Virus record (IMG/VR): IMGVR_UViG_3300045284_000132
From: an uncultured virus (IMG/VR IMGVR_UViG_3300045284_000132)
Lineage: Duplodnaviria > Heunggongvirae > Uroviricota > Caudoviricetes
DNA length: 64,000 nt
Strand: one strand, 5' to 3'
A model generated the notes under the pieces. It searched no databases. It saw nothing but the letters and a program-made list of their open reading frames with translations, and was not told the origin of the DNA. Made by a program: the position numbers and the translations under genes. Positions within the stretch are counted from its first letter, which is position 1; the number at the start of each line of letters is the position of its first letter. Below, piece after piece: positions 1 to 64,000 of this stretch.

Positions 1-273
1 GGCGCGTTCGCTTTCCGGCAAACTATTGTTGACCGGAGTGACGACGTGAGTGAAATAGGCGATGAAGTTTTCGTCCTTGATGCTGCCACCTATCGCAACC
101 CAAGTATCAATGACGAATCGCATGAAGCTAAGATGCTCCGTTGCCAATGCGACACGATGATCATCCGCAATCTTGTTGATCGCATCGCAGTGCAGTCTTG
201 CCGTCTTTTCAAGCGTGGCGCGCAAGTGATCGTCACGCTTGCGCTTGTCCTGATCGTCACGTTTACGCGTCAT
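1..273 (-). CDS. Hypothetical protein, runs off the window start (MTRKRDDQDKRKRDDH...)
   Basis: ATG at 273-271 overlaps the TGA of 270..626 (ATGA coupling); frame open to base 1. Confidence 0.55.
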   Translation of the reverse strand, partial: MTRKRDDQDKRKRDDHLRATLEKTARLHCDAINKIADDHRVALATEHLSFMRFVIDTWVAIGGSIKDENFIAYFTHVVTPVNNSLPESERA

Positions 274-626
274 GATTTGAGCTTTTTGCCGGTGAGCTTG
301 TAGCGTTGATATTTGTTATTCGCCGCTGGCATCTTTTTGATCAGCCCCAACTCGATCGCTTGACCGAGGGGTGTGCTGTAAGCGTATTCGGGATAGGCAT
401 CCCCGAAAATCGCCCTGCAGTCGGCGGCGGAAAACTGTGTTAGCTTGCGCGACTGCAATCCCGCCATCAGCAATTCGAGCTTAGAGCTTGCGATTTGCTT
501 GACAGCTTTGCCTTCGCGCTTGGCGTTGACGACGGGCGTGGGCGTCACGTCATACGCGATGCCGGACAAAGCCATCAGTGCCTGTCCTAGCTTTTTATCG
601 TCAACGAAACATTCGATCTTGAACAT
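270..626 (-). CDS. Hypothetical protein (118 aa)
   Basis: GGAG SD upstream, coupled to the next ORF. Confidence 0.6.
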   Translation of the reverse strand: MFKIECFVDDKKLGQALMALSGIAYDVTPTPVVNAKREGKAVKQIASSKLELLMAGLQSRKLTQFSAADCRAIFGDAYPEYAYSTPLGQAIELGLIKKMPAANNKYQRYKLTGKKLKS

Positions 627-1003
627 GCTTTCTCCGCTATTGAGTCGATCCTGCCACCATGCCTTGCAGCGCGCGCAATTTCAAGTTCTGCCTGAAACCA
701 TTCCACACGTGTAACTGTAGGCTTTGAGTCTGCGACCGGTCGCCACAGGAAGCTATACGGCGCTTTCCAGATCGCGACACAATCGCGACGCTGCCGCCTG
801 CAATGTCTTTGATTGTCAGGCACTTAGCAGGCATCGGCACGTTCCCTACAAGAGAATAAGACAAGCCAGACGCGTCCAGCGTATGCTATAAGAAAGCACC
901 GGAAACATTGATGTTTGCTAGGTCCGGCTGTATACGACTGATGCACGCTAGCGGTGATTTTCGCGATCATCGCGACACCGATACGACACTCAGGAGCCCT
1001 CCG

Positions 1004-2224
1004 ATGAGCAAGAAAAAAGTTACGCGCGTCATTCTCGAAGACCGCGACGCCCGCCTGAAGCTCGAACAGCGCAAGCGACCGCATTACCTGCAACTGCTGC
1101 CGGGGTTGTGTCTCGGCTACCGCCGCAATCAAAGCTGCGGCACGTGGGTCGCAAAAATCCAAAACGGAGTGGCCGCTATTAAGGCTCTCGGCGCTGCTGA
1201 CGACGCCGCTGGCAGCGGGCTGACGTTCGCCGAAGCCGAAGTCAAAGCGCGCGCGCTGCGCGGCGATACCGCGATCGATCCCACCAAGATCGTCTGCGTC
1301 GGCGATGCAATTCAGCAATGGCGCATGGATCTGATCGCGCGTGGCGGAAGTCCGAAAAACGCCGACGATCTGCTGCCGCATATCGCTGTGCTGGCAAAGC
1401 GCCCGGTCAAACTGCTGACTGCGATCGAGCTTCGAAACTGGCGCAACGGGCTGCGGCGGCGGCGCGGCGACGGCACGCTACAAAGCACAAGCAAAACTCG
1501 CATTTCAAAATCGCTGCGCGCTGCATTGACGCTCGCCGCGAAGCTCAACAGTTTCGAAAACCGTGACGCGTGGGAGATTGGACTCGAAGCGCTGCCAAAT
1601 ACATCGAACAAGGCGCGCAACAATTCGACTTTGCGCACTGAGCAAATCGGCGCGATCGTCAGCGCTGCCTATCGCAACTCGATCGAAGACGGTCGCATGA
1701 TCGAAACGCTCGCGGCGACTGGCGCGCGTTTCTCACAAGTGCAGCGCTTGACTGTCGATGATCTGCGATCGGACAAGTTGAACATGCCCGGATCATTGAA
1801 GGGCAAAAAGCATCGCAAGTGTGATCATAAGCCGGTGCAAATACTGCCGACATTGGCGATGCGCCTGCGTGTCGCTGCAGGCAATCGCGCGCCTGCTGAC
1901 GCGCTGCTGTTGAAATTCGGCAAGCGCTGGACTCAATCTCAGGTGCGGCGCGCGATGCGTGCGGCAGTCAAATGCGCCGGTCTCGATGCTGATCTGATCA
2001 CGCCCTATTGGTTGAGACATAGCAGCATGACGCGCGCGATCGAGAGCGGCGTGTCAGTGCAAGCGGTCGCGAAAACGCACGACACATCGGTCCCGATGAT
2101 CGAAGGTCATTATTGCCGATACATTCTCGAAAACGCGGAGACTGTCGCGCAGATTCGGAAAGCGCTTGTTGACTTCGACAGCGTGGAGACTGGCGGCGTC
2201 GTCACGCCGATCAAAGCTGCCTGA
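1004..2224 (+). CDS. int: Tyrosine recombinase / phage integrase
   Basis: Catalytic-type motifs TGAR, LRHS, HDTSVPMIEGHY; N-terminal arm-binding-like region (LGYRRNQSCGTWV); SD CAGGAG before ATG 1004 (ORF track opens at 908). Confidence 0.92.
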   Translation: MSKKKVTRVILEDRDARLKLEQRKRPHYLQLLPGLCLGYRRNQSCGTWVAKIQNGVAAIKALGAADDAAGSGLTFAEAEVKARALRGDTAIDPTKIVCVGDAIQQWRMDLIARGGSPKNADDLLPHIAVLAKRPVKLLTAIELRNWRNGLRRRRGDGTLQSTSKTRISKSLRAALTLAAKLNSFENRDAWEIGLEALPNTSNKARNNSTLRTEQIGAIVSAAYRNSIEDGRMIETLAATGARFSQVQRLTVDDLRSDKLNMPGSLKGKKHRKCDHKPVQILPTLAMRLRVAAGNRAPADALLLKFGKRWTQSQVRRAMRAAVKCAGLDADLITPYWLRHSSMTRAIESGVSVQAVAKTHDTSVPMIEGHYCRYILENAETVAQIRKALVDFDSVETGGVVTPIKAA

Positions 2225-2254
2225 CGAATAGATCGAACGGTATATGGGCGCGGG

Positions 2255-2539
2255 CTATTCCTGCGGCTTGGTCGATCCGGGAGGATAGATGTCGGGTCGC
2301 AATAGCTCGCGAGAAATCCCGGTTATGCGCTCAATGTCAAGGACACGCTCAGCAGGAGCCTTGTGCCATTTGCGCAATGATTGCGCCGTGATTCCGAGAG
2401 CACGACCAAGCGCTCGCTGACCGCCCGCATGGGCGATTGCGCGCTGCAACGCTTGCTCTGCCACAATCTCAATCGCCCGCTGCAATGCGTGATCGGATGC
2501 GATCGGTCGCTCACTGTTCAAAATAATCATCCGGTGCAA
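2255..2539 (-). CDS. Cro/CI-like (YdaS-type) HTH regulator; start uncertain
   Basis: AGGQRALGRALGITAQSLRKW...PAERVLDIERITGISRELLRPDIY is typical of this family. Confidence 0.85.
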   Translation of the reverse strand: MHRMIILNSERPIASDHALQRAIEIVAEQALQRAIAHAGGQRALGRALGITAQSLRKWHKAPAERVLDIERITGISRELLRPDIYPPGSTKPQE

Positions 2540-2577
2540 GCCTTATGCTTGACATTCGTCAATGCAAGCGTAAGGCT
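2539..2577. promoter_or_regulatory. Divergent promoter/operator between the HTH gene and the ParB-like genes
   Basis: Inverted repeat AGCCTTATGCTTG...CAAGCGTAAGGCT; TTGACA (+, 2549-2554) and TTGACG (-, 2557-2562) in the middle. Confidence 0.6.
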
Positions 2578-2628
2578 AACAGTCATGCGCCACTCGGCGC
2601 AAGGCATTACAAAGGAGATTTCCCACCA

Positions 2629-3648
2629 ATGCCAGTCACTCCCCGTTTCAACGGCGCACCCGCGCAAGCCGTTGATATTCCGGCCATGTGCCTACTTTAT
2701 GTAGGCGTAGAGCCGACGTTCGACCCGCGCTATGACCGACTGCATATTCCTACCACGGAACGCGTGCAGTCACGGGTAGATCGCAACAGTGCGCCGGATC
2801 ATATGGTCCGTCGCTACGCCATGCAAATGGGCGAGAGCCACTTCCCGGCGATCTTGCTCACTCAGGATGGCATCAAGATCGACGGCAACACCCGCGAGCG
2901 CGCCCATGCTCTGCGCAATGAGCGATTCATCGAGGCGTGGGTACTTCCCATCGCGTGGGAAGGTGCCGATCAGGCTATCAAGGACAAGCTGTTGTTGTTG
3001 AGCCAAGTGCTCAACAACATGAACGGCTTGCCCTTGGACGACGACGAACGCTTGAACATGGCCGAGAATATGATTCGGCAGCAAGCGTCGGACGAGGAAA
3101 TCATGACGAAAGTCGGGATGCCCGCGTCCAAGGTTGCGTTGCTGCGTGATCAGCATCGTGCCATCGAGCGCTTGAAGCATCTCGACATCGACCCTGCGCC
3201 TCTCTCGGCCGGGACATTGCGGGCACTCGGAAAGCCAACCGCGATGCGTTTGGACGACGAGAGCTATATCGGTGTCGCTCAATTGGCCGTTGATGCCAAT
3301 CTCAAGGGCGGCCCGGTCAAAGCGCTTGCCGCCTCGATCAACGAGGCAGCGACGCCAGCTACCCGGCGCGAGCGTCTGGCGCGTGAGCGTCAAGCGCTTG
3401 AGCCGGTCATCACGGCACGTCAGCATGGTCAGAGCAATCAGAGTTTGACTGCGAGTCTGTCCAAGGTTCTCATCAAGTTGCTTGACAAGCCGATCACGGT
3501 CTTCATCGAAAGCAACCCTGAGAAAATCGTGGAATACACGCAACTACTCGGGCGAGGCATTGAGCGTCTGACCGAGATACACGCACTGCAGCAACAGGGT
3601 CAGCCGGCTGCGCCGACTGCCCCGCAAGCATCGGCCACTGTCCAGTAA
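2629..3648 (+). CDS. ParB/Srx-like N-terminal domain protein
   Basis: FPAILLTQDGIKIDGNTRERAH resembles the ParB DGxxR box; SD AAGGAG at 2612-2617. Confidence 0.65.
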   Translation: MPVTPRFNGAPAQAVDIPAMCLLYVGVEPTFDPRYDRLHIPTTERVQSRVDRNSAPDHMVRRYAMQMGESHFPAILLTQDGIKIDGNTRERAHALRNERFIEAWVLPIAWEGADQAIKDKLLLLSQVLNNMNGLPLDDDERLNMAENMIRQQASDEEIMTKVGMPASKVALLRDQHRAIERLKHLDIDPAPLSAGTLRALGKPTAMRLDDESYIGVAQLAVDANLKGGPVKALAASINEAATPATRRERLARERQALEPVITARQHGQSNQSLTASLSKVLIKLLDKPITVFIESNPEKIVEYTQLLGRGIERLTEIHALQQQGQPAAPTAPQASATVQ

Positions 3649-3649
3649 A

Positions 3650-4948
3650 ATGTTCACCAGTGGCGACCGCGCGTCATGGCTTAACGCCATAGCCGCGAAG
3701 ATCATGGACGGGGGCGATTCGCCCCCGTCTTTGATTTATCTCACCCGCGTCATCCCCGGTCAGATTGTCACCGGTCAGAATGATGGACATGTCACCGCCG
3801 CCGCCGCACTCGGAGAAAACGCGCGCGATGATTACAAGGCCGGTCAGCGCATCATCGTCGAAGAAATGGTGAATCTGCTGCGCGAACAAGGCTACGTCGG
3901 CGGCAATGATGATGCTTTGACGTGGATGAAGCCGCTCGACGGCACGTGGCGCGTTGATATGCCCGAAGGCGATCGACAACTCACTGTTTTCGGTCAGCGC
4001 GAGCGGCGTATGTCGCGCGACCGGGCTATTGTTGGTGAGCGCGACGAGATTGACGGCAGTCGTATCGGTGTGCCGAGCATATTCGAAACCGGCAAGGGCC
4101 AGCCGTTAGAGTTGCTGGTGGAAAGCTCGCGCGGCAACATTACGACGCAGAAATTTGCCATTCATCCGTTGGCGCTGATCATCCCGCCGATGACTGAGCG
4201 TGAGCGAGAGGGGTTGCGTGGAGACATAGAGCGCAACGGCGTAAAGGCCCCGATCGTTATCTATCAGAAGAAAATTTTGGATGGTCGCAATCGCGCATAT
4301 CATGCCTCAGTCCTGAAGAAGCCAATTCGAATTTGGGAATTCGAGGGCACTGAGGAAGATGCGCGTCGATTTGTCATCAGTCTTAACATCTTTCGGCGGC
4401 ATCTCAACGCGTTGCAACTAGCAGTCTTTGCGGAGGAACAGTACGGGCCAAAAGCCGACAAGATTGTTGCTGACGCACTCGCGCAAGGACGCATTCGAGG
4501 AAACCAAAACCGTGTGCCGTCTCCGACGATTTCGTCGGACACGGGATCGCGCAACCGAGGCCCACAACGCGACGAAATTGTTGCTGAGTTGGCTAAAGCT
4601 GACGGCATCAAGACAACGGGCTACGCGGTCGGCGGCGCGCGCGAGATAGTGAAAGCGCCGCAAACATTGGCACAGGTCAAGGGCGGGAAATATCATAAGA
4701 CTAGAGACGCGGTTGCTGCCGCGCTCAAGGAACAAAACAAGTCGATACCAGTCCTGCTGCCGGAGATGAAGCCTCGATCAATCATTGAACGACAGGGCAT
4801 CTGCATCGACAATCTCAACAAAATGCTAATTGATTTGGAAATGCGACCCGGAGAAACGCCAGAGCTAATGAGCGAACGTGCTCAACTAATCATCGAGTTG
4901 GCTATACAACATCAAACGGAGCTTCGCAGACGAAAGATGATCCCATGA
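3650..4948 (+). CDS. Protein with central ParB-like domain
   Basis: IHPLALIIPPMT...DIERNGVKAPIVIYQKKILDGRNR...FVISLNIFRRHL. Confidence 0.75.
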   Translation: MFTSGDRASWLNAIAAKIMDGGDSPPSLIYLTRVIPGQIVTGQNDGHVTAAAALGENARDDYKAGQRIIVEEMVNLLREQGYVGGNDDALTWMKPLDGTWRVDMPEGDRQLTVFGQRERRMSRDRAIVGERDEIDGSRIGVPSIFETGKGQPLELLVESSRGNITTQKFAIHPLALIIPPMTEREREGLRGDIERNGVKAPIVIYQKKILDGRNRAYHASVLKKPIRIWEFEGTEEDARRFVISLNIFRRHLNALQLAVFAEEQYGPKADKIVADALAQGRIRGNQNRVPSPTISSDTGSRNRGPQRDEIVAELAKADGIKTTGYAVGGAREIVKAPQTLAQVKGGKYHKTRDAVAAALKEQNKSIPVLLPEMKPRSIIERQGICIDNLNKMLIDLEMRPGETPELMSERAQLIIELAIQHQTELRRRKMIP

Positions 4949-5098
4949 GCGTATCGGATACAATTGATGATGCTGAGATAAGCCAATGGTGCCGAATCTT
5001 CATGCAGGAATTAGTGAAGCGCGGGCAAGCGAGAGTGATCAAACACGAACCGCTGCTCCGCGACGAAGCCACAAACCGAAAACGTTAGGGAGAAAACA

Positions 5099-8000
5099 AT
5101 GTCATTGCCACCTAACTTTGGGACATTCGATGAGTTGCCACCCGGCTATCGGGACGCGCTTGTCAAGCACATGAAGGCACTTGTTGATTGGTGCGCTGTC
5201 AACAATATCGACAACGACGAATCGGTGCCTGTGCTTGCGCTCACGTGCGGCACCATTATCAAACACATGGCGCGCATCGCGCCACAGGACAACTATCAGG
5301 CACACTTGGACGAAGGCATTGCTATTGCGTGCGCGATGATCCGCACTGCAGCAACAATGAAGACGAAGCCATGAACATCAGCGACGACGACGTAAAGATT
5401 GCGCATCGTGGCGGTCAACTGATTAAGATTCTGCATCTCGCGGGCCTGCCCGGAATGGATGAGGTTGCTGTCAAGCTCAACTGCGGACTGACGTGGGATG
5501 AGCAGCGCACTGCCGAAAAATGGTTCATCGCGTTTCAGATAGCGCGATTGACTGATCAGAATATATTCGAGATGGCGAGCGAGCTTAACAAAACAGCGAA
5601 GCACTGAGGCTCATCATGATGGAATTCAGAGTCGGATCGACTCTCCTCGAAGACAAGCCGATGGTCGAGGTTTATCTTGACGGCATGTTTGTCGCTGGCA
5701 TCTATGCGAGCGAAGGCAAGAACATTCGCCAAGAACCGCGACCGGCGATCAAAGTGATCAGCAAATACTTTGAGGATTATTGCTACTATACCGATGGTGG
5801 CGAACCCTCAGCAATCCATCTGTTGTTGGACCCAGCGCAATAAATGGCAACGCAACTCGCATTGCTGATGATGGTCGCGGCTGTGCTGCTCGCGGCGTTG
5901 TGGCTTTTGCTGATCAGGTGACATTCATGCCAGCCGTCATCAAATTTCGCAAGCAAATAATTGACGATCGCCATCTGAAGCGGAAGCGACCATCGTGGCG
6001 CGTCATCATCGATCGCCAGCATCGCGCGACTATTTGTCAGGAGCTTTACAGTCGCAATCGCTATTACATCGTTGACCCGAACGGGAATTTGCTGCTGCGC
6101 GATGACGATCGCATCGGTATGACACGCCGAGATTGGGAATGGACGATCGCCGAGATGTTGGCGCACGGGTTCATCCCGACTCGAGAACAGCTAGCCGAAA
6201 AACGTCAACGACAGGAGCATGCGCCCGAATTCGATCAGATCATCGATTCACGAAAGGCGCACTATTGGTCTCGGCATCTATATGCCGCGTTGAAAATGGT
6301 GCAACGTTGCTTGCGCGATGGGACAACAATCAATGAAGTGCACAGGCGCTGCATTGACGATGCGCTCGATCGCGTGGATGGAATTTATCGATGAGCGCAA
6401 TTGATCCGATCAAAGTGCTGCGCGAGCGCGTGGGCTATCTCGATCGGATGTTGGCGGAATACAGGCTGCAGGTGCAACAACTGGAAAACGATCGCATCAA
6501 ACAAGCCGAGACCGAGCGCACTGCACTGATGGTGGCGATCGGGATAATGGAGGGACGCGATGCTGAGCGAAAGTGATCTGCACTATCTGCGCTCGATCCT
6601 TGGGCATCTGCAGGAAGTCCACACAGTTGTCGAAGGGCTGAGCTTAGGCGGTGAAGCTCTCGCCGACAACATCGATTGGCTTGATTGCTTCATCGCTCGA
6701 CATCAGCAAGTGCTCGATGCGCTTGCGAAACAAACGCGCGCAAGTGAGGGATAGAGCAATGCTAGAAAACTGTTGCATTAGCTTTGAAGTGCCCGGTGAA
6801 ATACGCGTGTCGGAGCGCAGCAAGAAAAACGAAAATGGATTGTGGGACTCGATCGAGTTAGTTGAAGTTGACAAAGCCGTTTGCGTCTCGATTGATTGTA
6901 ACGACAATGTCGATGGAATAAGTGTCGGGTTTTCCGCACATCATATCGAAAACGAAGAAAGCGGGCGCGCTTTTCATTCAACGCTCGATGCGCATTTGGA
7001 TTGGAAAGCGACGCGACAGTTGCGCGACTTTCTCAGTTTGTTGCTCACGATGAAAGATGACATCGAGGCACAAGCCGATGAGTGATGCCAGCATTCAGTT
7101 TTGCCGGAAGTGCCGTGAACCGGAATATGCCTGCGAGTGCTTCGAGCCTGCATTGCTGCCGTCGCTAGTCTCGTTGCTGATGGCTGAAAAACCAGATCGC
7201 GAGATGATCAAGCTGGTCAAGTCCGTCATGTTCGATCAGGGAGAAACGAAATGACAGAACGTCTAGGCGACGCGCCGATTGAGCCGCAATACATCGAAAT
7301 GATGAACAGGATTGCTGGCGCGCTAGATACCGCATTCAACGACAAACTTAGAGGCAACGATCGCAAGGTCGGCTTTGTGTTGTTGGTGTTTCCGTTCGGT
7401 GAAAAGGAAGGCCGCTGCAATTTCATCAGCAACGGCGCTGATCGGAAAGACATCGTTGTGCTGTTCAAGGAGATGATCAAACGATTTGAGGGACAACCGG
7501 AGATGACGGGGCGCGCATGAGAGTCAAAGCCTATCAGGATGAGCAATGGACGTGGTTGGTATCGACTGACGTGACTGCTGCTGGCGGCGGCAGTCGGGAC
7601 AAAGTCGGTGACGTACCGGATCATTTTTATGCGCGCTATCAACTTGCGCAAGCCGAATGGTTTGAGGCGCGCAAGGCGATTTTAGATTGTCTCGGAATCG
7701 AAACGCGGTGGTCTGATCAATGATGCCACGCTTTGTTAGATACTATCGCTACATGCGACGAGTAGGTAGCTCGCGATGCGAGGCGCTGACGTGGGCGCTG
7801 GCAAATCTATGGGCGAGGCGACGATGACCGAGAGGGAAATTATTTGTTTGATATTCGGCGGCGGATTTGGCGCAATCCTTGCGCTTGGAATAGCGTCAAT
7901 GTGGTTGATAGCCCGATGACTCTCAGCATCACTGTGAAAGGCGATTGCGGCAAGGTGCATTCGTCTTTTGAAGATTGGCAATCGTGCGAGGCGTGCAGAC

Positions 8001-10187
8001 GAATAGGAGTCTATCAAGAATTCGAACAGCGCGTGAAAGCGTATTTTGATTCGGACCCGAACGAACCCGCTGCGCGTTTGATTCTCGATCTGTTGCGCGC
8101 ACTGAGAAAAGCGAAATGAAGTGTTATGAATATCCCGGCTGGTTACGCGACCGGCGCAAGGCGATCAGACTCGTTGCCGATGCGCACGGGCTGAGCGATG
8201 AATATGCGAACGTCGTCATCGAAATGCTCACGATTATCATGGGCGAAGAAATGAGCGGCGCAAACACGGCGCGCAAAATCAAAGCCGCCATTACTCGCGC
8301 GTGGACGATCAGAGCACCTGATTTGGACAAGTATGTCGAGGCGGAATGGGAAAAGCGATATGGCCCTGCACCAAGCAAAATCAAATGACCCGCGATGAAT
8401 TCATTGACCGATGGGTTGCTGCGATCAAGCAACTGAGCGGGGGGATCGAGCGCACAGATTATGGCGCGCTGTGGGAAGGTCAGAAGTTTTTCGCGCTGCC
8501 GTGCGACTGCGGTGAGGAAGGATGCAAGGGATGGGCGATGGTGCCTGACATACTTGTTGAGACGCATAATCTGTTTGATGCGCCGAAAGGGAAACATCAT
8601 GATTGATCTTGACGAATTCCAACGACGCGTTGATGCCTATTTCCAATGCGGTCAACGCTCAGAACCGCAGGGTCGGATCATTCTCGACATGATGCGCGCG
8701 ATGCGAGCGATGGCTGAGTATGAGCGCGGTCTAAAGGATGCGGCGGCAGAATTGCGCGCCGAGAACGAAGCGTTGCGCGCCAAGATGCGGCGCGTCCATC
8801 AATTGAACGCTGAAAATCTAGCAGACATCGACGCCATGATGGACCGGAAGCAATGACAGCACCGGATTGGTTCGTTGCCATCGTTGACAAGCTGCGTGGC
8901 GATTACAAGGATGGAAACTGGCTGCGCTCGCAACGTGTCGCGCAAGAATTGATCGAGGATGGGCACGGGCCGACTAACTGGCCCGATCTAGCGACGAATG
9001 ATCTAGTGCTCTATCAGAACGATGCGACGCGACCAAACAGACTTGTGTTGAGCAAGTCTGGTGACGGCTACAGCATCAGGATCGACACGCCGCTGTTCGA
9101 CACTCGCGTCGCTCCAATGATCACGCGATCGGAGTTGATCGACATAGCAATCAAGATGATCAGGGCAACGCGATGAGTGCTTGGCAAACTATTGAGACCG
9201 CCCCGATGGATGGAACAATCATCATCCTTCGTGGTTTGTGGAACGCGAGCGGGACGCTGCCGATGCTGGCGGGTGGCGGGTTGCTACAATCAACATCTAG
9301 GCTGGTGGCTGCGCGACAATCAGGGATGCGGATTTACAGTCAGTTGCAGTCCGACTCACTGGATGCCTTTACCGGAATTGCCATGACGATGACTGATGAA
9401 ATAACCGATCTGGAATTGCTGATCGCACTCGCTCACTATGAGAACGAGAACAAGCGGCTGACGGCGAGGCTGAAAGAGGCAATGAATGACTTGCAGGAAG
9501 GCGCAGTCATCATCACTGCGTACCGTGCGGAGATCGAGCGGATGATCAACAAGCTCGCAAACTACGAGTCCGAAGTCGTGCGCTCACATGCTGGCAATGA
9601 TGCGCTGCGCGCCGAGGTCGAGCGACTGGAAAAGCAGTTAGAGCTATCAGCAAACGCGTGGAAGGAATGGGAAGGCACGCTCAAACAACGCGACAACGAG
9701 ATTGCGCGGCTGCGGGCATTGCTCAAGACTGCGAAAGTGAACGTTGCCACGGATGAACGTGGCGAATGAAATACTCGATCGAATTGTTGCGCGCGATGAT
9801 TGGTCAAAATCAGCTTTCGATCATGCGCATGACCGGGACACCCTATGGCGAGAATGCGATTGCTGTGTTGCAATCTCAAATCGATCGTTGGCAGCAGGAA
9901 ATTGAAGCTCGCACTGAAGCACTGAAGGGGAACGCATGATCAAAGTCAAATGGGTCGACGGGCATCGCATCGCGAGCTTGCCGCCTAATCCCGAATTTCC
10001 GAACGGTGTTGATGTTGATACGTCGGGCGGCGCGTTCAAGACGTGCAGCACATTGCTGCCCTATCCCGCCGAGCGCTGCGGCTTCTACTCGATCAAGTGT
10101 GAGGAATGCGGCATGACCGGCTTGATCACAACGGCAGGGCGCGACGATGATCCGCGATCGGTCAAGGTTGCATGCAAACTGAATTGA
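5099..10187 (+). other. Cluster of about 19 short, mostly translationally coupled hypothetical early genes (e.g. 5099-5374, 5371-5607, 5616-5843, 6391-6576, 6560-6754, 7251-7520, 7517-7723, 8116-8388, 8599-8856, 8853-9176, 9936-10187)
   Basis: Repeated ATGA start/stop overlaps and same-strand tiling. Confidence 0.7.
9173..9386 (+). pseudogene. DUF551-like gene frameshifted by a 7-bp tandem duplication
   Basis: N-terminal WQTIETAP and C-terminal PTHWMPLPELP lie in different frames; TGGCGGG is duplicated at 9267-9280. Confidence 0.7.
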
Positions 10188-10723
10188 TTGGAATGTGTCA
10201 GCCGTCACAGACATCGGGGCGCGCAATTGACGACTCTAGCAGACGACGGCGGAAGTCCGTGAGGCCCCACGCTTCCGCCGTCAGCAGGGCAAGAACATCG
10301 GCCAATGCAACTGTCCCGCCACTGCGCACTCTAACGCGCGGTGAAGATCAGCGCCAGCGCAAGGCCGACTAGCAGCAGACACAGAAAAATGTTTTCGGAA
10401 TAGATCAGGACCGCAAGCGAGGCTGCGAGCAGACTGAAGCTGGCGAACGCGCGCATCATGTCCATACGAGCACACAGCGAGCCATCAACAACTATAGCAT
10501 CGTTGCTGCGGCCATTGGCGTTGCAACAAGTAAGCGTCGCATACCATTAGCATCGACATCTTATCCACATCCATCAACAGCGAGATTGTCGCGTCAACGC
10601 ACCACATCTTGCGATCATAACTGAAATCCGATTCCCACCTTTGACATTTCGCGCGTGCGGGATGACGCTTGCGTGACACTCGGCACGCGCGTCTCACTAA
10701 AAAGAAAATCGGGAGTGGCTTCG

Positions 10724-12262
10724 ATGCCCAACGACGACGTTGGCGGCACGTCGTATGAGGATGATGAGATAGATGAACACGAACGACGCGAAACCATAGT
10801 CGAGGGAATTTATCGCGAAGCGCTCGCGTCGCTCTCGCGCAGTCTCGCGCAGGCGAAAGATGAGCCGACGCGGCAACACGTGTTCGAGAATGCGGTCGAT
10901 GAAGTCATCAACAAGTGGCATGGGCTCGATCGCAGTGACGCTTTCGCCGCCTTGCAGGACATCGCTGATGCGCGTGGCTTTGATACGAATTGGACACAGA
11001 ACGTTTTTGCGGAAGCGGTCGCGCGAGAGCCGCAGCCCAAGCCGAACGGCAACGGTCACGCTCAGCACGCCTACGGCGATGCCGAGTATCCGCCCCACAC
11101 TGACACGCCGAAAACCGGGCCGATAGATGCGACGCTATATGTCCTGCCCGATCCTCTTTCGATTCCGCCGCGCCCTTGGCTTTACGAACGGCATTATATT
11201 CGCGGCTCAGTTACTAGTACGGTTGCGCCCGGAGGATTTGGTAAAACCAGTCTCGGATTGTTTGAAGCGATCAACATGGCGAAGCGTGGGTTGGCGATCT
11301 GGTACATCAGTGGCGAAGACGATCGCGTTGAGCTTGATCGGAGAATAGCGGCGTTTCAGGAATTATATCCCGAGGATTTTCCAACCCGATTTTTCTTAGA
11401 CGACAAAATGACGTTCCCTTTCAAAATTGCGCGTCAATCAAATAAGAGCGGGCCAGTATTTGATGAGGAGCGCATGCGCAATTTCGAAGGAATCATCGCA
11501 GCGCGTGAGCTTGATGTGGTGATGCTCGATCCGTTCATATCATTTCACTATTTGAGCGAGAGCGACACGACAGCGATGGACGTGTTGATCAAACGGTTAG
11601 GTGAAATTTGTTTTAGACGCCAATGTTGCATCGAGCTAAGCCATCACGTGCGCAAGCCAAATACCAATCAAACTGAAATCACGGTGTATGATGCACGTGG
11701 CGCTGGCGCGATCGTCAACGCTGTGCGCTCCTGCCGGGTGATCAATCAAATGAGCATAGTCGAAGCTGCCGCGTGCGCGATCGATCTTGATAAGCGTAGT
11801 CGCTACATTCGTGTTGACAGTGGCAAGCGCAACATGGCTCCAAGCGAACGGGCAAAATGGTATCGACTTTCATCTATTGAGATTGCGAATGGCGACAACG
11901 TTCAAGCAATCGAAGCGTGGGAATTCAAACCACAAACTCCGACTGACGCAGACACGGAATGGCTGAAGGTGATCCTGACGGCTCGCGAATACGCCGCCGA
12001 TCCGCGCTCTGATGAGTGGATCGGTATTCCGATCTGTGAGCATTTTGGTCGAGCGCTTGGCGAAACGAAAGATGAAAAACGGGCGTCGGCTATATTCGTC
12101 AACAAACAACTAAGAAAGTGGATGGACGATCATTTGATTGAAAAGCAGTCGCGCTATAACGCCGAGACGCGCAAGGATCGTACCTATATCGTGCTGAAAA
12201 ACAAGCCTACGTTTACAACAACGACGCAGGCAACAACAGAATCGGAGGCGGCAGATGATTGA
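10724..12262 (+). CDS. AAA_25 / RepA-like replicative helicase (RecA-like ATPase)
   Basis: Walker A APGGFGKTS, ISGEDD, Walker B VMLDP, HHVRK, ARGAGAIVNAVRS. Confidence 0.85.
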   Translation: MPNDDVGGTSYEDDEIDEHERRETIVEGIYREALASLSRSLAQAKDEPTRQHVFENAVDEVINKWHGLDRSDAFAALQDIADARGFDTNWTQNVFAEAVAREPQPKPNGNGHAQHAYGDAEYPPHTDTPKTGPIDATLYVLPDPLSIPPRPWLYERHYIRGSVTSTVAPGGFGKTSLGLFEAINMAKRGLAIWYISGEDDRVELDRRIAAFQELYPEDFPTRFFLDDKMTFPFKIARQSNKSGPVFDEERMRNFEGIIAARELDVVMLDPFISFHYLSESDTTAMDVLIKRLGEICFRRQCCIELSHHVRKPNTNQTEITVYDARGAGAIVNAVRSCRVINQMSIVEAAACAIDLDKRSRYIRVDSGKRNMAPSERAKWYRLSSIEIANGDNVQAIEAWEFKPQTPTDADTEWLKVILTAREYAADPRSDEWIGIPICEHFGRALGETKDEKRASAIFVNKQLRKWMDDHLIEKQSRYNAETRKDRTYIVLKNKPTFTTTTQATTESEAADD

Positions 12263-13166
12263 AGCATTCATTCCGTTTGGTGTCAGCAAAACGGGACGAA
12301 TAGTGACTGTGCAGGAAGTCGAGCGTGGCCGACAATGCGAGTGCACGTGTCCAGCGTGCAACAAGGCGTTAATCGCCTGTCAGGGCGACATCGTCACGTA
12401 TTATTTTAGGCATGATGTCGAGGATCGGCGCTGCATAGCCGCGCGCGAAACCGGTATTCATCGCTTCGCCAAGCAAGTGATCTGCGAGACGTTGTTGCTG
12501 CAATGTCCGGGTGACATTGCTTATCGGAAATTATCCACAGCAATCCCTGAGATGCAATTGAGCGACACGCGCCCGGATGTCATGGCGACGACTGATGATG
12601 GAGAGCAAATCGCGATCGAGATATGGGTCGCGCACAAAGTCCCTACTAGCAAGATCGAGCGTTTTATTCGTGATCAGCAAGTCAGTATGGAAATCGATCT
12701 GCGATTGCATCGACTGGTGCCGGTCGAAAATGTTGAGCAATGGCGCGAGATTGTATTGGCATCAGCGCCGCGTGAGTGGTTATTCCCTGACAAAGCAACG
12801 CGCGAGTTACAGGCACAACGTCGCGCAGCGCATATTCAGCAACTCAAAGAAAAATACGAACAGGCAGTGGAGCGTGTGCGCGAAGCCGATCGCAGACAAT
12901 CCACTAGCCTGCCGCTTTTCATCAATCACGCGAAGGAAATCCTTGCTGAGTTGGAAAAATACGAAGCTGTGAATGATGAGCAACGACTGGCGCTCGATCG
13001 CGCGCATCGTTTCGCGATGGGCTGGCCGCCTGATCTGCAAGCCTTGGTCGCGGCGTTCGGCGGCTATCACAGGATCACAGACGAGGCGTGGGGCGAATGG
13101 GACCTCCGCAGTGCCGCCTATCAGTCATCGATTCGAAGTGGCGAGCGATGGCAGCGACACGCTTAA
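12255..13166 (+). CDS. CoiA-like zinc-finger / PD-(D/E)XK nuclease
   Basis: CECTCPAC...YFRH, ETGIHRFAK, RPDV...IAIEIWVAH. Confidence 0.7.
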   Translation: MIEAFIPFGVSKTGRIVTVQEVERGRQCECTCPACNKALIACQGDIVTYYFRHDVEDRRCIAARETGIHRFAKQVICETLLLQCPGDIAYRKLSTAIPEMQLSDTRPDVMATTDDGEQIAIEIWVAHKVPTSKIERFIRDQQVSMEIDLRLHRLVPVENVEQWREIVLASAPREWLFPDKATRELQAQRRAAHIQQLKEKYEQAVERVREADRRQSTSLPLFINHAKEILAELEKYEAVNDEQRLALDRAHRFAMGWPPDLQALVAAFGGYHRITDEAWGEWDLRSAAYQSSIRSGERWQRHA

Positions 13167-13224
13167 TACGGGAATGCGCCAATGACATCTACTGTTCTTA
13201 TATACTTCCTTTCCTTGCTCGACT

Positions 13225-13394
13225 TCGGCGCAAGTTGGCGCAGAGTTGGCGCAGATCGGGCGCGCGAGATGTGTTCTGCGCCAAAATCACACTGGTATGA
13301 GCCCCCCTTACGGGGGGCTTATTACCATCCCAGTGTACTTTGGCGCAAAACTAGAACCACATCGCAGCGCTATCTCGGCGCAAAACTTGGCGCA
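13225..13394. repeat. Iteron-like T(T/C)GGCGCA repeats around a GC-rich palindrome; candidate replication origin
   Basis: 7 copies (13225, 13235, 13246, inverted 13277, 13340, 13375, 13387) flanking AGCCCCCC-TTAC-GGGGGGCT (13300-13319). Confidence 0.65.
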
Positions 13395-13766
13395 GGCTCC
13401 GACAGGGCGTCGAAAGCAAACAAGGAAAAATCCGGGGAACGAAAAGCCCGCAGCTTGACAACGAAACAAAATCGCGGCTGACTGACGCGCCTGCCCGTTG
13501 TGGAGAGCTACGCCCAAAATGCTCGAAACGATCCAAGCATCACCACGGGCTGCGGTCTACAAGTTGGGCAATGTCGTCTTCGAAATTATCCCGCGACATC
13601 GAAAGAAACTCCAAGGCGAGTGGCAAACGATCATGATCGTTGTCAACATTCGTGACACGTTTTGTCTCGGATGGAATTATCTGCAAGTCGCAAACTCGCA
13701 CGACTACAACAGGCTCAAACAAAATTATCCTGAGTTGTTGAGCGTGTTGCCCGATCTGCTACCACA

Positions 13767-14054
13767 ATGCCCGATCTGGAAAAACTCAAGGAGCTTCGTG
13801 CTATGACGGCCCAGCAATTTCAGCAAGCCAAAGCCACGATCCAACAGATCAAGGCGGCACTCGATCAAGACCCGAACGAAGTTGATGCCGACAAGATCAA
13901 GGAATTGATCAAACAACTCGAACAAAATCTTCAACAACTCGAACAAGGCGCGCAGTCACAGGCACAGGGTCAACCCGCACCGCATCCGGGCGCACCATCA
14001 CAGCCGCAAGCACCATCATCGGGTCCGCAACCGGGAACACGCACCACGCGCTGA
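13767..14054 (+). CDS. Hypothetical Q-rich coiled-coil protein
   Basis: ORF tiling directly upstream of 14056. Confidence 0.5.
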   Translation: MPDLEKLKELRAMTAQQFQQAKATIQQIKAALDQDPNEVDADKIKELIKQLEQNLQQLEQGAQSQAQGQPAPHPGAPSQPQAPSSGPQPGTRTTR

Positions 14055-14055
14055 G

Positions 14056-14676
14056 ATGCCCGATCGCCAAGTCACCGTTGATTTCAACATCAAGGATTTC
14101 ATCGCGGCTGCTGAGCGTATCGAAGGTGCCACTCAAGTCCTGCCCTACGTCATCGCAAACTTGTTGAACGACGGCGCTTTCAAAACGCGCCAAGTCCTTG
14201 TGCAAGATACGTGGCCCACTCACGTAAACGCCAGAAATAAAAACTTCATCAGCGCTGCGCTTCGAGTTGAGAAAGCAAACAAGAATAATCTCGAAGTGAA
14301 AATCTATGATCAGTTAGATCGTGGGCATCTAAAGAAACACGCAGAGGGTGGTACTAAACAAGCACGTGGGAACAACATCGCAATCCCTGATGAAGCAAAC
14401 GTTCGAAAAGGTGCAGGCGGCGTTTATAAATCACAACTGCCAAGCAGCATCATAGCGCGCACACCTAAGCGAGCACTGCGTATAACAACACATGGCATAT
14501 TTGTTGGTCGTGGTGGTCGTCTAGTGCGCATGTACTCACTAAAGCCGACAGTAGAAATAAAAGCCGATGTGCCGTTCTACAAAGACTTCCAGTATGTCAT
14601 GTTGAATGCTGTTCGCACTGGCTTTGCTGATGCAGTGGCATTCTCCTTGCGCAGACAAGCAGAGAGAAACAAATAA
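14056..14676 (+). CDS. Conserved phage protein, possibly virion morphogenesis
   Basis: 206-aa basic protein just before the packaging-site region. Confidence 0.55.
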   Translation: MPDRQVTVDFNIKDFIAAAERIEGATQVLPYVIANLLNDGAFKTRQVLVQDTWPTHVNARNKNFISAALRVEKANKNNLEVKIYDQLDRGHLKKHAEGGTKQARGNNIAIPDEANVRKGAGGVYKSQLPSSIIARTPKRALRITTHGIFVGRGGRLVRMYSLKPTVEIKADVPFYKDFQYVMLNAVRTGFADAVAFSLRRQAERNK

Positions 14677-14685
14677 CATCCTTCC

Positions 14686-15030
14686 TACTTGTTGATAGGC
14701 CAGCTATCCACCCTATGCCCCTGACGCGTTCGTGTTGATATGCTACTTGTTGATCAAACAAACTATTTGATCCATCCCCCCTCCCACTTGGGACCTAGTG
14801 CTTGATGCCATGTTGTGCTAGTTGTTGTTGATGTGAGTTGTTGTTGATGCGCCAGTTGTTGATAGCCAGTTGTTGATGCGCTCTGCCAGTTGTTGATGCG
14901 CCAGTTGTTGTTGATCGTCCAGTTGTTGTTGTTGCTCCCACTCCTTGATCCCAGTTGTTGTTGTTGATGCTAAGATGGGGTCCTGTGTGGGGCGATCAAC
15001 AACAAGTACCCCACCCCAGTTGTTGATAGG
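14686..15030 (+). repeat. Array of about 11 (CC)AGTTGTT(GTT)GAT motifs
   Basis: Directly visible, e.g. 14820, 14836, 14852, 14866, 14886, 14901, 14919, 14951, 15016; one inverted copy near 14995. Confidence 0.9.
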
Positions 15031-15044
15031 AAAAAACACAGGAG

Positions 15045-15108
15045 GGGTCCTGCTGTCACAATCAAGGAAAGCGCTCATGCGCGAGCCCGATGTTTGAAAA
15101 TATTCCCG
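15045..15108 (+). other. Candidate cos (packaging) site
   Basis: GGGTCCT (lambda cosQ sequence) at 15045-15051, then a dyad GCTC-ATGCGC-GAGC and TTTGAAAATATTCCCG; the phage has a lambda GpA-type terminase. Confidence 0.5.
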
Positions 15109-15272
15109 TGTCGCGGATTGCATGTCTGCTCAGAGTAGGCCAATACTCCCCATCGTGCGAAGCGCTGGGAAGCTCGCTGGCGCGCTGCAGGTTCGAGCTT
15201 GATCGATCGAGCACGCGTCGAGTTAGGGCGCACTAGATCGCGCCATAATCGAATTGGGATGACATCGCACCG

Positions 15273-15899
15273 ATGACGGACACAGCCACAGCAGGGTTTC
15301 CCGACGTTTCGAAAGCTGAGCGCGAGCACGGCAAAAAGAGCAAGGGCGGGATAGACTTTCTCGCTGAGCATGTCGAACGCTGGCCGATCAGGAAGTTGTT
15401 TGCGAACAAGCGCAACGCGAAGCGGCATTCGCACGAACAGATTGCGCAGATCGCAGCCTCGATCAAGCAGTGGGGCTGGACGATGCCGATCCTTGTGAGT
15501 GACAGCGGCGAGATACAAGCTGGCGAGGGACGCTGGCTTGCGGCGAAGTCGCTCGACATCGAAGACGTGCCGGTGATTGTCGCGCGCGGCTGGTCGAGGA
15601 ATAAACGGCGGGCATACATGCTCGCGGACAATCGGATCGCCGAGAATGGTTCGTGGGACAAGGACGTGCTCGCGATCGAGCTTGGCGATCTGCGTGCCAG
15701 CGGGTTTGATGTGACGCTGACGGGTTTCAGTCAAAAGCAAATTGAAAATCTATTGCCGAAAGACGAAGCGGATGGCGACGGGTTGCAGTTGGGCGAGAAG
15801 TTTCAGATCATCGTCATCTGCGAGAATGAACAACAACAGCGTCAACTATTAGACAAGCTGCACAAGGACGGCGTCGAATGTCGGGCGCTAGTTGCATAA
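15273..15899 (+). CDS. ParB-like domain protein of the type linked to phage DNA-modification genes
   Basis: NAKRHSHEQIAQIAASIKQWGWTMPILV...IQAGEGRWLAAK...LADNRIAENGSWD. Confidence 0.88.
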   Translation: MTDTATAGFPDVSKAEREHGKKSKGGIDFLAEHVERWPIRKLFANKRNAKRHSHEQIAQIAASIKQWGWTMPILVSDSGEIQAGEGRWLAAKSLDIEDVPVIVARGWSRNKRRAYMLADNRIAENGSWDKDVLAIELGDLRASGFDVTLTGFSQKQIENLLPKDEADGDGLQLGEKFQIIVICENEQQQRQLLDKLHKDGVECRALVA

Positions 15900-17023
15900 A
15901 CGTAGAAATTGAAAACGAAAGTCAGATCGTCCGATCATCCCGCGTGATGCAGGTCGAGGGACTGTTTGATGTCCCACAAGCGCAGCGATCCGTCTCACGG
16001 TTCAACGTTTATCTGCCGCTACACGAAAGAGATTGGAACATCGGGCTGATCGTCGGGCCATCGGGCGCTGGCAAGAGCACGATCGCACGCAAGGCATTCC
16101 CTGAAGCATACTGCACGGGGTTCAACGATTGGCCGGAAGACGGTGCAGTTGTTGAAGCGTTTCCTGCTGAGATGTCGATCAAGGACATCACGCTGCTGCT
16201 GGCGTCCGTAGGTTTCTCATCGCCGCCTGCGTGGCTGCGACCATTCAGAACGCTGTCGAACGGCGAGCAATTCAGGGCGACGCTTGCGCGAGCGCTGGCA
16301 CAGTATCAAGAGCTTTGCGTGTTTGATGAATTCACTAGTGTTGTTGATCGCGTTGTCGGCAGGATCGGCTCATCCGCTGTTGCGAAGACAGTACGGCGGC
16401 GCGGGCAGCGCTTCATTGCGGTGACGTGTCACGACGATGTCACCGAATGGCTGGACCCGGATTGGGTTTACACGCCCGTCAGCAATTCGTTTCAATGGAG
16501 GTTACTTCGGGGTCGCCCCGCAATCGATCTTGAAATCGCCCGCGTTCACCATTCGGCGTGGAAAATATTCTATCGCCATCACTATCTGAGCCGCGATCTA
16601 AACAAAAGCGCGGCATGCTTTTGCGCTTTCATCGAGGGACGACCGGTTGCATTTCAGGCAGCGCTGCCGTTCGTCGGGCGATTGAGCACAAAGCAAAAGG
16701 CAATGCGCGGTTCTCGACTAGTAACGCTGCCCGACTATCAGGGCGTGGGCATCGGGCATCGTCTGGTCACAACGTTGGGCGGGATGTGGAAAGCACTCGG
16801 GTTGCGCGACTTCAGACCTAGCGGGCACATTGCTGAAATTGTTGCTGCTAGCAAGGACCCGAATTGGAAACTGATCCGCACGCATAGTCGCACCGCGCAT
16901 GACAGCGATAGCAGTCTATCAAGAACACGCGCATCCAATCGGCTGACGGTTTCATTCGAGTACGTCGGCCCAGCAATGGAAAAGGACAAAGCTGTTGCGC
17001 TGTTCAACTCGCGAGCTTGGTGA
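15878..17023 (+). CDS. ABC-type ATPase fused to a GNAT acetyltransferase
   Basis: GPSGAGKST, LSNGEQ, FDEFTS, VTCH; C-terminal acetyl-CoA-binding motif RLVTLPDYQGVGIG. Confidence 0.85.
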   Translation: MSGASCINVEIENESQIVRSSRVMQVEGLFDVPQAQRSVSRFNVYLPLHERDWNIGLIVGPSGAGKSTIARKAFPEAYCTGFNDWPEDGAVVEAFPAEMSIKDITLLLASVGFSSPPAWLRPFRTLSNGEQFRATLARALAQYQELCVFDEFTSVVDRVVGRIGSSAVAKTVRRRGQRFIAVTCHDDVTEWLDPDWVYTPVSNSFQWRLLRGRPAIDLEIARVHHSAWKIFYRHHYLSRDLNKSAACFCAFIEGRPVAFQAALPFVGRLSTKQKAMRGSRLVTLPDYQGVGIGHRLVTTLGGMWKALGLRDFRPSGHIAEIVAASKDPNWKLIRTHSRTAHDSDSSLSRTRASNRLTVSFEYVGPAMEKDKAVALFNSRAW

Positions 17024-17588
17024 CTTGCAAGCTGCAGGTGTCGCTGTGCTCGAATTATTCCCGCTGCCGCTGATCGGCTGCATCGTCAACGGCGCTGGTC
17101 TTGGGTTAGCAACGCTCGACATCGTGCGCCTGTACGGCGCAACGCCTGCGAATTTTCTCGATCTCGGCGGCAACGTGACGACGACGAAGGGACGCGAGGG
17201 CTACAGGATCGTCAGCAATGATCCGCGCGTGCAGGGCATACTGGTCAACGTGTTCGGCGGGATCGATCACTGCGACATCATCGCTGAGGGCGTGCTGCAG
17301 GGCGTTCGAGAATACGGTTTGCGCGTGCCGATGGTGATCCGTCTGCAGGGAACGCTAGCAGCAGAGGGACGCGCGATCGTTGAGCGCGAGAATCATCCCG
17401 GCATTCTCGCGCTTGATGATCTTGATGAAGCAGCGCAAGCGATCGTGCACGCTGTGCAGATGTGTGAGAGCTTTCCGCCCGCAAAGCGGAGAGTGGTGGG
17501 GACGGCAAGTATGCCGGACAGGCGAGCTTGCCCGCCCCTTGGAGTCTCGGCGGTTCGTGCTGACGCGTCCGCCGAGACTACCAAGTAA
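16995..17588 (+). CDS. sucC: Stand-alone C-terminal CoA-ligase domain of succinyl-CoA synthetase beta subunit (no ATP-grasp domain)
   Basis: IGCIVNGAGLGLATLD, PANFLDLGG, ILVNVFGGI..CDIIAEG, VPMVIRLQGT match the SucC C-terminal domain. Confidence 0.85.
   Translation: MRCSTRELGDLQAAGVAVLELFPLPLIGCIVNGAGLGLATLDIVRLYGATPANFLDLGGNVTTTKGREGYRIVSNDPRVQGILVNVFGGIDHCDIIAEGVLQGVREYGLRVPMVIRLQGTLAAEGRAIVERENHPGILALDDLDEAAQAIVHAVQMCESFPPAKRRVVGTASMPDRRACPPLGVSAVRADASAETTK
17545..17579. terminator. Hairpin between convergent transcription units
   Basis: GTCTCGGCGG...CCGCCGAGAC. Confidence 0.4.
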
Positions 17589-17597
17589 CAAACAAAT

Positions 17598-18200
17598 TCA
17601 TCTCCGCTTCAGTATCTCGGACGGTTTCAAATCTAGCATGCCGCGCAGAACGCCAAGTGCGAGATTGAATTCCTGTTGTTTCATTGGCAGAAGTCCTTGC
17701 TCTCCGCGCGTCTCGGCGACGCGTAAAAAGTTTAGAATTTGCCGACGATCTTCCGATTGCGGTTGATTCCAAGTATAGAAATCAGCCATCGTTTCTCTCC
17801 TTTGTCCGATTGAACAAGATGGCGATGCGCTCGGGAACAACGACGCTGTCGTTGCACTTGCGACAGCATCGCCCGTTGTTGATCGGCTGCGCGTTGTGCC
17901 CGCCTGCCCAACCGGTTTCTGGTTCCGTCTCGATCGGCTGTTTGCAGATGCTGCAGATCAGTTGCTTGCGCTTCATTTTCCGTTTCCGTTTTGTGAGAGG
18001 CGTTTGCGCCCTTTGTCGTTAATCCAATAGCGCGTGACTTTGAAGCGCAGCGCGTTACAGCCGCAGTCCTGTTCCGCGATGCGCACTAAGTGTTGTTGTT
18101 CGAGCATCATGATTTCGGCGTCGCGAATGCCGTTGACTTTGAGCGCGTGATAGGTCGCCCCATCGGGACAGCCTGCCAGTATCGTGAGAGCTTTGTGCAC
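17598..18200 (-). other. Three short coupled hypothetical genes (about 17598-17790; 17782-17976 with CxxC motifs; 17973-18200)
   Basis: Overlapping starts and stops; CSIC...CCRKC. Confidence 0.55.
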
Positions 18201-18481
18201 TATCGCCTCCCGCCGCCGTAGGTCGAGCCGGTCGAACCGGTGCGAGAGCCGCCCGCGTCATAGAAGTTGCGCCCGCCGCTGCCGGTCGGCGACGACGTGC
18301 CGGTCGAGTTGCCGCGCGAGTCGTAGTAGCGCGTGTTGCCTTGGCTGTCGGTCGCTGCAGTGCCGACGTGATTGCCGCGCGAGTCGTAGAATGGTCGATC
18401 AGTCGTCTGCGCATGCGCGCACGACAGCGCGACTGCAACAGCCATGACGGCAACAATGCCGCCAGTCAGAACGTACTTCAT
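18200..18481 (-). CDS. Small secreted protein with YDxxGxxxG repeats
   Basis: Signal peptide MKYVLTGGIVAVMAVAVALSCAHA; repeats FYDSRGNHVGT / YYDSRGNSTGT / FYDAGGSRTGS; SD GGAG. Confidence 0.7.
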   Translation of the reverse strand: MKYVLTGGIVAVMAVAVALSCAHAQTTDRPFYDSRGNHVGTAATDSQGNTRYYDSRGNSTGTSSPTGSGGRNFYDAGGSRTGSTGSTYGGGRR

Positions 18482-18562
18482 GATTGTTTCTCCGCTATTC
18501 GTGCACGATTGCACGCGCATGTGCCGCGCCGCTGTGACGGCTGACACATGGACTTGCAATCA
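18482..18562 (-). promoter_or_regulatory. Degenerate structured leader (long stem plus alternative hairpin; lacks the CUUGCA hairpin)
   Basis: UGAUUGCA..CAUGUGUC...GGCACAUG..UGCAAUC starting at the upstream stop codon; alternative hairpin CGUGCA-AUCG-UGCACG. Confidence 0.5.
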
Positions 18563-18826
18563 ACGAACGATGCGCAGGCGCGGCTTAGATTTGCCTTGCA
18601 ATCGCTGCAGCGCTCGACGCGCCGCTTGCTCTGCCGTTTCGCGATGCGGCTTTGTCAGCGCTTCGGGATCGCGCGTCAGCCGATCGCCAGTCGCCGCGTT
18701 GCCGTTGGCTGTGACAAATCGCGGCGTCAGTCTGATGTTGCGACACTTGTGATGCGGCGGGCGCGCGTTCGGATCGTGCCACCAATTGCCGGTGCGAGGC
18801 ATAGTTTGCTTGCTGGTTAGTTTCAT
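18560..18826 (-). CDS. Hypothetical basic protein
   Basis: ATG follows the conserved leader (GGAGCCUAGCUAUG). Confidence 0.7.
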   Translation of the reverse strand: MKLTSKQTMPRTGNWWHDPNARPPHHKCRNIRLTPRFVTANGNAATGDRLTRDPEALTKPHRETAEQAARRALQRLQGKSKPRLRIVR

Positions 18827-18918
18827 AGCTAGGCTCCGTGGTTCAAAGGCTCGATGCAAGTCGAGCAGTCAGCTTATACCACGATCAAGGCAAACTTGAA
18901 AAGCGATATAAGGCTGAC
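18827..18918 (-). promoter_or_regulatory. Conserved structured leader, copy 7 (hairpin and SD core; upstream stem differs)
   Basis: GCUCGA-CUUGCA-UCGAGC...ACGGAGCCUAGCU-AUG. Confidence 0.8.
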
Positions 18919-18974
18919 AGCGACGCGCTCAGCTTTACGCTAAGCTAACACGCACGTGCAGGACTTTTGATTGC

Positions 18975-19004
18975 TTGCTTGTCGCCGCGATCGGGTGTTA
19001 GAAC
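18975..19004 (+). promoter_or_regulatory. Putative sigma70-type promoter for the antisense sRNA
   Basis: TTGCTT (18975-80), 18-nt spacer, TAGAAC (18999-19004) preceded by TGn (extended -10). Confidence 0.5.
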
Positions 19005-19010
19005 CTGATC

Positions 19011-19140
19011 AGTCGCTCGATGCGCTAGGCTCCTATCGTGCACAAAGCGTCGAGCAATTAGAGCGGGAAGTATTCATGCAAGTGCTTCGCCCGTTCCCAT
19101 AAAAAAGGGGCGGCTCTCGCGAGAGAGTCGCCCCTTGGTG
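19011..19140 (+). ncRNA. Putative trans-acting antisense sRNA complementary to the repeated leaders
   Basis: Three hairpins with G-U pairs that form only on the + strand; UAGGCUCCU (19026-34) and AUGCAAGU (19076-83) complement the leader SD and loop; last hairpin has a GCGA tetraloop. Confidence 0.7.
19101..19136. terminator. Intrinsic terminator, probably bidirectional
   Basis: AAAAAA-GGGGCGGCTCTC-GCGA-GAGAGTCGCCCC-TT; U6 tail on the minus strand. Confidence 0.85.
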
Positions 19141-19189
19141 CTTGGTGCAAGATCATCGTGATCTGATCAAGAAGTGTATCAACAACAAC

Positions 19190-19417
19190 TTAGTGCAGCG
19201 ACGAGCTTTGATGCATGCGATAGAACGCGAGATTGCTTGCGCGTTCCTTGGCGTCTTTTGCCCATCGACAGTTTCCCGGTTCGAACGAACGTCGATCGGG
19301 ATCGAGCATCGTGATCCAACTGAGCGCGTGCCAATCGGACTCTGTCATCGGCTCTGCGCCTTTCGTAAACTTCATCATCGCTTCGTATGCTTTGCGTCCG
19401 TCTGATCGTTTCATCAC
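19190..19417 (-). CDS. Short degenerate HNH-like protein
   Basis: ITMLDPDRRSFEPGNCRWA resembles the HNH C-terminal motif; ATGA-coupled to the ASCH gene. Confidence 0.5.
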   Translation of the reverse strand: MMKRSDGRKAYEAMMKFTKGAEPMTESDWHALSWITMLDPDRRSFEPGNCRWAKDAKERASNLAFYRMHQSSSLH

Positions 19418-19809
19418 AAAGCTCCGTGACGTTTGAGTGTAGCGAGCACATGATCGGGCGCATCGCGTAAACCGAGACTGCCGCCCGTCAACACAAACGG
19501 GAAGCGTCGCGCGTTTTCGAACACGAATGCATACGGTCCAATGAAGTATTTGCTGCGATGATGTTCGACTACATCAACAAGATCAGCAATTCCAATCACT
19601 GCACCCGTTCGCATGTCGTCGGGATATATATCGCGCAGTGCGCCGCCACGTTCGCAAACGATGTCGGACACGTCGCGATCATCCCACTTCAGACCGGCGT
19701 GAATTAGAACCGGCCCGCGATATTCCGTTGACCACGTGCGATTCTCGACAGGCTTGATACCCGCGACAATCAACGCAGCCCACGGCTGACGTACAGTTAG
19801 CATTTTCAT
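19414..19809 (-). CDS. ASCH domain protein
   Basis: MLTVRQPWAALIVAGIKPVENRTWSTEYRGPVLIHAG. Confidence 0.92.
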   Translation of the reverse strand: MKMLTVRQPWAALIVAGIKPVENRTWSTEYRGPVLIHAGLKWDDRDVSDIVCERGGALRDIYPDDMRTGAVIGIADLVDVVEHHRSKYFIGPYAFVFENARRFPFVLTGGSLGLRDAPDHVLATLKRHGAL

Positions 19810-19916
19810 TGTAGGCTCCTGTAACGTTGAGACGCGATGCAAGTCGCGTCAGTGTTCATCATGAACACTAGCAAGGACAGCGCGCGATTGCTCGCGCGTG
19901 CCCTTGGTGGTGCTCA
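19810..19916 (-). promoter_or_regulatory. Conserved structured leader, copy 6
   Basis: UGAGCACCACCAAGG..GCAA loop..CCUUGCUAGUGUUCAU-G-AUGAACACU-GACGCGA-CUUGCA-UCGCGUC..CAGGAGCCUACA-AUG. Confidence 0.9.
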
Positions 19917-20387
19917 GCGTTTCGTTTTCTTGCTACGCTTCGGCGTTTTGTGCAAGCGCATGATGCGACGAAAGTGCGCGCCGCTGATCTTGCGATGCTT
20001 CAACAACTCGAACGCGATGGCAATGATTTCGCTGCGATACAGCGTCACCATTTCGTGCGCTTGTGCGCATGCTGCGCGTCCGATGCGGAGATGACCACGC
20101 TGCTTGAAGCAGTTGATCAACGTCTCATGAAACGCTAGCAGATCGCGATCGCTGCCGCCGATATCGTCGCCGAGAATGACGTGTTCGGCTTCAACGCCCG
20201 CACGATCAACAACAAGATCGTCAAATGGTTCTGCACAGTAGCGCGACTGCGTGAGACCGCGACCATCGTGCAACAGCTTCGCCCATTCGACGTGTCGATC
20301 GCCATCGAGCACATATCCGATGACCATGTGACCGGCTTCATGCATTGCTACGTGAAGTCGATGTTTGCTTTTGGAGAATTTCGACAT
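19914..20387 (-). CDS. Small Zn-metalloprotease-like protein (HEXXH, FtsH/M41-protease-like domain)
   Basis: AMHEAGHMVI, AGVEAE, GSDRD. Confidence 0.75.
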   Translation of the reverse strand: MSKFSKSKHRLHVAMHEAGHMVIGYVLDGDRHVEWAKLLHDGRGLTQSRYCAEPFDDLVVDRAGVEAEHVILGDDIGGSDRDLLAFHETLINCFKQRGHLRIGRAACAQAHEMVTLYRSEIIAIAFELLKHRKISGAHFRRIMRLHKTPKRSKKTKR

Positions 20388-20490
20388 TGTAGGCTCCTGA
20401 GTTTGATTGCTCGCGATGCAAGGCGCGAGAGTGATCGATGATCACTAGCAAAGCGTCACGCGTTGAAGCGTGACGCCTTGGTGGCGATCA
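20388..20490 (-). promoter_or_regulatory. Conserved structured leader, copy 5
   Basis: UGAUCGCCACCAAGG...CUUUGCUAGUGAUC-AUC-GAUCACU-CUCGCG-CCUUGCAU-CGCGAG..CAGGAGCCUACA-AUG. Confidence 0.9.
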
Positions 20491-20748
20491 GTCTCCTGAT
20501 TCGTGTATGTGCTGAATGTAATACTCGCGAATCTCGCGAGCAGCATTGATCAGCGTGTCATAGTCGTAGGTGACGGGCTCGACTTGCTTCGCGTACAACG
20601 GCAGCACGCGATCGCGAATCCAATCCATCCACCCCATGACGCTGAGGTTATTGCGAGCCATCAGCTTGTGCAACTGATAAAACTCGCCAGTGTTAGTCGT
20701 GAACAGAACGAGGTCGTGCTGTTCGATCAGGCGTGGCGGGTTTTTCAT
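20488..20748 (-). CDS. Hypothetical protein (86 aa)
   Basis: ATGA-coupled to the upstream ORF. Confidence 0.7.
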   Translation of the reverse strand: MKNPPRLIEQHDLVLFTTNTGEFYQLHKLMARNNLSVMGWMDWIRDRVLPLYAKQVEPVTYDYDTLINAAREIREYYIQHIHESGD

Positions 20749-20966
20749 GACTGATAGACCTCCGCGTCAGCCCAACTGACTTGCGGCCAATTCTGCGGCT
20801 GCTTCGTTTCGAGACCGCGATGGAAGCGGTAGCGATTTTCGTGTGCGAAGCACGCGCAGCACAAGATAAGATTGCCGCCGCCGCCGAGAGGATAGATACG
20901 AACCTCGCCAAACGTTGATCGACAATAACTGCCACTGCAGTTTGCGTTGTGAGTCTTGTAGGACAT
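20745..20966 (-). CDS. Small Cys-rich (putative Zn-binding) protein
   Basis: NCSGSYC...GGNLILCCACF; follows a conserved leader. Confidence 0.75.
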   Translation of the reverse strand: MSYKTHNANCSGSYCRSTFGEVRIYPLGGGGNLILCCACFAHENRYRFHRGLETKQPQNWPQVSWADAEVYQS

Positions 20967-21062
20967 TCTTAGGCTCCTGATAGAGAAAACGCGATGCAAG
21001 TCGCGTTAGTGTTCGTTATGAACACTATGAGACGGCGCAACGCGCGCCGTCCTTAGTGATCA
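20967..21062 (-). promoter_or_regulatory. Conserved structured leader, copy 4
   Basis: UGAUCACUAAGG...CUCAUAGUGUUC-AUAAC-GAACACU-AACGCGA-CUUGCA-UCGCGUU..CAGGAGCCUAAGA-AUG. Confidence 0.9.
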
Positions 21063-21110
21063 GTGATGTCGAGCTAGCATGCGAGTCGATATGACTGCTC
21101 GCTCGGTGCA

Positions 21111-22616
21111 TCAGTGGGCACCTACGTCAATGCCCGGAGCATTCCAAGGAGTGCGCTTCAGATATTCGCGCACGACTTGCGGATAGCCCGTGACAGCAAA
21201 CAGAACCGGGCAATCAGGCTCGGGTCCGGGGCTGTCAAATTCTAGATCAGTGAAGTTAACGATCAGGGAAGCGTCAGGCTCATTCTCTGCTACCCAATCA
21301 AACAATGGGCGCATGTCAGTGCCACCGCCACCCTTCGGGTCGAATTCGATTTGATCGGTTGAAACGTATCGATCAACTCGGGTGACGCGCGTGTCACCGT
21401 AGACCACGATCGCTTCGTTGATTGCTCCGTCGTCAAGCGCGCCTTGCGCTTCACGCGCGACACAAGCGAGCGCAATGTCATCCATTGAACCCGAAGTGTC
21501 GATCAGAAACACGACTTTGTTCACACCGTCGCGCTGCGTGCCGGGAAGTATCATTCCCTGCCCGATGAAGCGGCGGTTCGGTCGGTTCCACGTTGCAATT
21601 GTAGTTGCGCCCTGATCGATCCAAGCTCGAAAGACTTCGCGCCAATCTTGCTTCGGTTCGTTCATGCGCGCAATCTCGCGAGTCATGTAACCCGGCAGAT
21701 CGCCCGCTTTCTTTGCGAGTGCGATTGCTTGCCGCGTTATCACTTCCCAACGCGAGTCTTGCTCAGCGATTTCCGCTTGCGTGTCTGCGGCGTCTAACAC
21801 TTCGCCGCACATGCCGGGATCGCCGCTGCTTTGCGGCTCGCTGTCGTCAGCGTCAGTGTCGCTCACAGCGTTGCCGCTGTCAGTTTCACTGTCGTCACTG
21901 TCGGCATTCGCTTGACCGTTACCAGTCGCGCTCGCGCTGTCAGTTTCGTTAGCGGCGTCGTCGTCGCTGTCACCGTTGCCGGTGGCGCTTTCGTCGTCGT
22001 CGCTGTCGCTGTTGCCGTCGTCGCTTTCGTCGGCGTCGTCACCTTGTTGATCGTTGCCGTTGTCGTCGGCGTCAGTGTCGCTTTCGTCAGCTTCACTGTC
22101 GTCGTTCGTTTCGTCGCTGTCGTCGTTCGACTGTTCATCGTTCGACTCGTTTTCGTCAGCGTCGTTGGCATCGTCGTCACTCTGTTGCTGTTGTTGCTGT
22201 TCGCGTGCTCGATCAAGCTCACGACAGCGATAAATATCTTCGGCAGACATACCTTGATATTTGGGATCGAACAAGCGTCCCTCGGGAAGCTCGAACCCTT
22301 CAGACAACAAGTCACCGTTGATGGCAAGATCACAGCAGATATTCCATTCCTGATGATCACGAAAACCGCGTCGAGATGAATGGTGGCGGGCATCGTGTTC
22401 GGTTTCGTGCGCTTGTACGCCCAGCAATTGCTTTTGCGTCAGCTTCGCAACGAATTCAGGATTGTAGAAGTGAGTCTTACCGTCAGTCGCCATCGTGGGC
22501 ACAGCCCGCGTTGGCTTCGGCATGACGTTCGCGACTAGCGTGCCGTAGAACACGCGCGACGCGATCAACTCGGCGCGAGCTTTTAGAATGCGCTCGGCTT
22601 GGAGTTTGTCAGTCAT
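21111..22616 (-). CDS. DUF2201-type putative metallopeptidase with acidic linker and VWA-like domain
   Basis: TMATDG, HETEH, WNICCDLAIN; D/S/N-rich linker; IDTSGSM, GGGGTDMRP, FTDL. Confidence 0.88.
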   Translation of the reverse strand: MTDKLQAERILKARAELIASRVFYGTLVANVMPKPTRAVPTMATDGKTHFYNPEFVAKLTQKQLLGVQAHETEHDARHHSSRRGFRDHQEWNICCDLAINGDLLSEGFELPEGRLFDPKYQGMSAEDIYRCRELDRAREQQQQQQSDDDANDADENESNDEQSNDDSDETNDDSEADESDTDADDNGNDQQGDDADESDDGNSDSDDDESATGNGDSDDDAANETDSASATGNGQANADSDDSETDSGNAVSDTDADDSEPQSSGDPGMCGEVLDAADTQAEIAEQDSRWEVITRQAIALAKKAGDLPGYMTREIARMNEPKQDWREVFRAWIDQGATTIATWNRPNRRFIGQGMILPGTQRDGVNKVVFLIDTSGSMDDIALACVAREAQGALDDGAINEAIVVYGDTRVTRVDRYVSTDQIEFDPKGGGGTDMRPLFDWVAENEPDASLIVNFTDLEFDSPGPEPDCPVLFAVTGYPQVVREYLKRTPWNAPGIDVGAH

Positions 22617-22726
22617 TGTAGGCTCCTGATGTAGTAGGACACGCGATGCAAGTCGCGCGAGCGATCGAATGATCACTAGCAAACGCAGCGCGCTGATTTC
22701 TCAGCGCGTGCGCTTGGTGGCGATCA
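22617..22726 (-). promoter_or_regulatory. Conserved structured leader, copy 3
   Basis: UGAUCGCCACCAAGC..GAAA loop..GUUUGCUAGUGAUC-AUUC-GAUCGCU-CGCGCGA-CUUGCA-UCGCGUG..CAGGAGCCUACA-AUG. Confidence 0.9.
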
Positions 22727-23779
22727 AGCAAGATATTTCGAAACGTCGGCGAGAATTTCTTCCGCTGACTTTTGCACAGACACGCGAACACTGTCATCCT
22801 TGCGGAGTGTTTCGGCATCGTCACCGCACAACTCTTTCAGAATGCGATCAGTGATCTGCGTCAGTGTCTTGTCGCCGGTCATGTTGAATGACGGCAGCAA
22901 GCGTCCAAGCTCGCGGACATTCTCGACAAGCGAGTCGGTGAAAAAAGCGCGCTGCGCAGTGTCAGGCGCTTTTTTCTTTTGGGCGCTCATGTATTTGATG
23001 GCGTCAGATTTCTTGGCGAAATCTTTAGAGTTGCCATCAGGACTTTGAACGCACCACGCGTTTTTGCGATTGGTCTTGAACAGTGACCACGCGCTGTTGC
23101 TGCTGAGCGTCGTTGTATACTCAGCAAGTTTTTCTGCCATGTGACCCACGACTTTTGCGATTTGCTCATGTGTGTGTTTCATGACGTTGTTAGTTGCTTG
23201 CTGACTGCAGGCTTCGATTTCTGCTCTGATGTCGGCTTCAGTGTCGGCATCTAAGTCTGATCGAAAGTCGGCAGCATCAGGCAGGCTGCTGATATGCAGA
23301 TCGAGTTGAAACTTTGATCTGATCTCGCTTGCTGCCGGATAATCTGCAGCGTTGAACAGCGTGCCAAGATTGGCACGACGCTCCTCAACATATTGCGGAT
23401 AGTCGCGGCAGAAGTCGTCAGCAGCTTGATGAAAGTCGCGCTTGATTTCTCGAAACTTAGTTGAGAATTCACCAAACAACGCGTTTGGCAACACGCGCGC
23501 GCCCTCATCTGCCCACGGCTTTGTCATCTTGTAATGCAAAGCACGTGCGGCGCTTACCATTTTTGTGATCGCTTCCAATCGCTCGGCTTCGATCAACAAC
23601 TTGTTGTAGCGCCCTGCATTCTCGGCTGCACCGTGTTTTTCGTTCACTTCGCGAGTGACGCGCTTGTCAAGTCGTCGCGCTGTCCACTGTGAGATGGTGA
23701 CAGACGCTAGGACTGCTTTGCGCGACAGCGGCGAAGCAACTGGCGCAGTCGAAGTCAGCATTTGGGTTTTAGCTAACAT
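22724..23779 (-). CDS. DUF3150-like phage protein
   Basis: AVLASVTISQWTARRLDK, TKPWADEGARVLP, LGTLFNAADYP, LLPSFNMTGD; lies between the AAA and DUF2201 genes. Confidence 0.65.
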   Translation of the reverse strand: MLAKTQMLTSTAPVASPLSRKAVLASVTISQWTARRLDKRVTREVNEKHGAAENAGRYNKLLIEAERLEAITKMVSAARALHYKMTKPWADEGARVLPNALFGEFSTKFREIKRDFHQAADDFCRDYPQYVEERRANLGTLFNAADYPAASEIRSKFQLDLHISSLPDAADFRSDLDADTEADIRAEIEACSQQATNNVMKHTHEQIAKVVGHMAEKLAEYTTTLSSNSAWSLFKTNRKNAWCVQSPDGNSKDFAKKSDAIKYMSAQKKKAPDTAQRAFFTDSLVENVRELGRLLPSFNMTGDKTLTQITDRILKELCGDDAETLRKDDSVRVSVQKSAEEILADVSKYLA

Positions 23780-23875
23780 TGTAGGCTCCTGATAGTTTGA
23801 AAGTAACCCGATGCAAGTCGGGAGCGTTCGGGATGAACACTATGACAGCGCCCGTGGGCGCTGCTTTAGTGATCA
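23780..23875 (-). promoter_or_regulatory. Conserved structured leader, copy 2
   Basis: UGAUCACUAAAG...UCAUAGUGUUC-AUCCC-GAACGCU-CCCGA-CUUGCA-UCGGG..CAGGAGCCUACA-AUG. Confidence 0.9.
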
Positions 23876-24874
23876 CTGAATCAAGACATCTTGATTCTTC
23901 ACAGCCCAATTTCCATAGGCTGCGATGTTCTTTAGGTTCTCATCTCGGCGCGTTGCATCAGTAACTGCCAAGATTTGAAATTCGCGCGGCAATCTCTCGG
24001 CGTACTTGACGACTGCCGGGAAATTTTTGCGCGTCGCCATTCGCGCGATGCCGGTGCAAACGGCATATCGCGCGGACGGCTCAGACGGAACGTCTGCGCT
24101 CTCAGGGTTTGCGATGATGTCATCGAGTGAACCCAGCGAGCGATACAAACGAATGAACCCTTCAAGCTCACCCGCGACAGCGTCGCCGATAAGCCCCGCA
24201 AACAAGTCGTGCCGCAGATCATCGGGCGCACCGACATACTTGCTGCACTTTGTGAGTGAGCGAGGAGTCGGAAACGCGTTTTCGTCACCGTTCGGCATGA
24301 CGTGAATGAATTCACGACGAAAACGAACGAACGCGATAATTTCAGGCGCAACATTGTTTGCAACTGCCCATGTCGTCCATGCATCAACATCAACGCAGAT
24401 GTCGATGTGTGCGAAGCGATTGCGCAACGCTGTAGGCATGCGTTGTGCTGCTGCGCGGTCTCTGACGCGATTGCCCGCTGCGACGATCGTCCACCCATCG
24501 GGCAAACGATATTCGCCAATCTTTCGTTCGAGGACGAGACCCATGCACACTGCCATCACTTGCGCGCTGGCGGTGTTCATCTCATCAAGAAACAAAGTGC
24601 CGCGCGGACCGTCACGATCAGCGCGAGGCAATTCGTCAGGGGTGAACCATCGAGTCGTGCACGTCTTGATGTCGGTGACAGGCACGCCCCGAAAATCGAC
24701 AGGCTCGCGAAGATTGGTGCGAAGCTCGATCACGGGACGCTTGTCAGCGGCAGACTCTTGATTCGAAACGTCGGTCTTGCCAATTCCCGGTGCGCCCCAC
24801 AGGAAGACAGGTTCATTCTGCTTCATGTAGTAGGAAAGCAAACGCGCGGCTTTGGCAATGTTAACTTCTGGCAT
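23873..24874 (-). CDS. MoxR/dynein-related AAA+ ATPase
   Basis: WGAPGIGKT, LFLDEMN, AAGNR, ALRNRF, FPTPRS. Confidence 0.92.
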   Translation of the reverse strand: MPEVNIAKAARLLSYYMKQNEPVFLWGAPGIGKTDVSNQESAADKRPVIELRTNLREPVDFRGVPVTDIKTCTTRWFTPDELPRADRDGPRGTLFLDEMNTASAQVMAVCMGLVLERKIGEYRLPDGWTIVAAGNRVRDRAAAQRMPTALRNRFAHIDICVDVDAWTTWAVANNVAPEIIAFVRFRREFIHVMPNGDENAFPTPRSLTKCSKYVGAPDDLRHDLFAGLIGDAVAGELEGFIRLYRSLGSLDDIIANPESADVPSEPSARYAVCTGIARMATRKNFPAVVKYAERLPREFQILAVTDATRRDENLKNIAAYGNWAVKNQDVLIQ

Positions 24875-24979
24875 TGTAGGCTCCTGATAGTTAGGAAATG
24901 CTCGATGCAAGTCGAGCAGATACGCGACAGCGCATCATGAGACAGTCGAGCAAATTTATCACTCGACTGTCCTTGATAC
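24875..24979 (-). promoter_or_regulatory. Conserved structured leader, copy 1
   Basis: GUAUCAAGG...CUCAUGAUGCGC-UGUC-GCGUAUC-UGCUCGA-CUUGCA-UCGAGCA..CAGGAGCCUACA-AUG. Confidence 0.9.
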
Positions 24980-25608
24980 ACTAATGCAGCGCGCGTCAGG
25001 AAACGGCGCTGCATGTTGACCCTCCTAAGCGGAGAGCCCTTGATCAGATTCACGATGGGAAAAAACGCGTGCTTGAATTGTGGGGCTGACGAAGTTTTCA
25101 GCGCGCAACGATCAACTCGGATCGCGCGCAGGTACTGACGCTTGTCTCTGCTTACTTACATTCGCATCGCTTCCGGCGACGCCCCGTCCCTGTGATGATC
25201 ACGCTTGCAACGCGATCATCGAACAGCACGCTAACACTGATTCAGATTTCTTGATCGCATCGCATCGCATGAAGCTAGTGGCGTTTTCGGATCGTCGTTG
25301 TTCGTCTCGGCGCGAGAGCATCGCGACGATTCACAACTGCCTACTAACAGCGGTCGCCAACGCGGCGGCGCGATCAAGGAAGTCGTCTGATTCAGTTGTC
25401 AAATAGCGAAAGCTCAAAAGCACTAGATCAGCGTTTTCAAGCTCAACTTGAATATCGCAAATCCACAGTTACGCGTCAATCTTTATCCCTACGGGCAAGC
25501 TATTGAAATCACAGGCGAATTTAGGTCGAACATCGCAGAAACGTTGATTCTATTGACTTTCTGGCATGTGCGACGGGCGGTAATGTCACCAACGGTAGCG
25601 GTAGCGCA

Positions 25609-26265
25609 ATGGCCGATGAAGCTGGAATCATCTCAACTGATGTCGCGGTCAAGTTGTTGTTGCTCGATAACGCAAAGGAGTTGCAAGCGCTATCAGCGGC
25701 GGGCTGGTTTAATCGCGTGGGGATCAACCGGTGGCGCACTGTTGAATTGGTGCACGGTCGCATCAAACAATTGAAGCAAGCCGCAGATCTTGTCAGCAGC
25801 GGTCGCCTCGCAGAAATATTCAACGTGCATCACACACAGCTTTTGAAGCTCGAACGCGAGGGCTGGTTTCGACGCGAAGCGAACAATCAATGGTCGCTGA
25901 TCAAAGTCATCGGCGGGGTCATGCGCTACTACACGGACCCGGCGCGTCGCGCGAATAAGTCAGCGACAGAGTCGAGGGTCGGTCAAGCTCGCGCGCGAGA
26001 AATCGAGTTGCGCACGGCGCAGCGCGCTGGCGAATTGTGCGAGACTGCGGAAGCTGTCGCGCTGGTCGATGACATCGTTGGAATGCTACGCGCTGATCTG
26101 TCGGGGTTGCCTGCAATGGTAACGCGTGATCTTGTTATCAGGCGCGACATTGAAAAGGCGTTGAATGACATCCTCAATCGAATCTCGGCGCGTCTCATCT
26201 TGCAAGCCGACAGTTTGGAAAAGAGCGGGGAAGTTGCTATCCGTCCCGTCGCTCTCGACTCCTGA
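25609..26265 (+). CDS. terS: Terminase small subunit (Nu1-like)
   Basis: HTH-like N-terminal half and coiled coil ARAREIELRTAQRAGEL; immediately before the large subunit. Confidence 0.8.
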   Translation: MADEAGIISTDVAVKLLLLDNAKELQALSAAGWFNRVGINRWRTVELVHGRIKQLKQAADLVSSGRLAEIFNVHHTQLLKLEREGWFRREANNQWSLIKVIGGVMRYYTDPARRANKSATESRVGQARAREIELRTAQRAGELCETAEAVALVDDIVGMLRADLSGLPAMVTRDLVIRRDIEKALNDILNRISARLILQADSLEKSGEVAIRPVALDS

Positions 26266-28207
26266 CGAATGGGCGACGCACAATCGAACCTACCCGCGCA
26301 CTGCCGCCGTACCGGGACCGCGCGATCCGCTGCTGACGCCCTACGTGGTGCAGATCGAGCGCGCGATTGCGGGATGTCTCACGAAGCGGATCGTCGTCGT
26401 CACTGCAGCGCAGGCTGGCAAAACTGATCTGCTGCTCGACGTGGCGGGCTGGCGTCTCGATCAGCGGCCCGCGCCGATCCTGTACGTCGGGCCGAACAAG
26501 CAATTCCTAACTGAGCAATTCGAGCCGCGCATCATGCTGCTGCTCGATGAAGCGCCGAGTCTCGCCGACAAAGTCGCGCGCGGAAAGCGCATGACGAAGA
26601 CGCGCAAAATAATTGCAGGCGTTCCGTTTCGTCTCGCGCATGCCGGATCGTCGGCGGCGTTGAAGTCCGATCCTGCCGCGCTGGCACTTGTTGATGAATA
26701 CGATGAGATGCTGGCGAACATCAAAGGGCAAGGCGATCCGCTTGGCCTAGTCGAGCGACGCGGAGACACGTATGCCGATTTCTGTTGCGCTGTTACTTCG
26801 ACGCCGAGACGTGGCGTCGCGGAATCACTGCGCGATGAGACAAGCGGCTTGATTTTCTGGTGCGACGCGCCAGCGGAAGACATCTATGAGAGTCCGATCT
26901 GGCGGCTATGGCAGCAAGGATCGAAGCATCATTGGTGCTGGCCTTGTCCGCAATGCAAAAGCTATTTCGTCCCGCGCTTTGATTTGATGCAATTCGATCA
27001 CACGCTGCCGCCTGTTGAGGCGGCGAAGTCGGTTTATTTGCTGTGCCCGTCATGCGGCGGCATTATCAATAACAGTCACAAAACATGGATGAACAGCAAG
27101 GGGCTGTTCGTTGCGCCCGGTCAACACGTCGAGGATGGCGCGGTCGTCGGCGAAGCGCTGACGACTGACACGCTTTCGTATTGGGTTTCAGGTCTCGCGT
27201 CGCCGTTTGTGACGTTCGAGGATCGCGTCAAGTCATATCTGCAAGCTGCAGAGATGAACGATCCCGCGATGGTGCAGACGGCGATCAACGCTGGCTTCGG
27301 CGAGCTATATGCACCGGGCGGCGGGAACATCAAGGATTGGCAGCGCGTCGCGCAGCGCAAAGGTACGCATCGCTTTGGTGAATTGCCTGATGAAGTCGTG
27401 CGCGTGTCGGCAGCGATCGACGTGCAAGGCAACGGCTTCTATTATTCGATCAGAGGGTGGGGCGCGCGCGCAACGTCGTGGCAGATCGAAAGCGGTGAGC
27501 TTGCGGGTTACACCGATGAGCCTGAAATCTGGAACGATCTAGCGCATACGCTGACGCAAACATTCGACGGTTTGCCGATCTTGCTCGCGCTGATCGATAC
27601 TGGCTTTCGCCCGAACAAACCGAATTCAGGATCGGACAACGTCACCTACGAATTCTGCCGACGCTTTCGGCGGTTCGTGCGCCCAACGAAAGGATGGGCG
27701 ACGCTGTCGGCACCTATCATGCGCGGCAAAACTCACGTCACGATGCCGGGGCAGCGCGCTGAGATTGGATTGGAATTGGTTCGTCTCGATACCGATTTCT
27801 GGAAACAGCGATTGCATGAACGCTTAGCGTGGCCCGAAAATCAACCGGGCGGATTCTGGCTGAGTGCGGATGCGACTGAGGATTATTGTCGTCAGTTAGT
27901 TAGCGAAGTGCGCACCGTGACGCCATCAGGACGTGCGGAGTGGGTACAGATCGGCAAGCGCAATCACTATCTCGATTGCGAATCAATGAACGAAGCGGCT
28001 GGGCATTTGTTGAATGCTCAAAAAATTCCTGTGGGGATGACGCGCAGCAAAGGCATGGTGCCCACTGCGCCAACAACTCCAACGCAACCGCAAGCAGCGG
28101 AAGCGCAGACGCCTGTCAACGCGCAGCAAACACAACAACGACGCGGGTGGCTTGGCGGTAACAAGACATCGCTCCGTGATCGCGGAGGATGGTTGCAACC
28201 ACGATAA
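26165..28207 (+). CDS. terL: Terminase large subunit, lambda GpA family; start uncertain
   Basis: AAQAGKT, VDEYD, TSTP, CPQC/CPSC, IDVQ, IDTG, RNHYLDC. Confidence 0.95.
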   Translation: MTSSIESRRVSSCKPTVWKRAGKLLSVPSLSTPDEWATHNRTYPRTAAVPGPRDPLLTPYVVQIERAIAGCLTKRIVVVTAAQAGKTDLLLDVAGWRLDQRPAPILYVGPNKQFLTEQFEPRIMLLLDEAPSLADKVARGKRMTKTRKIIAGVPFRLAHAGSSAALKSDPAALALVDEYDEMLANIKGQGDPLGLVERRGDTYADFCCAVTSTPRRGVAESLRDETSGLIFWCDAPAEDIYESPIWRLWQQGSKHHWCWPCPQCKSYFVPRFDLMQFDHTLPPVEAAKSVYLLCPSCGGIINNSHKTWMNSKGLFVAPGQHVEDGAVVGEALTTDTLSYWVSGLASPFVTFEDRVKSYLQAAEMNDPAMVQTAINAGFGELYAPGGGNIKDWQRVAQRKGTHRFGELPDEVVRVSAAIDVQGNGFYYSIRGWGARATSWQIESGELAGYTDEPEIWNDLAHTLTQTFDGLPILLALIDTGFRPNKPNSGSDNVTYEFCRRFRRFVRPTKGWATLSAPIMRGKTHVTMPGQRAEIGLELVRLDTDFWKQRLHERLAWPENQPGGFWLSADATEDYCRQLVSEVRTVTPSGRAEWVQIGKRNHYLDCESMNEAAGHLLNAQKIPVGMTRSKGMVPTAPTTPTQPQAAEAQTPVNAQQTQQRRGWLGGNKTSLRDRGGWLQPR

Positions 28208-28219
28208 AGGAGCAATGAC

Positions 28220-28765
28220 ATGGCTGAGCAGCAGCATGCGGAAAGCGGCAGTCCCGCAACGGTGGACGGAATCTTGAGCAAGGAACATGCGAGCGGTGTG
28301 CTGTCGAAGCGCGGCGGTGTGTGGGCAGCGCCCGAAACGCCGACTGATCCCAGCGGCACCAATCTGCGTCTGCCGACTGAGTACGTGTCGGATGAGGAAG
28401 TGCAGAAAGCGATTCATGATGGCAGCGTCGTCGTCATCGCGATCGGGTCGGACAGTCTGCCATTTGCCGTGCGCAAGAAACCCGAGGAAGGCGAAGTCGT
28501 CATGACGATGGGTGCCGCGCAAGCTGGCACTGCTGAAGCTGGCACTGAGCTTCCGCCAAACTCGCGACCATCGTTGGACGCTGGCGCGCGTCGCATGACA
28601 CCGGATGAAGCCGCCAAGCACGTCGAGCGACTCGCGGATACGCTGATGCCGCGCGTTGTACTGGTGGAAGACCCGGACAAGGAAGCACGCGCCGAACGTC
28701 GCGAAAAGGAGAAAGCGGAAAAGGAGAAAGCGGAAAAGGAGAAAGCTGAGCACAGCAAAAAGTAA
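28220..28765 (+). CDS. Hypothetical protein with C-terminal EKEKA repeats
   Basis: SD AAGGAG; 15-bp tandem repeat near 28703-28750. Confidence 0.65.
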   Translation: MAEQQHAESGSPATVDGILSKEHASGVLSKRGGVWAAPETPTDPSGTNLRLPTEYVSDEEVQKAIHDGSVVVIAIGSDSLPFAVRKKPEEGEVVMTMGAAQAGTAEAGTELPPNSRPSLDAGARRMTPDEAAKHVERLADTLMPRVVLVEDPDKEARAERREKEKAEKEKAEKEKAEHSKK

Positions 28766-28771
28766 TTCGCT

Positions 28772-29077
28772 ATGACAAACGGAACAGTGCCGCCCGTCGA
28801 TCCGGTCTCGCTTCTTGTTGCTCAATTGCTTGCGCAATTCGGCGCTCTCAATGAAGCAATCGCGAGCGGCACTAGCTCCGTTTCCTATGACGGCAAGTCA
28901 GTCACCTATCGCACGCTCGCAGAATTATTCCGCGCGCGTGATGATCTGATGCAGCAACTTTACAAACTCGGCGCGCTGCCCGCGCCTCCGGGCAGAACAA
29001 CAGTTGCGGCCTACACTGACGGCATCGCGCCACGGGAAGTGTATTACGATCGCTATACTTGGAGACCATTTCGGTGA
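28772..29077 (+). CDS. gpW-like head-tail joining protein
   Basis: AIASGTSSVSYDGKSVTYRT; lies between terL and the portal. Confidence 0.8.
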   Translation: MTNGTVPPVDPVSLLVAQLLAQFGALNEAIASGTSSVSYDGKSVTYRTLAELFRARDDLMQQLYKLGALPAPPGRTTVAAYTDGIAPREVYYDRYTWRPFR

Positions 29078-30696
29078 ATTGGCTTGATCGGACGATTGGT
29101 TTTATCGATCCGGTCAAAGCAGCAAAACGTGCGGAAGCTCGCGCGCGCATTGCGCGGCTCGATCAAACAAAAGCGCTATACGATGCAGCGACGCTCAGTC
29201 GTCGCACACAAGGATGGCGCGCGATCGGAACGGATGCCAATTACGAAACACGCATCGGCACTGTTAGATTGCGCGACGCTGCGCGCGACATGGTGCGCAA
29301 TAACGCATTCGCAGCGCGAGCAAAGGGAACGCTGGCACACAACATCGTTGGCGCTGGCATCGTGCCGCGCGTGACGAATGCAGGAACGGAAAAGCGCACT
29401 GCTGATTTGACCGCGCTGGTCAAGGATCATTTGGAGAGCAGCGAAATTGATATTGAGCGACGGCAGAATCTGTACGGCATTCAAAATCTGGCAATGCAAT
29501 GCATCGTTGAATCTGGCGAAGTGCTGATCAGGAAACGCCCGCGTCGAATTCAAAACAGATTCGATCTGCCGTTTCAACTACAAGTCCTTGAGCCTGATTA
29601 TCTCGACACGTTCACGGATGGGGAATTAGCCAACGGCAATTTCTGTGTTCAAGGAGTCGAATTCAATTCGATCGGCGAGCGCGTCGCTTATTATTTGTAT
29701 GATCGTCATCCCGGTGGCTGGACTGGCTTAGGAAATCTGCGCGGCATTCGTGTTCCTGCATCGGTCGTGGCGCACGTGTACCGTGTCGATCGCCCCGGTC
29801 AGGTGCGCGGCGTTTCTTGGTTCGCGCCAGTGATGATGCGAATGCGCGACTTCGCCGACTACACCGACGCGCAACTGATGCGCCAAAAAATCGCGGCATG
29901 CTTCGCGGCATTCATCACAACGGTGGAAGGCTTCGTGCCAACGGCACCGGAGGGATTGGAGAAATCGCCAACAGGACTTGCGATCGAGCAGTTTGAACCG
30001 GGCATGATCAATCGCTTGCGTGAAGGAGAATCGATCAGCTTCGCGACGCCGCCGCTGACGACGGACTTCGGCGGATATTCGACAGTGACGCTGCGAGAAA
30101 TTGCGGCGGGTCTCAACATCACCTATGAAGCGCTGACAGGCGATTTAACAAACGTCAACTATTCGAGTGGTCGCATGGGCTGGCTCGAATATCAGCGATC
30201 GATCGACACGTGGCGTTGGAACATGCTGATGCCGATGATGATGGACCCGCTTGAAATATGGACGCGTGACGCAGTCGCAGTGATGACCGGATCAGAGCAA
30301 CCGTTCAACATCGAATGGACGCCGCCGCGCCGCGAGATGATCGATCCGTCAACAGAGATTGAAGCATCAGGACGATCGATCCGCCTTGGTTTGACATCGC
30401 GCAGCGAGGAAATTCGACGCAACGGTTACGATCCCTTGCAGACCTATCAGGAATTGGCGGCAGATGCGGCGATGGCAGACAAGCTCGGCCTAGTGCTCGA
30501 CAGCGATCCGCGTGTTGTGTCTGGTCGCGGCGTCGAACAGAAATCACTCGCTGCGACTGGCGATCCGGTCGGCGAGAATGAAGGCATCGCAAGCGTGCAG
30601 CCGGTCAAGGTGCCGAAACCGGGCGCTGGCGGCGGCGGCGGCGAAGCTGCACCGGTTAATGCGCGCAGACGAAACGGTCGCGCTGCTCCGGTGTAG
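29074..30696 (+). CDS. Portal protein, lambda family
   Basis: LRDAARDMVRNN, RPGQVRGVSWFAP, YEALTGDLTNVNYSSGR. Confidence 0.95.
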   Translation: MNWLDRTIGFIDPVKAAKRAEARARIARLDQTKALYDAATLSRRTQGWRAIGTDANYETRIGTVRLRDAARDMVRNNAFAARAKGTLAHNIVGAGIVPRVTNAGTEKRTADLTALVKDHLESSEIDIERRQNLYGIQNLAMQCIVESGEVLIRKRPRRIQNRFDLPFQLQVLEPDYLDTFTDGELANGNFCVQGVEFNSIGERVAYYLYDRHPGGWTGLGNLRGIRVPASVVAHVYRVDRPGQVRGVSWFAPVMMRMRDFADYTDAQLMRQKIAACFAAFITTVEGFVPTAPEGLEKSPTGLAIEQFEPGMINRLREGESISFATPPLTTDFGGYSTVTLREIAAGLNITYEALTGDLTNVNYSSGRMGWLEYQRSIDTWRWNMLMPMMMDPLEIWTRDAVAVMTGSEQPFNIEWTPPRREMIDPSTEIEASGRSIRLGLTSRSEEIRRNGYDPLQTYQELAADAAMADKLGLVLDSDPRVVSGRGVEQKSLAATGDPVGENEGIASVQPVKVPKPGAGGGGGEAAPVNARRRNGRAAPV

Positions 30697-30698
30697 CA

Positions 30699-32996
30699 GT
30701 GCGCTCGCAAATTCCTGAGTTAGAACCCGAAGACGACGAGGACGAGGAAGAATTTATCGAGCGCTGCATGGAAGCAGGGTTCGATGAGGACGAATGCCAA
30801 TTGTGGTGGGATGAAGGAGTTTATGCGATGGAAGGCACCCGATCACTAATCACGAACGGCGAACTAATCCTTTATGGCGTGATTGATCCCGAATCGTGGT
30901 TCGAGGATAGCGTGCGCGCGATCGATGTGCTCGACAGCATCGCGACTCTGCCAGTGGGGTCGCCAGTTGTTGCTCGCATCAATTCTCCCGGTGGCTCGCT
31001 TGAGGAAGGGATTGCGATCTACAATCTCCTGCGTGCCTCGCAGCGTCGGATCGAGATTGTGATTGATGCAATGGCTGCATCGGCAGCGAGCATCGTTGCG
31101 ATGGCTGGCGATAGCATCAAGATGATGCAGGGCTCAACGATGATGTTGCACGATCCGTGGGCGATGGTGGTCGGCAACGCGGATGATCTGCGATCGTCAG
31201 CCGAAATAATCGACATGCAACGCGATCAGATGATCGACATCTATTCGAAGCGATCAGGTTTGAGTCGGGATGAAATCGGGCAAATGATGAAGGCCGAAAC
31301 CTATCTAACAGCACAACAGGCAAAAGCCAAAGGTTTCGCAGACTTGATTGATGAAGCACCTATGCGCGTCGCGGCTTGCGCGAAGCTCGATGCGGCCTCA
31401 ATGGCAAAGTTACTTCGCGCAAAACCGACTATTGCGGCCCCCGCCGCGCAAACCCGGAGTTACATCATGAATAGGACGCCTGAAAACGGCGGGACGCCCG
31501 CCGTTCCTACTCCTTCCCCACTGACACCAGAGCAGATCGAGGCCGCGCGAGCAATCTTTACGCAAGCGGCGGCAAACCCCAACCAGCCGACGCCGCAGCC
31601 GGAGCCGAAGCCGCAGCCCTCGCCGCCGCATCAGCCGCCGCATCAGCCGCAACCGGAGCCGAAGCCGGGAACGATAGTCGATATTCAAGCGGCAACACGC
31701 GATGCCATCGCGGCGGAACGTGGTCGCGTCGCCGGAATCACTCAGCACGTTCGAGCGGCCAAGCTGCCGCCTGAGTTTGCCGAGGAATTGGTCAATTCCG
31801 GCATCAGTCTCGATGATGCGCGCGACAAGATTTATGCGCGCTGGAATGAAATCCACACCGCGCCGACGCATCAAGAGAATCCCCCGATTAACGGGATCAA
31901 TGCGATCATCACCGTCGATCAACTCGACAAATGGATCGACGGAGTCAGCAAAGGACTCATGGCCCGTGCCAACATGAAGGGCGGCGAGCGCAACGAATTC
32001 AGCGGATTGACGCTGAGCGAGTTGGCGCGATCCTCTCTGCAATTGCGCGGCGTCAAAAGCGGCGCGATGGATCGCATGACAATGATCGGCGCGGCGTTCA
32101 CGGTGCGCGCTGAAGGACCCGGTTATCATTCCACCAGCGACTTCGGGAACATTCTCGGCAACGTCGCGCATCGTGCGATGATGATCGGCTATGAGGAAGT
32201 CGAGGAAACATTCCCGCTGTGGACCGGCAAGGGCACGGCGACAGACTTCCGCCCGATCGCTCGCATCGATCTTGGCTTGTTCCCCGGTCTCGATAAGGTC
32301 GAGGAAGGCGGCGAGTACAAGTACGGGACGATCGCTGACACAGGAACATCGGTGCAGATCGCCACCTACGGCAAAATGTTTGCCATTACTCGACAGGCGA
32401 TCGTCAATGATGATCTTGGTTTCTTTAATCGCGTGCCACGCAAGATGGGGCGCGGTGCCAAGCGCACGATCGGCAATCTCGTTTATGCGATCATCAACGG
32501 CAATCCGGTGATGCAGGACGGCGTTGCTTTGTTTGCTACAGCGCACGGCAATCTCGCTCCGACGCCTGCCGTTCCTTCAGTGACATCAGTCGGTGCCGCG
32601 CGTGCAGCGATGGCACGTCAGACTGACGAGGCAGGAATCGGTACTGCGATCGGTGTCTCGCCGAAGTTTGCGCTGACGCCGCCTGAATACGCGATGGTCA
32701 TGAACACTGTCATGACATCAGAGCGCATCCCCGGTGACGCCGGTCAGATCAGCAACCCGGTGCGTGGCGTCGCGACGCCGATTTATGATACCCGGCTCAA
32801 CGGCACTGCTTGGTATCTGATTTCTGATCCGCAGCAGGTTGACACGGTCGAGGTAACTTATCTTGACGGCGTCGAAACGCCATTCATGGATCAGCGTGAA
32901 GGCTGGAATGTTGATGGTGCGGAATTCAAAGTCCGCATTGATGCTGGCGTGAAGGCGTTGCACTGGCGCGGACTCTACAAGAACGCTGGCGCTTAG
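30699..32996 (+). CDS. ClpP-like (S14) prohead protease, scaffold and major capsid fusion
   Basis: INSPGG, AASAAS, MLHDPW, ETYLTA; P/Q-rich linker; HSTSDF...TYGKMFAITRQAIVNDDL...YLDGVETP. Confidence 0.93.
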   Translation: MRSQIPELEPEDDEDEEEFIERCMEAGFDEDECQLWWDEGVYAMEGTRSLITNGELILYGVIDPESWFEDSVRAIDVLDSIATLPVGSPVVARINSPGGSLEEGIAIYNLLRASQRRIEIVIDAMAASAASIVAMAGDSIKMMQGSTMMLHDPWAMVVGNADDLRSSAEIIDMQRDQMIDIYSKRSGLSRDEIGQMMKAETYLTAQQAKAKGFADLIDEAPMRVAACAKLDAASMAKLLRAKPTIAAPAAQTRSYIMNRTPENGGTPAVPTPSPLTPEQIEAARAIFTQAAANPNQPTPQPEPKPQPSPPHQPPHQPQPEPKPGTIVDIQAATRDAIAAERGRVAGITQHVRAAKLPPEFAEELVNSGISLDDARDKIYARWNEIHTAPTHQENPPINGINAIITVDQLDKWIDGVSKGLMARANMKGGERNEFSGLTLSELARSSLQLRGVKSGAMDRMTMIGAAFTVRAEGPGYHSTSDFGNILGNVAHRAMMIGYEEVEETFPLWTGKGTATDFRPIARIDLGLFPGLDKVEEGGEYKYGTIADTGTSVQIATYGKMFAITRQAIVNDDLGFFNRVPRKMGRGAKRTIGNLVYAIINGNPVMQDGVALFATAHGNLAPTPAVPSVTSVGAARAAMARQTDEAGIGTAIGVSPKFALTPPEYAMVMNTVMTSERIPGDAGQISNPVRGVATPIYDTRLNGTAWYLISDPQQVDTVEVTYLDGVETPFMDQREGWNVDGAEFKVRIDAGVKALHWRGLYKNAGA

Positions 32997-33062
32997 TAAC
33001 AAATCGGGATTTACAACAACTGTTGTAAAAGTCAAAACTGGTTCTAATAGAGGATCGAGCAG

Positions 33063-33392
33063 ATGAAAAACTATATCGAACCCGGTGACACGATCACCGT
33101 TGCGGCTCCTGCTGCAGTTACCAGCGGCGATCTTGTTATCGTCGGCAAGCTGATCGGCGTTGCTACCGTCACGGCAGCAATCGGTGCGCCCGTTGCGATC
33201 AAAACAACGGGCGTGTTTGAGTTTCCGAAAGTCAGCGCGGAAGCGTGGACGGTCGGTGCTCCGATCAATTGGCTGGTCGGCACGAAGCAAGCGACGATCG
33301 GCGCTGGCGCGCTGATCGGAGTTGCTTCAGAACCTGCCGCGAATCCATCTTCGGTCGGACGCGTGCGACTCAACCCAGCCGGAACACCTTGA
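33063..33392 (+). CDS. DUF2190-type capsid cement/decoration protein
   Basis: MKNYIEPGDTITVAAP...GVFEFPK. Confidence 0.85.
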   Translation: MKNYIEPGDTITVAAPAAVTSGDLVIVGKLIGVATVTAAIGAPVAIKTTGVFEFPKVSAEAWTVGAPINWLVGTKQATIGAGALIGVASEPAANPSSVGRVRLNPAGTP

Positions 33393-33396
33393 TCCT

Positions 33397-33753
33397 GTGG
33401 CGATCAACTTCAGCGACACGGCAATACGCGCGGGGATGATGGCGTTCGCGCGTCCAATCACCATCATCCCGCGTATCTCACAACCATCGCAGCCGCCGTA
33501 TCGCGTGCGCGCCATACTGAAATCGCGCGCATCTGATTTCCAGCTTGATCAAGGCGCGATCTATTCGGATCAGGAAACGACATTCGACATTCGAGCCATC
33601 GAAGTGAGCGTGCCGCCGATGGAGGATGACCAGATTGTTGTTGATGCTGCCGATTGGCGCGGCGATCAAATCGAGCCCGGTGTCTATCGCATTTCGGATA
33701 CCGATCTTGATCGACAGGGCGCGATCGTGCTCACGATTCGCAAGCTCGAATAA
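33397..33753 (+). CDS. Head-tail joining protein (FII-like)
   Basis: Position and size. Confidence 0.6.
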   Translation: MAINFSDTAIRAGMMAFARPITIIPRISQPSQPPYRVRAILKSRASDFQLDQGAIYSDQETTFDIRAIEVSVPPMEDDQIVVDAADWRGDQIEPGVYRISDTDLDRQGAIVLTIRKLE

Positions 33754-33764
33754 CTGAGGCATTC

Positions 33765-34400
33765 ATGCCAGCCGAATGCAAAAAGCTATTCGATGAGGTA
33801 TGGATGCGCGTGCAGGCAATTCCGACGATCAAGACATTGTCTCAGAGTGGAATGTATCAAGTCAGTGTTGAACATCTGCCGCGCATGATGATGACGGCAG
33901 AGACTGACATGCCAGCGCTCGGCGATCCGACAGCGGGCGTGCCCAAGTACGAACCTACAATGACGTTTTATTTTTCGCTGGTGATTGTAGGCAACGAGGA
34001 AACCGCAAATTTAGTCGAGTTGTACGCGACGATGGATATGGTCGAAGACGTGTTGTTTAAGGACCCGAATTTTACCAGACAAGTGCGCGGCTTTCCGAAC
34101 ATGCGCAGACAAAATCCGAATTTCTCATCAGTGCTCGAAACGAATGTTTGTGAGATGCGTCAATCGATTTCCTTCATGCTGCGTGACAAAATGTATATCC
34201 CGGATATTCCTGATTATTTCAAGACACTGAGCGTCACCGCGAAACCTGCGCCGCAAGTGCCGGGTGAAGGAAAGCCGCTTCCGCCGACGATCTATCGGCA
34301 ATGGGAAATGTTTGGTGGCGCAGTTGGCGCGATGCGCGTGATCGAGCCATCTGACAGCGTCAGCATATCCGGCAACGTCACAACAACAAGGAAATCGTGA
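33765..34400 (+). CDS. Putative tail terminator/completion protein
   Basis: Position before the sheath module. Confidence 0.5.
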   Translation: MPAECKKLFDEVWMRVQAIPTIKTLSQSGMYQVSVEHLPRMMMTAETDMPALGDPTAGVPKYEPTMTFYFSLVIVGNEETANLVELYATMDMVEDVLFKDPNFTRQVRGFPNMRRQNPNFSSVLETNVCEMRQSISFMLRDKMYIPDIPDYFKTLSVTAKPAPQVPGEGKPLPPTIYRQWEMFGGAVGAMRVIEPSDSVSISGNVTTTRKS

Positions 34401-34774
34401 TGGCTAGTTATGCGCCAGCGCTGAAGTCGGCGCGCATGCAGGCTGTCATCAAGGCGATCGATGCCAATCTCGAACCGGCGTTTATGGAAATCGGCACCGC
34501 AGGCTTGGCGGTCATGATGATCACGATCACGCTTTCTGATCCGTCATTCACGGAGGCGAATGGCGTGATCGCAATGAACGACATGCCGAAGTGGGGCACG
34601 GCTATGGTGGCTGGCAAACTGATTGAGGCACGCATCAGAGACGGCGGCGGCAATGTCGTCATCAGCGGTCTAACAGTCGGACTTTCTGATGCTGACATCA
34701 TTCTCGATTTCGTTGATGTTGCTGAAGGTCAAACCGTCACGCTGTCACAAGCGAGCATCGAGCATTCACCTTGA
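34397..34774 (+). CDS. Hypothetical virion protein
   Basis: Coupled ORF in the structural operon. Confidence 0.6.
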   Translation: MMASYAPALKSARMQAVIKAIDANLEPAFMEIGTAGLAVMMITITLSDPSFTEANGVIAMNDMPKWGTAMVAGKLIEARIRDGGGNVVISGLTVGLSDADIILDFVDVAEGQTVTLSQASIEHSP

Positions 34775-34789
34775 ACAAGGAGCAGATAC

Positions 34790-35092
34790 ATGACGACGCC
34801 CATGCGAATGATTCGGCCCACTCTCAAAGTCATGCCGAATGACAGTCATCCGAAATTGCAAGCCGATCCTGAAGGCTCGGCGCACATGACGGGAGAAAAG
34901 TTGCGCAAGTGGTTGAAGCATCCCACCGCTGGCGGATTCCCGCCCGAGGGACCGGCAGTGTGGCCGCGCGATGGCTTCACGTTCGCTCGCATTCGGGACG
35001 GCGACGTGGTCGTTGTAGAAGGCGATGTGAGCAAACCGGGACCTCAAGTTAAAACAGCTACTCCACAGGCACAGAATACCAGAACAGAATAG
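34790..35092 (+). CDS. Small pre-sheath protein (DUF2635-like)
   Basis: WPRDGFTFARIRDGDVV; directly upstream of the sheath gene. Confidence 0.65.
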   Translation: MTTPMRMIRPTLKVMPNDSHPKLQADPEGSAHMTGEKLRKWLKHPTAGGFPPEGPAVWPRDGFTFARIRDGDVVVVEGDVSKPGPQVKTATPQAQNTRTE

Positions 35093-35139
35093 GCACCCGA
35101 ATAGATCGATCAGCAACCTAATCAGCAGGAGCAACTACA

Positions 35140-36678
35140 ATGCCGATAAGCATGGACATCCCCGTTTCGTGGCGCATGCCGCTTTTTTGGTTGCAAGTCG
35201 ATCCTTCGATGGCAGGGCTCGGCGTTCCGCAACTAGTGGCGCTTATGGTCGGGCACAAGTTGGACACAGGCTCAGCACCAGACAATGTGCCAGTGCCGAT
35301 CGGCTCGAAAGCGCAGGCGACTGCCGCGTTTGGTGCAGGCTCGATGCTCGAAGCAATGTTCAACAAATTCTTCGACAACAACTTCAGCACGCTTGTGTGG
35401 GGATTGCCGATTCCTAGTCCCGCTGCAGGAACGCCCGCGCACGGCACGATCACCGTTGCGACGGCTGCAACTGATGCCGGGTCGTTGTACGTCTACATCG
35501 CGGGGCAAAAAGTCGGCGTGCGCGTGCACGCTGGCGATGCGGTAGATGTCATCGCGACCAATCTGGCGACGCAGATCAATGCCATTCCATCAATGCCGGT
35601 GGATGCTGTTGCTGCTACAGGAGTCGTCACACTGACATGCAAATGGGATGGCATCACCGGCAACGACATCGACATGCGCGACAACTATCTCGGCACGCGC
35701 GGCGGCGAAAAGCTCCCACCCGGTGTCACGCTGACGTATTCCAATCCGAACGCGCCATCGAGTCTCGGCGGCAAGCTCGGCAGCGGCAGCGGTGTTCCTG
35801 ATTGCACAACGGCAATCGCCAATCTCGGCGAAGCGAATTTCGAATATGTCGCGCTGCCCTTTACCGACACGAACACGATGCTCGATTGGAATTTTGAGTA
35901 CGGGTTTGAGGACGGTCGGTGGTCGTGGCTGCGTGAGCAATACGGCATGTGCTTCCAAGCGCGGCGCGCAACTTATGCCGATCACATCATTTGGGCACAG
36001 GACAACAACTTCCCGGTCCTATCAGTGATGGCAGTCGAAGTTGATACGCCGTCGCCGGTGTGGGAATGGTCGGCGGCGTACTGTTCGATGGGCGCTCGCG
36101 CGTTCAATGCCGATCCTGCGCGCCCGCTGCAGACTCTTGGGCTGCAGAAAATCTGGCCTGCTCCGTTGCACACTCGTTTCTCGATAACGGAGAACAACAA
36201 TATGTGGGGACTTGCTCGACAGAGAGTCGGATCACAACAGGTGCCGATCATCCTTCGAGAATCCACCACCTATCAATTCAATGAGTACGGTGTTCCTGAT
36301 GATGCCTATGAGGTTTTGACCACGCTCGCAACGTTGGCGCGATTGTTCCGCGATTTGAAAGCGGACATCACCACGAAATTCCCGCGTCATAAACTTTGCG
36401 ATGATGACACGCGGCTGGGACCGGGGCAGGCAGCAGTAAGTCCGAAGATCATCAAGGCGGAAATTATCGCGTACTACGAATACGAGGAATATTTGGGACT
36501 CTGCGAAAACTCGCGCGAGTTTAAGCGACATCTGATAGTCGAGCGCAACGTTCAGGACCCAAACCGGCTTGATGTGTTATTCCCTCCTGACATCATCAAT
36601 CAGTTACGTGTGATGGCAGTGCTCGGACAATTCCGACTCCAGTATGATAGATCAATCGACTCGTTAGTCGCTGCCTGA
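35140..36678 (+). CDS. Tail sheath protein (Mu gpL-like)
   Basis: FGAGSML, DPARPLQTL, FPRHKL, VERNVQDPNRLDVLFPPDIINQLRV. Confidence 0.95.
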   Translation: MPISMDIPVSWRMPLFWLQVDPSMAGLGVPQLVALMVGHKLDTGSAPDNVPVPIGSKAQATAAFGAGSMLEAMFNKFFDNNFSTLVWGLPIPSPAAGTPAHGTITVATAATDAGSLYVYIAGQKVGVRVHAGDAVDVIATNLATQINAIPSMPVDAVAATGVVTLTCKWDGITGNDIDMRDNYLGTRGGEKLPPGVTLTYSNPNAPSSLGGKLGSGSGVPDCTTAIANLGEANFEYVALPFTDTNTMLDWNFEYGFEDGRWSWLREQYGMCFQARRATYADHIIWAQDNNFPVLSVMAVEVDTPSPVWEWSAAYCSMGARAFNADPARPLQTLGLQKIWPAPLHTRFSITENNNMWGLARQRVGSQQVPIILRESTTYQFNEYGVPDDAYEVLTTLATLARLFRDLKADITTKFPRHKLCDDDTRLGPGQAAVSPKIIKAEIIAYYEYEEYLGLCENSREFKRHLIVERNVQDPNRLDVLFPPDIINQLRVMAVLGQFRLQYDRSIDSLVAA

Positions 36679-36726
36679 TCTATCAACAACAACACTCAAC
36701 TTCACGCATCAGAATAGGAGAGTACA

Positions 36727-37086
36727 ATGACAGCTATCGCTGGCACTGCGTTCCTTTTCACGAACGGAGCGCCCATTGCCTTGCGCGGCAATCTAACAGT
36801 CTCGCCGAGTCGTGTAGAAAGAACCGGCCTCGCGGGACAAGATCGCGTCCACGGCTATCAGGAATTGCCGACAATTCCCTACATCGAAGCCGACATTAGT
36901 TTGGACCCAACAATCAATTGGGAGGATGTCGAGCTTGTCACTGACGCAACTATCCAAGCTGATCTGATCAACGGGCACTCGTATGTGCTGCGCAATGCTT
37001 GGAAGGCGGGGCGCATCGAGATGAACACAAGGGAGGGTTTCGCGCGCTGCAGATGGGAAGGAATGAATTGCAGCGAGATGCAGTAA
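36727..37086 (+). CDS. Tail tube protein (Mu gpM-like)
   Basis: IAGTAF, GQDRVHGYQE, LINGHSYVL. Confidence 0.88.
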   Translation: MTAIAGTAFLFTNGAPIALRGNLTVSPSRVERTGLAGQDRVHGYQELPTIPYIEADISLDPTINWEDVELVTDATIQADLINGHSYVLRNAWKAGRIEMNTREGFARCRWEGMNCSEMQ

Positions 37087-37108
37087 CTGACAACAACAAA
37101 TCGGGACA

Positions 37109-37558
37109 ATGGTTCACGCTATGAATGAACAAGTAACACCGCGCACCGCTGCGGCAACTGCTGCAGCGGTAGAGACGCCGACGCCGCGCGAAGCGAGTGC
37201 GCCGACGCCTGTCATGCAGGAGCCGGAACAAGAGCGTCCTGTTGATGATCTGCCAAAAGAAATCAAGGTGTCATTGCGCACGCCGTTTTCGACGCACTTC
37301 GGCCCGAACACCGACACGTTGACATTTCGCGAACCGATGGCATTGGACATCGATGCTGTTGGCAATCCCGTCAGCAATGATTTCAGTCGTGGCTGGCCCC
37401 CGTTGCCAATTGTTGATTCCAAAAAAATGACATTGATGATGGCGCGTCTCGCCAACATTAGTCCGAACGATATTGTAAAAAAGATGACCGCGCGCGACTG
37501 GTCAACGTGCAGCTTGGCGGTGCAAATTTTTTTTCTGCCGGACGTGGGCAGGTTCTAA
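37109..37558 (+). CDS. Tail assembly chaperone
   Basis: LTFREP, KMTARDW; lies between the tube and tape measure genes. Confidence 0.8.
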   Translation: MVHAMNEQVTPRTAAATAAAVETPTPREASAPTPVMQEPEQERPVDDLPKEIKVSLRTPFSTHFGPNTDTLTFREPMALDIDAVGNPVSNDFSRGWPPLPIVDSKKMTLMMARLANISPNDIVKKMTARDWSTCSLAVQIFFLPDVGRF

Positions 37559-37707
37559 TCCTGAATTGCTACAGATTGGCGAAATACTACAGTGTTTCGC
37601 CTGACGTGTTTCTCAAAAAACCCATCAGTGATTTGATGCGCGATGTTTATTACACCAATCGATTGATTGAGGAAGTGAACGACTCACAGGAACGGCGGAA
37701 CAAATAG
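37527..37707 (+). CDS. -1 frameshift extension of the tail assembly chaperone (G/GT type)
   Basis: T8 run at 37527-37534; the -1 frame is open to 37707 and has no good start of its own. Confidence 0.7.
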
Positions 37708-39732
37708 ATGCCCGATCAAGCAACATTGCAAATGATTGCAAGACTGGTTGATGAAACCAGCGGGCCATTAAAAAATATCTCGCGGGCGTTTGCGGATTTC
37801 AAACACGGGGCAGACCCGGAGAAAACGACATCACAGTTTAAGGGATTGAGTGGCGCGATCGGCAGCGTCGGATCACAAATCAATCAGGTCGCAGCGCCCG
37901 CATTGGCATCGTTGGGAATAAGGGCGGGCATCAGCGCAGCATCAATAATCGGATTGACGAAAGTCGCGGCGGATTACGCGCGCACGGTGAGCGATCTGCG
38001 AGGTAGCGCGCAGATCATGAACATGACGACGGCTTCAACAATTCAATTGGATCGCGCCGCGCGCGCGACCGGCATTCAGGGCGGCGCGAAAGCGTTCGAG
38101 GGGATGTCCACCGAGTTGTTGAAGCTCAAAGACAATATTGCTGGCGTGCACGAAGAATATAATCAGCTAGACCCGTCAGGGAGTCTGTACGCCAAACTGT
38201 TCCCGCATGCGCTGCGCAATGATACGGAAGGAGCGATCAAGGAAATAACCAAATGGATTGATGACCTGCAAAAGAAAGGTGAGTATGCGCGCGCTGAAAT
38301 AGCGGCGCAGCGATTTTTCCCGGGAGCCACAGCAAAGCAAGTGGTCGAAACCGCAAAGCTGCGACAAGAAACGCCGCTACCGGGACCGGACGAGATAGCG
38401 CAGGCGGAAAAGCTCAATGAGACGATGCAGAAGTTTTGGACGACTTGGGACAGATTTTACTCACAGACGATGACCAAGTTGATTCCCGGCATCGATGAAA
38501 TGATGAAGGGGATGACTGCTGGTTTTCAAAAAATGCCGGAATATGCTGATCGTTTTCTCAACTCTCCAGCGGGCAAATTATTGCAAAAATTGTTAGAGCG
38601 ACCACCGGAGCCGGACGTGACTCCTGAAGGTGGGCTGAAGCCACCACCAGAGATTGATCCTAAAACCGGTTTGGACAAACTAGGTCGAGATCAAGCTGCG
38701 CGTGATGCCGCAGGCGGATTGATACCACAAGCAATTCGGAAAGCTCAGGAAGCTGTGGATGTAGCAACTACTGGTGAGGTTAAGCCGAGGACAGCAACGC
38801 ACGACATTTATGTACCTGTTGAAAAAATTTGGCAAGGTGAGACAGATAAGGAAGAAAGGGATAGACTTCTTGCTCAAGGCGCAGATTTGAGTATGCCGGG
38901 GTATCCAGTGGCGCCAGCCCCACCGCCAGATTGGTACGATCTACTTGATCCAAATAAACCTGCGCCGAAGGCTTCGCCTTACGAACCGACTGAAGATTTA
39001 ACTATTCCTGATATTGGAAATCTTCTCAAGCCGCCGCCGTCTAAACCAAAAGACACCCGCGATTATTCCGCGACGGGTGAAACACCGCCAGCGTGGTGGG
39101 CTACTCCGTTCAGATCGGCACCGCCGCCCGTGGCCGAGGCTCCCGCGAGCGGCGACGATGTCAAGGAAGGCGCGAAACAGGGCATCATTGATGGTTTGAT
39201 AGAATTATATCAGCGTGAGCCCAAAGCGACGGACGATGCACTCAAGAAAATGAGTCTGACTGAGTCGACTGCTGCTGACGGCAGCCAAAAGCCGATACAG
39301 CGCGCCGTCGAAACGTTCGCATCTGCTGAGAGCAAACCCGAATTGCAACAGGATAGCAAGGCTGGCGATCTAGGGCGACGATTACAGCAAAGCGCAATCG
39401 ATCTGCAACAAGTCAGTTTGCGGGAATCGCCCAGCGATGCGATGCGCCAATTGCAAGGTCGAGCATTTGTCGATCAGCGTCGCGAGGATCAGGCACTCAG
39501 GGATCGATTGCTGCAGCCGCCGCAGTTATTGCCCGGTGTCGATCAGATCACCGCCGCGCTTGCCAATCAGAAAGTCGAGGGATCAGCAACTCTGAAGGTT
39601 GACATCGCAGCGCCGCCCGGAACGCGAACCGATCTGCGTGTTGCTGGACTGTTCAATGAAACCGAAATAAATCGTCGTCGTGCGTTCCAGATGGAAAAGA
39701 CTGCCACCAATGATGGGTTCGAGTTAGGCTGA
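37708..39732 (+). CDS. Tape measure protein
   Basis: ARLVDETSGPLKNI N-terminus, Ala/Gly-rich helical composition, position. Confidence 0.8.
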   Translation: MPDQATLQMIARLVDETSGPLKNISRAFADFKHGADPEKTTSQFKGLSGAIGSVGSQINQVAAPALASLGIRAGISAASIIGLTKVAADYARTVSDLRGSAQIMNMTTASTIQLDRAARATGIQGGAKAFEGMSTELLKLKDNIAGVHEEYNQLDPSGSLYAKLFPHALRNDTEGAIKEITKWIDDLQKKGEYARAEIAAQRFFPGATAKQVVETAKLRQETPLPGPDEIAQAEKLNETMQKFWTTWDRFYSQTMTKLIPGIDEMMKGMTAGFQKMPEYADRFLNSPAGKLLQKLLERPPEPDVTPEGGLKPPPEIDPKTGLDKLGRDQAARDAAGGLIPQAIRKAQEAVDVATTGEVKPRTATHDIYVPVEKIWQGETDKEERDRLLAQGADLSMPGYPVAPAPPPDWYDLLDPNKPAPKASPYEPTEDLTIPDIGNLLKPPPSKPKDTRDYSATGETPPAWWATPFRSAPPPVAEAPASGDDVKEGAKQGIIDGLIELYQREPKATDDALKKMSLTESTAADGSQKPIQRAVETFASAESKPELQQDSKAGDLGRRLQQSAIDLQQVSLRESPSDAMRQLQGRAFVDQRREDQALRDRLLQPPQLLPGVDQITAALANQKVEGSATLKVDIAAPPGTRTDLRVAGLFNETEINRRRAFQMEKTATNDGFELG

Positions 39733-40244
39733 TGCCCGGTCGCACGCAATACGGAATGCCCTCGAACCCGTGGCGGGACAAGTATCAGCAAGCATCATTC
39801 CGTGGCGCGATCTTTCACACGGAAACTGATGCAAGGAATTCCGGTCGTCGTGTTGCTCTGCATCAGTACCCAAAAAAAGATATACCCTACGCAGAGGACA
39901 TGGGCAGGCGTGCTGTTCGACATCCGATCACGGGCTATCTGATCGGCCCAAACTATATCGGCCCGCGCGATGAGTTGATCAAAGCCTTGGAGACTGAAGG
40001 ACCGGGGCAATTGATTCATCCGCTGCTCGCGCCGATGCAAGTCATCTGTGACAATTATACGATCACAGAAAGTCGTGAGCGCGGCGGTTATTGCGTGTTC
40101 GAGATGCAATTTGTTGAAGCCGGGTCCGATCAAGGATCGGTGGCGACGCAGTCAACATCGGCGCAAGCCTCACAATCTGCCGCAGCGACATCGCAAGCTG
40201 CCGCCGCCAGTTTCAATCAGCAAGTGCAGGCATTCAATCAATGA
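39732..40244 (+). CDS. Mu DNA-circularisation protein, N-terminal domain
   Basis: ASFRG, GRRVALHQYP, AEDMGR, GPGQLIHP, FVEAG. Confidence 0.88.
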   Translation: MPGRTQYGMPSNPWRDKYQQASFRGAIFHTETDARNSGRRVALHQYPKKDIPYAEDMGRRAVRHPITGYLIGPNYIGPRDELIKALETEGPGQLIHPLLAPMQVICDNYTITESRERGGYCVFEMQFVEAGSDQGSVATQSTSAQASQSAAATSQAAAASFNQQVQAFNQ

Positions 40245-40957
40245 CGCAAAGTGAATTGAAAGAGGCGATCGGGATTGTACGGTTCTTTGTGATGGCGATT
40301 ATTGCCACTGTGCCCGGAGCGCAGACCGGTAGCGCGTCGGCTGACGTGCGCCGCAAAGCGAATGACGTTTATACGAATGCCGAATTGCTGCTGCGATATG
40401 GCACGCTCAATGATGGCTCGCATATCGGCGACGCAATGCTCAATGTCGTGACGATAGCCATCGAAGCTGGCGCAACATTCGATGCGATGTATCAGACACT
40501 GATCAAGCTGCAAGCGCAAAACGTCAGCACATTGCCGGGAGAAGCCACCAAGGATGCGGGCATCACGTTTCTATTGACGGCGCTGGTGCAGATAACCGCT
40601 GCAACAGAATTCGTCAGTCGAGAGGATGTCAATTCGTATCTGACGCGAATGCTGAATGCCTTCACGCCAGCGATAGAAATTCTCGCCGATCGCGGAGACG
40701 TGCAAACATATCGCGAAGTGCTCTCGCTGCAGGCGGCGACGGTGCATGATCTAACAGAACGCGCGCGCCCGCTGCCGACGATCATCACCTATCAAACAAC
40801 GAGTCCATATCCGGCGTTGAAATTCGCTAACTGGCGTTATCCTGATTCAACGCGCAGCCCGTTTGATACGGATCAGCGAGTGACGGAATTGATTTATGAA
40901 AACAAAATCGTGCACCCGGCATTCATGCCGACGCAGGGTCGATTGCTGACGGTGTGA
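40241..40957 (+). CDS. Mu DNA-circularisation protein, C-terminal-like part
   Basis: PALKFA...ELIYENKIVHPAFMP. Confidence 0.75.
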   Translation: MTQSELKEAIGIVRFFVMAIIATVPGAQTGSASADVRRKANDVYTNAELLLRYGTLNDGSHIGDAMLNVVTIAIEAGATFDAMYQTLIKLQAQNVSTLPGEATKDAGITFLLTALVQITAATEFVSREDVNSYLTRMLNAFTPAIEILADRGDVQTYREVLSLQAATVHDLTERARPLPTIITYQTTSPYPALKFANWRYPDSTRSPFDTDQRVTELIYENKIVHPAFMPTQGRLLTV

Positions 40958-40960
40958 TGA

Positions 40961-42088
40961 ATGCCAAAACAGAAAGAGACTGTAACGCTGCAAGTCGCTG
41001 GGCAGCAATTCACCGCATGGGAACAAATACAGGCGAGTGCAGAATTCGGGACGTTTCGAGATTTTGCATTTCTTGCCACTGAGGCAGTGTCATCGTCGGG
41101 CGGCAAGTCGTCGCCGAATTGGTCAACGCTGCAGATCAGACCGGGCGATGAATGCACGATCAAATTTGCCAATCAAAAATTCCTCAATGGTCAAGTCACC
41201 TGTCGGACGGCGAATTACGGCGCGGTCAATCACAACGTGTTGTTGTCGGGGCGATCAAAGGCGTCAACGGTCACGCTCGCTGCTGCGAACATGAAGGACT
41301 TGGACGGCGGGCAGTTTCGCGGGCAGACATGGAAAGCAATTGCCGAACGCGTGTTGAAAAACTTTCAAGGCATTAAATTAATCATCAGAGGCAAGAACGA
41401 ATATATGGATATTCCGTTTGATGATGCGCAAGTCAATCCCGGCGAAACGTGTTTTCTATTTCTCGCTCGCTTGGCGAATGTCAAAGCGCTCACGTTGATG
41501 GATGACGATGATGGTAACTTAGTTGCGGTAGCCTCGATCGAAGACGCTGAGAGCGCAACCGGAGGCGATCTAATCGAGGGGAAAAATATTCTGACGGCGA
41601 GCGGTCGCATCGAAAACACGACGCTATTTCCCAAGCAAATAAACATCAGTCAGAGAAACGGCAACAACAAGATATGGGGACGCAAGGCGTGTCAAGGAGC
41701 CGCGCACGCGGAGAGCGATTCTGTGACGGGTTACAAGCCCTACATTCATCTTGCTGATCATCCGCAAACCAGCGAGGAATGTGTAGGGCGCACGAATTAT
41801 GAAGGCATCTGGAATTTCAACGACAACATCGCGGTCGATATTACGGTAGTTGGCTGGCAGCGAGGCGGCAGCGGCGATTTGTGGAAAATAGCTGATAAAG
41901 TACGCGTTGACTCTCCGATGCTGATGCTCAATCAACAATTAAGTATTCAGCGTGTGACGTTCACGCAGGACAATGATCAAGGATCGTTGGCGCATTTGCA
42001 TCTGGTCAAGAGACTAAGTCGATCGCAAATCAGTATAACGCCCCCGATGGGTGCACCGTCAGACGCGAAGACGGGAACAGGTAAATGA
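40961..42088 (+). CDS. Baseplate hub (Mu gpP-like)
   Basis: IRPGDEC, LSGRSK, VNPGETCF, DDDDGNL, ITVVGW. Confidence 0.85.
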   Translation: MPKQKETVTLQVAGQQFTAWEQIQASAEFGTFRDFAFLATEAVSSSGGKSSPNWSTLQIRPGDECTIKFANQKFLNGQVTCRTANYGAVNHNVLLSGRSKASTVTLAAANMKDLDGGQFRGQTWKAIAERVLKNFQGIKLIIRGKNEYMDIPFDDAQVNPGETCFLFLARLANVKALTLMDDDDGNLVAVASIEDAESATGGDLIEGKNILTASGRIENTTLFPKQINISQRNGNNKIWGRKACQGAAHAESDSVTGYKPYIHLADHPQTSEECVGRTNYEGIWNFNDNIAVDITVVGWQRGGSGDLWKIADKVRVDSPMLMLNQQLSIQRVTFTQDNDQGSLAHLHLVKRLSRSQISITPPMGAPSDAKTGTGK

Positions 42089-42089
42089 G

Positions 42090-43067
42090 ATGCGGGCGTC
42101 ACCGCTAGAATTAGCGAACCGCGTTTATAACATGCTGTCGCGGGCGATCTTGACTAAAAAAGTTGACGACACGCTGCTGCTGCAGGAATACGAGATCGAA
42201 TTATTTGCTGATGAAAAGCGCAAAGGTGTTGAGCGCTTTCAATTTCCGTTCCTGACATCTGTTCCACATGAGGGTGGGAAAGGTCCGGGGAATGACGAGG
42301 GAAAAAAATTCGCCGAGATGATTGTTGCCTGTATTGGCGGCAATCGTTCGCACATGGTCATCCTCGCGGTCGATGATCGTCGCTATCGCATCTGCGGTTT
42401 AGAGCAGGGCGAATTGATGATCCACGACGAACAGGGGCAGCAAGTCCACATCACGCGCAAAGGGATTAACGGGTCGGTCCCGCACGATCGCTTCATCGAT
42501 TTCAGGATCATGAAAAAAGATTCTGGTGATCCCGACAAGCCGATGAAAGAAATCCAAGCCAGCAAAACCAAGAACGAAGATTGGCTTGCGACGATTCACT
42601 TTGATCGCACGACGATGACGGTCACGCATCGCGATAAAGACAAAGACAAAGATGGCAATGAAGTCCATCCGACCGTCAAGGAGCAGATAGTCGATAAGGA
42701 CGGCAACGCCGTCACGTCGATGACGATGGATAAGGACGGGATTACTTGGACGACGAACGGGACATTGACTTGGAACGCGCCGACTATGAAGTGGCACGGA
42801 ACCGGGGACGACTCGAAAATGAATTGGGATGCGAAACGAATGACGCACGACTCTGAAGCCAGTCACGACATCAAGGCGGTTCGCACGACGATCACAAGCA
42901 AGGCGGCAACGCAAGATGAGAGCAAGTCACTGATCGAGTTGGTGACGCCTAGTGATAGCGGCGGTCAAGTGATACTCGGGACAGAACAGACTGGCGACGA
43001 TAGTAAGGCTCGACAAGTCGTCACTGTGCAGGGCGATGCGAAGCATACGAAGGCGCTGCCTGCCTGA
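42090..43067 (+). CDS. Baseplate spike (Mu gp45-like)
   Basis: GGNRSH..I.AVDDRRYR..GLEQGE.MIHD. Confidence 0.85.
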   Translation: MRASPLELANRVYNMLSRAILTKKVDDTLLLQEYEIELFADEKRKGVERFQFPFLTSVPHEGGKGPGNDEGKKFAEMIVACIGGNRSHMVILAVDDRRYRICGLEQGELMIHDEQGQQVHITRKGINGSVPHDRFIDFRIMKKDSGDPDKPMKEIQASKTKNEDWLATIHFDRTTMTVTHRDKDKDKDGNEVHPTVKEQIVDKDGNAVTSMTMDKDGITWTTNGTLTWNAPTMKWHGTGDDSKMNWDAKRMTHDSEASHDIKAVRTTITSKAATQDESKSLIELVTPSDSGGQVILGTEQTGDDSKARQVVTVQGDAKHTKALPA

Positions 43068-43963
43068 TGTCAAAGATTCACATCATCTCGGCGATGGGGA
43101 ATGCGGCGGAACAGCCGATCACTGCTGCTGCGTTGACTGATCTTGACAGCATAGATTCAAATCGCGTGCACGTCGTCGGGCCGATCGCGCCTGATCCTGT
43201 GGTGACGATCAATTCATTCGGTCCCGGCACACTGGTAGAAAAGCGCGTTCGCTTCGATGCTCGCGTGATCATTCATCATAATCCGCCTAACCTGATCTTG
43301 TTGAGCGGGAAGGATCGGACACCGAACGCTGGCGACGTTGGCAAATATTATGCTGACAGCAACGGCGTGTGGCGCGAAGAGTCATGGGACGCTGCGCCGT
43401 GGACGCAGATTTTTACAGTTACGCCACCGGGCGGCAAAGTTTATGTGCCTGTCGGGTTTACTCAAGCATTCATCAGAATGCAGGCACCGGGCGGGCACAA
43501 TGGAACAGGAGTAGGAGGAGCGCCGTATCATTTCGGAGCTAATGGCGGTTATCTGGAAAAAACCGTTCAAGCAGTTGCTGGGCAATATGCATCGCTTTCC
43601 TTGGTTTTAACGCCATCAAATTCAACTACGCAATCGCAATTTTTGACATCTGCCGGTGGATCACCGCCGCCACCATATCCTGACACGTGGTCGATACCCA
43701 CACTAACAGTAACTGGTGGTTCGCAGTTAGGCATCGGAGCGCCTCAAGGCGGGACCGCGAGCGGTGGCGATGTCAACACTCCCGGATTGGTTGGCAGCTT
43801 CGTCGGCGGCGTAGCGGCTATGCCTGCTGGGCCAATGTGCGCAGCGCAGTCAATCAATTCAGGGCATGCAGTTGGATTGGATTACGGCGGGGGGTGTGTT
43901 TCTGTTGATGGAGTCAACACGTTGGGTGGGAATGGTTTTTGCTCAATCACATGGGGACGCTGA
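43067..43963 (+). CDS. Gly-rich putative tail/baseplate accessory protein
   Basis: Coupled ORF; GGTASGGDVN motif. Confidence 0.6.
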   Translation: MSKIHIISAMGNAAEQPITAAALTDLDSIDSNRVHVVGPIAPDPVVTINSFGPGTLVEKRVRFDARVIIHHNPPNLILLSGKDRTPNAGDVGKYYADSNGVWREESWDAAPWTQIFTVTPPGGKVYVPVGFTQAFIRMQAPGGHNGTGVGGAPYHFGANGGYLEKTVQAVAGQYASLSLVLTPSNSTTQSQFLTSAGGSPPPPYPDTWSIPTLTVTGGSQLGIGAPQGGTASGGDVNTPGLVGSFVGGVAAMPAGPMCAAQSINSGHAVGLDYGGGCVSVDGVNTLGGNGFCSITWGR

Positions 43964-43966
43964 CGA

Positions 43967-44512
43967 ATGACAGACATTCGCATCATCAACGTTGTCACGC
44001 TGCAGCCGCTAGTATCGATGGATATTTTACTGAAGCCGATCGGCACGCTGGACGAAACACAAGAGCTTGCAACAAGTGTGTTGATCGCAATCGGCACTGA
44101 TCGACTTGCTGAGCCGGACGATGATCTGCCCGATCTGCTCGGCCCGGACGGTGTTCCTGATCGACGCGGATGGTGGGGCGATGTTGATGCAGACCTCCTG
44201 CATCACGGATGGCCGATCGGCTCGCGCTTGTGGGAATTGATGCGCGCGAAAATCACGCCGATCGAAGCTCGCATCGGCTCGACGCTTGGTCGTGCTGAAA
44301 TGTATACGCGCGAAGCGCTGCAGCCGTTCATCGATCAAGGTGTGTGCACGCGTATTGATGTTGAGGCGGCGCGCACCGACAATGAAACGATTCAAGTGCA
44401 CTTCACGATGTATCGCGGCCCGCTTCCTGCCATCTCGCTACAATTCCAAAACCTGTGGGATGAAATCAGAACGATCGCTTGGCAAGACCCGTACTCGTCT
44501 CCCTCCGAATAA
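43967..44512 (+). CDS. Baseplate protein (Mu gp46-like)
   Basis: RRGWWGD, IGSRLWEL.RAK, REALQP. Confidence 0.9.
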   Translation: MTDIRIINVVTLQPLVSMDILLKPIGTLDETQELATSVLIAIGTDRLAEPDDDLPDLLGPDGVPDRRGWWGDVDADLLHHGWPIGSRLWELMRAKITPIEARIGSTLGRAEMYTREALQPFIDQGVCTRIDVEAARTDNETIQVHFTMYRGPLPAISLQFQNLWDEIRTIAWQDPYSSPSE

Positions 44513-44527
44513 ACAGGAAGTCATCTG

Positions 44528-45649
44528 ATGCCGTGGATCACGCCAAGCCTGCGAGACGTGCGCGCCATGACGCGCGACGGCATCGCTGCTGCGTTGGCGA
44601 CAGTCGCCATTCCAAAGCAGCGACTTCTTGCTGCGCTCAATGCGGCAGCGTCGCTCGGCAATTCCATGCTGCGCGTGCTGTCGGATGGCGTGTCAGGACT
44701 GGCGCATCTAGTCCTGCGCTACATCGACTGGCTCGCAAAACAAATCATGCCGGATTCCGCGGAAACGGAATGGCTAGACCGTCACGGTCAAATCTGGTTG
44801 ACGAATGCGGATGGCACCAAGGGACGGAAGGCAGCGGAGTACGCGACCGGCACTGTGACTGTCACCGGCACGCAAGGCGTCGTCGTGCCTGCGGCAGCGC
44901 AATTGAACACCCCTGAAATTTCGTTCGAGACATTGCAGGCTGTCACTGTCTCGGGCGGCGGTTCTGATGTGCCAGTGCGCGCGCTCGATCCGGGCGCGCT
45001 CGGCAATCTAGTCGTCGGCGCGACGCTGCAATTCGACATTGCGATTGATGGCGTTGATGGCACAGCAATTGCTGAGAATGATTTTCAAGGCGGCGCGGAT
45101 ACTGAGACCGACGACGATCTGCGCGCGCGCGTGCTTGAAAGAATTCAGCAGCCGCCGATGGGCGGATCGCAGGAAGATTATGTGCGCTGGGCGCTCGAAG
45201 TCAGCGGCGTCACTAGGGCGTGGGCATCACCTAACGAAATGGGAATCGGAACAATCGTCGTTCGTTTCATGATGGATATTCTGCGAGCAAGCAGCAACGG
45301 TGTTCCAACAGCGGAAGACGTGTTGAGGGTCGCAGCGTGGATTGACTCGAAGCGACCGGTGGCGGTTAAGGATTGCTTCACCGTGGCACCGATTCCGTTC
45401 CCGCTCAACATGCACGTCACTGCACTAGCAACTGATAATTCCGCAACGCGCGCAGGTATCGAATCAGAATTGCGCGAAATGTTCTTGAACGAATCCTATC
45501 CGGGCGCGACGATCTATCGATCGTGGGTCGATGGGGCAATTACGAATGCAATGGGCGAAGCTCATCATGAATTGCAATACATCACGATGACAGCGCCGAC
45601 GCCGGGGCATCTGCCAGTCTTGGGCTCGATTATTTATGCCGGTGGCTAA
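44528..45649 (+). CDS. Baseplate J-like protein (Mu gp47)
   Basis: PDSAETEWLDRH, GGADTETDDDLRAR, DYVRWALEVSGVTRAW. Confidence 0.92.
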   Translation: MPWITPSLRDVRAMTRDGIAAALATVAIPKQRLLAALNAAASLGNSMLRVLSDGVSGLAHLVLRYIDWLAKQIMPDSAETEWLDRHGQIWLTNADGTKGRKAAEYATGTVTVTGTQGVVVPAAAQLNTPEISFETLQAVTVSGGGSDVPVRALDPGALGNLVVGATLQFDIAIDGVDGTAIAENDFQGGADTETDDDLRARVLERIQQPPMGGSQEDYVRWALEVSGVTRAWASPNEMGIGTIVVRFMMDILRASSNGVPTAEDVLRVAAWIDSKRPVAVKDCFTVAPIPFPLNMHVTALATDNSATRAGIESELREMFLNESYPGATIYRSWVDGAITNAMGEAHHELQYITMTAPTPGHLPVLGSIIYAGG

Positions 45650-46380
45650 TGGCGGAAATAGAACAGGAGTTTGATCGGCATATTCGGCGCACGGGCGACG
45701 ATTACGCCCAAGCGCTCGCTGATCTGCTGCCTACCGGACCCGCGTGGCCGCGCGAAGACTCTTCGACGTTGATGCGTTTGGTCAACGGACTTGCTCATAT
45801 ATTCGGTTACGTTGACGCGCGCGCTGCCGATTTTCTCGAACGTGAAAGCGATCCGCGCAAGACGTTGGAGATGCTTGATACATGGGAATTTAATTGGGGA
45901 CTTCCCGATCCCTGCTACCGGCAAGCTCAAACAATAGATCAGCGGCATCAGTTGTTGCTGTTCAAGATGACGCTGCTAGGCGCGCAGGATCGTCAATTCT
46001 TTATCGATATGGCAGCGTGGTTAGGGTACGAAATAACCATCACGGAATATGCGCCCTTCATGGCTGGCGTTTCGCAAGCTGGCGACACGCGCGGGATGAT
46101 CAATTGGAATGATACGCCGGGGCAACATCCTGAAGTGATCGACTATCGCTGGCAAATAATGGCACCAGAGGGACGATTCTACTGGACGGTTCACATCATC
46201 AACGCGCCGTTGACGTGGTTTCGATCAGCAGCGGGGCAAGCAGGCGTCGATCCGCATTTGAGAATCGGCTATGCGAGAGACCTTGAATGTTTGTTGAATC
46301 GCTGGAAGCCTGCCCACACTCTGATCGTGTACGATTATTCGAATCTCAAAACCGGCGATCCGATGGCGGGTACGCCTTGA
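45649..46380 (+). CDS. Baseplate protein (Mu gp48/YmfQ-like)
   Basis: LLPTGPAW, WGLPDPC, LECLLNRWKPAHT. Confidence 0.9.
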   Translation: MAEIEQEFDRHIRRTGDDYAQALADLLPTGPAWPREDSSTLMRLVNGLAHIFGYVDARAADFLERESDPRKTLEMLDTWEFNWGLPDPCYRQAQTIDQRHQLLLFKMTLLGAQDRQFFIDMAAWLGYEITITEYAPFMAGVSQAGDTRGMINWNDTPGQHPEVIDYRWQIMAPEGRFYWTVHIINAPLTWFRSAAGQAGVDPHLRIGYARDLECLLNRWKPAHTLIVYDYSNLKTGDPMAGTP

Positions 46381-46405
46381 TCGATCAAACTAAAGGATCA
46401 GCGAC

Positions 46406-48052
46406 ATGAAGTATGTGCCGCCATACGGGACGACCAGCCCGAATCCTGATTCGGTTGCGTACATCAACGGAGACCCGTCGATCGGGCGTCAAGGATCGAT
46501 TCCGCCTGCAGCAGTGTTCGAAAATCCGCAGCGTGAAATCGTCAATCTGATTAACGATTCTACGCAGACGCCGATCGATGAGGATTTGCATCAGACAACG
46601 CGCGCAGTGCGCGATGGCAAATTAAATTTCTGTGTCGATAGCGGCCCGCTCAATCAATTGCAAATCGTTATGCCGGGTCCGCCCATTCAAGCCTACACCG
46701 CTGGACTCACTGTTCGCATACTGGTTGCGCATACGAACACTGGTCCGGTACGCATCACGATCGGCACTCTCAATCCGACTGCACTGAAGCGACCGGATGG
46801 TTCTGAGTTGGCAGCGAATGACATTCTCGCTGGACAGATCGCCACTTGCGTATCAGATGGCACGTATTTCCAATTGCAGAACATCGGCCCGTCAACAGGC
46901 GGGGGCGCGCCGAGTGTCACGATGGTGGACATTCCTTACGTCCATGACACAAGCGTGAATGCAAATCGACTCATCGGACTTTTTTCACCACCACTTATTG
47001 ATATTCGAGAGGGACGCACAGTTGAAGTCAAAGTGTTGAACAACATCACGGGTCCAACCACATTCATTCCTAACAATTTTCCTGAACACAATGTGGCGCA
47101 TCCCGACGGGTCTCCGCTCAAAGCTGGCGACTTAGTGAACAATCAAATTGCTCTGCTTTGTTTCGACGGCGTGCAGTGGCAATTGCTCGGCGTATATTTC
47201 AGCGTTCCCGTCGTGCCGCCAGTCGTGCCCAGCGTCGCAACTGGCAAATCGTTGAAGCTCTGGTATCGACAGCCTGATCAATCATCACATCTGCGCCGCA
47301 TCCCGTCGATCAACGGCAATCATCAAGTGTTCACTGTCAGCATGTTCTATCGGCGCAATGATCTTGGAATCGCTGGCGTCAACTTCGGTGGCTCGATTGC
47401 ACAAGGCGTCGAGTGCCCATTCTCCTGCGGACAGGCTGCTGCAACGTGGGGCGGAACGCCTAATGCCGCGTTTTATTTGGGCGTCTATATGCAGGAGAAT
47501 TGGTACAACAATGCCCCGTCGTTTCAACTGACATGGAATTTTTCGCAGGTCGCAAATTCAAGCGTAGGGGCTCCGGGGTTGTTCGCTCGCAACATCGCGG
47601 CGGATACGAAATGGCATCATTGGCTGCTGAGTGGCGACGGCGCGCTATTCAGTTTGTGGGTTGATGGCGTTCTAACTAATCAAGCTGCAGTACATGGCGA
47701 TACGCCGATCAATTCAACACTGTGGCATGAAATCGGAACGGTTTCGGATTACGGTTCGCCGGGATTTTCCTACAACGAATACTATGGCTGCAATTGGACA
47801 ATTGCTGAATTCTATTTGCTGGACGGTTATTGTCAGACGTTCGACAAATTCTCGCAAAACATCGGCGGCGTCGTTCTGCCAAAAACATATAGCGGCCCGT
47901 GGGGCACGAATGGTTGCTATCTGAATTTCAGTGATAGCAGCGCAGCGACTGAAACAACTTTGGGAAAAGATCAATCCGGCAACGGCAACAATTGGGTTCC
48001 ATACAACATCTCCAACGCCGACGTGACGACAGACTATCCGCGAGGGAACTAA
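46406..48052 (+). CDS. Tail fibre with two repeated modules and a C-terminal LamG/ConA-like domain
   Basis: ENPQREIVNLI N-terminus; repeated (R/H)PDGS..L...D...Q....(S/F)DG..(F/W)QL; KWHH, WVDGV, LGKDQSGNGNNW. Confidence 0.8.
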   Translation: MKYVPPYGTTSPNPDSVAYINGDPSIGRQGSIPPAAVFENPQREIVNLINDSTQTPIDEDLHQTTRAVRDGKLNFCVDSGPLNQLQIVMPGPPIQAYTAGLTVRILVAHTNTGPVRITIGTLNPTALKRPDGSELAANDILAGQIATCVSDGTYFQLQNIGPSTGGGAPSVTMVDIPYVHDTSVNANRLIGLFSPPLIDIREGRTVEVKVLNNITGPTTFIPNNFPEHNVAHPDGSPLKAGDLVNNQIALLCFDGVQWQLLGVYFSVPVVPPVVPSVATGKSLKLWYRQPDQSSHLRRIPSINGNHQVFTVSMFYRRNDLGIAGVNFGGSIAQGVECPFSCGQAAATWGGTPNAAFYLGVYMQENWYNNAPSFQLTWNFSQVANSSVGAPGLFARNIAADTKWHHWLLSGDGALFSLWVDGVLTNQAAVHGDTPINSTLWHEIGTVSDYGSPGFSYNEYYGCNWTIAEFYLLDGYCQTFDKFSQNIGGVVLPKTYSGPWGTNGCYLNFSDSSAATETTLGKDQSGNGNNWVPYNISNADVTTDYPRGN

Positions 48053-48054
48053 AC

Positions 48055-48537
48055 ATGCCGTCATTCACAACGCGCCCCGATCCCAGATATTATCAGGCGG
48101 TCGTCCAACACGATGATGGATCATATACTGCTGATCAAAAACCGCTCGATGATCGGCCCGTCACTCTCATGGATTTTGCCAAAGGGGAGTACGTCACTGC
48201 CACCATTCCCGGTTTGCGCTCGACCATCATCAGCGAAATGATCAATCCGCAAACGACAAACATGATCTATCAATACGCGCCGGATTGGATGCAGCGCAAC
48301 GCCAACAATATTATCTCGCAGCCGGGTAATTACACCGCACAACAAGTGCAAAATGCCAAGGACTTGTGGACGTGGGTCAATCAGATGGTCGCACATAGCA
48401 ATGGCATTTCTGCCACTGTGCAAGCGATGACGTTCGAGCAACTAGTCACCTTCGTTGTGCCGACGACGGGCTGGCCCGCGCCGCCAGCATCGTTAGTGCC
48501 AGTGGCACCAACATCGCTGAAAACCTACGGTGCGTAG
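48055..48537 (+). CDS. Hypothetical protein, possibly fibre assembly
   Basis: Follows the fibre gene; C-terminal GWPAPP. Confidence 0.55.
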   Translation: MPSFTTRPDPRYYQAVVQHDDGSYTADQKPLDDRPVTLMDFAKGEYVTATIPGLRSTIISEMINPQTTNMIYQYAPDWMQRNANNIISQPGNYTAQQVQNAKDLWTWVNQMVAHSNGISATVQAMTFEQLVTFVVPTTGWPAPPASLVPVAPTSLKTYGA

Positions 48538-48539
48538 AC

Positions 48540-49019
48540 ATGCCAGCACCTACAAATATTCTGCTGCTTCCTGTTGTGTTGATGTCCGTCGAGACATTGA
48601 CCAATGCGGATTGGCTCGATGGTCTCGAATATTGGACCGATGAGAGTCACGACACGCCGATTGATCTGACGGGCATCAGCTTCGAAATGGAAATGCGAGC
48701 AGCACCGCAATTCGCGACCGTCGTGCTGCACGCTTCGACTGTCAACGGCTTGATCCGATTGTATGCGAATTCGTGGCAGTTGATGGTACCATCAACAACA
48801 ATGATGTTGATACCGACTGGCGATTATGTGTTTGATATGCTGGCGCGCGCTGACGGTTACACGCGCAATCTGATTCAATCGTCCGTCAAAGTCGATCTAG
48901 GAATTACTCGAACAGATTATCCAACTATTAGTCCGTCACTCGCGCCGCCGCCTCAGACGATTCCGCGCCTCGTATCGGTGCACGCCAATTCGAATTCGCG
49001 CCCAAGGAAAGTCGCATGA
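48540..49019 (+). CDS. Putative fibre adaptor (BppU-N-like)
   Basis: PIDLTGISFEMEMR, GDYVFDM. Confidence 0.6.
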   Translation: MPAPTNILLLPVVLMSVETLTNADWLDGLEYWTDESHDTPIDLTGISFEMEMRAAPQFATVVLHASTVNGLIRLYANSWQLMVPSTTMMLIPTGDYVFDMLARADGYTRNLIQSSVKVDLGITRTDYPTISPSLAPPPQTIPRLVSVHANSNSRPRKVA

Positions 49020-50431
49020 CGATCAACAGCGTCACCGTCATCAACGGATCAGCAGGAAATATCGGGCCTCCGGGTCCTCCCGGCCCCAGCTATGACGCGA
49101 CATCGATCACGCAGAACAACATCAGCGTCGGAGCGCATTCGTTCACGACGCAAACAAATCTTGCGTATCTGACGGGCGCGCGCGTTCGCGTCATATCAAT
49201 CGCAAATCCTGACGATAATTGGATGGAAGGGATTGTCACGTCTTACGCTGACAATCAAATAAATATTGATTCAATTCTGTTGAGCCCGACGCGCGATGGT
49301 TTTGCACATTCTGATTGGGCATTCAACATTGCGGGCGAACCCGGTCAGCAAGGGGCTGACGGCATCAACGGTGTGTCGGGCACCAATGGCAATCTGATCT
49401 ATCAAGGGGCCGCACCGCCGACTAATCTGAATCCTGCGTCGCCGACTGACGGTGACTGGTACATGCAATTTGATACGGCGGCAGCACCGCCGCAGCCTGC
49501 GCATCTGTGGGGTCCGTACAATCACGCAGCAACAAATAAGTGGGGCACGTCAGGCATTCTGCTGGCGACCGGCCCAGCGGGTCCTGCTGGCCCGCAAGGT
49601 GCGCCGGGAAGTCAGGGCGCTCAAGGCCCAGCAGGCGCGCAAGGAAGTCCGGGACCTCCCGGCAGTCAGGGTGTGCCGGGGAATCAAGGACCCATAGGTC
49701 CGCAAGGCGCTGGTTATTTTGCGACTTCGCTCACATCGAACACGATCGGCATCGGCAGCTTGACGTGGGCGACGCAAACCGGCCTTGCCTATCAAGTCGG
49801 TTCGCGAGTGCGCGTGTCGGCCGCTTCCGCACCGACGAATTGGGTTGAAGGCGGTATCACCGCCTACGCTTCCGGCAACATGACGATTGCCGTTGATCTA
49901 ACAAACGGCAGCGGAACGTTTGCGAATTGGAATTTCGACATCGCTGGTCTTCGCGGTGTTCAAGGACCGGCTGGCGCGGCTGGGGCGGGCAGCGGCGATA
50001 TGCTCGCCGCGAATAATCTTTCTGATTTGACGGACATGGCTGCTGCTCGAAGCAATCTGCAACTCGCAGCCGTCGCGCATTCCGGTGATTACAACGATCT
50101 ATCAAATAGACCGAGTCAAACGATTCCAGCCGCACAACGATCTGTGACATCTAGCCCGGTCGCAGTGAATGTGAACGATGACGTGATCAACATCAACATC
50201 GGGACCGGATCGCCAGTCTGCACATTGCCATCGGCAACATCGCGTGTCGGTCGCGTGATCATATTCAAGGATGTCGGCGGGCATTTTGGGAGCAACAATT
50301 TCACGCTCACGCCAGCAGGCGCGGAACGAATGGACGGACTCGCTACTCTGACGATGAACACAAACTTTGGGCGACTGACGCTTCGCCCGATGAATGATGG
50401 CGTGAACACGGGTTGGAGTATCGAGCCGTGA
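49016..50431 (+). CDS. Collagen-like tail fibre protein
   Basis: G-X-Y repeats; duplicated ATS....I..G....TQT.LAY..G.RVRV module. Confidence 0.8.
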   Translation: MTINSVTVINGSAGNIGPPGPPGPSYDATSITQNNISVGAHSFTTQTNLAYLTGARVRVISIANPDDNWMEGIVTSYADNQINIDSILLSPTRDGFAHSDWAFNIAGEPGQQGADGINGVSGTNGNLIYQGAAPPTNLNPASPTDGDWYMQFDTAAAPPQPAHLWGPYNHAATNKWGTSGILLATGPAGPAGPQGAPGSQGAQGPAGAQGSPGPPGSQGVPGNQGPIGPQGAGYFATSLTSNTIGIGSLTWATQTGLAYQVGSRVRVSAASAPTNWVEGGITAYASGNMTIAVDLTNGSGTFANWNFDIAGLRGVQGPAGAAGAGSGDMLAANNLSDLTDMAAARSNLQLAAVAHSGDYNDLSNRPSQTIPAAQRSVTSSPVAVNVNDDVININIGTGSPVCTLPSATSRVGRVIIFKDVGGHFGSNNFTLTPAGAERMDGLATLTMNTNFGRLTLRPMNDGVNTGWSIEP

Positions 50432-51219
50432 TGATGATCCGCATTCTACTAATACTCGCGGCGCTGCTGGCTGGCAGCAGCACGGCACAGGCGCAATGCT
50501 CGGGGCAACCGAATGCAAATCAGGTTTGCGCGGGACCGCCATCGGGCGGCGCAGGTTTGCCCGGATTTCGAGGACTAGTCGTCGGCGATATTCCCGGCAC
50601 GTATCCGCTCACGGTCAATAGCACGCCGATCGTGGGCGGCACATCCGGTCAACTTGGCTGGAACAACGCGGGCAAGTACAGCAACTTCGCGCCCGGTGGC
50701 GATTGCACGCTCACAGTTCCGAATTTCACTTGCACCAAAACGGGCGGTGTGTCGTTCGCCAACAGCGCCACGACGGACGCGACGAACGCGACCAATATCA
50801 ACGCGGGCACGCTCAGCACGGCACGACTCAATGCAGCGGTCGCGAATGACTTCCGCGCTGGCACAGCGAACAAGGTTCTGATCGCTGATCAGGTTTTTAC
50901 CAGCGAAGTCGTCATCAATCCCGGTGCAACGACGGTCATCGACTTCAGCACATTCATCAACGCGTCGATCACGCTTACCACAAACGTCACCACGTTTAAT
51001 TTCACCAATGTCAAAGCCGGTCAGGCAGGCGTGTTGCGATTTATTCAAGATGGCACGGGCACGCGCACCATTCCAGCAACTATCAATGCGATCATGAAAT
51101 GCGCTGGCGCGTGCAATTACGTTCTATCAACGGCGGCGAATGCTGTTGATGTTATCGGCTACACGTGCGTGTCAGCGACGTACTGCATCGGCGGCGCGTT
51201 GCTCAAGGACGTGAAATAA
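50428..51219 (+). CDS. Fibre-like protein with an N-terminal signal peptide
   Basis: MMIRILLILAALLAGSSTAQA|Q; C-terminal IQDGTGTRT...LSTAANAVDVI. Confidence 0.7.
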   Translation: MMMIRILLILAALLAGSSTAQAQCSGQPNANQVCAGPPSGGAGLPGFRGLVVGDIPGTYPLTVNSTPIVGGTSGQLGWNNAGKYSNFAPGGDCTLTVPNFTCTKTGGVSFANSATTDATNATNINAGTLSTARLNAAVANDFRAGTANKVLIADQVFTSEVVINPGATTVIDFSTFINASITLTTNVTTFNFTNVKAGQAGVLRFIQDGTGTRTIPATINAIMKCAGACNYVLSTAANAVDVIGYTCVSATYCIGGALLKDVK

Positions 51220-51223
51220 CATC

Positions 51224-53971
51224 ATGCGCTGGCGTGCACTGCAGAACGCTCTAACCATCGGAGCGCTGGGCGCGCTGCTGTCGCAAAGCACGTTCGCGCA
51301 ATTACCCGGCACACATTTATCTCCGGGTATGCGCTCAGCGGGCGTCGCTGCGATTCTTGATTGCATCGGCGGCACTGTCAGCTATTCGGGCGGCAATACA
51401 ATCCACAAGTTTACAACTGCAGGCTCGAATGATTTCTATTGCCCGACAACACGAACCGTCAACTATTTGTTGGTCGCTGGCGGCGGCGGTGGTGGGGGCA
51501 CTAGCTACTCGGGTGGCGGTGGTGCGGGCGGCATGCTCAGCAGCAGCGGCACTCTCAATGTCGGAACAAGCACAGTCATCGTCGGCGCGGGCGGCACGGG
51601 CGGCGCGGCTAGCGCGCGAGGTACGCAAGGATCAAATTCTTCCATAATAACTCCGGGTGGTGCGGGATCATGGTTCGCTGTCACGCCGAGTTACACAATC
51701 ACGGCTTATGGTTCTGGTTGGACAGGTTACGGAGCCTATACCCGATTTCTTACTACGAATTTTGCTGGCTCGGCTCCTGCTATCGGAACGCAGTTACGAG
51801 TCACGGTCGCGGGGTTGGCGGGAGCAAATGCCTTCACCTCAATATACTGCGGTCATGCTGGGGCGGGCGGCACAACGAGTTATGACGGCACTCAGGTTCA
51901 AATAAAGTTTGGCGGCAATGCTAACGTAGCGCTCCCGACATATCCAAGCACAACAGTTTCGGATGCCGTCAACTATTCATTCTCTAGCAGCAAAGATATT
52001 GTTTGCGGTGTTGGCTGGAATAGCGGCGGCTTCCTGCAAGTTACTCCAACAACAAATCAAAGCTCGCAGGTGCCCGGAGGGGGTGCGAGTGTTGGACTGA
52101 CAGCAGGCGGCAGCACGATTAACCAAGCCAACTTCCAATTTGGTCCCTTTGTTCTGCTCGAAGCCTTTAGTACGTCAACGATTGTCGCATCAGCAACAGG
52201 TGGTGGTGGCGGCGGTTCTTATTCGAGCTTCGTGCAGGGCGGCTCTGGCGGATCGGCGGGCGGCGGTTCGTATGGCTCAACATCTGCTGTTGCTGGAACG
52301 GCTGGTCAAGGAAACGCCGGCGGATTCTATGCGACTGGCGGATCAGGCGGCGGCGGCGCGGGCGCTGCAGGCGCTAACGGAACAAGCACGCAAGCTGGCA
52401 ACGGCGGCGCTGGGCTCGCATCAACAATAACTGGCGCGTCGGTTATCTATGCAGCGGGTGCTGCTGGTGGTGCGGCTTCGGGGCAAGCCGCAGGCACGGG
52501 CGGCAGCAGCATCGGCGGCAACGGCGGTGCATACTCGGCAGGCACGTGCACAAACGGCGCAGCAAATACTGGCAGCGGCGGCGGCGGCATTTCGGCGTCA
52601 GGCACAGCATGCAACGGCGGCAGCGGCGTCGTCGTCATCTCATACCCGTCCGGTGCACCGAATGTGAATTGTATTGGCGGAACCGTCACGACAAGTGGCA
52701 GCAATACGGTTCACAGTTTCACGACGCCCGGATCAGCAACAATCAGTTGCGTGACTGGAAAGGCGATCAACTATTTGGTCGTGGCTGGCGGTGGCGGCGG
52801 CGGCGGTCAGGATGGCGCAGGCGGCGGTGCTGGCGGCGCTCTAACTGGCACAGGAACATATCTCGCGCCCGATCCAACAACAATCACAGTCGGTGCGGGG
52901 GGTATTGGAGGGAGCAGCGCGACCGGGTCGAATGGCGCTAATTCCTTGATAGTCGGGATAGTTGCTGCTGTCGGCGGCGGTGGCGGGAAGGGTGCTGCGG
53001 CTGGCGCTGGCAACGTTGGCGGGTCCGCTGGCGGTAGCAGTAACAGCGCTACCGTGGCTGCTGGTACGACGGGACAAGGCAGTGCTGGCGGGGCCGGGGC
53101 AACGAGTGGAAACCTTGGTGCTGGCGGTGGCGGCGGCGCGACTGCTGCTGGCGGTGCCGGAACAACTACAGTCGGCGGTATCGGCGGCGCAGGACTTACT
53201 TCAACAATTTCCGGTTCGTCGGTTTGTTATGCTGGCGGCGGCGGTGGCGCTTTAGTCACCACAGGCAGCGGCGGCACTGCGACGTGCGGCGGCGGCGCAG
53301 GTGTGCTCAGCGGTACTGCCAACAATGGCACTGCTAACACTGGCGGCGGCGGCGGCGGTCAAGGTGCGACGAGTGTTGTTGGAGGTACTGGCGGCAGTGG
53401 CGTCGTCATCGTGTCTTATGTCACCGACTCAACGCAAGCGCCGCCAGCGGGAACATGGAAGCCGCTGATCACGACGCAGAGTCCTCCGAGTCTCGGCTCG
53501 GGGTTTACCAACTACCATCTGCGAACGCGCTACAATACTGCGGCGTATGTTGCTGGCGTTGCGAACAGCGGCAACATCCAGATACGAGTCACTGTCACTG
53601 GCGGCGGCACGACGACCAACTCGTTTAATGCGATGTACTGCGGTCATGCTGTTGCCGCCGATCCAAGTATGGATTTTGATGGCTCGCAGGTTCAAATCAG
53701 ATTTTCTGGCAATGCCAATCTCAGTTTGCCATCTGGCACGATTGTGTCTGACGCGGTGAATTATGCATTTGACAAAACGAAGGCTTTCATCTGTTCATAC
53801 AATTGGGCCGCTAGCAGCGTGGTATATGGGACGACGACGGGGCCAGCAGGAATAAACATGGGCAGCGCTGCTGGTACTGGTGCCAATGCCGGTGTTAGTG
53901 CGGCAGGTTTTAATGTGACCAACACCAGCTATAATTCAGTCGCCACACAAATTGAGGTATTCGGACCATGA
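51224..53971 (+). CDS. Large glycine-rich fibre/adhesin-like protein with an apparent signal peptide
   Basis: MRWRALQNALTIGALGALLSQSTFA|Q; two NYL(L/V)VAGGGGGG...GGSGVV domains; two YCGHA...DG.QVQI.F.GNAN...VSDAVNY domains. Confidence 0.8.
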   Translation: MRWRALQNALTIGALGALLSQSTFAQLPGTHLSPGMRSAGVAAILDCIGGTVSYSGGNTIHKFTTAGSNDFYCPTTRTVNYLLVAGGGGGGGTSYSGGGGAGGMLSSSGTLNVGTSTVIVGAGGTGGAASARGTQGSNSSIITPGGAGSWFAVTPSYTITAYGSGWTGYGAYTRFLTTNFAGSAPAIGTQLRVTVAGLAGANAFTSIYCGHAGAGGTTSYDGTQVQIKFGGNANVALPTYPSTTVSDAVNYSFSSSKDIVCGVGWNSGGFLQVTPTTNQSSQVPGGGASVGLTAGGSTINQANFQFGPFVLLEAFSTSTIVASATGGGGGGSYSSFVQGGSGGSAGGGSYGSTSAVAGTAGQGNAGGFYATGGSGGGGAGAAGANGTSTQAGNGGAGLASTITGASVIYAAGAAGGAASGQAAGTGGSSIGGNGGAYSAGTCTNGAANTGSGGGGISASGTACNGGSGVVVISYPSGAPNVNCIGGTVTTSGSNTVHSFTTPGSATISCVTGKAINYLVVAGGGGGGGQDGAGGGAGGALTGTGTYLAPDPTTITVGAGGIGGSSATGSNGANSLIVGIVAAVGGGGGKGAAAGAGNVGGSAGGSSNSATVAAGTTGQGSAGGAGATSGNLGAGGGGGATAAGGAGTTTVGGIGGAGLTSTISGSSVCYAGGGGGALVTTGSGGTATCGGGAGVLSGTANNGTANTGGGGGGQGATSVVGGTGGSGVVIVSYVTDSTQAPPAGTWKPLITTQSPPSLGSGFTNYHLRTRYNTAAYVAGVANSGNIQIRVTVTGGGTTTNSFNAMYCGHAVAADPSMDFDGSQVQIRFSGNANLSLPSGTIVSDAVNYAFDKTKAFICSYNWAASSVVYGTTTGPAGINMGSAAGTGANAGVSAAGFNVTNTSYNSVATQIEVFGP

Positions 53972-54399
53972 CATCATTTCCTGATGAGTTGGCGAAGCTG
54001 TTAGAGCAACGACTCCCGCCTGCAGAATTAGAGGCGAAGGCGATCGAGTTGCGGAAAAAATACGGATTGCCTATTCTGAAAGACACCGGCACTGATCAGT
54101 TTGGAAGACCGCTGCCGCCGCGCCCACCATCAACAAGTGACAAGTCATGACAGTCAAGCTGCTCATCGCGTTGAAAGCTGACGACACGATCTTGCTGCAA
54201 ATCTCCGAGAATGAAAAAGCCTTGGCGCACATTGCACTCGATCGCGTGCAAGCGCTCGCAATCGCCAACGAAATAAAAACGCTGGCAGAGCGCATAAAGC
54301 GTTGACAACTTTTCAAACTGATCTTGAAAAGCCTGCGCGAACCATGTAGCAAGGAATCGTTCACTCGACTTTCACTCAACACACACAAGGAGCTTTCCA

Positions 54400-54990
54400 A
54401 TGGCTGGAAGACCCGTCGTCATTATTGGCGAAATGTATGATCCGACGTTGAGCATTGGTGGAGGTCCGATGCCCGGTGGACCACCGCTTGGGATTTGGGG
54501 CGGAAGGCCGCCTCCTTATGTTGACATCGGTGGACCGCCGCCGCAGCCGGGTATTTGGCCGTCACCGGGACATCCTGCTCATCCGATCGCGCCCGGTGGA
54601 CCGCCGCTCGGCTTTTGGGGTGGTCGCCCGCCGCCGTATGTTGACATCGGAGGGCCGGGTCCGCAGCCCACGCCGACGCCGCCGATCTATTTCCCGCCGC
54701 CCGGTTCGCCGCCGCCGCTGGGGATTTGGGGACCGCCTGATATGCCTCCCGGTTATTGGGGTGGCGGGATGGGTCCGGGCGTGAAGCCGCAGCCGCATCC
54801 CGAACATCCGATCGTGCTGCCGCCGAATCTGCCACCGGAAATTCCACCTGAAGGCGGAGCCCCGGCAACGCCGATTGATTGGCACGTAGGATGGACGCCG
54901 CAGACCGGATGGATCGTGGTCGGCGTTCCGAATGTACCTCATCCCGTACCGGCAGCGGCAACCGGAGCACCGCAGCCGCCCAAGAAATAG
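54400..54990 (+). CDS. Pro/Gly-rich repeat protein
   Basis: GGPPLG(I/F)WGGRPPPYVDIGGP twice; SD AAGGAG; own terminator. Confidence 0.75.
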   Translation: MAGRPVVIIGEMYDPTLSIGGGPMPGGPPLGIWGGRPPPYVDIGGPPPQPGIWPSPGHPAHPIAPGGPPLGFWGGRPPPYVDIGGPGPQPTPTPPIYFPPPGSPPPLGIWGPPDMPPGYWGGGMGPGVKPQPHPEHPIVLPPNLPPEIPPEGGAPATPIDWHVGWTPQTGWIVVGVPNVPHPVPAAATGAPQPPKK

Positions 54991-55017
54991 CGGAGCAAAC
55001 AAACAACTTGCTGGGCA

Positions 55018-55050
55018 GGGCCGCATCACACCGATGCGGCCCTTTTGTTT
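55018..55050 (+). terminator. Intrinsic terminator
   Basis: GGGCCGCATC-ACACC-GATGCGGCCC-TTTTGTTT. Confidence 0.8.
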
Positions 55051-55283
55051 GATAGGGAGCAACGTCAATGACTGAGCCCGCACCTAAAACACAAATAATG
55101 CATTGCATCGTTGCCAAACTTCCCGGTGGCAATTTCTGGTCCGACAAATATGAAACTGCAGAGACGATGAATCATGTTCTTGAATGGTTAAGGGCGCGAC
55201 AGGTTGCTGATGTTTTAGTGTTCACCGATCCGTTGATCGTCCTCGAACCCACGGCAGAATCATCGAACGAATAGGCGCAACAA

Positions 55284-56282
55284 ATGGGACGCCCACTGAT
55301 CAAATACGGTTCGTATGGGCCGGATGTGTTGACCGTGCAGCAATGTCTTGACTGCGAACCGCTCGACTCTGACTTCGGCTCGATCACTGAGCAAGCTGTC
55401 GAGAGATTCCAGCGCGAGCAAGATTTGTCTGCCGATGGCATCGTGGGCACGGATACGTGGGAAGCGCTCGAACGCGAATTCGATCTTGAACCCTATCCGC
55501 CGCCGATGTTTCCGCCACTCACCGATCATCAAATAGATTCGATATGTGAGGTCGCCGACAAGAGCAAGATCGCTTCCTACAATTGGCATGACAGAGGCAC
55601 CGCGCCGGTCGGGTACACGCGCGGCATGGCTATCGCGTGGTCAACGGTCTATCGCAAATATTTGGCGGGCGACACAGCAGCGCTCGAAATGGCGAAAGCC
55701 GATACCTATGACGACAGCAAGGATGCGCTGAGTTGGTTTCGGTCTAACTACAATGCCATCGGCATGACGAATGATAAAGCTGGCCCTGATACACTGCGGC
55801 ATCTGTTCGTCATGCTGATGGGTCTCGGCATGCGCGAGTCATCCGGGCAGCATTGCGAGGGGCGCGATCAATCCGCGAGCAACACATCGAGCGACACGGC
55901 GGAAGCTGGTCTATATCAGCAGTCATCCAATTCGTTGTCGGCTTCGTCAGAGATGCAGAAATTATATGACGCATATCTGTCGAGCGGCGGGCTGGACGGC
56001 GAGCAGCCAATTTGTGCGCTCGGCATTTTCTCTGAGGACGTGAGTTGTAGTAGCTCCGATTGGGGATGCTACGGCAGCGGCAAGGGATTTAATTTTCAGA
56101 CGATGATCAAACACTGCCCGCAATTTGCAGTCGAGGTTTGCGGCGTTGGCTTGCGCGTGCTGAAGGATCATTGGGGTCCGGTGAAGCGCAAGGAATTGGA
56201 GCTTCGAACGGAAGCCGATGATCTATTCCGTTTGATACAACGATACATTGATGAGATGGGTTCTGACGCGCCGGTGTCGTGA
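55284..56282 (+). CDS. Peptidoglycan-binding domain plus putative lysozyme-like domain (endolysin 1)
   Basis: DFGSITEQAVERFQ...LSADGIVGTDTW; LGMRESSG...AGLYQ. Confidence 0.75.
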   Translation: MGRPLIKYGSYGPDVLTVQQCLDCEPLDSDFGSITEQAVERFQREQDLSADGIVGTDTWEALEREFDLEPYPPPMFPPLTDHQIDSICEVADKSKIASYNWHDRGTAPVGYTRGMAIAWSTVYRKYLAGDTAALEMAKADTYDDSKDALSWFRSNYNAIGMTNDKAGPDTLRHLFVMLMGLGMRESSGQHCEGRDQSASNTSSDTAEAGLYQQSSNSLSASSEMQKLYDAYLSSGGLDGEQPICALGIFSEDVSCSSSDWGCYGSGKGFNFQTMIKHCPQFAVEVCGVGLRVLKDHWGPVKRKELELRTEADDLFRLIQRYIDEMGSDAPVS

Positions 56283-56506
56283 TGGGCACAGTCGAGGAAG
56301 CAGGCGGCACAGCGCGCACGCTGATTTCTTCGCTCGCCTCGACGCCTGTGATCTTGGCACTTGTTGTGTTCAATCTGTTCTACATCGGCATGACGACGTA
56401 TCTGCAAGTCAAACAAAGCGAGCGCTTTGTTGCGAACCAAGAGATTTGGGAGCGGATGACGGAAAAGGCAATGGCAGCGTGCCAGCAGCAGACACCGAGG
56501 CAATAG
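56279..56506 (+). CDS. Small single-TM protein (holin-like)
   Basis: PVILALVVFNLFYIG; in the lysis module. Confidence 0.6.
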   Translation: MMGTVEEAGGTARTLISSLASTPVILALVVFNLFYIGMTTYLQVKQSERFVANQEIWERMTEKAMAACQQQTPRQ

Positions 56507-56509
56507 ATC

Positions 56510-56941
56510 ATGGGCATCGCAGAGGAAACCGGCAAAGCAGTCGGCGGCGTTGTCGATGCCTTTCGATCGACGCCTGCGATGCTCGCGATCATCATCATGA
56601 ACGTCGGCCTGATGTTGTTGCTCTATTATTATATGAACAGGATTACGACGCGCACCGAGATTACCCTTAAAGAGATGTACTCGGCAAACGACAAAATATA
56701 TCAGCAGTGGGCATCGGTACTCAAAGACACCAATGCGCTAACAGAAAGAGCCTTGCACTGCATTCTGCCTGACGATGCCTTGAAATTGTTTCAAGGTGGA
56801 GCACCACCACCGCGCTATGCGCCGCCTATGCCGGAAGCGCCGCGTGCTCCGGTGCAGCCGAATACCTTGCGGCGACGATCGCCAGTGTTCAAGGACATCG
56901 ACATTCCAGTGTTGTTGTTCGAGCCGATGAGATTCCCATGA
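56510..56941 (+). CDS. Single-TM protein, paralogous N-terminus to 56279
   Basis: STPAMLAIIIMNVGLMLLLYY. Confidence 0.6.
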   Translation: MGIAEETGKAVGGVVDAFRSTPAMLAIIIMNVGLMLLLYYYMNRITTRTEITLKEMYSANDKIYQQWASVLKDTNALTERALHCILPDDALKLFQGGAPPPRYAPPMPEAPRAPVQPNTLRRRSPVFKDIDIPVLLFEPMRFP

Positions 56942-57101
56942 GCATCGAGGAATTACAGGCGTCGCTGACACGCAAACAGGAAATCGATGCGCTGAAGGCA
57001 AATCAGCAGCAGTTTGTCGAGACGCATCGTTGGCTGATCCAAGCTGTCGAGTTGTTGCTACGGATACAAATCAAAAATGAACAACGCAAAGGAGGAGCAA
57101 A

Positions 57102-57800
57102 ATGAAAATCGCACTGTCGTCAGGCCACGGTAAATATATTCGCGGCGCGCGCGGATCGCCGGTGCCGCCGCAACTCGATGAAGTCGATGAGGCGCGTCGT
57201 GTTGTTGCTCGCGTCGCGGAGATGCTGAAGAAAACCAACGTTGGAATAGTAACGTTCAACGACGACACTTCACATTCCCAAAACGAGAATCTGAATACGA
57301 TCGTCGCTTGGCACAACAAACAAACGCGCGACTACGATGTAAGCTGTCACTTCAATGCCTTCGATCACACCGCGCACGGCACGGAAGTCCTGTACGTGTC
57401 GCAGCAATCGCTGGCGAAAAAAGTGTGCGATGCAATTGTCGGCGCTGGCGGTTTCACGAATCGTGGTGCCAAGTACAACGGAAATTTGGCGTTCTTGAAT
57501 GGCACGAACAAGCCAGCGATTTTGCTGGAAGTGTGTTTCTGCGACAACACTGCCGATTCAAACAAATACAATGACAAGTTTGATGCGATCTGCGAAGCCA
57601 TCGCGGAGTCGATCGGCGGCGAGAATGTTCCCGATGACGTACAGCCGACGCCACCAGAACCGGAGCCGCCACCGGCTGAGCTTGTGGTATCGGTCGCGAT
57701 CACTGCGCCGCCCGGAGTGATCGTCAACGTCATGCAATCGGTGAGTGGCGCGGCACCGCAAGATGTGAGCGCGCTTCAGAAGATTCCATCCGAGAGTTGA
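57102..57800 (+). CDS. N-acetylmuramoyl-L-alanine amidase (Amidase_3; endolysin 2)
   Basis: ALSSGHG, EVDEA, SCHFNA, GTEVLY, AILLEVCFCDN. Confidence 0.92.
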   Translation: MKIALSSGHGKYIRGARGSPVPPQLDEVDEARRVVARVAEMLKKTNVGIVTFNDDTSHSQNENLNTIVAWHNKQTRDYDVSCHFNAFDHTAHGTEVLYVSQQSLAKKVCDAIVGAGGFTNRGAKYNGNLAFLNGTNKPAILLEVCFCDNTADSNKYNDKFDAICEAIAESIGGENVPDDVQPTPPEPEPPPAELVVSVAITAPPGVIVNVMQSVSGAAPQDVSALQKIPSES

Positions 57801-57804
57801 CAAA

Positions 57805-57901
57805 AAGAAACGGCGGGCTGATGATGCCCGCCGCTCTTGTTTGTGTGATCGAGTGAGGACTGCGCGGGAGAGGCTGTCGGCAATCGACAGCCTCTTTTGT
57901 T
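57805..57901. terminator. Two hairpins between convergent units
   Basis: CGGCGGGC...GCCCGCCG-CTCTTGTTT and AGAGGCTGTCG-GCAAT-CGACAGCCTCT-TTT. Confidence 0.7.
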
Positions 57902-58363
57902 TTATGTCCCTTTGCGCGAGTCCATCTCTGCCTTGAAGTCATCAGGCGATCGACGTGACTTGCGCTTGCGCACGGCTGGAATTGCATCCCAGCTTTTCGC
58001 ATTGGCTTTCCCTTCCTCAGTGTTTTTCAATTCCGAGAGTGGGATCGCTGTCTGCGCCTTGACCTTGGGTGTTCTGCGCAGTGCAGCCGGAATGCCGTCA
58101 TCGGTTTGGTTTGCTGACACAGGCTCGATCGGTGACGGCTTCTGTTCTAATTTATTGGCGACCAATAAATTAGATTTGAATGCCTCGCTGTCGATCTTGT
58201 CGATCCGCTTCCCGATCCGCCGCACTGCTTGTTCCAGTCCGGGGATGGTTTTCGTGTCGAGCCTGATCAGCAATTTGATCGTCGCCTCACGCTTCGATTT
58301 GGCATTCTCAAGTTGACGTTGCGCACGCCGTAGGGCGGCGCGAGTCTTCTCGCGTCTGTCCAT
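57902..58363 (-). CDS. Basic coiled-coil hypothetical protein
   Basis: SD AAGGA; DDGIPAALRR motif. Confidence 0.65.
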   Translation of the reverse strand: MDRREKTRAALRRAQRQLENAKSKREATIKLLIRLDTKTIPGLEQAVRRIGKRIDKIDSEAFKSNLLVANKLEQKPSPIEPVSANQTDDGIPAALRRTPKVKAQTAIPLSELKNTEEGKANAKSWDAIPAVRKRKSRRSPDDFKAEMDSRKGT

Positions 58364-58685
58364 AGTGGTAAGTCCTTCTGTTGTCAAAAATCCCACCAGC
58401 GACTTGCTGATGTCACCAGCAACTATTTGCTGATGTGAGAGCATTATAGCATAGTGAGAATCGCTGATTGTTTGATCGATGATGAACAACAAACACTTAG
58501 CTCGACGCCATCATTGATGTTGTTGATAAAAATAAATCACCCGGATACCGTTTGCGAGAATCCGTCAATGTGGCGAGCAGTCATGAATCGAGGCGCGCGC
58601 AAAGCCATCATCATCTTTCTGATCGTCGTCGCGATCCTGATCGTGATGGCGTTTGTTGGAGCATACGTGTGAAGGAGAAAGCAAC

Positions 58686-58862
58686 ATGCCAATCGGTCTC
58701 GCGTTTTGGATTTTGATGTTGATCTGGGCGGTGTTCTCGCTCGCGGTGTTTGGTGGATATGTCGGCGGCACGTATGCGCTCGGCGGCGGCGCGTTGCTGC
58801 ACTTCGTGCTGTTCGGTTTGCTGGGGTGGAAATGCTTCGGCTCACCCTTGCGCAGCGGATGA
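58686..58862 (+). CDS. Small two-TM membrane protein
   Basis: MPIGLAFWILMLIW...LFGLLGWKCFG; SD AAGGAG. Confidence 0.7.
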   Translation: MPIGLAFWILMLIWAVFSLAVFGGYVGGTYALGGGALLHFVLFGLLGWKCFGSPLRSG

Positions 58863-58880
58863 AGAATAGAGCTTCAAGAG

Positions 58881-58999
58881 CTTTCATCGTCCTGAGTGTT
58901 TCCCCGCTAAGGACGAGAGAGTAGCCGGAACCCGATTCCCGGCTAGTTGCCTCCCAACTGATGCCCCTCTGCCCCTTGTGGCAGGGGGGCTCTTTTTTT
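58881..58999 (+). ncRNA. Putative sRNA with four hairpins and C-rich (anti-SD-like) loops
   Basis: Loops UUUCCC, CCCGA, CCUCC; ends in GCCCCUCUGCC...GGCAGGGGGGC-UCUUUUUUU. Confidence 0.55.
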
Positions 59000-59078
59000 G
59001 TGTGCGGAATTTCTAGCATATCTTGAATGCGCAAACCAGACTCGATAGCGTCATGATTCGGAATCAAGGGGAAATCCG

Positions 59079-59519
59079 ATGCGCCCGACTTATGAGAGCG
59101 CGGCAGATGGCTTCAAGGAAGATGTCGTCGCTACGCTATTCGCAAAATATGCCAACGCGCAGCAATTGAAAATCGGAGCGATCGGTCAGCATGCGCACGT
59201 CGATCGCTTGCTCTATCGTGAGTGTCACGTCATCGCGTTTTTTGAAATCAAGAATCGCAATGGCGGCTTCGGCGATTACCCTACATGGATTATCTCGGAA
59301 AAAAAGATCGAGGAATTGCGGCGTCTCAAAACAATTGTCTGCGTGCCAGTGTTCACCGTGTTCCATTTCAGTCGTTGTGACACGATCGCTTATATCGATG
59401 TCGATACACCGTATCAGCTTCAATCCAATTTCGGTCGATATGATCGTGGCGATCCGCATGATGTAGAAGCTGGCGCTGCGTGGGCGTGGCATCAATTCAC
59501 GACGATCAATGGAGCATAA
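59079..59519 (+). CDS. PD-(D/E)XK nuclease-like protein
   Basis: VDRLL...FFEIKNR. Confidence 0.6.
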   Translation: MRPTYESAADGFKEDVVATLFAKYANAQQLKIGAIGQHAHVDRLLYRECHVIAFFEIKNRNGGFGDYPTWIISEKKIEELRRLKTIVCVPVFTVFHFSRCDTIAYIDVDTPYQLQSNFGRYDRGDPHDVEAGAAWAWHQFTTINGA

Positions 59520-60681
59520 CATGCGCGCCATACTTATTGATCCCAAGCTGCGTCGCATCATCGATGTCGAGTTGCCCGACAAGGACCCGGCCATGCTCTA
59601 TGACATGCGTCGCCTGATCGGCTGCAAGAACATGGATCACACGACGATCAGCGACAAGCACGATACGATTTGGGTTGCTGATGACGGGCTGCAACAAGCG
59701 AGATGCTGGGCATTCAAGATCAGAACTTCAGATCCGTTTGCTGGCACTGCAATCATCATCGGTGCCGATCGTCACGGCAACACGCGCCCGCCGCACGTGC
59801 CGATCGAGTGGCTTGAAAACGATGTGACATGGCTTGATTTGATAGAACCGGAAATTCATTGGGAGGAAGTGCCGTTGACGCTGCCCAACGGTGCAGTAAT
59901 AACGCGCGTGCGCAGCTTCGTCACCTACCGCCGTGCACGATGATCGATCCCAACGATCACGAATGCTACGATGGGCGCTCTCCTGAGCCGCAGCGCGCAC
60001 GAAACAAGGACATGATCAGACACGTCAGTGTGGATTCGATCATGCGCGAGGTCGATGATGCGATCGATGAGCGCGCGGTGTCGCGCGATGACGCGATGAA
60101 ATTTCTACAATCGATGCTGCTGCAGATCGAGTTGCGCATGGGCTGGGTGCGAGACGCCATCAGAGAGCAACACAAATGAAACCGACGCTGCCGTTTCAAG
60201 CGGAGCACGAACAAAATATTCGCGACTATGCTGCGACGCTGACGACGATTCAGCTTGCGCAGGAAATTAAATTCAGAGTGAACCGTGCAATCGCCATCAA
60301 CAACAGCGGAGCTTTTCGAGTTGCCAGTTTACTGATGATCGAATTCGAGACACGCGCCGACGCTGATCAAAGCACTCGCAAGAAAATCCGCAAGATGCGC
60401 ACGATGATCGACTTCGCGATTCGGGAAACCCATAAATGACCTGTGGATTTTGCCAGCGCATGCGCCGTCTGCCGCGCGCCCTGATCGAGCGGATCGTCGC
60501 CGCGCAGACGAAAGCTAAACCATTCGCTGTCAGCTTGCATCATGCAGACGGCAGACCCTTGACGGCTGGCGAGTTACGACCGGGGCAGACTGTCAGATTC
60601 GATCCGGCGACCGGCTTAGTGGAGGTAGAAAATCACCACGAACAGCCGATCAGCGCGAGCCCTAAGAGAATCAGCAGGTAG
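59509..60681 (+). other. Four coupled hypothetical genes (59509-59943, about 59940-60179, 60176-60439, 60436-60681)
   Basis: ATGA overlaps. Confidence 0.6.
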
Positions 60682-60833
60682 TTGACGAGGTGATCCATGA
60701 AGCCGCTGCATCAGTGGTCGCCTAGCTTGATCATAGCCTTCGGCGTGGCGATCGGCATCTCCTTGCTGATCGCGGGTATGGTCTTCGGCTGGCTGGTGAT
60801 TCATCTGCTACGAACCGGGGCGCTGCCGATGCC

Positions 60834-61610
60834 CTAGAATCGATAGCTTGCCCCGATGCGGATCACGGAAATTGCCAAGCGATCCCATGCGAACACGACC
60901 GGCGTTGATGTTACGGCAGGCGACAGCGGTGCTGATGCTGTAGTCCCGTTGAAGCTGTAGAACAGATATTCGGCACGCAGCAGCCATTGCGGCGACCACA
61001 TATATTCCGCGCCCGCGCCAGCAACCCAGCCCGATCGCACTGAGCTAAAAGAAGTGGCAGCAGTCACGGAGGGTGACGCTTGTACGGTTGCGCTGCCACT
61101 GTAGTTGACATCGGCCCACGCTGCACCGCCTGTGCCGTACAGCAAGATCGTCGGCGTCCAAAGATAGCCGACGCGCCCGCGAATGCTCGCAAGCCAATCG
61201 ACGTTCTGACTCATGCTCGCGCTCGAACCGGGCAGCGTCAGCGGCGCTGTCGATTGATCAGACGAGAACGTCGCGCCATCGAAGTCGCCCTCGATGCCAA
61301 CGAGCCAGCGCGGCAGGAATTGATAATTGTATCCGGCTTGCACGCCGCCGATGAATCCCGCGCCACTCCCGCCGCTCAGACCAAACAACGGATCGGGCGT
61401 ATATTTCTTTTTGGCGATCGGGATCGACGGCACATCGGCCGAACCGCCCGGATTGAACCAGCCGCCACCGAGATTGCCGCCGACATAGGGGCCAGTCCAC
61501 GTGATCGGCGGCGGTATATAGATCGGCGCTGCCTTGATCGGCATATCGGCAGAGTAGGCGGCGGTGCCAAGCGCAAGCACAAGCCCGCCCGCGATTGCGG
61601 CGCGCATCAT
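60834..61610 (-). CDS. Outer-membrane beta-barrel protein (Omp25/Omp31/RopB-like)
   Basis: Signal peptide AYSA|ADMPIKA, WTGPYVGGNLGG, GGVQAGYNYQ, SIRGRVGY, LLRAEYL, terminal YRF. Confidence 0.92.
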   Translation of the reverse strand: MMRAAIAGGLVLALGTAAYSADMPIKAAPIYIPPPITWTGPYVGGNLGGGWFNPGGSADVPSIPIAKKKYTPDPLFGLSGGSGAGFIGGVQAGYNYQFLPRWLVGIEGDFDGATFSSDQSTAPLTLPGSSASMSQNVDWLASIRGRVGYLWTPTILLYGTGGAAWADVNYSGSATVQASPSVTAATSFSSVRSGWVAGAGAEYMWSPQWLLRAEYLFYSFNGTTASAPLSPAVTSTPVVFAWDRLAISVIRIGASYRF

Positions 61611-62156
61611 GGTCGTGTTCCCTAGATTTGAGAGAGAGGTCAGCGGCGATGGTGATACAGCAAAACGGTTCCGCCAACCAGCCGGTCACGGCAAATTTGC
61701 AATACCTGTGGCAGATGCGACACGCGAGACCCTCGCCAGTCGCCAGCGGAGCCGCGCCCATTGAGTTTCGAGCGTCGAGCCTAGTCGGATGGCCCGGACG
61801 AACTCTAGCGCTTCCTTGACCGACTGTGGGGATCGCCCCGTCAGCGTGCCGTCAAAGGGGTGAGGGTTGAGCGGCACGCTTGGATTGCAGGGATGGGGGC
61901 ATTCCAGCAATCCGCGTCATCGGTCGGTTAGACAACAGGGGGCGGGTCGATGACGCTGACGGAATGATCACAGGATACACGGACTGCAGGCGGGCGGAAG
62001 TGAACGAAAGTATAACTTGAAAAGAAATTTGGGGAGAAAGCGTCGTCGCCGTAACTCCTGATCGGACAGGACGACCGACGACGACGCCCCTTCGGGACTG
62101 CGAGCCCGCACGTGGCTTGCGTTGGCACGTGCAGGGGCGACTTACGCCCGAAGTTC

Positions 62157-63831
62157 TTACAGCTTAGGTTCCCACTTCAGCTTCGCGCGGTAGTCTGCGG
62201 CAATGCTCTCCATGATGGCAATCTCACGATCGGCTTTTGACTGTGACATCGTCCCATTGGCGACGCTTCGCGGGTAGACTCGCCGACGATAGCCAAGCTC
62301 GCGTTCGATGCAATCGAGCTTCGTTTGATCCGAGATGCTGTCGGGCAGATCAGGAAATAGCGCGATCATTGTCCCAACCAAAATGGTCGTGCCAGTGCGA
62401 TCAGTGCGAGAATCACATTGAGTCCAAGAATGCACAAGATCGCTCGCATGTATTTCACGCGATTATCGGTTGCGCTTTTTTGTTCGAATGTTTCCTTTAT
62501 CGCCTTCCTCATCCTCCCATTCTCCCTGAAAGAATTCAGGCGCCATTGGTTCTGGTCGCCCGCTCGAAAGATATTCGCCGTTTGGTCCGTGCCTCACGTG
62601 AATCGCTCTCGCTTTTATTTTGCCGCTGGCGAGTTGTTTCAGCAAAAATCGTTTTGCTGCGCGACGTGACATGCCTCGCTCGATACACTGTTGGAGCGCG
62701 TCAGCGAGTAAGATATAGCCATCGTTATCTGACATGATCGCCATCCCTCTCCTGCTCACAATATCGTCCGAAGTCCCTGCATTGTTGCTCGCGCGCTTTT
62801 GATAATATTGATGGCGGCGGCGGCGGCGGATGCGCAAGCTCGCCACGATGCTCGCGAGTGTACTCACCGCTGCAGGCTAGCGTCAGCACCATGATCAACA
62901 ACAGCATCACTGCCAGCGCCGCGATACAGAACGCCTTTTGAATGTTGAGGCTCATCATTCGCAGTCCGGGCAAAAATGCAGCCATTCATCGCTGAGCTTG
63001 CCTAGCGCTTTGCGCGCCTTCCAATGCTGACGATGCAAGATGTTCTGAGCGGATTCGAAACTTGACGTTTCGGTTTCCAGCACTTCGCCGCATCCGTCAC
63101 ATTCGAATACAATGTTGTTATGATCGCGCGTCATCATGTTTGCGTGCCCTCTGATGTCGGAGGTGGTTCGTCAAGCTCAGCGCGATAGGCTGCACACAAA
63201 TCGGCTTGCGCCTGCGCCACGGCTTTCTTTTCGGCGTCGCCGCGCTCGCGCGCCCACTTGTTCAACGCCTTGGCAAGATCGCGGGCAACTGCTGCTATAC
63301 TGGCATCGCTCATATTATTTGTCTTTGTCTAGGAAAGTAACTCGCGTTGCCAAGGTGATTTTTCCCTTGCGCACGTGCCGCACAATCGTGCGCGGTTTAT
63401 GATCCGGGTTTTCCTCGACCTTTTGATGACGAGTCCACGGGGATCGGAAACTAAACTGGTTGTCGCGCTCGATCAGCGCCTTGGTTAGTTTCCAATTTAT
63501 CGGTTTGCTCATCAGATCATGCGTCCATCGCCCACATTCTCAGCGAATATTTTTTGATCACGTCGCCGATCGTGCTGCTTTTCTGCCGCAAAGTTGTCTG
63601 CGTGTTGGAGTGCTCAACAAGAATGGATGCGATCAAGCGACACATAATCACCAGCGCATTCTCTGTCGTGATGTTCTGATGTTTGAACCAAGCAACAAGT
63701 GCTGAAGTCGCATCGTTAATCTCAGTGTTATAACTGCTGTCCATGATGTTTGAATTCCCGAGTCGTCGCCGCAGAATTCGTCTATCATGAATAGTTGCCG
63801 CCGTCCGATACTCACAAAGCGCTTTGCTCAT
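62157..63831 (-). other. Cluster of short hypothetical genes (e.g. 62157-62369, 62463-62735, 62955-63137 with CDGC/CPDC, 63315-63512, 63517-63831)
   Basis: Same-strand tiling; DCIERELGYRRRVYP and Zn-finger motifs typical of phage small ORFs. Confidence 0.6.
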
Positions 63832-64000
63832 TTGTCCACATGAATGAGCAACGTTCGGACGGCGGCACTTCCCCTCTCGGGAACGCGCTCAGAACATTTC
63901 GTGCAATTCCGCCAGCATCTTGTGACATGCGGCAAGCTGACGCTCGGTCGCGTCGAACGTGCTCGGCATTCCCTGCGGCTCTTTCGCAGTTTCCAGTTTG

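Follow-up and report, generated by a model that had tools for sequence, protein, structure and literature searches.

Why would a virus keep one isolated domain of a Krebs-cycle enzyme beside a gene pair predicted to modify DNA? The question is raised by a temperate myovirus-like contig of soil metagenome source. The window, meaning the whole stretch of DNA analysed, is 64,000 nucleotides long. Three genes follow one another in it: a ParB-like gene (ORF1), an ABC-ATPase/GNAT gene (ORF2), and a gene derived from SucC, the beta subunit of succinyl-CoA synthetase (ORF3).

Gene layout of the locus

All three reading frames are present where the first-pass annotation had placed them (Table 1). Its domain identities are right, as judged by Pfam, PHROG, PDB and structure matches. 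It had also spoken of three overlapping genes. This is true of the ParB and ABC-GNAT genes, which overlap by 22 nt. The ABC-GNAT gene and ORF3 overlap only if the start of the latter is TTG 16995.

Table 1. Features of the locus and of its surroundings, with their positions in the window.
Feature	Position	Strand	Basis
Short ParB-fold protein, 208 aa	15273..15899	+	PF02195, phrog_620, phrog_498
ABC-type ATPase fused to GNAT acyltransferase, 381 aa	15878..17023	+	phrog_11143, AF2 (predicted model)
Stand-alone SucC C-terminal-domain ORF, maximal extent 197 aa	16995..17588	+	PF00549
SucC-homologous core of ORF3 (CoA-ligase domain, "domain 5")	17073..17459	+	SucC profile, PDB, Foldseek
C-terminal tail of ORF3, 42 aa past the native SucC end	17460..17588	+	pLDDT, GC
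Small convergent gene, 63 aa, edge of minus-strand cassette	17598..17789	-	GGAGAG before ATG
ASCH-domain gene	19414..19842	-	PF04266, phrog_3193
Terminase small and large subunit genes	25609..28207	+	phrog_57, phrog_15, GpA_ATPase, GpA_nuclease

The small convergent gene ends 10 nt from the stop of ORF3. Its exact product occurs on 3 contigs in the protein collection, and it has no Pfam family match. A site scan around the convergent junction gave no terminator-like or promoter-like sites above the shuffled expectation. The ASCH gene is supported by PF04266 (27.6 bits, cut-off 21.2) and phrog_3193 (3.4e-41), the terminase genes by phrog_57 (1e-11, small subunit) and phrog_15 (2.2e-155, large subunit).

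The ParB and ABC-GNAT pair

The ParB-like protein matches ParB_N (PF02195) with 37.8 bits against a cut-off of 26.3. Its PHROG matches are phrog_620 (2.6e-45) and phrog_498 (5.5e-45). With the canonical partition ParB model TIGR00180 it reaches 35.1 bits, below the curated cut-off of 58.45. The protein consists of an N-terminal nucleotide-binding ParB domain and a small C-terminal domain. Pfam matches the N-terminal domain only, and no HTH DNA-binding domain was detected. The protein aligns with positions 5-148 of 436 in PADLOC MTase_II, a model of ParB-methyltransferase fusions (7.7e-35). A ParB relative lies directly upstream of ABC-GNAT in 95 of the 130 related loci with upstream sequence.

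The second gene scores above the cut-off for both ABC_tran and Acetyltransf_1 (PF00583, 22.6 bits against 20.7), and it matches phrog_11143 over residues 10-368 (1.6e-99). Its AF2 model has a pLDDT of 88.9. Residues 1-211 of this model form an ABC nucleotide-binding domain (Z 15.8, match over 1-208). Residues 216-365 are a GNAT domain (1y9k: Z 13.9, rmsd 3.2, 139 aligned; 2bsw: Z 13.8). Foldseek with the whole model and a profile search against PDB sequences returned ABC domains only.

Across 30 sequences, the invariant amino acids are G60, S62, G63, G65 and K66 of Walker A; S127, G129 and Q131 of the signature; D150 and E151 of Walker B; and H185 in the H-loop. In the GNAT motif of the same sequences, Q288-G289 is invariant and G291 and G293 are nearly so. 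We take the Q/R-x-x-G-x-G/A loop of the GNAT fold to be CoA-binding.

Relatives of this protein are abundant: 7877 of the 8000 candidates scored had E<=1e-3, mostly with 370-388 aa. Among named phages, 69 records contain a homologue, for example Jace gp86 (45.9% identity, 5e-95) and pT24 (tblastn 1e-52, 32.8% identity, 93% of the query covered). The 22-nt overlap with the ParB gene recurs among relatives. ParB and ABC-GNAT are a widespread, translationally coupled phage pair and an ordinary part of the locus.

A passage of Iyer et al. 2021 (PMC7824862) gives the prediction that an ABC-ATPase-coupled GNAT acylates a DNA nucleobase, with Tenacibaculum phage pT24 as an example; it cites the authors' own 2013 paper for this. 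The first-pass annotation had regarded ParB and GNAT genes near terminases as candidates for DNA modification. The prediction in that passage agrees with the candidacy. The nearness does not hold here: TerS, at 25609, is 8.6 kb from the pair, which it adjoins in most relatives.

A frameshift fusion near 16995-17025 between ORF2 and the SucC domain had also been suspected. It is rejected, because the relatives of 370-388 aa, including P0242, the closest one (70% identity), stop at the last residue of ORF2, and because P0381, a relative of ORF3, starts with its own Met.

Identity and extent of the SucC-derived gene

The product of ORF3 matches Ligase_CoA (PF00549) at 5.2e-21, with 75.5 bits against a cut-off of 24.5. 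It covers positions 259-386 of 388 in the SucC model NF001913, with 156.9 bits, far under the cut-off of 370. With TIGR01016 it scores 136.6 bits, under the cut-off of 375.55. A SucC profile (hmmsearch) gave one match in the three plus frames of 16000-17700, with 177 bits over SucC positions 269-396 of 397. No SucC homology was found upstream of 17073 in any plus frame. Six full-length SucC queries (tblastn) matched only 17073-17459, plus one weak ungapped extension. Among PDB chains, the product aligns with residues 258-386 of succinyl-CoA synthetase beta subunits (E. coli, phmmer 7.6e-33 over 129 residues). The predicted model superposes by Foldseek on 2fp4_B (rmsd 1.3 over 128 columns) and 2scu_B (1.7 over 126). 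PF00549, the SucC profile and the PDB matches bear out the original reading of a SucC C-terminal domain with NGAG and FGGI kept.

The same reading had found neither an ATP-grasp domain nor a sucD gene in the window, and both absences are confirmed by tblastn and Pfam scans. The ATP-grasp domain (PF08442/PF13549) is absent throughout the 64 kb for the six full-length SucC queries and for Pfam scans of the window ORFs. For twelve full-length SucD queries, the lowest E in the window was 0.15, and the Pfam scans showed no SucD match. A remnant of the SucD N-terminus was not found at 17400-17900, where scores were negative. The sequence 3' of the SucC domain resembles a frame-shifted sucD in L176; this resemblance is due to chance.

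The glycine-rich loops NGAG, GG and FGGI are retained. We assume that the NGAG and FGGI loops form the phosphohistidine/succinate site. Two loops are altered: GGGAT is replaced by GGNVT, and GGI(M/V)(R/K)CD by GGIDHCD. The canonical loop residues are present at 91-100% in 44 SucC domains. Among 513 proteins compared, the forms GGNVT and GGIDHCD occur only in the window ORF and in P0381.

In the AF2 model, the core (residues 21-158) has high pLDDT, and disorder is predicted for the first 20 and the last 40 residues. The 42-aa tail past the native SucC end, with a pLDDT of about 50-58, is probably disordered. GC by codon position is coding-like in the core (0.71/0.41/0.70) and flat in the tail (0.61/0.65/0.65). 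The first ~12 residues of the tail are similar to the tail of P0381.

The possible starts are TTG 16995 (197 aa), TTG 17025 (187 aa) and GTG 17046 (180 aa). The gene caller chose TTG 17025 (P0001, 187 aa). The alignment with P0381 favours a start near GTG 17046. AAGGA precedes 16995 by 8 nt, and AGGTG precedes 17046 by 5 nt.

Relatives and distribution

An exhaustive search gave a single stand-alone relative, P0381, of 161 aa and 51% identity. Twenty residues that are infrequent (<=5%) among 44 canonical SucC domains are common to the window ORF and P0381. When each canonical sequence is scored in this way, the count averages 0.77 and never exceeds 4. Of the 20 residues, each of the other 386 SucC-like proteins in the comparison carries at most 4. 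In a tree of 135 domains the two proteins form a clade with an SH-aLRT of 96. The third gene is a diverged stand-alone SucC C-terminal CoA-ligase domain, and it forms a distinct two-member clade with P0381. We infer, with good support, that the domain derives from a single capture of bacterial sucC sequence.

P0381 and P0242 are each known from a single Logan contig, and its length is 2049 nt in both cases. Because of this equal size, the order of ABC-GNAT followed by the SucC-derived gene is very probably conserved in a second phage.

The divergence of the clade is considerable. Its stem is 0.53 long and its tips 0.44 and 1.91, where the median is 0.16; the amino-acid make-up is also unusual. 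Of 66 highly conserved canonical columns, 33 are kept in both members. Ten invariant canonical columns changed to the same new residue in both, and 8 more changed differently. ORF3 matches no PHROG family. These long branches, replaced columns and missing family could reflect a small domain that acquired a new function without CoA chemistry, for example as a regulator or partner of ParB/ABC-GNAT, or as an anti-defence protein that reuses the Rossmann-like fold. We consider such a change of function unlikely. The ligand-site glycine loops are still found in both members, and nothing positive points to another role.

Elsewhere the gene is rare. The exact 187-aa product of ORF3 occurs on 2 contigs, and a contig from an independent soil run covers 16214-17866 with 20 differences and no gaps. 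The gene is absent from all 160 related ABC-GNAT loci; therefore, it is no core part of the module. Scans of viral contigs with ORF3 alone, with ORF2 alone and with the ORF3/P0381 alignment gave no relative of it. One viral-contig locus (ORF3 residues 4-37, E 6e-4) was spurious. A metagenome scan, which missed the window's own contig and its sibling contigs, returned 65 loci, all of them canonical sucC with 36-63% identity. Some metagenome matches seemed to extend beyond the SucC end, reading through stop codons. A tblastn search of 50,697 phage records gave 4 with a full sucC, which we judged to be cellular sequence. No cellular SucC is closer to ORF3 than about 60% identity. The ESM Atlas search led only to unspecific clusters of short proteins with a CoA-ligase domain, many of which are annotated as fragments. 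Our literature search found no paper that combines PF00549 and phage, and among the papers listed none was on a truncated phage sucC.

Selection pressure on the SucC-derived frame

The mismatches of ORF3 to SucC are conservative. Their BLOSUM-positive share is 0.49-0.57, against 0.28 +/- 0.06 in a neutral simulation. Under neutral drift, 50% identity is reached with K of about 0.35 substitutions per site; once K>=1, identity would fall to <=0.25, and <=0.1% of simulated runs would keep both frames open. Between sibling strains, the product of ORF3 has 0 changes in 187 residues, against 4 in 208 for ParB.

We infer, with good support from these sequence comparisons, that the SucC-derived frame has been under purifying selection in two phages, because ORF3 and P0381 diverged to 51% identity with intact frames. 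The first-pass annotation had named a unique fragment under no purifying selection as what would speak against its proposal. The fragment is not unique, because P0381 exists as a diverged stand-alone relative, and the divergence pattern argues for selection.

The opposite reading is that of a non-functional relic. A piece of bacterial sucC would have entered by illegitimate recombination at the junction of the ParB/ABC-GNAT operon with the inserted minus-strand cassette, and would now be decaying. Several observations fit it: the absence from the 160 related loci and the viral contig scans, the convergent junction at which the opposite operon ends 10 nt away, the non-ATG start, the 42 codons past the native stop without coding periodicity, and the lack of a cellular SucC above about 60% identity. 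Nevertheless, P0381 is an intact stand-alone ORF, 51% identical, with its own Met and 20 derived residues in common. The differences are in-frame and conservative. According to the simulation, neutral drift during the 30% divergence of ABC-GNAT would have left neither the similarity nor open frames. A relic is therefore disfavoured, and we hold it to be quite improbable.

Neighbouring genes in related loci

In other phages, the ParB/ABC-GNAT pair usually stands just before the terminase. The TerL cluster lies within four genes downstream of ABC-GNAT in 60 of 120 loci. ASCH relatives were found by tblastn in 31 of 160 ABC-GNAT loci, 18 of them on the minus strand within 1 kb downstream; an ASCH gene convergent with ABC-GNAT is thus recurrent among phages.

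The slot directly after ABC-GNAT is variable: 78 of 145 next-gene ORFs are singletons or belong to small clusters. Most have no Pfam match. Among 140 of them, there are one CoA_trans (2e-34), one AdoMet_dc, one Amidoligase_2, four PIG-L deacetylases and three ASCH proteins. In Jace, gp85 (ParB) and gp86 (ABC-GNAT) are followed by an aspartate decarboxylase (PF02261, 2e-33) and a CoA-transferase III fragment (2.2e-8). The acyl-CoA-related genes are a small minority (the one CoA_trans in 140, plus Jace).

A variable accessory slot is typical of host-directed genes. In the parent succinyl-CoA synthetase, the C-terminal SucC domain sits against the alpha subunit. ORF3 could then be a decoy for host takeover. 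It would mimic the SucD-contacting part of SucC, titrate the host alpha subunit, and shut down or uncouple succinyl-CoA synthetase independently of ABC-GNAT. ORF3 corresponds exactly to this alpha-contacting domain, which fits the PDB matches. The 33 of 66 columns kept in both members and the apparent selection on the frame are also in agreement. However, the only two known occurrences both come right after ABC-GNAT (the second very probably), a position that a takeover gene unconnected with ABC-GNAT would hold only by coincidence. Furthermore, the shared derived changes fall in ligand-site loops and differ from simple retention. We regard the decoy as an improbable explanation.

Possible role of the SucC-derived gene

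The first-pass annotation had proposed that the fragment might bind a dicarboxylate or acyl group, recruit host SucD or interfere with the host enzyme; the sequence evidence does not distinguish among these proposals. Our best guess is an accessory role for the SucC-derived gene in handling acyl-CoA, perhaps through host SucD. In the full form of this explanation, the gene serves a DNA-acylating ParB/ABC-GNAT pair by way of host SucD; we favour it tentatively, at somewhat less than an even chance. According to the published prediction, the pair would move an acyl group from acyl-CoA to a base of the phage DNA before packaging. The slot after ABC-GNAT would hold lineage-specific accessory genes, some of them making or handling the acyl donor, and the SucC-derived domain would be one of these. 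In the parent enzyme, this domain and the CoA-binding alpha subunit form the site where carboxylate and CoA meet. The stand-alone copy, with its altered GGNVT and GGIDHCD loops, would most likely pair with host SucD, and the pairing may shift which acyl-CoA reaches the acyltransferase. The domain has no ATP-grasp part and therefore cannot alone drive thioester synthesis.

Some observations count against the accessory role. Just two members are known, and the 160 other ABC-GNAT loci do without the gene. ORF3 starts at a non-ATG codon whose position is uncertain. The altered loops are equally compatible with loss of the ancestral ligand site.

A more specific version of the accessory role supposes a hybrid of the SucC domain and host SucD that retains the carboxylate/CoA site only. 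Its altered loops would take a different carboxylate, and it would act like a CoA-transferase via the phosphohistidine. It would yield an unusual acyl-CoA (for example, of C4-dicarboxyl type), and the ParB-guided ABC-GNAT would place this acyl group on phage DNA bases. We see this hybrid as a long shot. If it were true, other phages would reach the same end by the aspartate decarboxylase and CoA-transferase in the slot.

The slot genes may reveal which acyl group the ParB/ABC-GNAT pair uses, a pair that occurs in hundreds of phage and prophage loci. They comprise the SucC domain in the window, the aspartate decarboxylase and CoA-transferase fragment in Jace, a CoA-transferase in one locus, and deacylases (ASCH, PIG-L). 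They provide specific candidates to look for by mass spectrometry. One catalytic-site domain of a core Krebs-cycle enzyme, kept alone in a virus under what seems to be selection, would be an unusual domain exaptation. It might also be a means of interfering with the host's succinyl-CoA metabolism.

Comparison with known systems

Among the closest systems are the phage ABC-GNAT loci of pT24 and Gordonia phage Jace (gp85-gp86). They have the same ABC and GNAT architecture and the same upstream ParB as the window. The window differs in the 8.6-kb block that parts its pair from the terminase genes, and in the slot of its SucC-derived gene, which an aspartate decarboxylase and a CoA-transferase fragment occupy in Jace.

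The ParB-DNA methyltransferase fusions (phrog_498; PADLOC MTase_II) align with the window ParB over their ParB part. The window ParB, in contrast, lacks the methyltransferase domain, and a separate ABC-GNAT gene is present instead. A passage in PMC13229309 describes a short phage ParB, with a nucleotide-binding and a C-terminal domain and without a DNA-binding domain, that activates a neighbouring thymine dioxygenase. The window ParB has the same reduced make-up as the one described there, and likewise stands beside a predicted DNA-modifying enzyme. The partner there is a dioxygenase, whereas in the window it is a predicted ATPase-acyltransferase.

Compared with the canonical SucC beta subunit (E. 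coli 2SCU/1JKJ chain B, pig 2FP4 chain B), ORF3 has the fold and the glycine loops in common. Nevertheless, it has no ATP-grasp domain and no adjacent sucD, and it scores below the family cut-offs. Its changed loops and extra tail, probably disordered, also set it apart, as does its place in a phage beside a predicted acyltransferase. The ParB/ABC-GNAT part of the locus is of a common kind, and the SucC-derived part is a new small variant.

Phage setting of the trio

The window represents a temperate phage or prophage with a contractile tail. The public sequencing runs containing the stretch are soil metagenomes. Its trio consists of ORF1 (ParB gene), ORF2 (ABC-ATPase/GNAT fusion, ABC-GNAT) and ORF3 (C-terminal domain of SucC, the succinyl-CoA synthetase beta subunit). 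A minus-strand cassette follows. After it come, in order, small and large terminase, a lambda-type portal, a ClpP-capsid fusion, sheath, Mu-like baseplate, fibres and an amidase endolysin. The ClpP-type protease and major capsid protein domains share one 765-aa ORF. Past the lysis genes lies an OmpA-like outer-membrane beta-barrel gene. This gene, a phage moron or else the first stretch of host DNA, points tentatively to a Gram-negative host.

Features of the window and of compared loci
Feature	Coordinates	Strand	Details
Integrase	908-2224		
Primase/helicase-like gene	10655-12262		
Region without convincing gene	14676-15273		about 600 nt, 5' of ParB
ORF1-ORF2-ORF3 trio	15273-17588	+	
ORF1	15273-15899	+	
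ORF2	15878-17023	+	
ORF3	16995-17588	+	
ORF3 start option TTG	16995		AAGGA 8 nt upstream; overlaps ORF2 by 29 nt
ORF3 start option TTG	17025		gene caller's pick (P0001)
ORF3 start option GTG	17046		AGGTG 5 nt upstream; best fit in alignment with P0381
Minus-strand cassette	17598-24910	-	
119-aa ORF	18200-18559	-	
ASCH gene	19414-19842		PF04266
Short M41-peptidase-like ORF	19914-20387	-	cassette member
DUF2201 metallopeptidase plus VWA-like protein	21111-22682	-	cassette member
DUF3150 protein	22724-23779	-	cassette member
MoxR-like AAA_5 ATPase	23873-24910	-	cassette member; phrog_1297
ClpP-capsid ORF	30699-32996	+	phrog_133; PF00574 + PF25209
OmpA-like gene	60834-61610	-	
PIG-L family de-N-acetylase in L102, L104, L111, L119 (Planctomycetota, Gimesia)	~6130-6870	-	convergent, directly 3' of ABC-GNAT; 1e-26 to 3.5e-28
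Gordonia phage Jace, gp85-gp88 (L227, NC_047974.1)	2956-5721		

Upstream of the ParB gene, a related strain from an independent soil run (X2) carries single-base insertions or deletions at 15009, 15153 and 15162. These indels would fit non-coding DNA, in which the operon promoter could lie.

An 8.6-kb block parts ABC-GNAT from the terminase genes. ORF3 sits at its edge, and a gap of 10 nt separates its stop from the end of a small convergent gene. PADLOC defence models found no match among the cassette genes from 19914 to 24910. The 119-aa ORF has a hydrophobic N-terminal segment and YDSRGN-like, Gly/Ser/Thr-rich repeat units; its sole Pfam match is a weak, sub-threshold Asparaginase_2. At 18675-18816, substitutions and small indels cluster in the X2 strain, unlike in the flanks.

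A contig of an independent soil run covers 16214-17866 gap-free, and 20 differences set it apart from the window. Therefore, the arrangement there is not an assembly artefact.

The ParB/ABC-GNAT pair

The first-pass annotation took ORF1 for ParB-like and ORF2 for an ABC ATPase joined to a GNAT, and both readings hold. ORF1 is a short ParB-fold protein (PF02195, 37.8 bits, cut-off 26.3). Against the model for canonical partition ParB, it stays under the cut-off. In ParB-methyltransferase fusions, it aligns to the ParB portion (phrog_498, 5.5e-45; PADLOC MTase_II, 7.7e-35, positions 5-148 of 436). ORF2 matches phrog_11143 (1.6e-99). Across 30 aligned relatives, neither the ATPase motifs nor the GNAT Q-G loop varies. 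In its AF2 model (pLDDT 88.9), residues 1-211 resemble ABC domains (Z up to 15.8) and residues 216-365 resemble GNATs (1y9k, Z 13.9, rmsd 3.2, 139 aligned; 2bsw, Z 13.8). The two genes overlap by 22 nt. By longest-ORF coordinates, overlaps of 21-30 nt occur in 41 of 102 related loci, an upper bound owing to start choice.

Relatives of ORF2 are numerous (7877 at E<=1e-3 among 8000 candidates scored), and 69 named phage records hold one, including Gordonia phage Jace (gp86) and Tenacibaculum phage pT24. We compared 160 loci, 80 each from viral stretches (the best of at least 593 confirmed) and genome stretches (the best of at least 574 confirmed). Where at least 650 nt lie upstream, a ParB relative is immediately 5' of ABC-GNAT in 95 of 130 loci and at most three genes away in 103; plain tblastn places it upstream in 90/139. 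The four genes downstream include a large-terminase cluster in at least 60 of the 120 loci whose 3' flank reaches 3 kb or more, a minimum since the count took in only three terminase clusters. Relatives of the ASCH gene occur in 31 of the 160 loci, and 18 of those have it in minus-strand orientation no more than 1 kb 3' of ABC-GNAT.

The pair is common, and acylation of a DNA base by ABC-ATPase-coupled GNATs has already been predicted in the literature (Iyer et al. 2021, PMC7824862, with phage pT24 as example). In PMC13229309, a short phage ParB activates an enzyme that modifies DNA, which sets a precedent. PMC12704722 describes ParB folds fused to PUA-like and acetyltransferase domains, and PMC6972931 includes N4-acetylcytidine amidohydrolases among ASCH proteins. 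The pair of the window is an ordinary new member of this known, predicted phage module.

ORF3 as a stand-alone SucC domain

ORF3 is the C-terminal domain of SucC, as first proposed (PF00549, 5.2e-21; SucC positions 259-386 of 388). It scores 156.9 bits against the full SucC model, versus a cut-off of 370. Over the three plus frames of 16000-17700, the sole match of the SucC profile is nt 17073-17459 (SucC 269-396 of 397). The proposed absence of the ATP-grasp domain and of a sucD partner (SucD is the alpha subunit) is also borne out, with no match to either in the whole window. No trace of a sucD start remnant was found 3' of ORF3. A frameshift fusion of ORF2 with ORF3, for which the first-pass annotation proposed a check, is ruled out. 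ORF2 relatives are 370-388 aa long; the nearest, P0242 (70% identity), stops no more than two residues from where ORF2 does.

ORF3 runs 42 codons beyond the native SucC end, into DNA without coding periodicity. Its AF2 model has a confident core (21-158) and two low-confidence ends. Superposition on SCS beta chains gives 1.3-1.7 A, a fold match that is expected, since the alignment included canonical SucC sequences. The corresponding SCS domain contacts the CoA-binding alpha subunit and presumably supplies loops around the phosphohistidine/succinate site. The rival reading that we rank first takes ORF3 for a pure host-takeover decoy.

A second member of the family

PHROG families gave no match to ORF3, viral contigs held no relatives, and 0/160 ABC-GNAT loci carried it at E<=1e-4. 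A metagenome scan returned canonical sucC only (65 loci, 36-63% identity). In a word-indexed search of 5.8 billion proteins, the closest were about 60-62% identical, all canonical SucC or pieces of it. This first impression of an orphan was overturned by an exhaustive HMMER search of 1.84 billion representatives. It found P0381, a stand-alone protein of 161 aa that starts at a Met of its own, lacks the ATP-grasp part and is 51% identical to ORF3. The fragment is not unique.

Among 513 fetched proteins, only ORF3 and P0381 carry GGNVT (for GGGAT) and GGIDHCD (for GGI(M/V)(R/K)CD). They have in common 20 residues that are rare (<=5%) in 44 canonical domains; other SucC-like proteins (n=386) hold at most 4 of these each. 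As the signature was defined using P0381, the control is what counts: the same measure per canonical sequence has a mean of 0.77 and a maximum of 4. Both form a clade in a tree of 135 domains (SH-aLRT 96), with a stem of 0.53 and tips of 0.44 and 1.91, compared with a median tip of 0.16. Their likeness extends about 12 residues beyond the canonical SucC end. From the shared loops, rare residues, clade and C-terminal extension, we infer that they descend from one capture event. The family is new and very small, with two members found.

Sixty-six canonical columns are conserved at >=90%. Both members retain 33, among them the NGAG, GG and FGGI loops. Ten carry one and the same new residue in the two proteins, and in 8 the two have changed differently; 2 are changed in ORF3 alone and 13 in P0381 alone. 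A new, unrelated function is the rival that we place second.

Synteny and selection

P0242 and P0381 are singletons, each on one Logan contig of 2049 nt. Their genes take 1638 nt of this length, and about 410 nt remain for a cut ParB gene. We infer that one contig carries both genes side by side; if so, the order ABC-GNAT, then SucC domain, is conserved in two phages. The ABC-GNAT proteins of these phages differ at 30% of residues and the SucC domains at about 50%.

Simulated drift without selection reaches 50% identity at about 0.35 substitutions per site. From one substitution per site upward, identity is at most 0.25, and <=0.1% of runs keep both frames open (substitutions only). The ORF3-SucC mismatches are conservative (BLOSUM-positive share 0.49-0.57, versus 0.28 +/- 0.06 simulated), and every length difference between ORF3 and P0381 is in frame. 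In close strains, whose changes are too few to be telling on their own, the 187-aa ORF3 product is identical on two contigs; ParB differs at 4/208 residues and ABC-GNAT at 1/358 and 2/381. Together, the synteny, simulations, conservative mismatches, in-frame lengths and strain data favour a reading in which ORF3 is under purifying selection and evolves about twice as fast as ABC-GNAT. A decaying relic ranks third among the rivals.

The slot behind ABC-GNAT

ORF3 is a lineage-specific accessory of the ParB/ABC-GNAT module. Next-gene ORFs after ABC-GNAT are singletons or in very small clusters in 78 of 145 cases. We scanned 140 against Pfam, the remaining 5 being covered as cluster representatives, and the majority had no match. 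The matches include three ASCH genes, a family-I CoA-transferase (L020, 2e-34), an AdoMet-decarboxylase-type enzyme (L060), an amidoligase (L052) and a short-chain dehydrogenase (L062). In four loci, the PIG-L gene occupies the position of ASCH in other loci. The second gene downstream adds little to the picture.

This context lends modest support to the earlier idea that ORF3 may serve acyl-CoA supply. Our best guess is that its domain would pair with host SucD, and that this pairing would change acyl-CoA availability for the ABC-GNAT acyltransferase. ORF3 merits modest follow-up, chiefly as a clue to the chemistry of the module.

The comparison with Jace is on the same slot. In this phage, gp85 (ParB) and gp86 (ABC-GNAT) are followed by gp87, an aspartate decarboxylase (PF02261, 2e-33), and by gp88, which carries a CoA-transferase III fragment (2.2e-8); this order suggests a beta-alanine/CoA donor route beside the acyltransferase. 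In contrast, the window has the SucC-derived ORF3 there.

Follow-up and report, generated by a model that had tools for sequence, protein, structure and literature searches.

The only long minus-strand operon in the 64-kb stretch of DNA analysed here (the window) carries a structured RNA leader before nearly every gene, and these leaders probably serve to have the message cut and stabilised gene by gene. The leader is a well-supported family of structured RNA outside the models of Rfam, found in a soil-phage clade without a cultured member. A cmscan of 18000–25700 against Rfam 15 at E ≤ 10 returned seven weak matches, none on the leader and none reaching its gathering score. The window is the genome of a tailed phage or prophage and encodes an integrase, gpA terminase, lambda-type portal and tail sheath. 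The operon, from approximately 25000 to 18200, encodes an AAA_5 ATPase, a DUF3150 protein and a DUF2201 metallopeptidase/VWA protein, together with seven small genes. Sequence matches in public runs were four soil-metagenome DNA contigs, with no RNA run among them; the 6.7-kb region gave no blastn match in phage records, and the best cultured-phage ATPase among those searched is 35% identical. Our searches of the literature on phage intergenic stem-loops and processing found no account of this element among the titles listed, and those on DUF3150 found only one unrelated preprint. Likenesses to sigma-54 promoters, integron attC sites, hammerhead ribozymes and boxA/boxB were dropped by eye against their consensus sequences.

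Read 5′ to 3′, the module opens with segment A, which in most cases contains or adjoins the upstream stop codon. A GC-rich hairpin (the upper stem of H1) comes next, then segments B and C and hairpin H3, whose loop is of the YUUGCA(A) type. Between H3 and the AUG lie a spacer rich in A and C that is free of structure and a GGAG box that differs between lineages. As the first-pass annotation had recognised, the B strand is common to the base of H1 and to H2. In the predicted fold, pairing of B with A lengthens H1 until it spans about two helical turns, broken by a small internal loop, whilst pairing of B with C forms H2 directly against H3. H2 begins 1–3 nt beyond the 3′ edge of that loop. The H2 sequence is strongly conserved (GUGUUCAU...GAACAC). 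In the window the H3 stems vary, as had been described, about an invariant CUUGCA loop (CGCGA/UCGCG in four copies, one of these with A changed to C; CCCGA/UCGGG; CUCGA/UCGAG), and H3 lies 15 to 20 nt from the box. Across the family the H3 loop is constant per phage and varies by lineage (CUUGCA(A), CUGCAA(A), YCGCAAC, CUAGCA, CUUGCU) on stems that also vary. The box of the window is CAGGAGCCTA(C/A), and relatives carry GGAGTCAC, GGAGCAAG, AAAGGTCAC and others.

Six full leaders of about 100 nt lie on the minus strand, with start codons at 24874, 23779, 22616, 20966, 20387 and 19809. The repeated leader claimed at the outset is real, both in its motif counts and in its folding, and all six positions were borne out, save that each coordinate had been set one base above the A of the ATG. 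GACTTGCATC with at most one mismatch occurs 18 times in the window compared with 7.55 ± 2.84 in shuffled sequence (0/100 shuffles reach 18), and seven of these 18 matches are operon copies. For CAGGAGCCTA with at most one mismatch there are 9 matches compared with 1.29 ± 1.10; its exact matches number six, and are exactly the six leaders. The folding z of the full copies ranges from -3.4 to -5.4, with 0/200 shuffles as stable for each copy. When a covariance model was run on the 64 kb, it returned the six copies and a weak match to the partial one as its only real matches, every one of them within the minus-strand operon; another three (E 0.01–0.89) were judged to be chance.

Copy 1 (24872–24984, z -5.37, E 1.3e-06; H3 core 24913–24904, Shine-Dalgarno (SD) box 24886–24877) precedes the AAA_5 ATPase gene, the first in the operon, and has no upstream gene. 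Its A/B/C set is divergent, and all three segments are altered in concert (GUGUAUCA / UGAUGCGC / GCGUAUC), just as first noted. Copy 2 (23777–23880, z -3.39, E 1.4e-18), before the DUF3150 gene, has the upstream UGA stop (23875–23873) within segment A, an H3 of CCCGA-CUUGCA-UCGGG (core 23819–23810) and an SD box at 23791–23782. Copy 3, before the DUF2201 gene (22614–22730, z -4.67, E 1.8e-14), likewise has the UGA stop in segment A (22726–22724), with its H3 core at 22654–22645 and SD box at 22628–22619. Copy 4 precedes a gene for a 73-aa Cys-rich protein (20964–21066, z -4.89, E 6.7e-22; H3 core 21002–20993; SD box 20979–20970, then AGAAUG), and its UGA (21062–21060) lies 48 nt past the actual stop of the upstream gene (21113–21111). 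The 157-aa M41-like gene follows copy 5 (20385–20494, z -4.97, E 1.6e-15; UGA stop in segment A 20490–20488; SD box 20399–20390), whose H3, GCCUUGCAUC, differs from the core by a single change (20424–20415). Copy 6, before the ASCH-domain gene, spans 19807–19920 (z -4.31, E 1e-15; UGA stop in segment A 19916–19914; H3 core 19845–19836; SD box 19821–19812). H1 tetraloops had been reported in two copies and are indeed present, GAAA in copy 3 and GCAA in copy 6. H1 had been described as usually starting at the upstream UGA stop. The actual stop of the upstream gene falls within H1 in four of the six copies; copy 4 departs from this by the distance given above, and copy 1 has no gene upstream.

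ATGA-coupled genes had been noted to lack the leader, and neither overlapping junction carries one: the ATGA overlap of the 73-aa and 86-aa genes (20748–20745) and the GTGATG overlap of the ASCH and 75-aa genes (19417–19412), both on the minus strand. At 19101–19140 (minus strand), 3′ of the last coupled gene, a hairpin followed by a run of six U was read from the sequence. It opens with the CACCAAGG flank, as does H1 of copies 3, 5 and 6, and its end is intrinsic-terminator-like; it had only weak near-matches in Rfam and was not listed by the terminator scan. Besides the six full leaders there is one partial leader, on the minus strand before an 88-aa gene with start codon at 18826 (18824–18891). 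It retains an intact H3 (CUCGA-CUUGCA-UCGAG, core 18862–18853) and a folding z of -3.05, equalled in 4/200 shuffles; its box is a variant, CGGAGCCUAGCUAUG, its A/B/C set is unrecognisable and its covariance-model match is weak (E 0.016). A second partial copy had been placed at 18482, where there is only a Shine-Dalgarno-like GGAG and the covariance model has no match at E ≤ 1; this copy is not supported. A gene-less remnant of the leader, overlooked previously, can be read at 19090–19020 on the minus strand, with ACTTGCAT (19083–19076) followed by TAGGAGCCTAGC (box 19035–19026) and no start codon thereafter.

The leader is not private to the window but is conserved in many related phages. The search of phage loci with a covariance model that had been suggested was run over 1.21 Mb of related loci; model R1 matched 162 times (E ≤ 0.001), every time on the gene strand (162/162) and always within 39 IMG/VR phage loci (among L048–L094 and L116) whose AAA_5 ATPases are ~55–67% identical. 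These relatives were reached by an alignment-based search; a single-protein search returned only relatives of at most 41% identity, all without the motif. The family numbers more than 120 distinct leaders (121 in the alignments), at six to ten copies per operon, and these instances are paralogues and orthologues, not independent samples. Gene order around the module is conserved. Four loci (L052, L070, L074 and L079) encode an ATPase that is just as similar, and their junctions are short and leaderless; thus the module is dispensable for the operon. Searches further afield included a Variovorax genome with a 36%-identical relative, where the leader model found no matches, and a sample of 401 genomes from the class of that Variovorax, where no close ATPase was found. 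Exact-pattern scans for the H3 core and box gave 21 single matches in viral contigs and 4 in metagenome contigs, which on reading were chance, and one locus that resembled the leader (L019) had a single copy and no hairpin.

Co-variation across homologues, named beforehand as a test, is present in the H1 upper stem, H2 and H3. In the H1 upper stem and H2, pairing is seen in 96.3% of cells compared with 76.3% when shuffled (0/500 shuffles reach the observed value), with compensatory changes in 12/12 pairs and slid controls of 32–50%. The interior of H2 varies with compensation even within one phage, its fixed part being AGUG/CACU only. On the model-fitted alignment (A7) just 61.9% of H3 is paired because the loop length shifts the register, and this count was replaced by one on rows picked by the loop word CTTGCAA alone (30/121 rows, 21 distinct). 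Here 82.9% is paired compared with 58.3% (0/500 shuffles), with a covariation score of 0.518 against 0.166. Moreover, an H3 hairpin of at least 5 bp occurs in 111/121 leaders and in 575/2420 shuffles, on 72 distinct 5′ stems. Pairs of G.U outnumber those of A.C both in the H1 upper stem and H2 (136 vs 10) and in A:B (72 vs 25), a bias that indicates RNA of the sense strand. The two strands have the same total fold energy (sense -38.9 vs antisense -39.2 kcal/mol, the sense more stable in 56/121) and therefore the strand call rests on the wobble counts and on orientation.

The proposed two-state fold also holds family-wide. Segments A and C are each complementary to B, their pairings with it are mutually exclusive, and A co-varies with B. 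In an alignment that was not fitted to A:B, 78.8% of A:B cells are paired compared with 72.2% when shuffled (0/500 shuffles), a modest excess, with columns 8/77 unpaired in 55/121 rows; slid controls give 18–48%, and there are 46 compensatory cells compared with 13.8 expected. When B extensions were swapped, a leader's own was more stable than the foreign mean in 64/65 leaders (mean difference -3.0 kcal/mol). The two states are near-isoenergetic, with a gap of -1.7 ± 2.6 kcal/mol that is at most 2 kcal/mol in 33/65 leaders.

We infer that the leader acts as RNA in vivo, as a cis-acting, sense-strand module between cistrons, and the most likely way in which it would do so, though we favour it only tentatively, is by being cut and then refolding. 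On the polycistronic transcript the A:B form would be the substrate of a double-strand-specific endonuclease, putatively host RNase III. A cut in the internal loop would leave the upstream message ending in the H1 hairpin and the downstream message starting 1–3 nt before B. B could then pair with C, and the new 5′ end would be H2 stacked on H3, ahead of the open spacer and a strong ribosome-binding site, such that each gene would have its own uniformly stabilised and separately translated message. The extended H1 is predicted to have 17–20 bp in 91/121 leaders, interrupted by a 1x1 mismatch and a small internal loop; in the typical layout the mismatch separates 4 bp from a further 5 bp, and the loop, 2x2 or 1x2, divides these from the last 9–11 bp. 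In the available excerpt of an account of E. coli RNase III, reactivity epitopes comprise two helical turns, possibly by coaxial stacking, and an internal loop restricts the enzyme to one strand, leaving a protective 3′ hairpin (PMC1540722). Both features are seen in the predicted fold, in its helix length and in the 1x2 or 2x2 loop between the A:B lower stem and the upper stem. The likeness of H1 to RNase III signals, suggested by the first-pass annotation, is one of compatible geometry, judged by the criteria of the E. coli enzyme, and the leader may be cut by RNase III. RNase III alone does not explain the conserved H3 loop or the strongly conserved H2. Were it to act in this way, so compact and modular an intercistronic cassette could serve operon engineering.

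A possible, if less favoured, formulation is that of a bistable A/B/C punctuation module, in which the two-turn helix would serve for cutting or for melting by the terminating ribosome, the same strand would become the next 5′ hairpin and the H3 loop would be the handle of a factor. A single standard cassette would in this way give each gene of a phage operon a message of its own, stabilised and translated independently of the others. Unlikely, in our view, is a termination sensor that works without cleavage, where a ribosome at the segment A stop melts A:B and frees B for C. The H2-H3 stack would then form only on messages with a translated upstream gene, as in attenuator leaders, and the downstream fate (factor binding, stability or initiation) would be coupled to upstream translation. 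This reading draws on the three-way co-variation of A, B and C, on the near-equal energy of the two states and on the position of the stop: the UGA of segment A (column 5 of alignment A5) coincides with the stop codon of a long upstream ORF in 65/121 distinct leaders and has it within 12 nt in 97/121. However, 24/121 leaders have no long-upstream-ORF stop within 12 nt of this UGA and keep the whole A/B/C set, as does copy 1, which fits processing better than a pure sensor. No mini-ORF takes the place of the missing stop: in 27 distinct leaders the UGA in A ends no ORF of at least 45 codons, and of these 6 have any in-frame start for a mini-ORF ending there, with no pattern. The UGA is retained even out of frame, which is explained by its pairing with UCA in B. 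Moreover, the mean unpaired probability from SD to AUG is unchanged by the switch (0.536 unconstrained, 0.542 with segment A blocked; 117 leaders), and the regulatable ribosome-binding site envisaged by the first-pass annotation finds no support in folding.

We consider it rather improbable that the module is primarily the operator of a trans-acting RNA-binding factor, with the H3 loop, and perhaps H2, as the candidate site at which a protein of the phage or its host would control the translation or decay of all leader genes together, H1 being a 3′ stabiliser or insulator. An H3 loop that is constant within a phage and lineage-specific on variable stems is what an operator would predict, as is a box after GGAG that is likewise lineage-specific, and the question resembles that left open, in the available excerpt, for the start-associated sequences (SAS) of mycobacteriophages and their extended form (ESAS) (PMC3203893). 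Gene presence in leader and leaderless loci yielded no candidate factor, however, since only the three core operon genes are common and they are equally frequent in both; ASCH is present in 9/39 leader loci and 2/41 leaderless loci (flanks of at most 7 kb). Nor does an operator explain why A must mirror C. Just as doubtful are passive intercistronic hairpins that act only as spacers and as barriers to exonucleases and Rho loading, with the similarity of A and C a by-product of duplication. Strong GC hairpins do stand immediately 3′ of stop codons, and the H1 flank recurs in the true terminator of the last gene, but hairpins of this kind need neither a conserved loop nor a conserved helix length, and A co-varies with the very part of B that also pairs with C.

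A DNA-level element, be it a promoter, a repressor operator (the H2 inverted repeat), a terminator-promoter cassette or a linker through which recombination shuffles genes, is very unlikely. H2 is a near-perfect inverted repeat, the module lies at gene boundaries, its presence varies among close relatives, a gene-less remnant exists and total fold energy is the same on both strands, all of which would suit DNA. Against this stand the excess of G.U over A.C in the stems, the compensated changes of the H2 interior within a phage, the variable distance from H3 to the box and a gene order that is conserved, not shuffled. A scan of 8 kb for sigma-70 hexamers only (-35/-10, 16–18 nt spacing) gave 4 sites compared with 4.1 expected, none in a leader. 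H1 is not an intrinsic terminator, as B and not a U-run comes after it, and the terminator scan gave 11 sites compared with 10.6 expected, among the leaders only H3 of copies 2 and 4. Lastly, a new class of self-cleaving RNA that punctuates the transcript without a host enzyme is scarcely credible, for although conserved unpaired nucleotides adjoin the helices (CUA-AG, YCA-UAGUG and the H3 loop) and the module is placed where processing would help, there is no Rfam ribozyme match at E ≤ 10 and no evidence of a tertiary core.

The cut-and-refold proposal can be set beside several known systems, the nearest of those described being the T7 RNase III sites and the SAS/ESAS repeats. One strand that takes part in two co-varying helices, with a stop codon in one of them, makes a testable proposal for how the genes of one phage transcript are separated and balanced. 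In trp-type attenuators one strand has two alternative partners, and the position of a ribosome on the 5′ partner could choose between them. B in the leader similarly pairs with either of two partners. Unlike attenuators, however, the leader has no U-run terminator after either of its forms and recurs six to ten times per operon, and its sensor would be a full-length gene's stop codon rather than a leader peptide. T4-type PeSL cassettes and REP-like stabiliser hairpins are repeated intergenic stem-loops that are gained and lost and protect the upstream message. The leader resembles these in being a repeated intergenic stem-loop module that flanks many genes, but no promoter was found in it, its structure is conserved through compensatory change and not as a DNA repeat, and gene order is fixed. 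The R1.1-type RNase III signals of the T7 early transcript are, like the leader, intercistronic in a polycistronic phage RNA, and both are irregular hairpins of about two turns with an internal loop where, judging from the excerpt, one cut would leave a protective 3′ hairpin (PMC1540722). This likeness is one of predicted geometry, and there is no sequence similarity. In contrast to the T7 signals, the third segment, C, of the leader can recapture the 3′ strand of the lower stem, the lower stem usually holds a stop codon, and further on come another hairpin, with a conserved loop, and a fixed box at the ribosome site.

SAS of Cluster K mycobacteriophages are, in the part of the report available, asymmetric conserved boxes of 13 bp (5′-GGGATAGGAGCCC) that include a Shine-Dalgarno sequence a few bases before the start, are limited to a subset of non-structural genes in a single orientation and vary in consensus by subcluster; in approximately half, imperfect inverted repeats whose spacer varies lie immediately upstream, and their function is there left unexplained (PMC3203893). 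As far as that excerpt describes them, the leader shares with SAS/ESAS the subset of genes, the one orientation and the inverted repeats upstream. The 13-bp box itself is absent from the leader of the window, whose CAGGAGCCTA(C/A) has only GGAGCC in common with it (PMC3203893, in part). The two elements are unrelated in sequence and belong to different hosts and phage lineages. Moreover, unlike ESAS, for which that excerpt shows no RNA structure, the leader has three co-varying hairpins and an A/B/C set that is bistable and linked to the stop of the upstream gene. For the start-associated repeats of mycobacteriophages, which lack an explanation, the leader provides a model at the level of RNA.

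The leader, a ~100-nt RNA element, stands before six minus-strand ATGs (copies 1-6, at 24874, 23779, 22616, 20966, 20387 and 19809) and comprises, 5′ to 3′, segment A, the H1 upper hairpin, segments B and C, hairpin H3, a spacer, a GGAG box and AUG. Segment B can pair with A, extending H1, or with C, forming H2. All copies sit in the window's single long minus-strand operon, running from ~25000 down to 18200. This encodes an AAA_5 (MoxR-like) ATPase, a DUF3150 protein, a DUF2201 metallopeptidase/VWA protein (21111-22616), a 73-aa Cys-rich protein (20745-20966) overlapped by an 86-aa gene, a 157-aa M41-like protein and an ASCH-domain protein overlapped by a 75-aa gene, and ends with a hairpin with a U-run followed by two further small genes. 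The metallopeptidase and VWA parts of the DUF2201 protein are separated by a ~125-residue run (residues ~138-262) of almost only D, N, S, E, T, G, A and Q. The 73-aa protein has five cysteines (C10, C15, C36, C37, C39), no family match and relatives in 5 of 80 related loci; it could be a metal or nucleic-acid binder. Almost all other phage genes, including those for a gpA-type large terminase, lambda-type portal, ClpP-capsid fusion and tail sheath, lie on the plus strand. The fusion is a single 765-aa ORF (30699-32996, +) joining a ClpP-type protease domain to a major capsid domain, and a 381-aa ORF (15878-17023, +) with weak ABC-ATPase and GNAT acetyltransferase matches converges on the operon's end. 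An integrase gene lies at 908-2224, no tRNA genes were found in the 64 kb, and the window's DNA was seen in soil-metagenome assemblies only.

The six leaders can be aligned from the upstream stop through the ATG and fold far more stably than shuffles (z -3.4 to -5.4). Allowing one mismatch, GACTTGCATC occurs 18 times in the window compared with 7.55 ± 2.84 in shuffles, seven of these inside the operon, and CAGGAGCCTA nine times compared with 1.29 ± 1.10; the six exact copies of CAGGAGCCTA each lie directly 5′ of a leader start codon. An exact word at 40034, within a plus-strand gene, was judged chance. Much of the first-pass annotation is borne out by the sequence: three H3 stem variants surround a constant CUUGCA loop, GAAA and GCAA tetraloops occur in copies 3 and 6, the B strand is common to both pairings, A, B and C are all replaced together in copy 1, and the two overlapping junctions lack a leader. 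The upstream stop said usually to begin H1 is truly inside the leader in four of the six copies and not in the other two. Searching the window with R1, a covariance model of the leader, recovered the six copies and, weakly (E 0.016), the copy at 18826 before an 88-aa gene, which is partial as claimed; a further copy claimed at 18482 gave no match at E ≤ 1 and is not a leader. Three other matches (31349-31469, +; 36134-36204, +; 21015-21132, on the strand opposite copy 4; E 0.01-0.89) were judged chance.

The operon's end holds further leader-like sequence. At 19020-19090 (-), within the 270 nt that separate the U-run hairpin from the 88-aa gene, a gene-less remnant consists of ACTTGCAT and TAGGAGCCTAGC and is followed by neither a start codon nor an ORF, which suggests a lost gene or decayed cassette. 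The hairpin itself (19101-19140, -), 3′ of the last coupled gene and followed by six U, opens with CACCAAGG, the flank with which H1 also begins in copies 3, 5 and 6; the terminator-like hairpin and H1 may derive from a common ancestor. An extended -10-like word, TGGTATAAG (18873-18881, -), lies ~7-12 nt 5′ of the partial leader's H3 and is absent from the calls of our promoter scan; a transcript initiated there would have H3 at its start. The promoter and terminator scan placed no sigma-70-like sites at the leaders and no excess of terminators there. At the other end of the operon, a 76-codon frame (24823-25053, -) with an inner AGGAGG-N6-ATG (ATG at 25014) crosses the whole of copy 1 and enters the ATPase gene in a different frame; it is unlikely to be a gene.

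Exact-word scans of IMG/VR and JGI metagenomes for more leaders returned chance singletons only. Many of the ~1900 relatives of the ATPase are 58-68% identical to it; 34 were aligned, and a search with this alignment led to 80 IMG/VR loci. In 52 of these the sequence immediately flanking the ATPase gene on both sides was inspected. Most of the loci whose ATPase is ~55-67% identical have the same leader architecture: a stop codon, GUGAnCACUA, a GC hairpin, (Y)AUAGUG and GUGUUCAU..GAACAC, then a GC stem with loop, an A/C-rich spacer, the GGAG box and ATG. The H3 loops include CUUGCAA, CUGCAAA, YCGCAAC and CUAGCA, and in one locus (L069) the ACTTGCAT loop of the window occurs three times. Across loci L048-L116 the bases after GGAG are constant within one phage and lineage-dependent, GGAGTCAC being commonest, GGAGCCTA that of the window and GGAGTCTACA, GGAGATTTCC, GGAGCAAG and AAAGGTCAC further variants; the H3 loop word shifts partly in step with this box. 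A script requiring an H3-like hairpin, AGTG..CAC and SD/ATG gave 68 candidates. Five were discarded as non-leaders (L067:8123, L101, L111, L114, L115) and four as near-duplicates (L067:9096, L094:7945, L094:12984, L116:8962), leaving 59, which together with the window's six copies make up alignment A4. From A4, RNAalifold predicted both the H1 upper stem and H2; 9 of their 12 pairs show compensatory changes, and R1 was built from this structure. The covariance-model search of related phage loci that had been proposed at the outset, run on 96 loci (1.21 Mb; the 101 loci L022-L042 and L048-L127 minus five duplicates), yielded 162 matches at E ≤ 0.001, all confined to 39 loci among L048-L094 and L116. 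In four loci with an ATPase ~60-65% identical (L052, L070, L074, L079) the post-ATPase junction is 10-20 nt without a leader, and in three more (L063, L065, L096) it is a hairpin with a U-run only. Because such leaderless junctions occur in near relatives, the module has been gained or lost between close lineages; the three core genes are equally frequent in loci with and without it.

The stems co-vary, as had been claimed. Across 121 distinct leader rows (alignment A5) the H1 upper stem and H2 are 96.3% paired compared with 76.3% in shuffles, a control that overstates independence, here and below, because instances are related within and between genomes; two-sided changes occur in all 12 pairs. 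H3, whose pairs are not part of R1, forms a hairpin of at least five contiguous pairs in 111 of 121 rows compared with 575 of 2420 shuffles, with 72 distinct 5′ stems. A second model including the H3 pairs, from an alignment (A6) of the six window copies and 111 rows (the 121 less 10 that were weakest or truncated), gave H3 pairing of only 61.9%, since loop length shifts the register. Among rows selected solely for the loop word CTTGCAA (30 of 121, 21 distinct) H3 is 82.9% paired compared with 58.3%, a level reached in none of 500 shuffles.

When leaders were folded up to B plus five bases, those five paired back to A in nearly all 65 rows. Replacing them with the bases of other leaders differing at three or more positions cost 3.0 kcal/mol on average, and in 64 of 65 leaders the native bases outperformed the average foreign replacement. 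In A5, where sequence alone guided the alignment of the A region, pairing across the seven A:B pairs is 78.8% (shuffles 72.2%, slid controls 18-48%); 46 cells are compensatory where 13.8 would be expected, and one position is habitually mismatched. C-blocked and A-blocked folds differ by -1.7 ± 2.6 kcal/mol, and predicted energy favours A:B in 48 rows and B:C in 16, with one tied. Taken together, the swap test, the A5 pairing and the fold energies show A and C to be alternative partners of B, all three co-varying, in agreement with the two-state fold of the first-pass annotation. In the predicted B:C form, H2 would adjoin H3.

In the A:B form H1 is predicted to span 17-20 bp in 91 of 121 rows, typically as successive helices of 4, 5 and 9-11 bp, divided first by a 1x1 mismatch and then by a 1x2 or 2x2 internal loop and closed by a 4-5-nt loop. 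For E. coli RNase III, passages of PMC1540722 give two helical turns as the main reactivity epitope, and describe internal loops as restricting the enzyme to a one-strand cut, so that a protective hairpin stays at the 3′ end. If H1 were cut on the 3′ side of its internal loop, B would come to lie 1-3 nt from the new 5′ end, free for pairing with C. A 5′-terminal hairpin shields a message from RNase E, as in the ompA leader. We tentatively propose, at somewhat less than an even chance, that the leader works by such cutting and refolding. This would explain the need for A to mirror C, the constrained helix length and the retention by copy 1 of the A/B/C set without an upstream gene.

A switch triggered by translation termination, with no cutting, strikes us as unlikely. 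In its favour, the UGA of segment A is itself the stop of the long upstream ORF in 65 of 121 rows, and in 97 that stop is no more than 12 nt away. No mini-ORF was found in its place in the other rows, and where no stop falls there the UGA is simply the partner of UCA in B. Predicted SD-AUG exposure is the same with A blocked (0.536 vs 0.542). Cutting and refolding leaves the conserved H3 loop and the strongly conserved H2 sequence unexplained, and these two features suggest an additional factor; that the leader is an operator bound by a factor we consider less likely still than the switch. On a par with the operator we place passive hairpins. A DNA-level element is very improbable. All 162 R1 matches lie on the gene strand, and G.U cells outnumber A.C cells in the H1 upper stem and H2 (136 vs 10) and in A:B (72 vs 25), a bias that would not be expected of duplex DNA or of an element read from the opposite strand; total fold energy, alike on both strands (-38.9 vs -39.2 kcal/mol), counts against this strand call. 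A ribozyme is barely credible, and no family in Rfam 15 matches the leader.

In a literature search of partial coverage we found no account of this element. The nearest described cases are the RNase III signals of T7 and the start-associated sequences (SAS), with extended inverted repeats (ESAS), of Cluster K mycobacteriophages; passages of PMC3203893 give the function of SAS/ESAS as unknown. The box by which SAS/ESAS are defined is a different one, so the window's leader does not belong to that family, although it resembles an element of this type.

Follow-up and report, generated by a model that had tools for sequence, protein, structure and literature searches.

To our knowledge, the known phage antisense RNAs (C4, CI, OOP, sar) each control one operon. 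C4 is excised by processing from the transcript of its single target operon. The phage immunity RNA of P4, CI, uses a short box for pairing with target boxes that occur repeatedly; it is processed from the transcript of its own operon, within which it affects the termination of transcription. The parts of PMC12197685 that concern C4 of P1/P7 describe a structured phage RNA whose loop boxes pair around the ribosome-binding site and block translation, and they report that changes in these boxes define specificity and heteroimmunity.

The nearest analogue of the leaders described below is found in the SAS/ESAS motifs of Cluster K mycobacteriophages. In the sections of PMC3203893, PMC11373665 and PMC12699233 that deal with them, these motifs combine an AGGAG box with bases that are unable to pair with 16S rRNA, many non-structural genes, all oriented alike, carry them a few nucleotides upstream of the ATG, and often an inverted repeat precedes them at a variable spacing. 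SAS is defined there by the 13-nt consensus GGGATAGGAGCCC with at most two mismatches (PMC3203893, PMC12699233), and each K1 genome has one gene-less SAS copy in the opposite orientation. In the same sections the authors leave open whether the partner is a phage-encoded RNA or protein, and no partner RNA is proposed for a specific locus; the role has been open since 2011 and is still called unknown in the papers of 2024 and 2025 (PMC3203893; PMC11373665; PMC12699233).

The DNA analysed here, 64,000 nucleotides of an uncultured Caudoviricetes virus (IMG/VR record IMGVR_UViG_3300045284_000132; hereafter the window), contains a minus-strand block in which one repeated leader precedes seven genes (18.8-24.9 kb), and a gene-less element that has only two short boxes in common with these leaders. 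We believe, with a probability of roughly 0.7, that the stretch 18975-19143 encodes a plus-strand sRNA of roughly 130 nt whose pairing with the leaders probably prevents their translation; its transcription, the direction of the regulation, the order of pairing and the timing in the phage cycle are what we infer from the sequence. Each leader consists of hairpin B, hairpin C (loop CUUGCA), the box AGGAGCCUA and the ATG, and a covariance model of the leader (R1) finds exactly seven copies in the window (58-78 bits):

18821..18898, minus strand: leader 1, gene 18560-18826; 58.4 bits with R1
19804..19880, minus strand: leader 2, ASCH-domain gene 19414-19809 (Pfam); 74.1 bits
20382..20458, minus strand: leader 3, gene 19914-20387; 71.2 bits
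20961..21037, minus strand: leader 4, gene 20745-20966; 74.6 bits
22611..22688, minus strand: leader 5, DUF2201 metallopeptidase/VWA gene 21111-22616 (Pfam); 78.5 bits
23774..23853, minus strand: leader 6, DUF3150 gene 22724-23779 (Pfam); 64.7 bits
24869..24948, minus strand: leader 7, AAA_5 MoxR-like ATPase gene 23873-24874 (PHROG, Pfam); 71.3 bits

The recognisable genes of the block thus encode a MoxR-type AAA ATPase, a DUF3150 protein, a DUF2201 VWA/metallopeptidase and an ASCH protein. Hairpins B and C, with loops of 3-8 nt, show compensatory changes (5 out of 12 pairs changed on both sides), and the Shine-Dalgarno (SD) sequence sits in a spacer that is unstructured in the predicted fold. 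The leaders have conserved hairpins, A and B, in addition. In leader 1 hairpin B of the other leaders is replaced by a promoter-like TTTTCA (18902-18897)-N18-TGgTATAAG (18878-18873). Exact minus-strand copies of AGGAGCCTA are located in six leaders (19812, 20390, 20970, 22619, 23782 and 24877) and at 19026 in the gene-less element, and the leader at 18830 carries CGGAGCCTA instead. With at most one mismatch allowed, the SD box has 12 matches against 4.1 expected, a number that is reached in 0 out of 100 shuffles. The loop box ACTTGCAT occurs eight times on the minus strand (2.7 expected), at 18854, 19837, 20994, 22646, 23811 and 24905, at 19076 in the gene-less element, and at 40035 in a coding region, where we judge the match to be due to chance. 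The two boxes are 15-20 nt apart in the seven leaders and 41 nt apart in the gene-less element.

In their layout the leaders resemble the SAS motifs: all seven have one orientation (minus strand), the box is 2-3 nt from the ATG (3-9 nt for SAS in the sections cited above) and there are hairpins upstream. The sequences are nevertheless different, as the window leaders read CTATCAGGAGCCT(A) and only the AGGAGCC core agrees with the consensus when compared by eye. The phages and the hosts also differ, and the gene-less copy has the same orientation as the leaders here, with transcription signals on the opposite strand. Phage Anaya has a single reverse-oriented SAS, located in a gap of 385 nt without genes (59,682-60,066 in the coordinates of its record), and on the transcribed strand the anti-SAS (CCUCCUAUC) is in the loop of a GCGCGG/CCGCGC hairpin.

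The features of the gene-less element and its surroundings are as follows:

18975..18980, plus strand: -35-like TTGCTT of the candidate sRNA promoter, from the sequence
18996..19004, plus strand: TG and -10-like TTAGAAC, 7 nt ahead of the conserved 5' motif
19011..19016, plus strand: AGTCGC, counterpart of the relatives' AATCGC at the predicted RNA 5' end
19015..19055, plus strand: hairpin 1, stem GCUCGAUGC/GCGUCGAGC with one G-U pair and a 23-nt loop, from the fold
19026..19034, plus strand: box 1, UAGGCUCCU, complement of the leader AGGAGCCUA
19061..19096, plus strand: hairpin 2, GAGCGG/CCGUUC and GAAGUAUU/AGUGCUUC with three G-U pairs and loop CAUGCA
19076..19083, plus strand: box 2, AUGCAAGU, complement of the leader hairpin-C loop (A)CUUGCAU
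19101..19134, both strands: hairpin 3 or terminator, GGGGCGGCUCUC-GCGA-GAGAGUCGCCCC, the A6/T6 tract at 19101-19106 serving the minus strand

Both boxes are intact in the element (17 out of 17 invariant nucleotides) and share strand and order with those of the leaders, i.e. the complementarity of the plus strand is that of a direct-repeat copy. The original prediction had described a gene-free stretch that folds on the plus strand, with G-U pairs favouring that strand and a GNRA loop in the last hairpin, and our analysis agrees: the hairpins are present, the GCGA loop fits, the plus-strand minimum free energy structure has five G-U pairs, and the one in hairpin 1 becomes a C-A mismatch on the minus strand. 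The fold of 19008-19150 is at -66.7 kcal/mol (z -5.3) on the plus strand and at -49.7 kcal/mol (z -2.6) on the minus strand; after correction for G+T the strand bias has a z of about -2.5, and the segment at 19021 is the 8th most plus-biased among 3193 segments.

Box 1, which had been predicted to complement the ribosome-binding site of six leaders exactly and a variant of it in the seventh, does so over 9 nt in six leaders and over 10 nt (GCUAGGCUCC) in the 18830 leader, and its accessibility-corrected net energy is favourable in 7 out of 7 leaders (-6.4 to -10.2 kcal/mol). Box 2 pairs over 7-8 nt with all seven leaders at a net energy of about -3.3 kcal/mol. The complementarity claimed for it is thus present, but it was also said to be exposed in hairpin 2, and this holds for only 4 of its 8 nt (UGCA), while AGU is in the stem; the loop itself has an unpaired probability of 0.99. 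In the two leaders with a GCTCGA stem the longest match is not box 2 but GCATCGAGC (9 nt). Duplexes of the RNA with its own leaders are better than those of shuffled RNAs (z -3.1 to -5.5; 0-3 out of 200 shuffles equally good). Long imperfect duplexes with the leaders that extend past the boxes were also seen with Duplexfold.

We propose that the element is a plus-strand gene for a non-coding sRNA that converges on the minus-strand block and is antisense to it in orientation. Transcription from a weak promoter (TTGCTT-N17/18-TTAGAAC) would begin near 19009-19011 and yield an RNA of about 130 nt with three predicted hairpins. Hairpin 1 would display UAGGCUCCU against the AGGAGCCUA ribosome-binding box of the seven leaders, hairpin 2 would display a part of AUGCAAGU against the CUUGCA loop of leader hairpin C, and hairpin 3 would be a terminator in common with the upstream minus-strand gene. 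The RNA would act in trans on all seven leaders. Pairing of box 1 would cover the SD and so most likely block the initiation of translation, perhaps accompanied by cleavage of the duplex, and box 2 may speed up the first contact.

The plus-strand promoter that was originally predicted (TTGCTT-N18-TAGAAC with an upstream TG) is present in the sequence, but a consensus promoter scanner flags neither it nor the corresponding motifs of the scanned relatives, all of which agree poorly with the E. coli consensus; the -10-like element of the window is a weak match to TATAAT that misses the T in the last position. When anchored on the conserved 5' motif, TTGCTT aligns with TTGTCG in two relatives (L143, L147) and with TTGCTG in a third (L474), the TTG core being shared, and TTATCT or TTATGT likewise stands 7 nt before the 5' motif in all three. 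The relatives thus have TTGnnn-N16/17-TTAT(C/G)T at a fixed distance of 7 nt before AATCGC with unrelated spacers, and the window aligned to this motif reads TTGCTT-N17-TTAGAA-N7-AGTCGC. In the predicted folds of the relatives AATCGC provides the 5' side of the closing stem of the anti-SD domain.

On the minus strand hairpin 3 (19107-19134) has 11 pairs and one A-C mismatch followed by U6 and is the canonical terminator of the gene 19179-19463(-). On the plus strand it has 12 pairs, one of them G-U, and the tail TTGGTGCTT (19135-19147) is poor in U, i.e. the GC-rich hairpin with a U tract that characterizes intrinsic terminators is found on the minus strand only. A terminator scanner flags hairpin 3 on neither strand; it missed the minus-strand terminator because of the A-C mismatch. 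In L143, L147 and L474 a separate hairpin has a U tract on the antisense strand, and beyond it lies the terminator of the block, in facing orientation; the U tract is restricted to the antisense strand in L147 and L474. The scanner flags the antisense terminator in L474 only; in L143 and L147 it was recognised by its fold and by a U tract that can be seen in the sequence. A single bidirectional terminator is present in L473 and L477, and the RNA of L475 ends in a predicted terminator of its own that includes a U tract. Altogether a U tract is found on the RNA strand in 5-6 out of 8 phages (L143, L147, L474, L473, L477, L475) and is absent from that strand in the window and L476, which both have a U tract on the leader strand only. 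Bidirectional terminators are GC-rich hairpins between A and T tracts, which is the case in L473/L477 and partly in the window; however, such a reading covers only 19101-19134 and not the conserved boxes or the upstream hairpins.

The comparison includes, among the matches listed, eight phages in which the far end of the block is readable, i.e. the window, three metagenome contigs and four IMG/VR contigs (L143, L147, L473, L474, L475, L476 and L477). A gene-less copy adjoins the block terminator in 8 out of 8, with an ATPase identity of 55-58% in L143/L147; these eight phages represent only about four independent subgroups. Box 1 differs between the four subgroups (AGGAGCCTA, GGAGTCTAC(AATG), GGAGTCAC and CAAATGGAGAA) and matches the leaders of the same phage over 7-12 nt, as opposed to about 5 nt in the leaders of other subgroups. 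At the SD or start codon the mean longest exact complementarity of the window RNA is 9.1 to its own leaders and 4.9-5.4 to foreign ones; the values are 8.1-11.7 within the GGAGTCTAC subgroup, 7.1-8.3 for L473/L477 with their own and each other's leaders and 10.9 for L476 with its own, and in L475 the match is 10-11 nt in 3 out of 3 leaders. Smaller changes follow the same course: the box flank CGUGAC or UGUGAC of the L473/L477 RNAs changes in step with GUCACG or GUCACA in the leaders. Box 2 also co-varies, at a position that is homologous between the phages: it reads UGCUAGAC in L147, where it faces the leader loop CUAGCA, and AUGCAAGAC in L473/L477, where it faces CUUGCA; its complementarity is at background level in L143 and L474, and it was not scored as present in L475. 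A conserved seed and conserved target sites that co-vary across relatives are what would be expected of a trans-acting sRNA. The original prediction had named as its decisive test whether related phages keep the element and whether its boxes change together with the leaders, and this outcome, seen in all eight phages for the element and its box 1, supports the antisense reading.

The gene-less copies (orphans) also share conserved sequence that is unrelated to the leaders, AATCGCG and CGCGAGGGCCG. In three orphans (L473, L474, L477) GGAG has become CGAG while the remaining box is kept, which fits better with selection for pairing than for ribosome binding; the next real gene of L474 starts with CGAGTCTACAATG, however, so that CGAG alone does not exclude a working start site. 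The fold difference between the antisense and the leader strand is -14.5 kcal/mol in the window, -7.4 in L473, -9.5 in L477 and -7.4 in L476, and there is no bias in 3 out of 7 phages (L147 -0.6, L143 +1.1, L474 +3.7); in the consensus closing stem a U-G pair of L473/L477 would be C-A on the opposite strand. A model built from five relatives (R2) does not find the window and L476 RNAs because they are too diverged, so that their membership rests on position, boxes and architecture rather than on a profile match, and a three-way MAFFT alignment that included the window was uninformative. Strain X2 has zero differences across 18817-19264, and X4 has 0 in 19036-19183 as opposed to 10 in 18837-18987, with the reservation that the X4 contigs, which do not cover 18988-19035, are possibly from different strains; the X3 contigs cover none of the region. 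Strain X2 also has about 167 extra nt near 19412.

Since the boxes lie on the strand of the leaders, the first impression was that of a decayed eighth leader beside the minus-strand terminator; it was rejected, as R1 gives no match at the element on either strand at E<=10 and the relatives keep it. A minus-strand, gene-less copy of the leader boxes might instead be a decoy or additional site for a protein, an RNA or the ribosome that recognises the leaders, reached by terminator read-through or acting as DNA, which we consider unlikely. The boxes do match the leaders in sequence, strand and order, the orphan of L476 has retained a spacing of 17 nt and a leader-like hairpin, U tracts are confined to the leader strand in the window and L476, and, the boxes being direct-repeat copies, co-variation alone cannot separate a complementary RNA from a same-strand copy, which predicts it equally. 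Against such a site speak the position of the element, which follows a strong terminator of the leader strand (two of them in L143, L147 and L474) with no room for a leader-strand promoter, the antisense-only U tracts of L147 and L474, the loss of the SD core in three orphans and the varying box spacing (41 nt in the window element, 15-20 in the window leaders); moreover, in 4 out of 7 phages the fold bias and the G-U pairs point to the other strand, and in none do they clearly point to the leader strand. That gene loss or repeat recombination left the element as the rearranged remains of one or two leaders, without function beyond the adjoining minus-strand terminator, appears very improbable. 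Such an origin would agree with the hairpin C pieces that recur in the region (GCTCGAC, GCATCGAGC), with a collinear weak alignment to leader 24877, with an SD box that has no start codon after it, and with the indel flux of the block, seen in the extra nucleotides of X2; yet the element is in the same place in all eight phages despite the divergence of the ATPases in L143/L147, both boxes have stayed intact in an element that the leader model otherwise does not recognise, the orphans share the leader-unrelated motifs, and the region is free of differences in X2 and, with the same reservation, over 19036-19183 in X4.

A real RNA need not block translation: like P4 CI it could lead to premature termination or to processing of the block transcripts, or it could increase their stability or interfere by convergent transcription. 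The convergent arrangement with a terminator in common, the additional leader hairpins A and B and the long imperfect duplexes past the boxes are in line with this, but the SD or the start codon is always included in the complementarity that is longest and best conserved, and with the SD in an unstructured spacer there is nothing for pairing to open; we consider it unlikely that the RNA acts in one of these ways. It is most improbable that the locus encodes a small protein. A 43-codon plus-strand frame (18971-19102) has AGGA 7 nt ahead of its TTG start and a hairpin right after its stop, but it would start within the conserved promoter-like motif, it has no Pfam match, and no similar peptide is found in the six frames of the homologous regions of six relatives (scores <=31 as opposed to 216 for the self-comparison).

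The candidate sRNA resembles C4 in having two short boxes (9-10 nt for box 1, 7-8 nt for box 2) with targets that include the ribosome-binding site, and in carrying them in loops, box 1 in that of hairpin 1 and box 2 partly in that of hairpin 2. It differs from C4 in that it is complementary to its targets only from the opposite strand, where the promoter-like motif and terminators are located, and in having 3-9 dispersed targets, set by a repeated leader, rather than a single operon. The element had not been recognised as a described family in the original prediction, and it has no match in Rfam, neither to C4 nor to P4 CI: no family reaches the gathering score over the whole window, and with permissive filters (18850-19250) c4-a1b1 scores 12.5 bits where 46.7 are needed (E 1.6), which is a chance match. 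Other weak matches (CC2171 at 21.7 bits, Xoo2, HgcF) are far below threshold.

Neither megablast of 17500-25700 nor blastn of 18800-19200 gave a match among 50,697 phage records; the pattern CTTGCAT-N14-40-AGGAGCCTA has 118 single scattered matches in IMG/VR and no contig with several, and a stricter leader pattern gave 0 matches in metagenome contigs and 0 in genome contigs. No relatives were found for the flanking 88-aa protein, those of the ASCH protein are at 38-40% only and all without repeats, and cultured phages reach at most 35% for the ATPase and 35% for the DUF2201 protein. Microcystis phage Mae-JY30, the top terminase match (48%), was set aside, since its gene layout differs and it has no such block. 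In more distant prophages with an ATPase identity of 45-51% (Mesorhizobium, Hoeflea, Brucella tritici, Pseudochrobactrum, Ancylobacter) the leaders are different or simpler. The Hoeflea prophage has a CAATCATGC...GGAGA leader in 7 copies, and no clear counterpart of the RNA was found in it. The sequence itself is listed for four runs, all of DNA from soil metagenomes, with no RNA run among them.

If our reading is true, an RNA that governs dispersed genes via a common, portable ribosome-binding leader would represent a new layer of phage gene control, and boxes that change in step with their targets would be a natural specificity determinant between related phages. The candidate RNA provides a concrete, testable partner model for start-associated sequences such as those of Cluster K, some of whose mycobacteriophages serve phage therapy and diagnostics. 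Short box pairs of this kind would also make compact, orthogonal translational switches. More tentatively, we speculate that temperate phages, with soil Alphaproteobacteria as their probable hosts, form a family in which one portable leader stands on many non-structural genes, the anti-Shine-Dalgarno loop of a single sRNA controls the set, and RNA and leaders co-evolve like lock and key. By the same logic the SAS/ESAS motifs of Cluster K may also be explained, and the lock and key of the family may define a phage-specific 'translational immunity'.

The genes between 17.6 and 25.0 kb of the window lie on the minus strand, and a common leader precedes seven of them, coding for a MoxR-type ATPase, DUF3150, a DUF2201 VWA/metallopeptidase, an ASCH protein and three small unknowns. 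In order, this leader consists of:

hairpin A: variable, GC-rich
conserved element after hairpin A: TTGCTAGTG or TCATAGTG
hairpin B: AGTGWTC..GAWCRCT
hairpin C: co-varying stem, invariant loop CTTGCA
spacer from hairpin C to the SD box: 15-20 nt
SD box: AGGAGCCTA, then 2-3 nt to ATG

The SD-box nine-mer and the loop eight-mer are strongly over-represented in the window, and hairpins B and C reappear in an RNAalifold consensus in which 5 of 12 pairs have changed on both sides. A covariance model of the seven leaders finds exactly those seven (58-78 bits) and nothing else above 10 bits on either strand of the whole window. Hairpin B is kept in sequence as well as in structure across the family, as (C)ATAGTGTTCAT-N-GAACAC (window leaders, L141, L143, L474-L477 and at least about ten further IMG/VR contigs), with co-varying stem variants AGTGATC/GATCACT, AGCATTC/GAATGC and AGTGTTGC/GCAACAC; in leader 18830 a sigma-70-like promoter replaces it. 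Hairpin B may be a promoter, a processing site or a protein site. The region of about 570 nt from the predicted block promoter (25479-25451) to the first leader also holds an 11-codon frame with a strong GGAGG site (25013-25048, minus strand).

The gene-free stretch at 18975-19140, proposed to encode a plus-strand sRNA of about 130 nt, carries the complements of the SD box (box 1, 19026-19034) and of the hairpin-C loop (box 2, 19076-19083) unbroken, at 17 of 17 positions. It folds as had been described, at -66.7 kcal/mol (z -5.3) on the plus strand and -49.7 (z -2.6) on the minus strand. Among 3193 scanned segments this difference falls at the 2.9th percentile before correction and, after G+T regression, at a z of about -2.5; the segment at 19021 ranks 8th in plus-strand fold bias. 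Since the fold matches, the boxes are intact and the strand difference is unusual, the observation behind the original prediction is confirmed. Hairpin 1 holds box 1 within its 23-nt loop, whereas only half of box 2 falls in the 6-nt loop of hairpin 2.

The boxes stand on the minus strand in an order identical to that of the real leaders, so that "plus-strand complementary" says no more than "another minus-strand copy". The leading reading at first was indeed a scrambled leader remnant beside a terminator: the SD box is followed by no start codon, pieces of hairpin C are scattered over the region, and the last hairpin has a perfect T6 on the minus strand, 42 nt past the stop of gene 19179-19463, and a U-poor tail on the plus strand. 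Against such a remnant, the leader model is blind to the region and yet every box position is intact, and the fold is strongly biased towards the plus strand.

By its gene annotation the window covers all or much of a tailed-phage genome, encoding ParB-like proteins, a helicase and the following:

908-2224: integrase
from 25.6 kb on, plus strand: small and large terminase, portal, protease/capsid fusion, tail sheath, tape-measure-like and fibre proteins

There are no tRNA genes, and no Rfam family reaches gathering score in the whole window. Only four public runs contain its DNA, all soil metagenomes and one of them probably its source, and no close DNA relative was found in phage, IMG/VR, metagenome and genome collections. 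The nearest genome-borne relatives of the block ATPase (L184-L191, 45-51%) belong to Hyphomicrobiales prophages (Mesorhizobium, Anderseniella, Pseudochrobactrum, Hoeflea, Brucella tritici, Ancylobacter), which suggests an alphaproteobacterial host. At least eight closely spaced copies of ATCAACAAC(AAC)TGG (14820-15030, minus strand; single copies at 19178 and 36682) lie between the plus-strand genes 14056-14676 and 15273-15899 (ParB-like); the array looks like replication-origin iterons or a partition/regulator binding array.

A search with the block ATPase gave metagenome contigs at 52-60% identity, and a scan for the hairpin-B motif, then extended, gave further IMG/VR contigs among the matches listed. 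All share the leader architecture and differ in the boxes, with SD boxes GGAGTCTAC, GGAGTCAC or CAAATGGAGAA and hairpin-C loops CTAGCA, CTACCAA, CTTGCA or CGCAAC. Eight leader contigs (L141, L142, L145, L146, L148, L150, G003 and G006) are too short for the far block end; in all eight phages where it is available (the window, L143, L147 and L473-L477), exactly one gene-less SD-box copy, here called an orphan, lies beside the block-closing terminator. The orphan of L475 was matched by a model from five other orphans (27.7 bits, E 6e-4), followed by visual inspection. A more distant relative, a Hoeflea MAG prophage (L187, ATPase 47%), has a different repeated leader, CCCCGCAATCATGC-N-GGAGA, in seven copies (7036-7113 and six more); one copy is degenerate (GGAAAA), gene-less and followed by a hairpin, in a box/hairpin order that suits the leader strand and not the antisense strand.

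We measured the longest exact complementarity between each candidate RNA and the SD/start region of every leader in every phage. The window RNA averages 9.1 nt with its own leaders and 4.9-5.4 nt with those of every other phage. L143, L147 and L474, which have the SD box GGAGTCTAC in common, reach 8.1-11.7 nt among themselves, L473 and L477 7.1-8.3 nt, the L476 RNA 10.9 nt with its own leaders and the L475 RNA 10-11 nt with three of three. The complementary stretch extends in different directions by phage, through the start codon in L474 (CAUUGUAGACUC) and into the spacer in L476 (GACUCCUUGUAG), and in the near-identical L473 and L477 the flank of the RNA box differs in step with the leaders. 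The window, L147, L476, L473 and L477 all have box 2; its position in the alignment is homologous, with UGCUAGAC in L147, fitting the leader loop CUAGCA, and AUGCAAGAC in L473/L477, fitting CUUGCA. In L143 and L474 its complementarity is no higher than background. Duplexes formed with own leaders are more stable than those of shuffled RNAs, at z -3.1 to -5.5. The expectation that relatives keep the element and that its boxes co-vary with their leaders is supported.

As co-variation by itself cannot separate a complementary RNA from a copy acting on the leader strand, transcription signals were examined. In L143, L147 and L474 the block's own terminator (flagged by the consensus scanner in L143 and L147) is followed by a second hairpin with an opposite-strand U tract (AUUUAUCUUUUU in L147, UUUGUUUUUCU in L474, U tracts on both strands in L143), an arrangement that by its sequence is the layout of convergent genes; the scanner flags the second terminator only in L474 and misses the bulged stems of L143 and L147. 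L473 and L477 have a single hairpin between A8 and UUUUGAGUUU, L475 its own hairpin plus UUUUGAUU, and the window and L476 no U tract on the antisense strand. In the antisense-strand upstream region, L143, L474 and L147 share TTG(T/C)(C/T)G-N16-TTAT(C/G)T, 7 nt and AATCGC with unrelated spacers, and L473/L477 carry TTGnGn-N15-GATACn ahead of the same AATCGCG. At the predicted plus-strand promoter, the window's TTGCTT-N17-TTAGAA-N7-AGTCGC aligns with the relatives; like their motifs, it matches the E. coli consensus only weakly and is not flagged by the scanner. AATCGCG and CGCGAG, both conserved, pair to close a domain that displays the anti-SD box; one closing pair is U-G in L473/L477 and would become C-A on the opposite strand. 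Four of 7 phages fold better on the antisense strand, by 7-15 kcal/mol, and the other three are neutral, the SD core GGAG has become CGAG in three orphans, and the leader strand leaves no room for a promoter between terminators and boxes. Taken together, these features argue against a same-strand copy and point to an independent transcription unit opposite the leaders. A palindrome, GATATGGGCCATATC, lies upstream of the candidate RNA promoter, before the next leader-strand gene; it is perfect in L147 (about 15560-15580), has half sites in L143 (about 13960-13980), L474 and perhaps the window (18905-18915), and could be an operator.

A near-identical strain in metagenome run X2 has no differences across 18817-19264, 13 substitutions in 19411-20422, and 19 substitutions plus indels in 18675-18816, a highly diverged patch within gene 18560-18826. 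Run X4 gives one contig of 151 nt (19036-19183) that shows no substitution and one indel, and another (18837-18987) has 10 differences, at least nine of them within 18869-18947. The pattern fits constraint on the RNA, but we give it little weight because the divergence is mosaic and more than one strain may have contributed the X4 contigs. Where genes 19179-19463 and 19414-19809 meet, between 19414 and 19411, the X2 strain is also longer by about 167 bases; together with the diverged patch, this points to mosaic exchange within the block.

It is useful to compare the candidate with known systems. It would work in the same way as the C4 RNA of P1/P7, whose loop boxes cover a ribosome-binding site (PMC12197685). 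Yet a Rfam search including C4 gave no match, and unlike C4 the candidate lies on the strand opposite its targets, which are many and dispersed; it is therefore not a C4 family member. The leaders most resemble the SAS/ESAS motifs of Cluster K mycobacteriophages, described as an AGGAG-containing box reaching beyond 16S rRNA pairing, set 3-9 nt ahead of the ATG in 13-19 genes that share one orientation, often with an inverted repeat upstream, and with a role called unknown in 2011, 2024 and 2025 (PMC3203893, PMC11373665, PMC12699233). Pope et al. note one reverse-oriented, gene-less SAS in each K1 genome (PMC3203893). In Mycobacterium phage Anaya (L479) the sequence confirms 16 forward copies and one reverse (L479 34871-34883, record 59,870-59,882), the latter after a terminator in the 385-nt gene-free gap gp96/gp97; its transcribed strand reads GCGCGG-CCUCCUAUC-CCGCGC, where the anti-SAS occupies the loop of a hairpin (-26.7 kcal/mol, z -2.8). 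This hairpin is a possible analogue of the window sRNA, a lead and not a result. Judged by titles and abstract openings, full-text searches of openly accessible papers yielded none on a phage RNA targeting a shared multi-gene leader.

We put the probability that the stretch is a plus-strand anti-leader sRNA gene at roughly 0.7. Box 1 pairing, opening costs included, is predicted at -6.4 to -10.2 kcal/mol for all seven leaders, and at about -3.3 kcal/mol for box 2. Because the SD lies in an unstructured spacer, box 1 would cover the ribosome-binding site, which favours translational repression of the seven genes; for SD occlusion as the mode of action we see about even odds. Kissing through box 2 is possible and weakly supported, as box 2 is dispensable in two relatives. 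The candidate promoter stands back to back, at about 70 nt, with the promoter-like TTTTCA-N18-TGgTATAAG of gene 18826, and an XRE-type HTH gene adjoins the RNA in L475 and L477; this neighbourhood hints that the RNA locus may be a regulatory hub.
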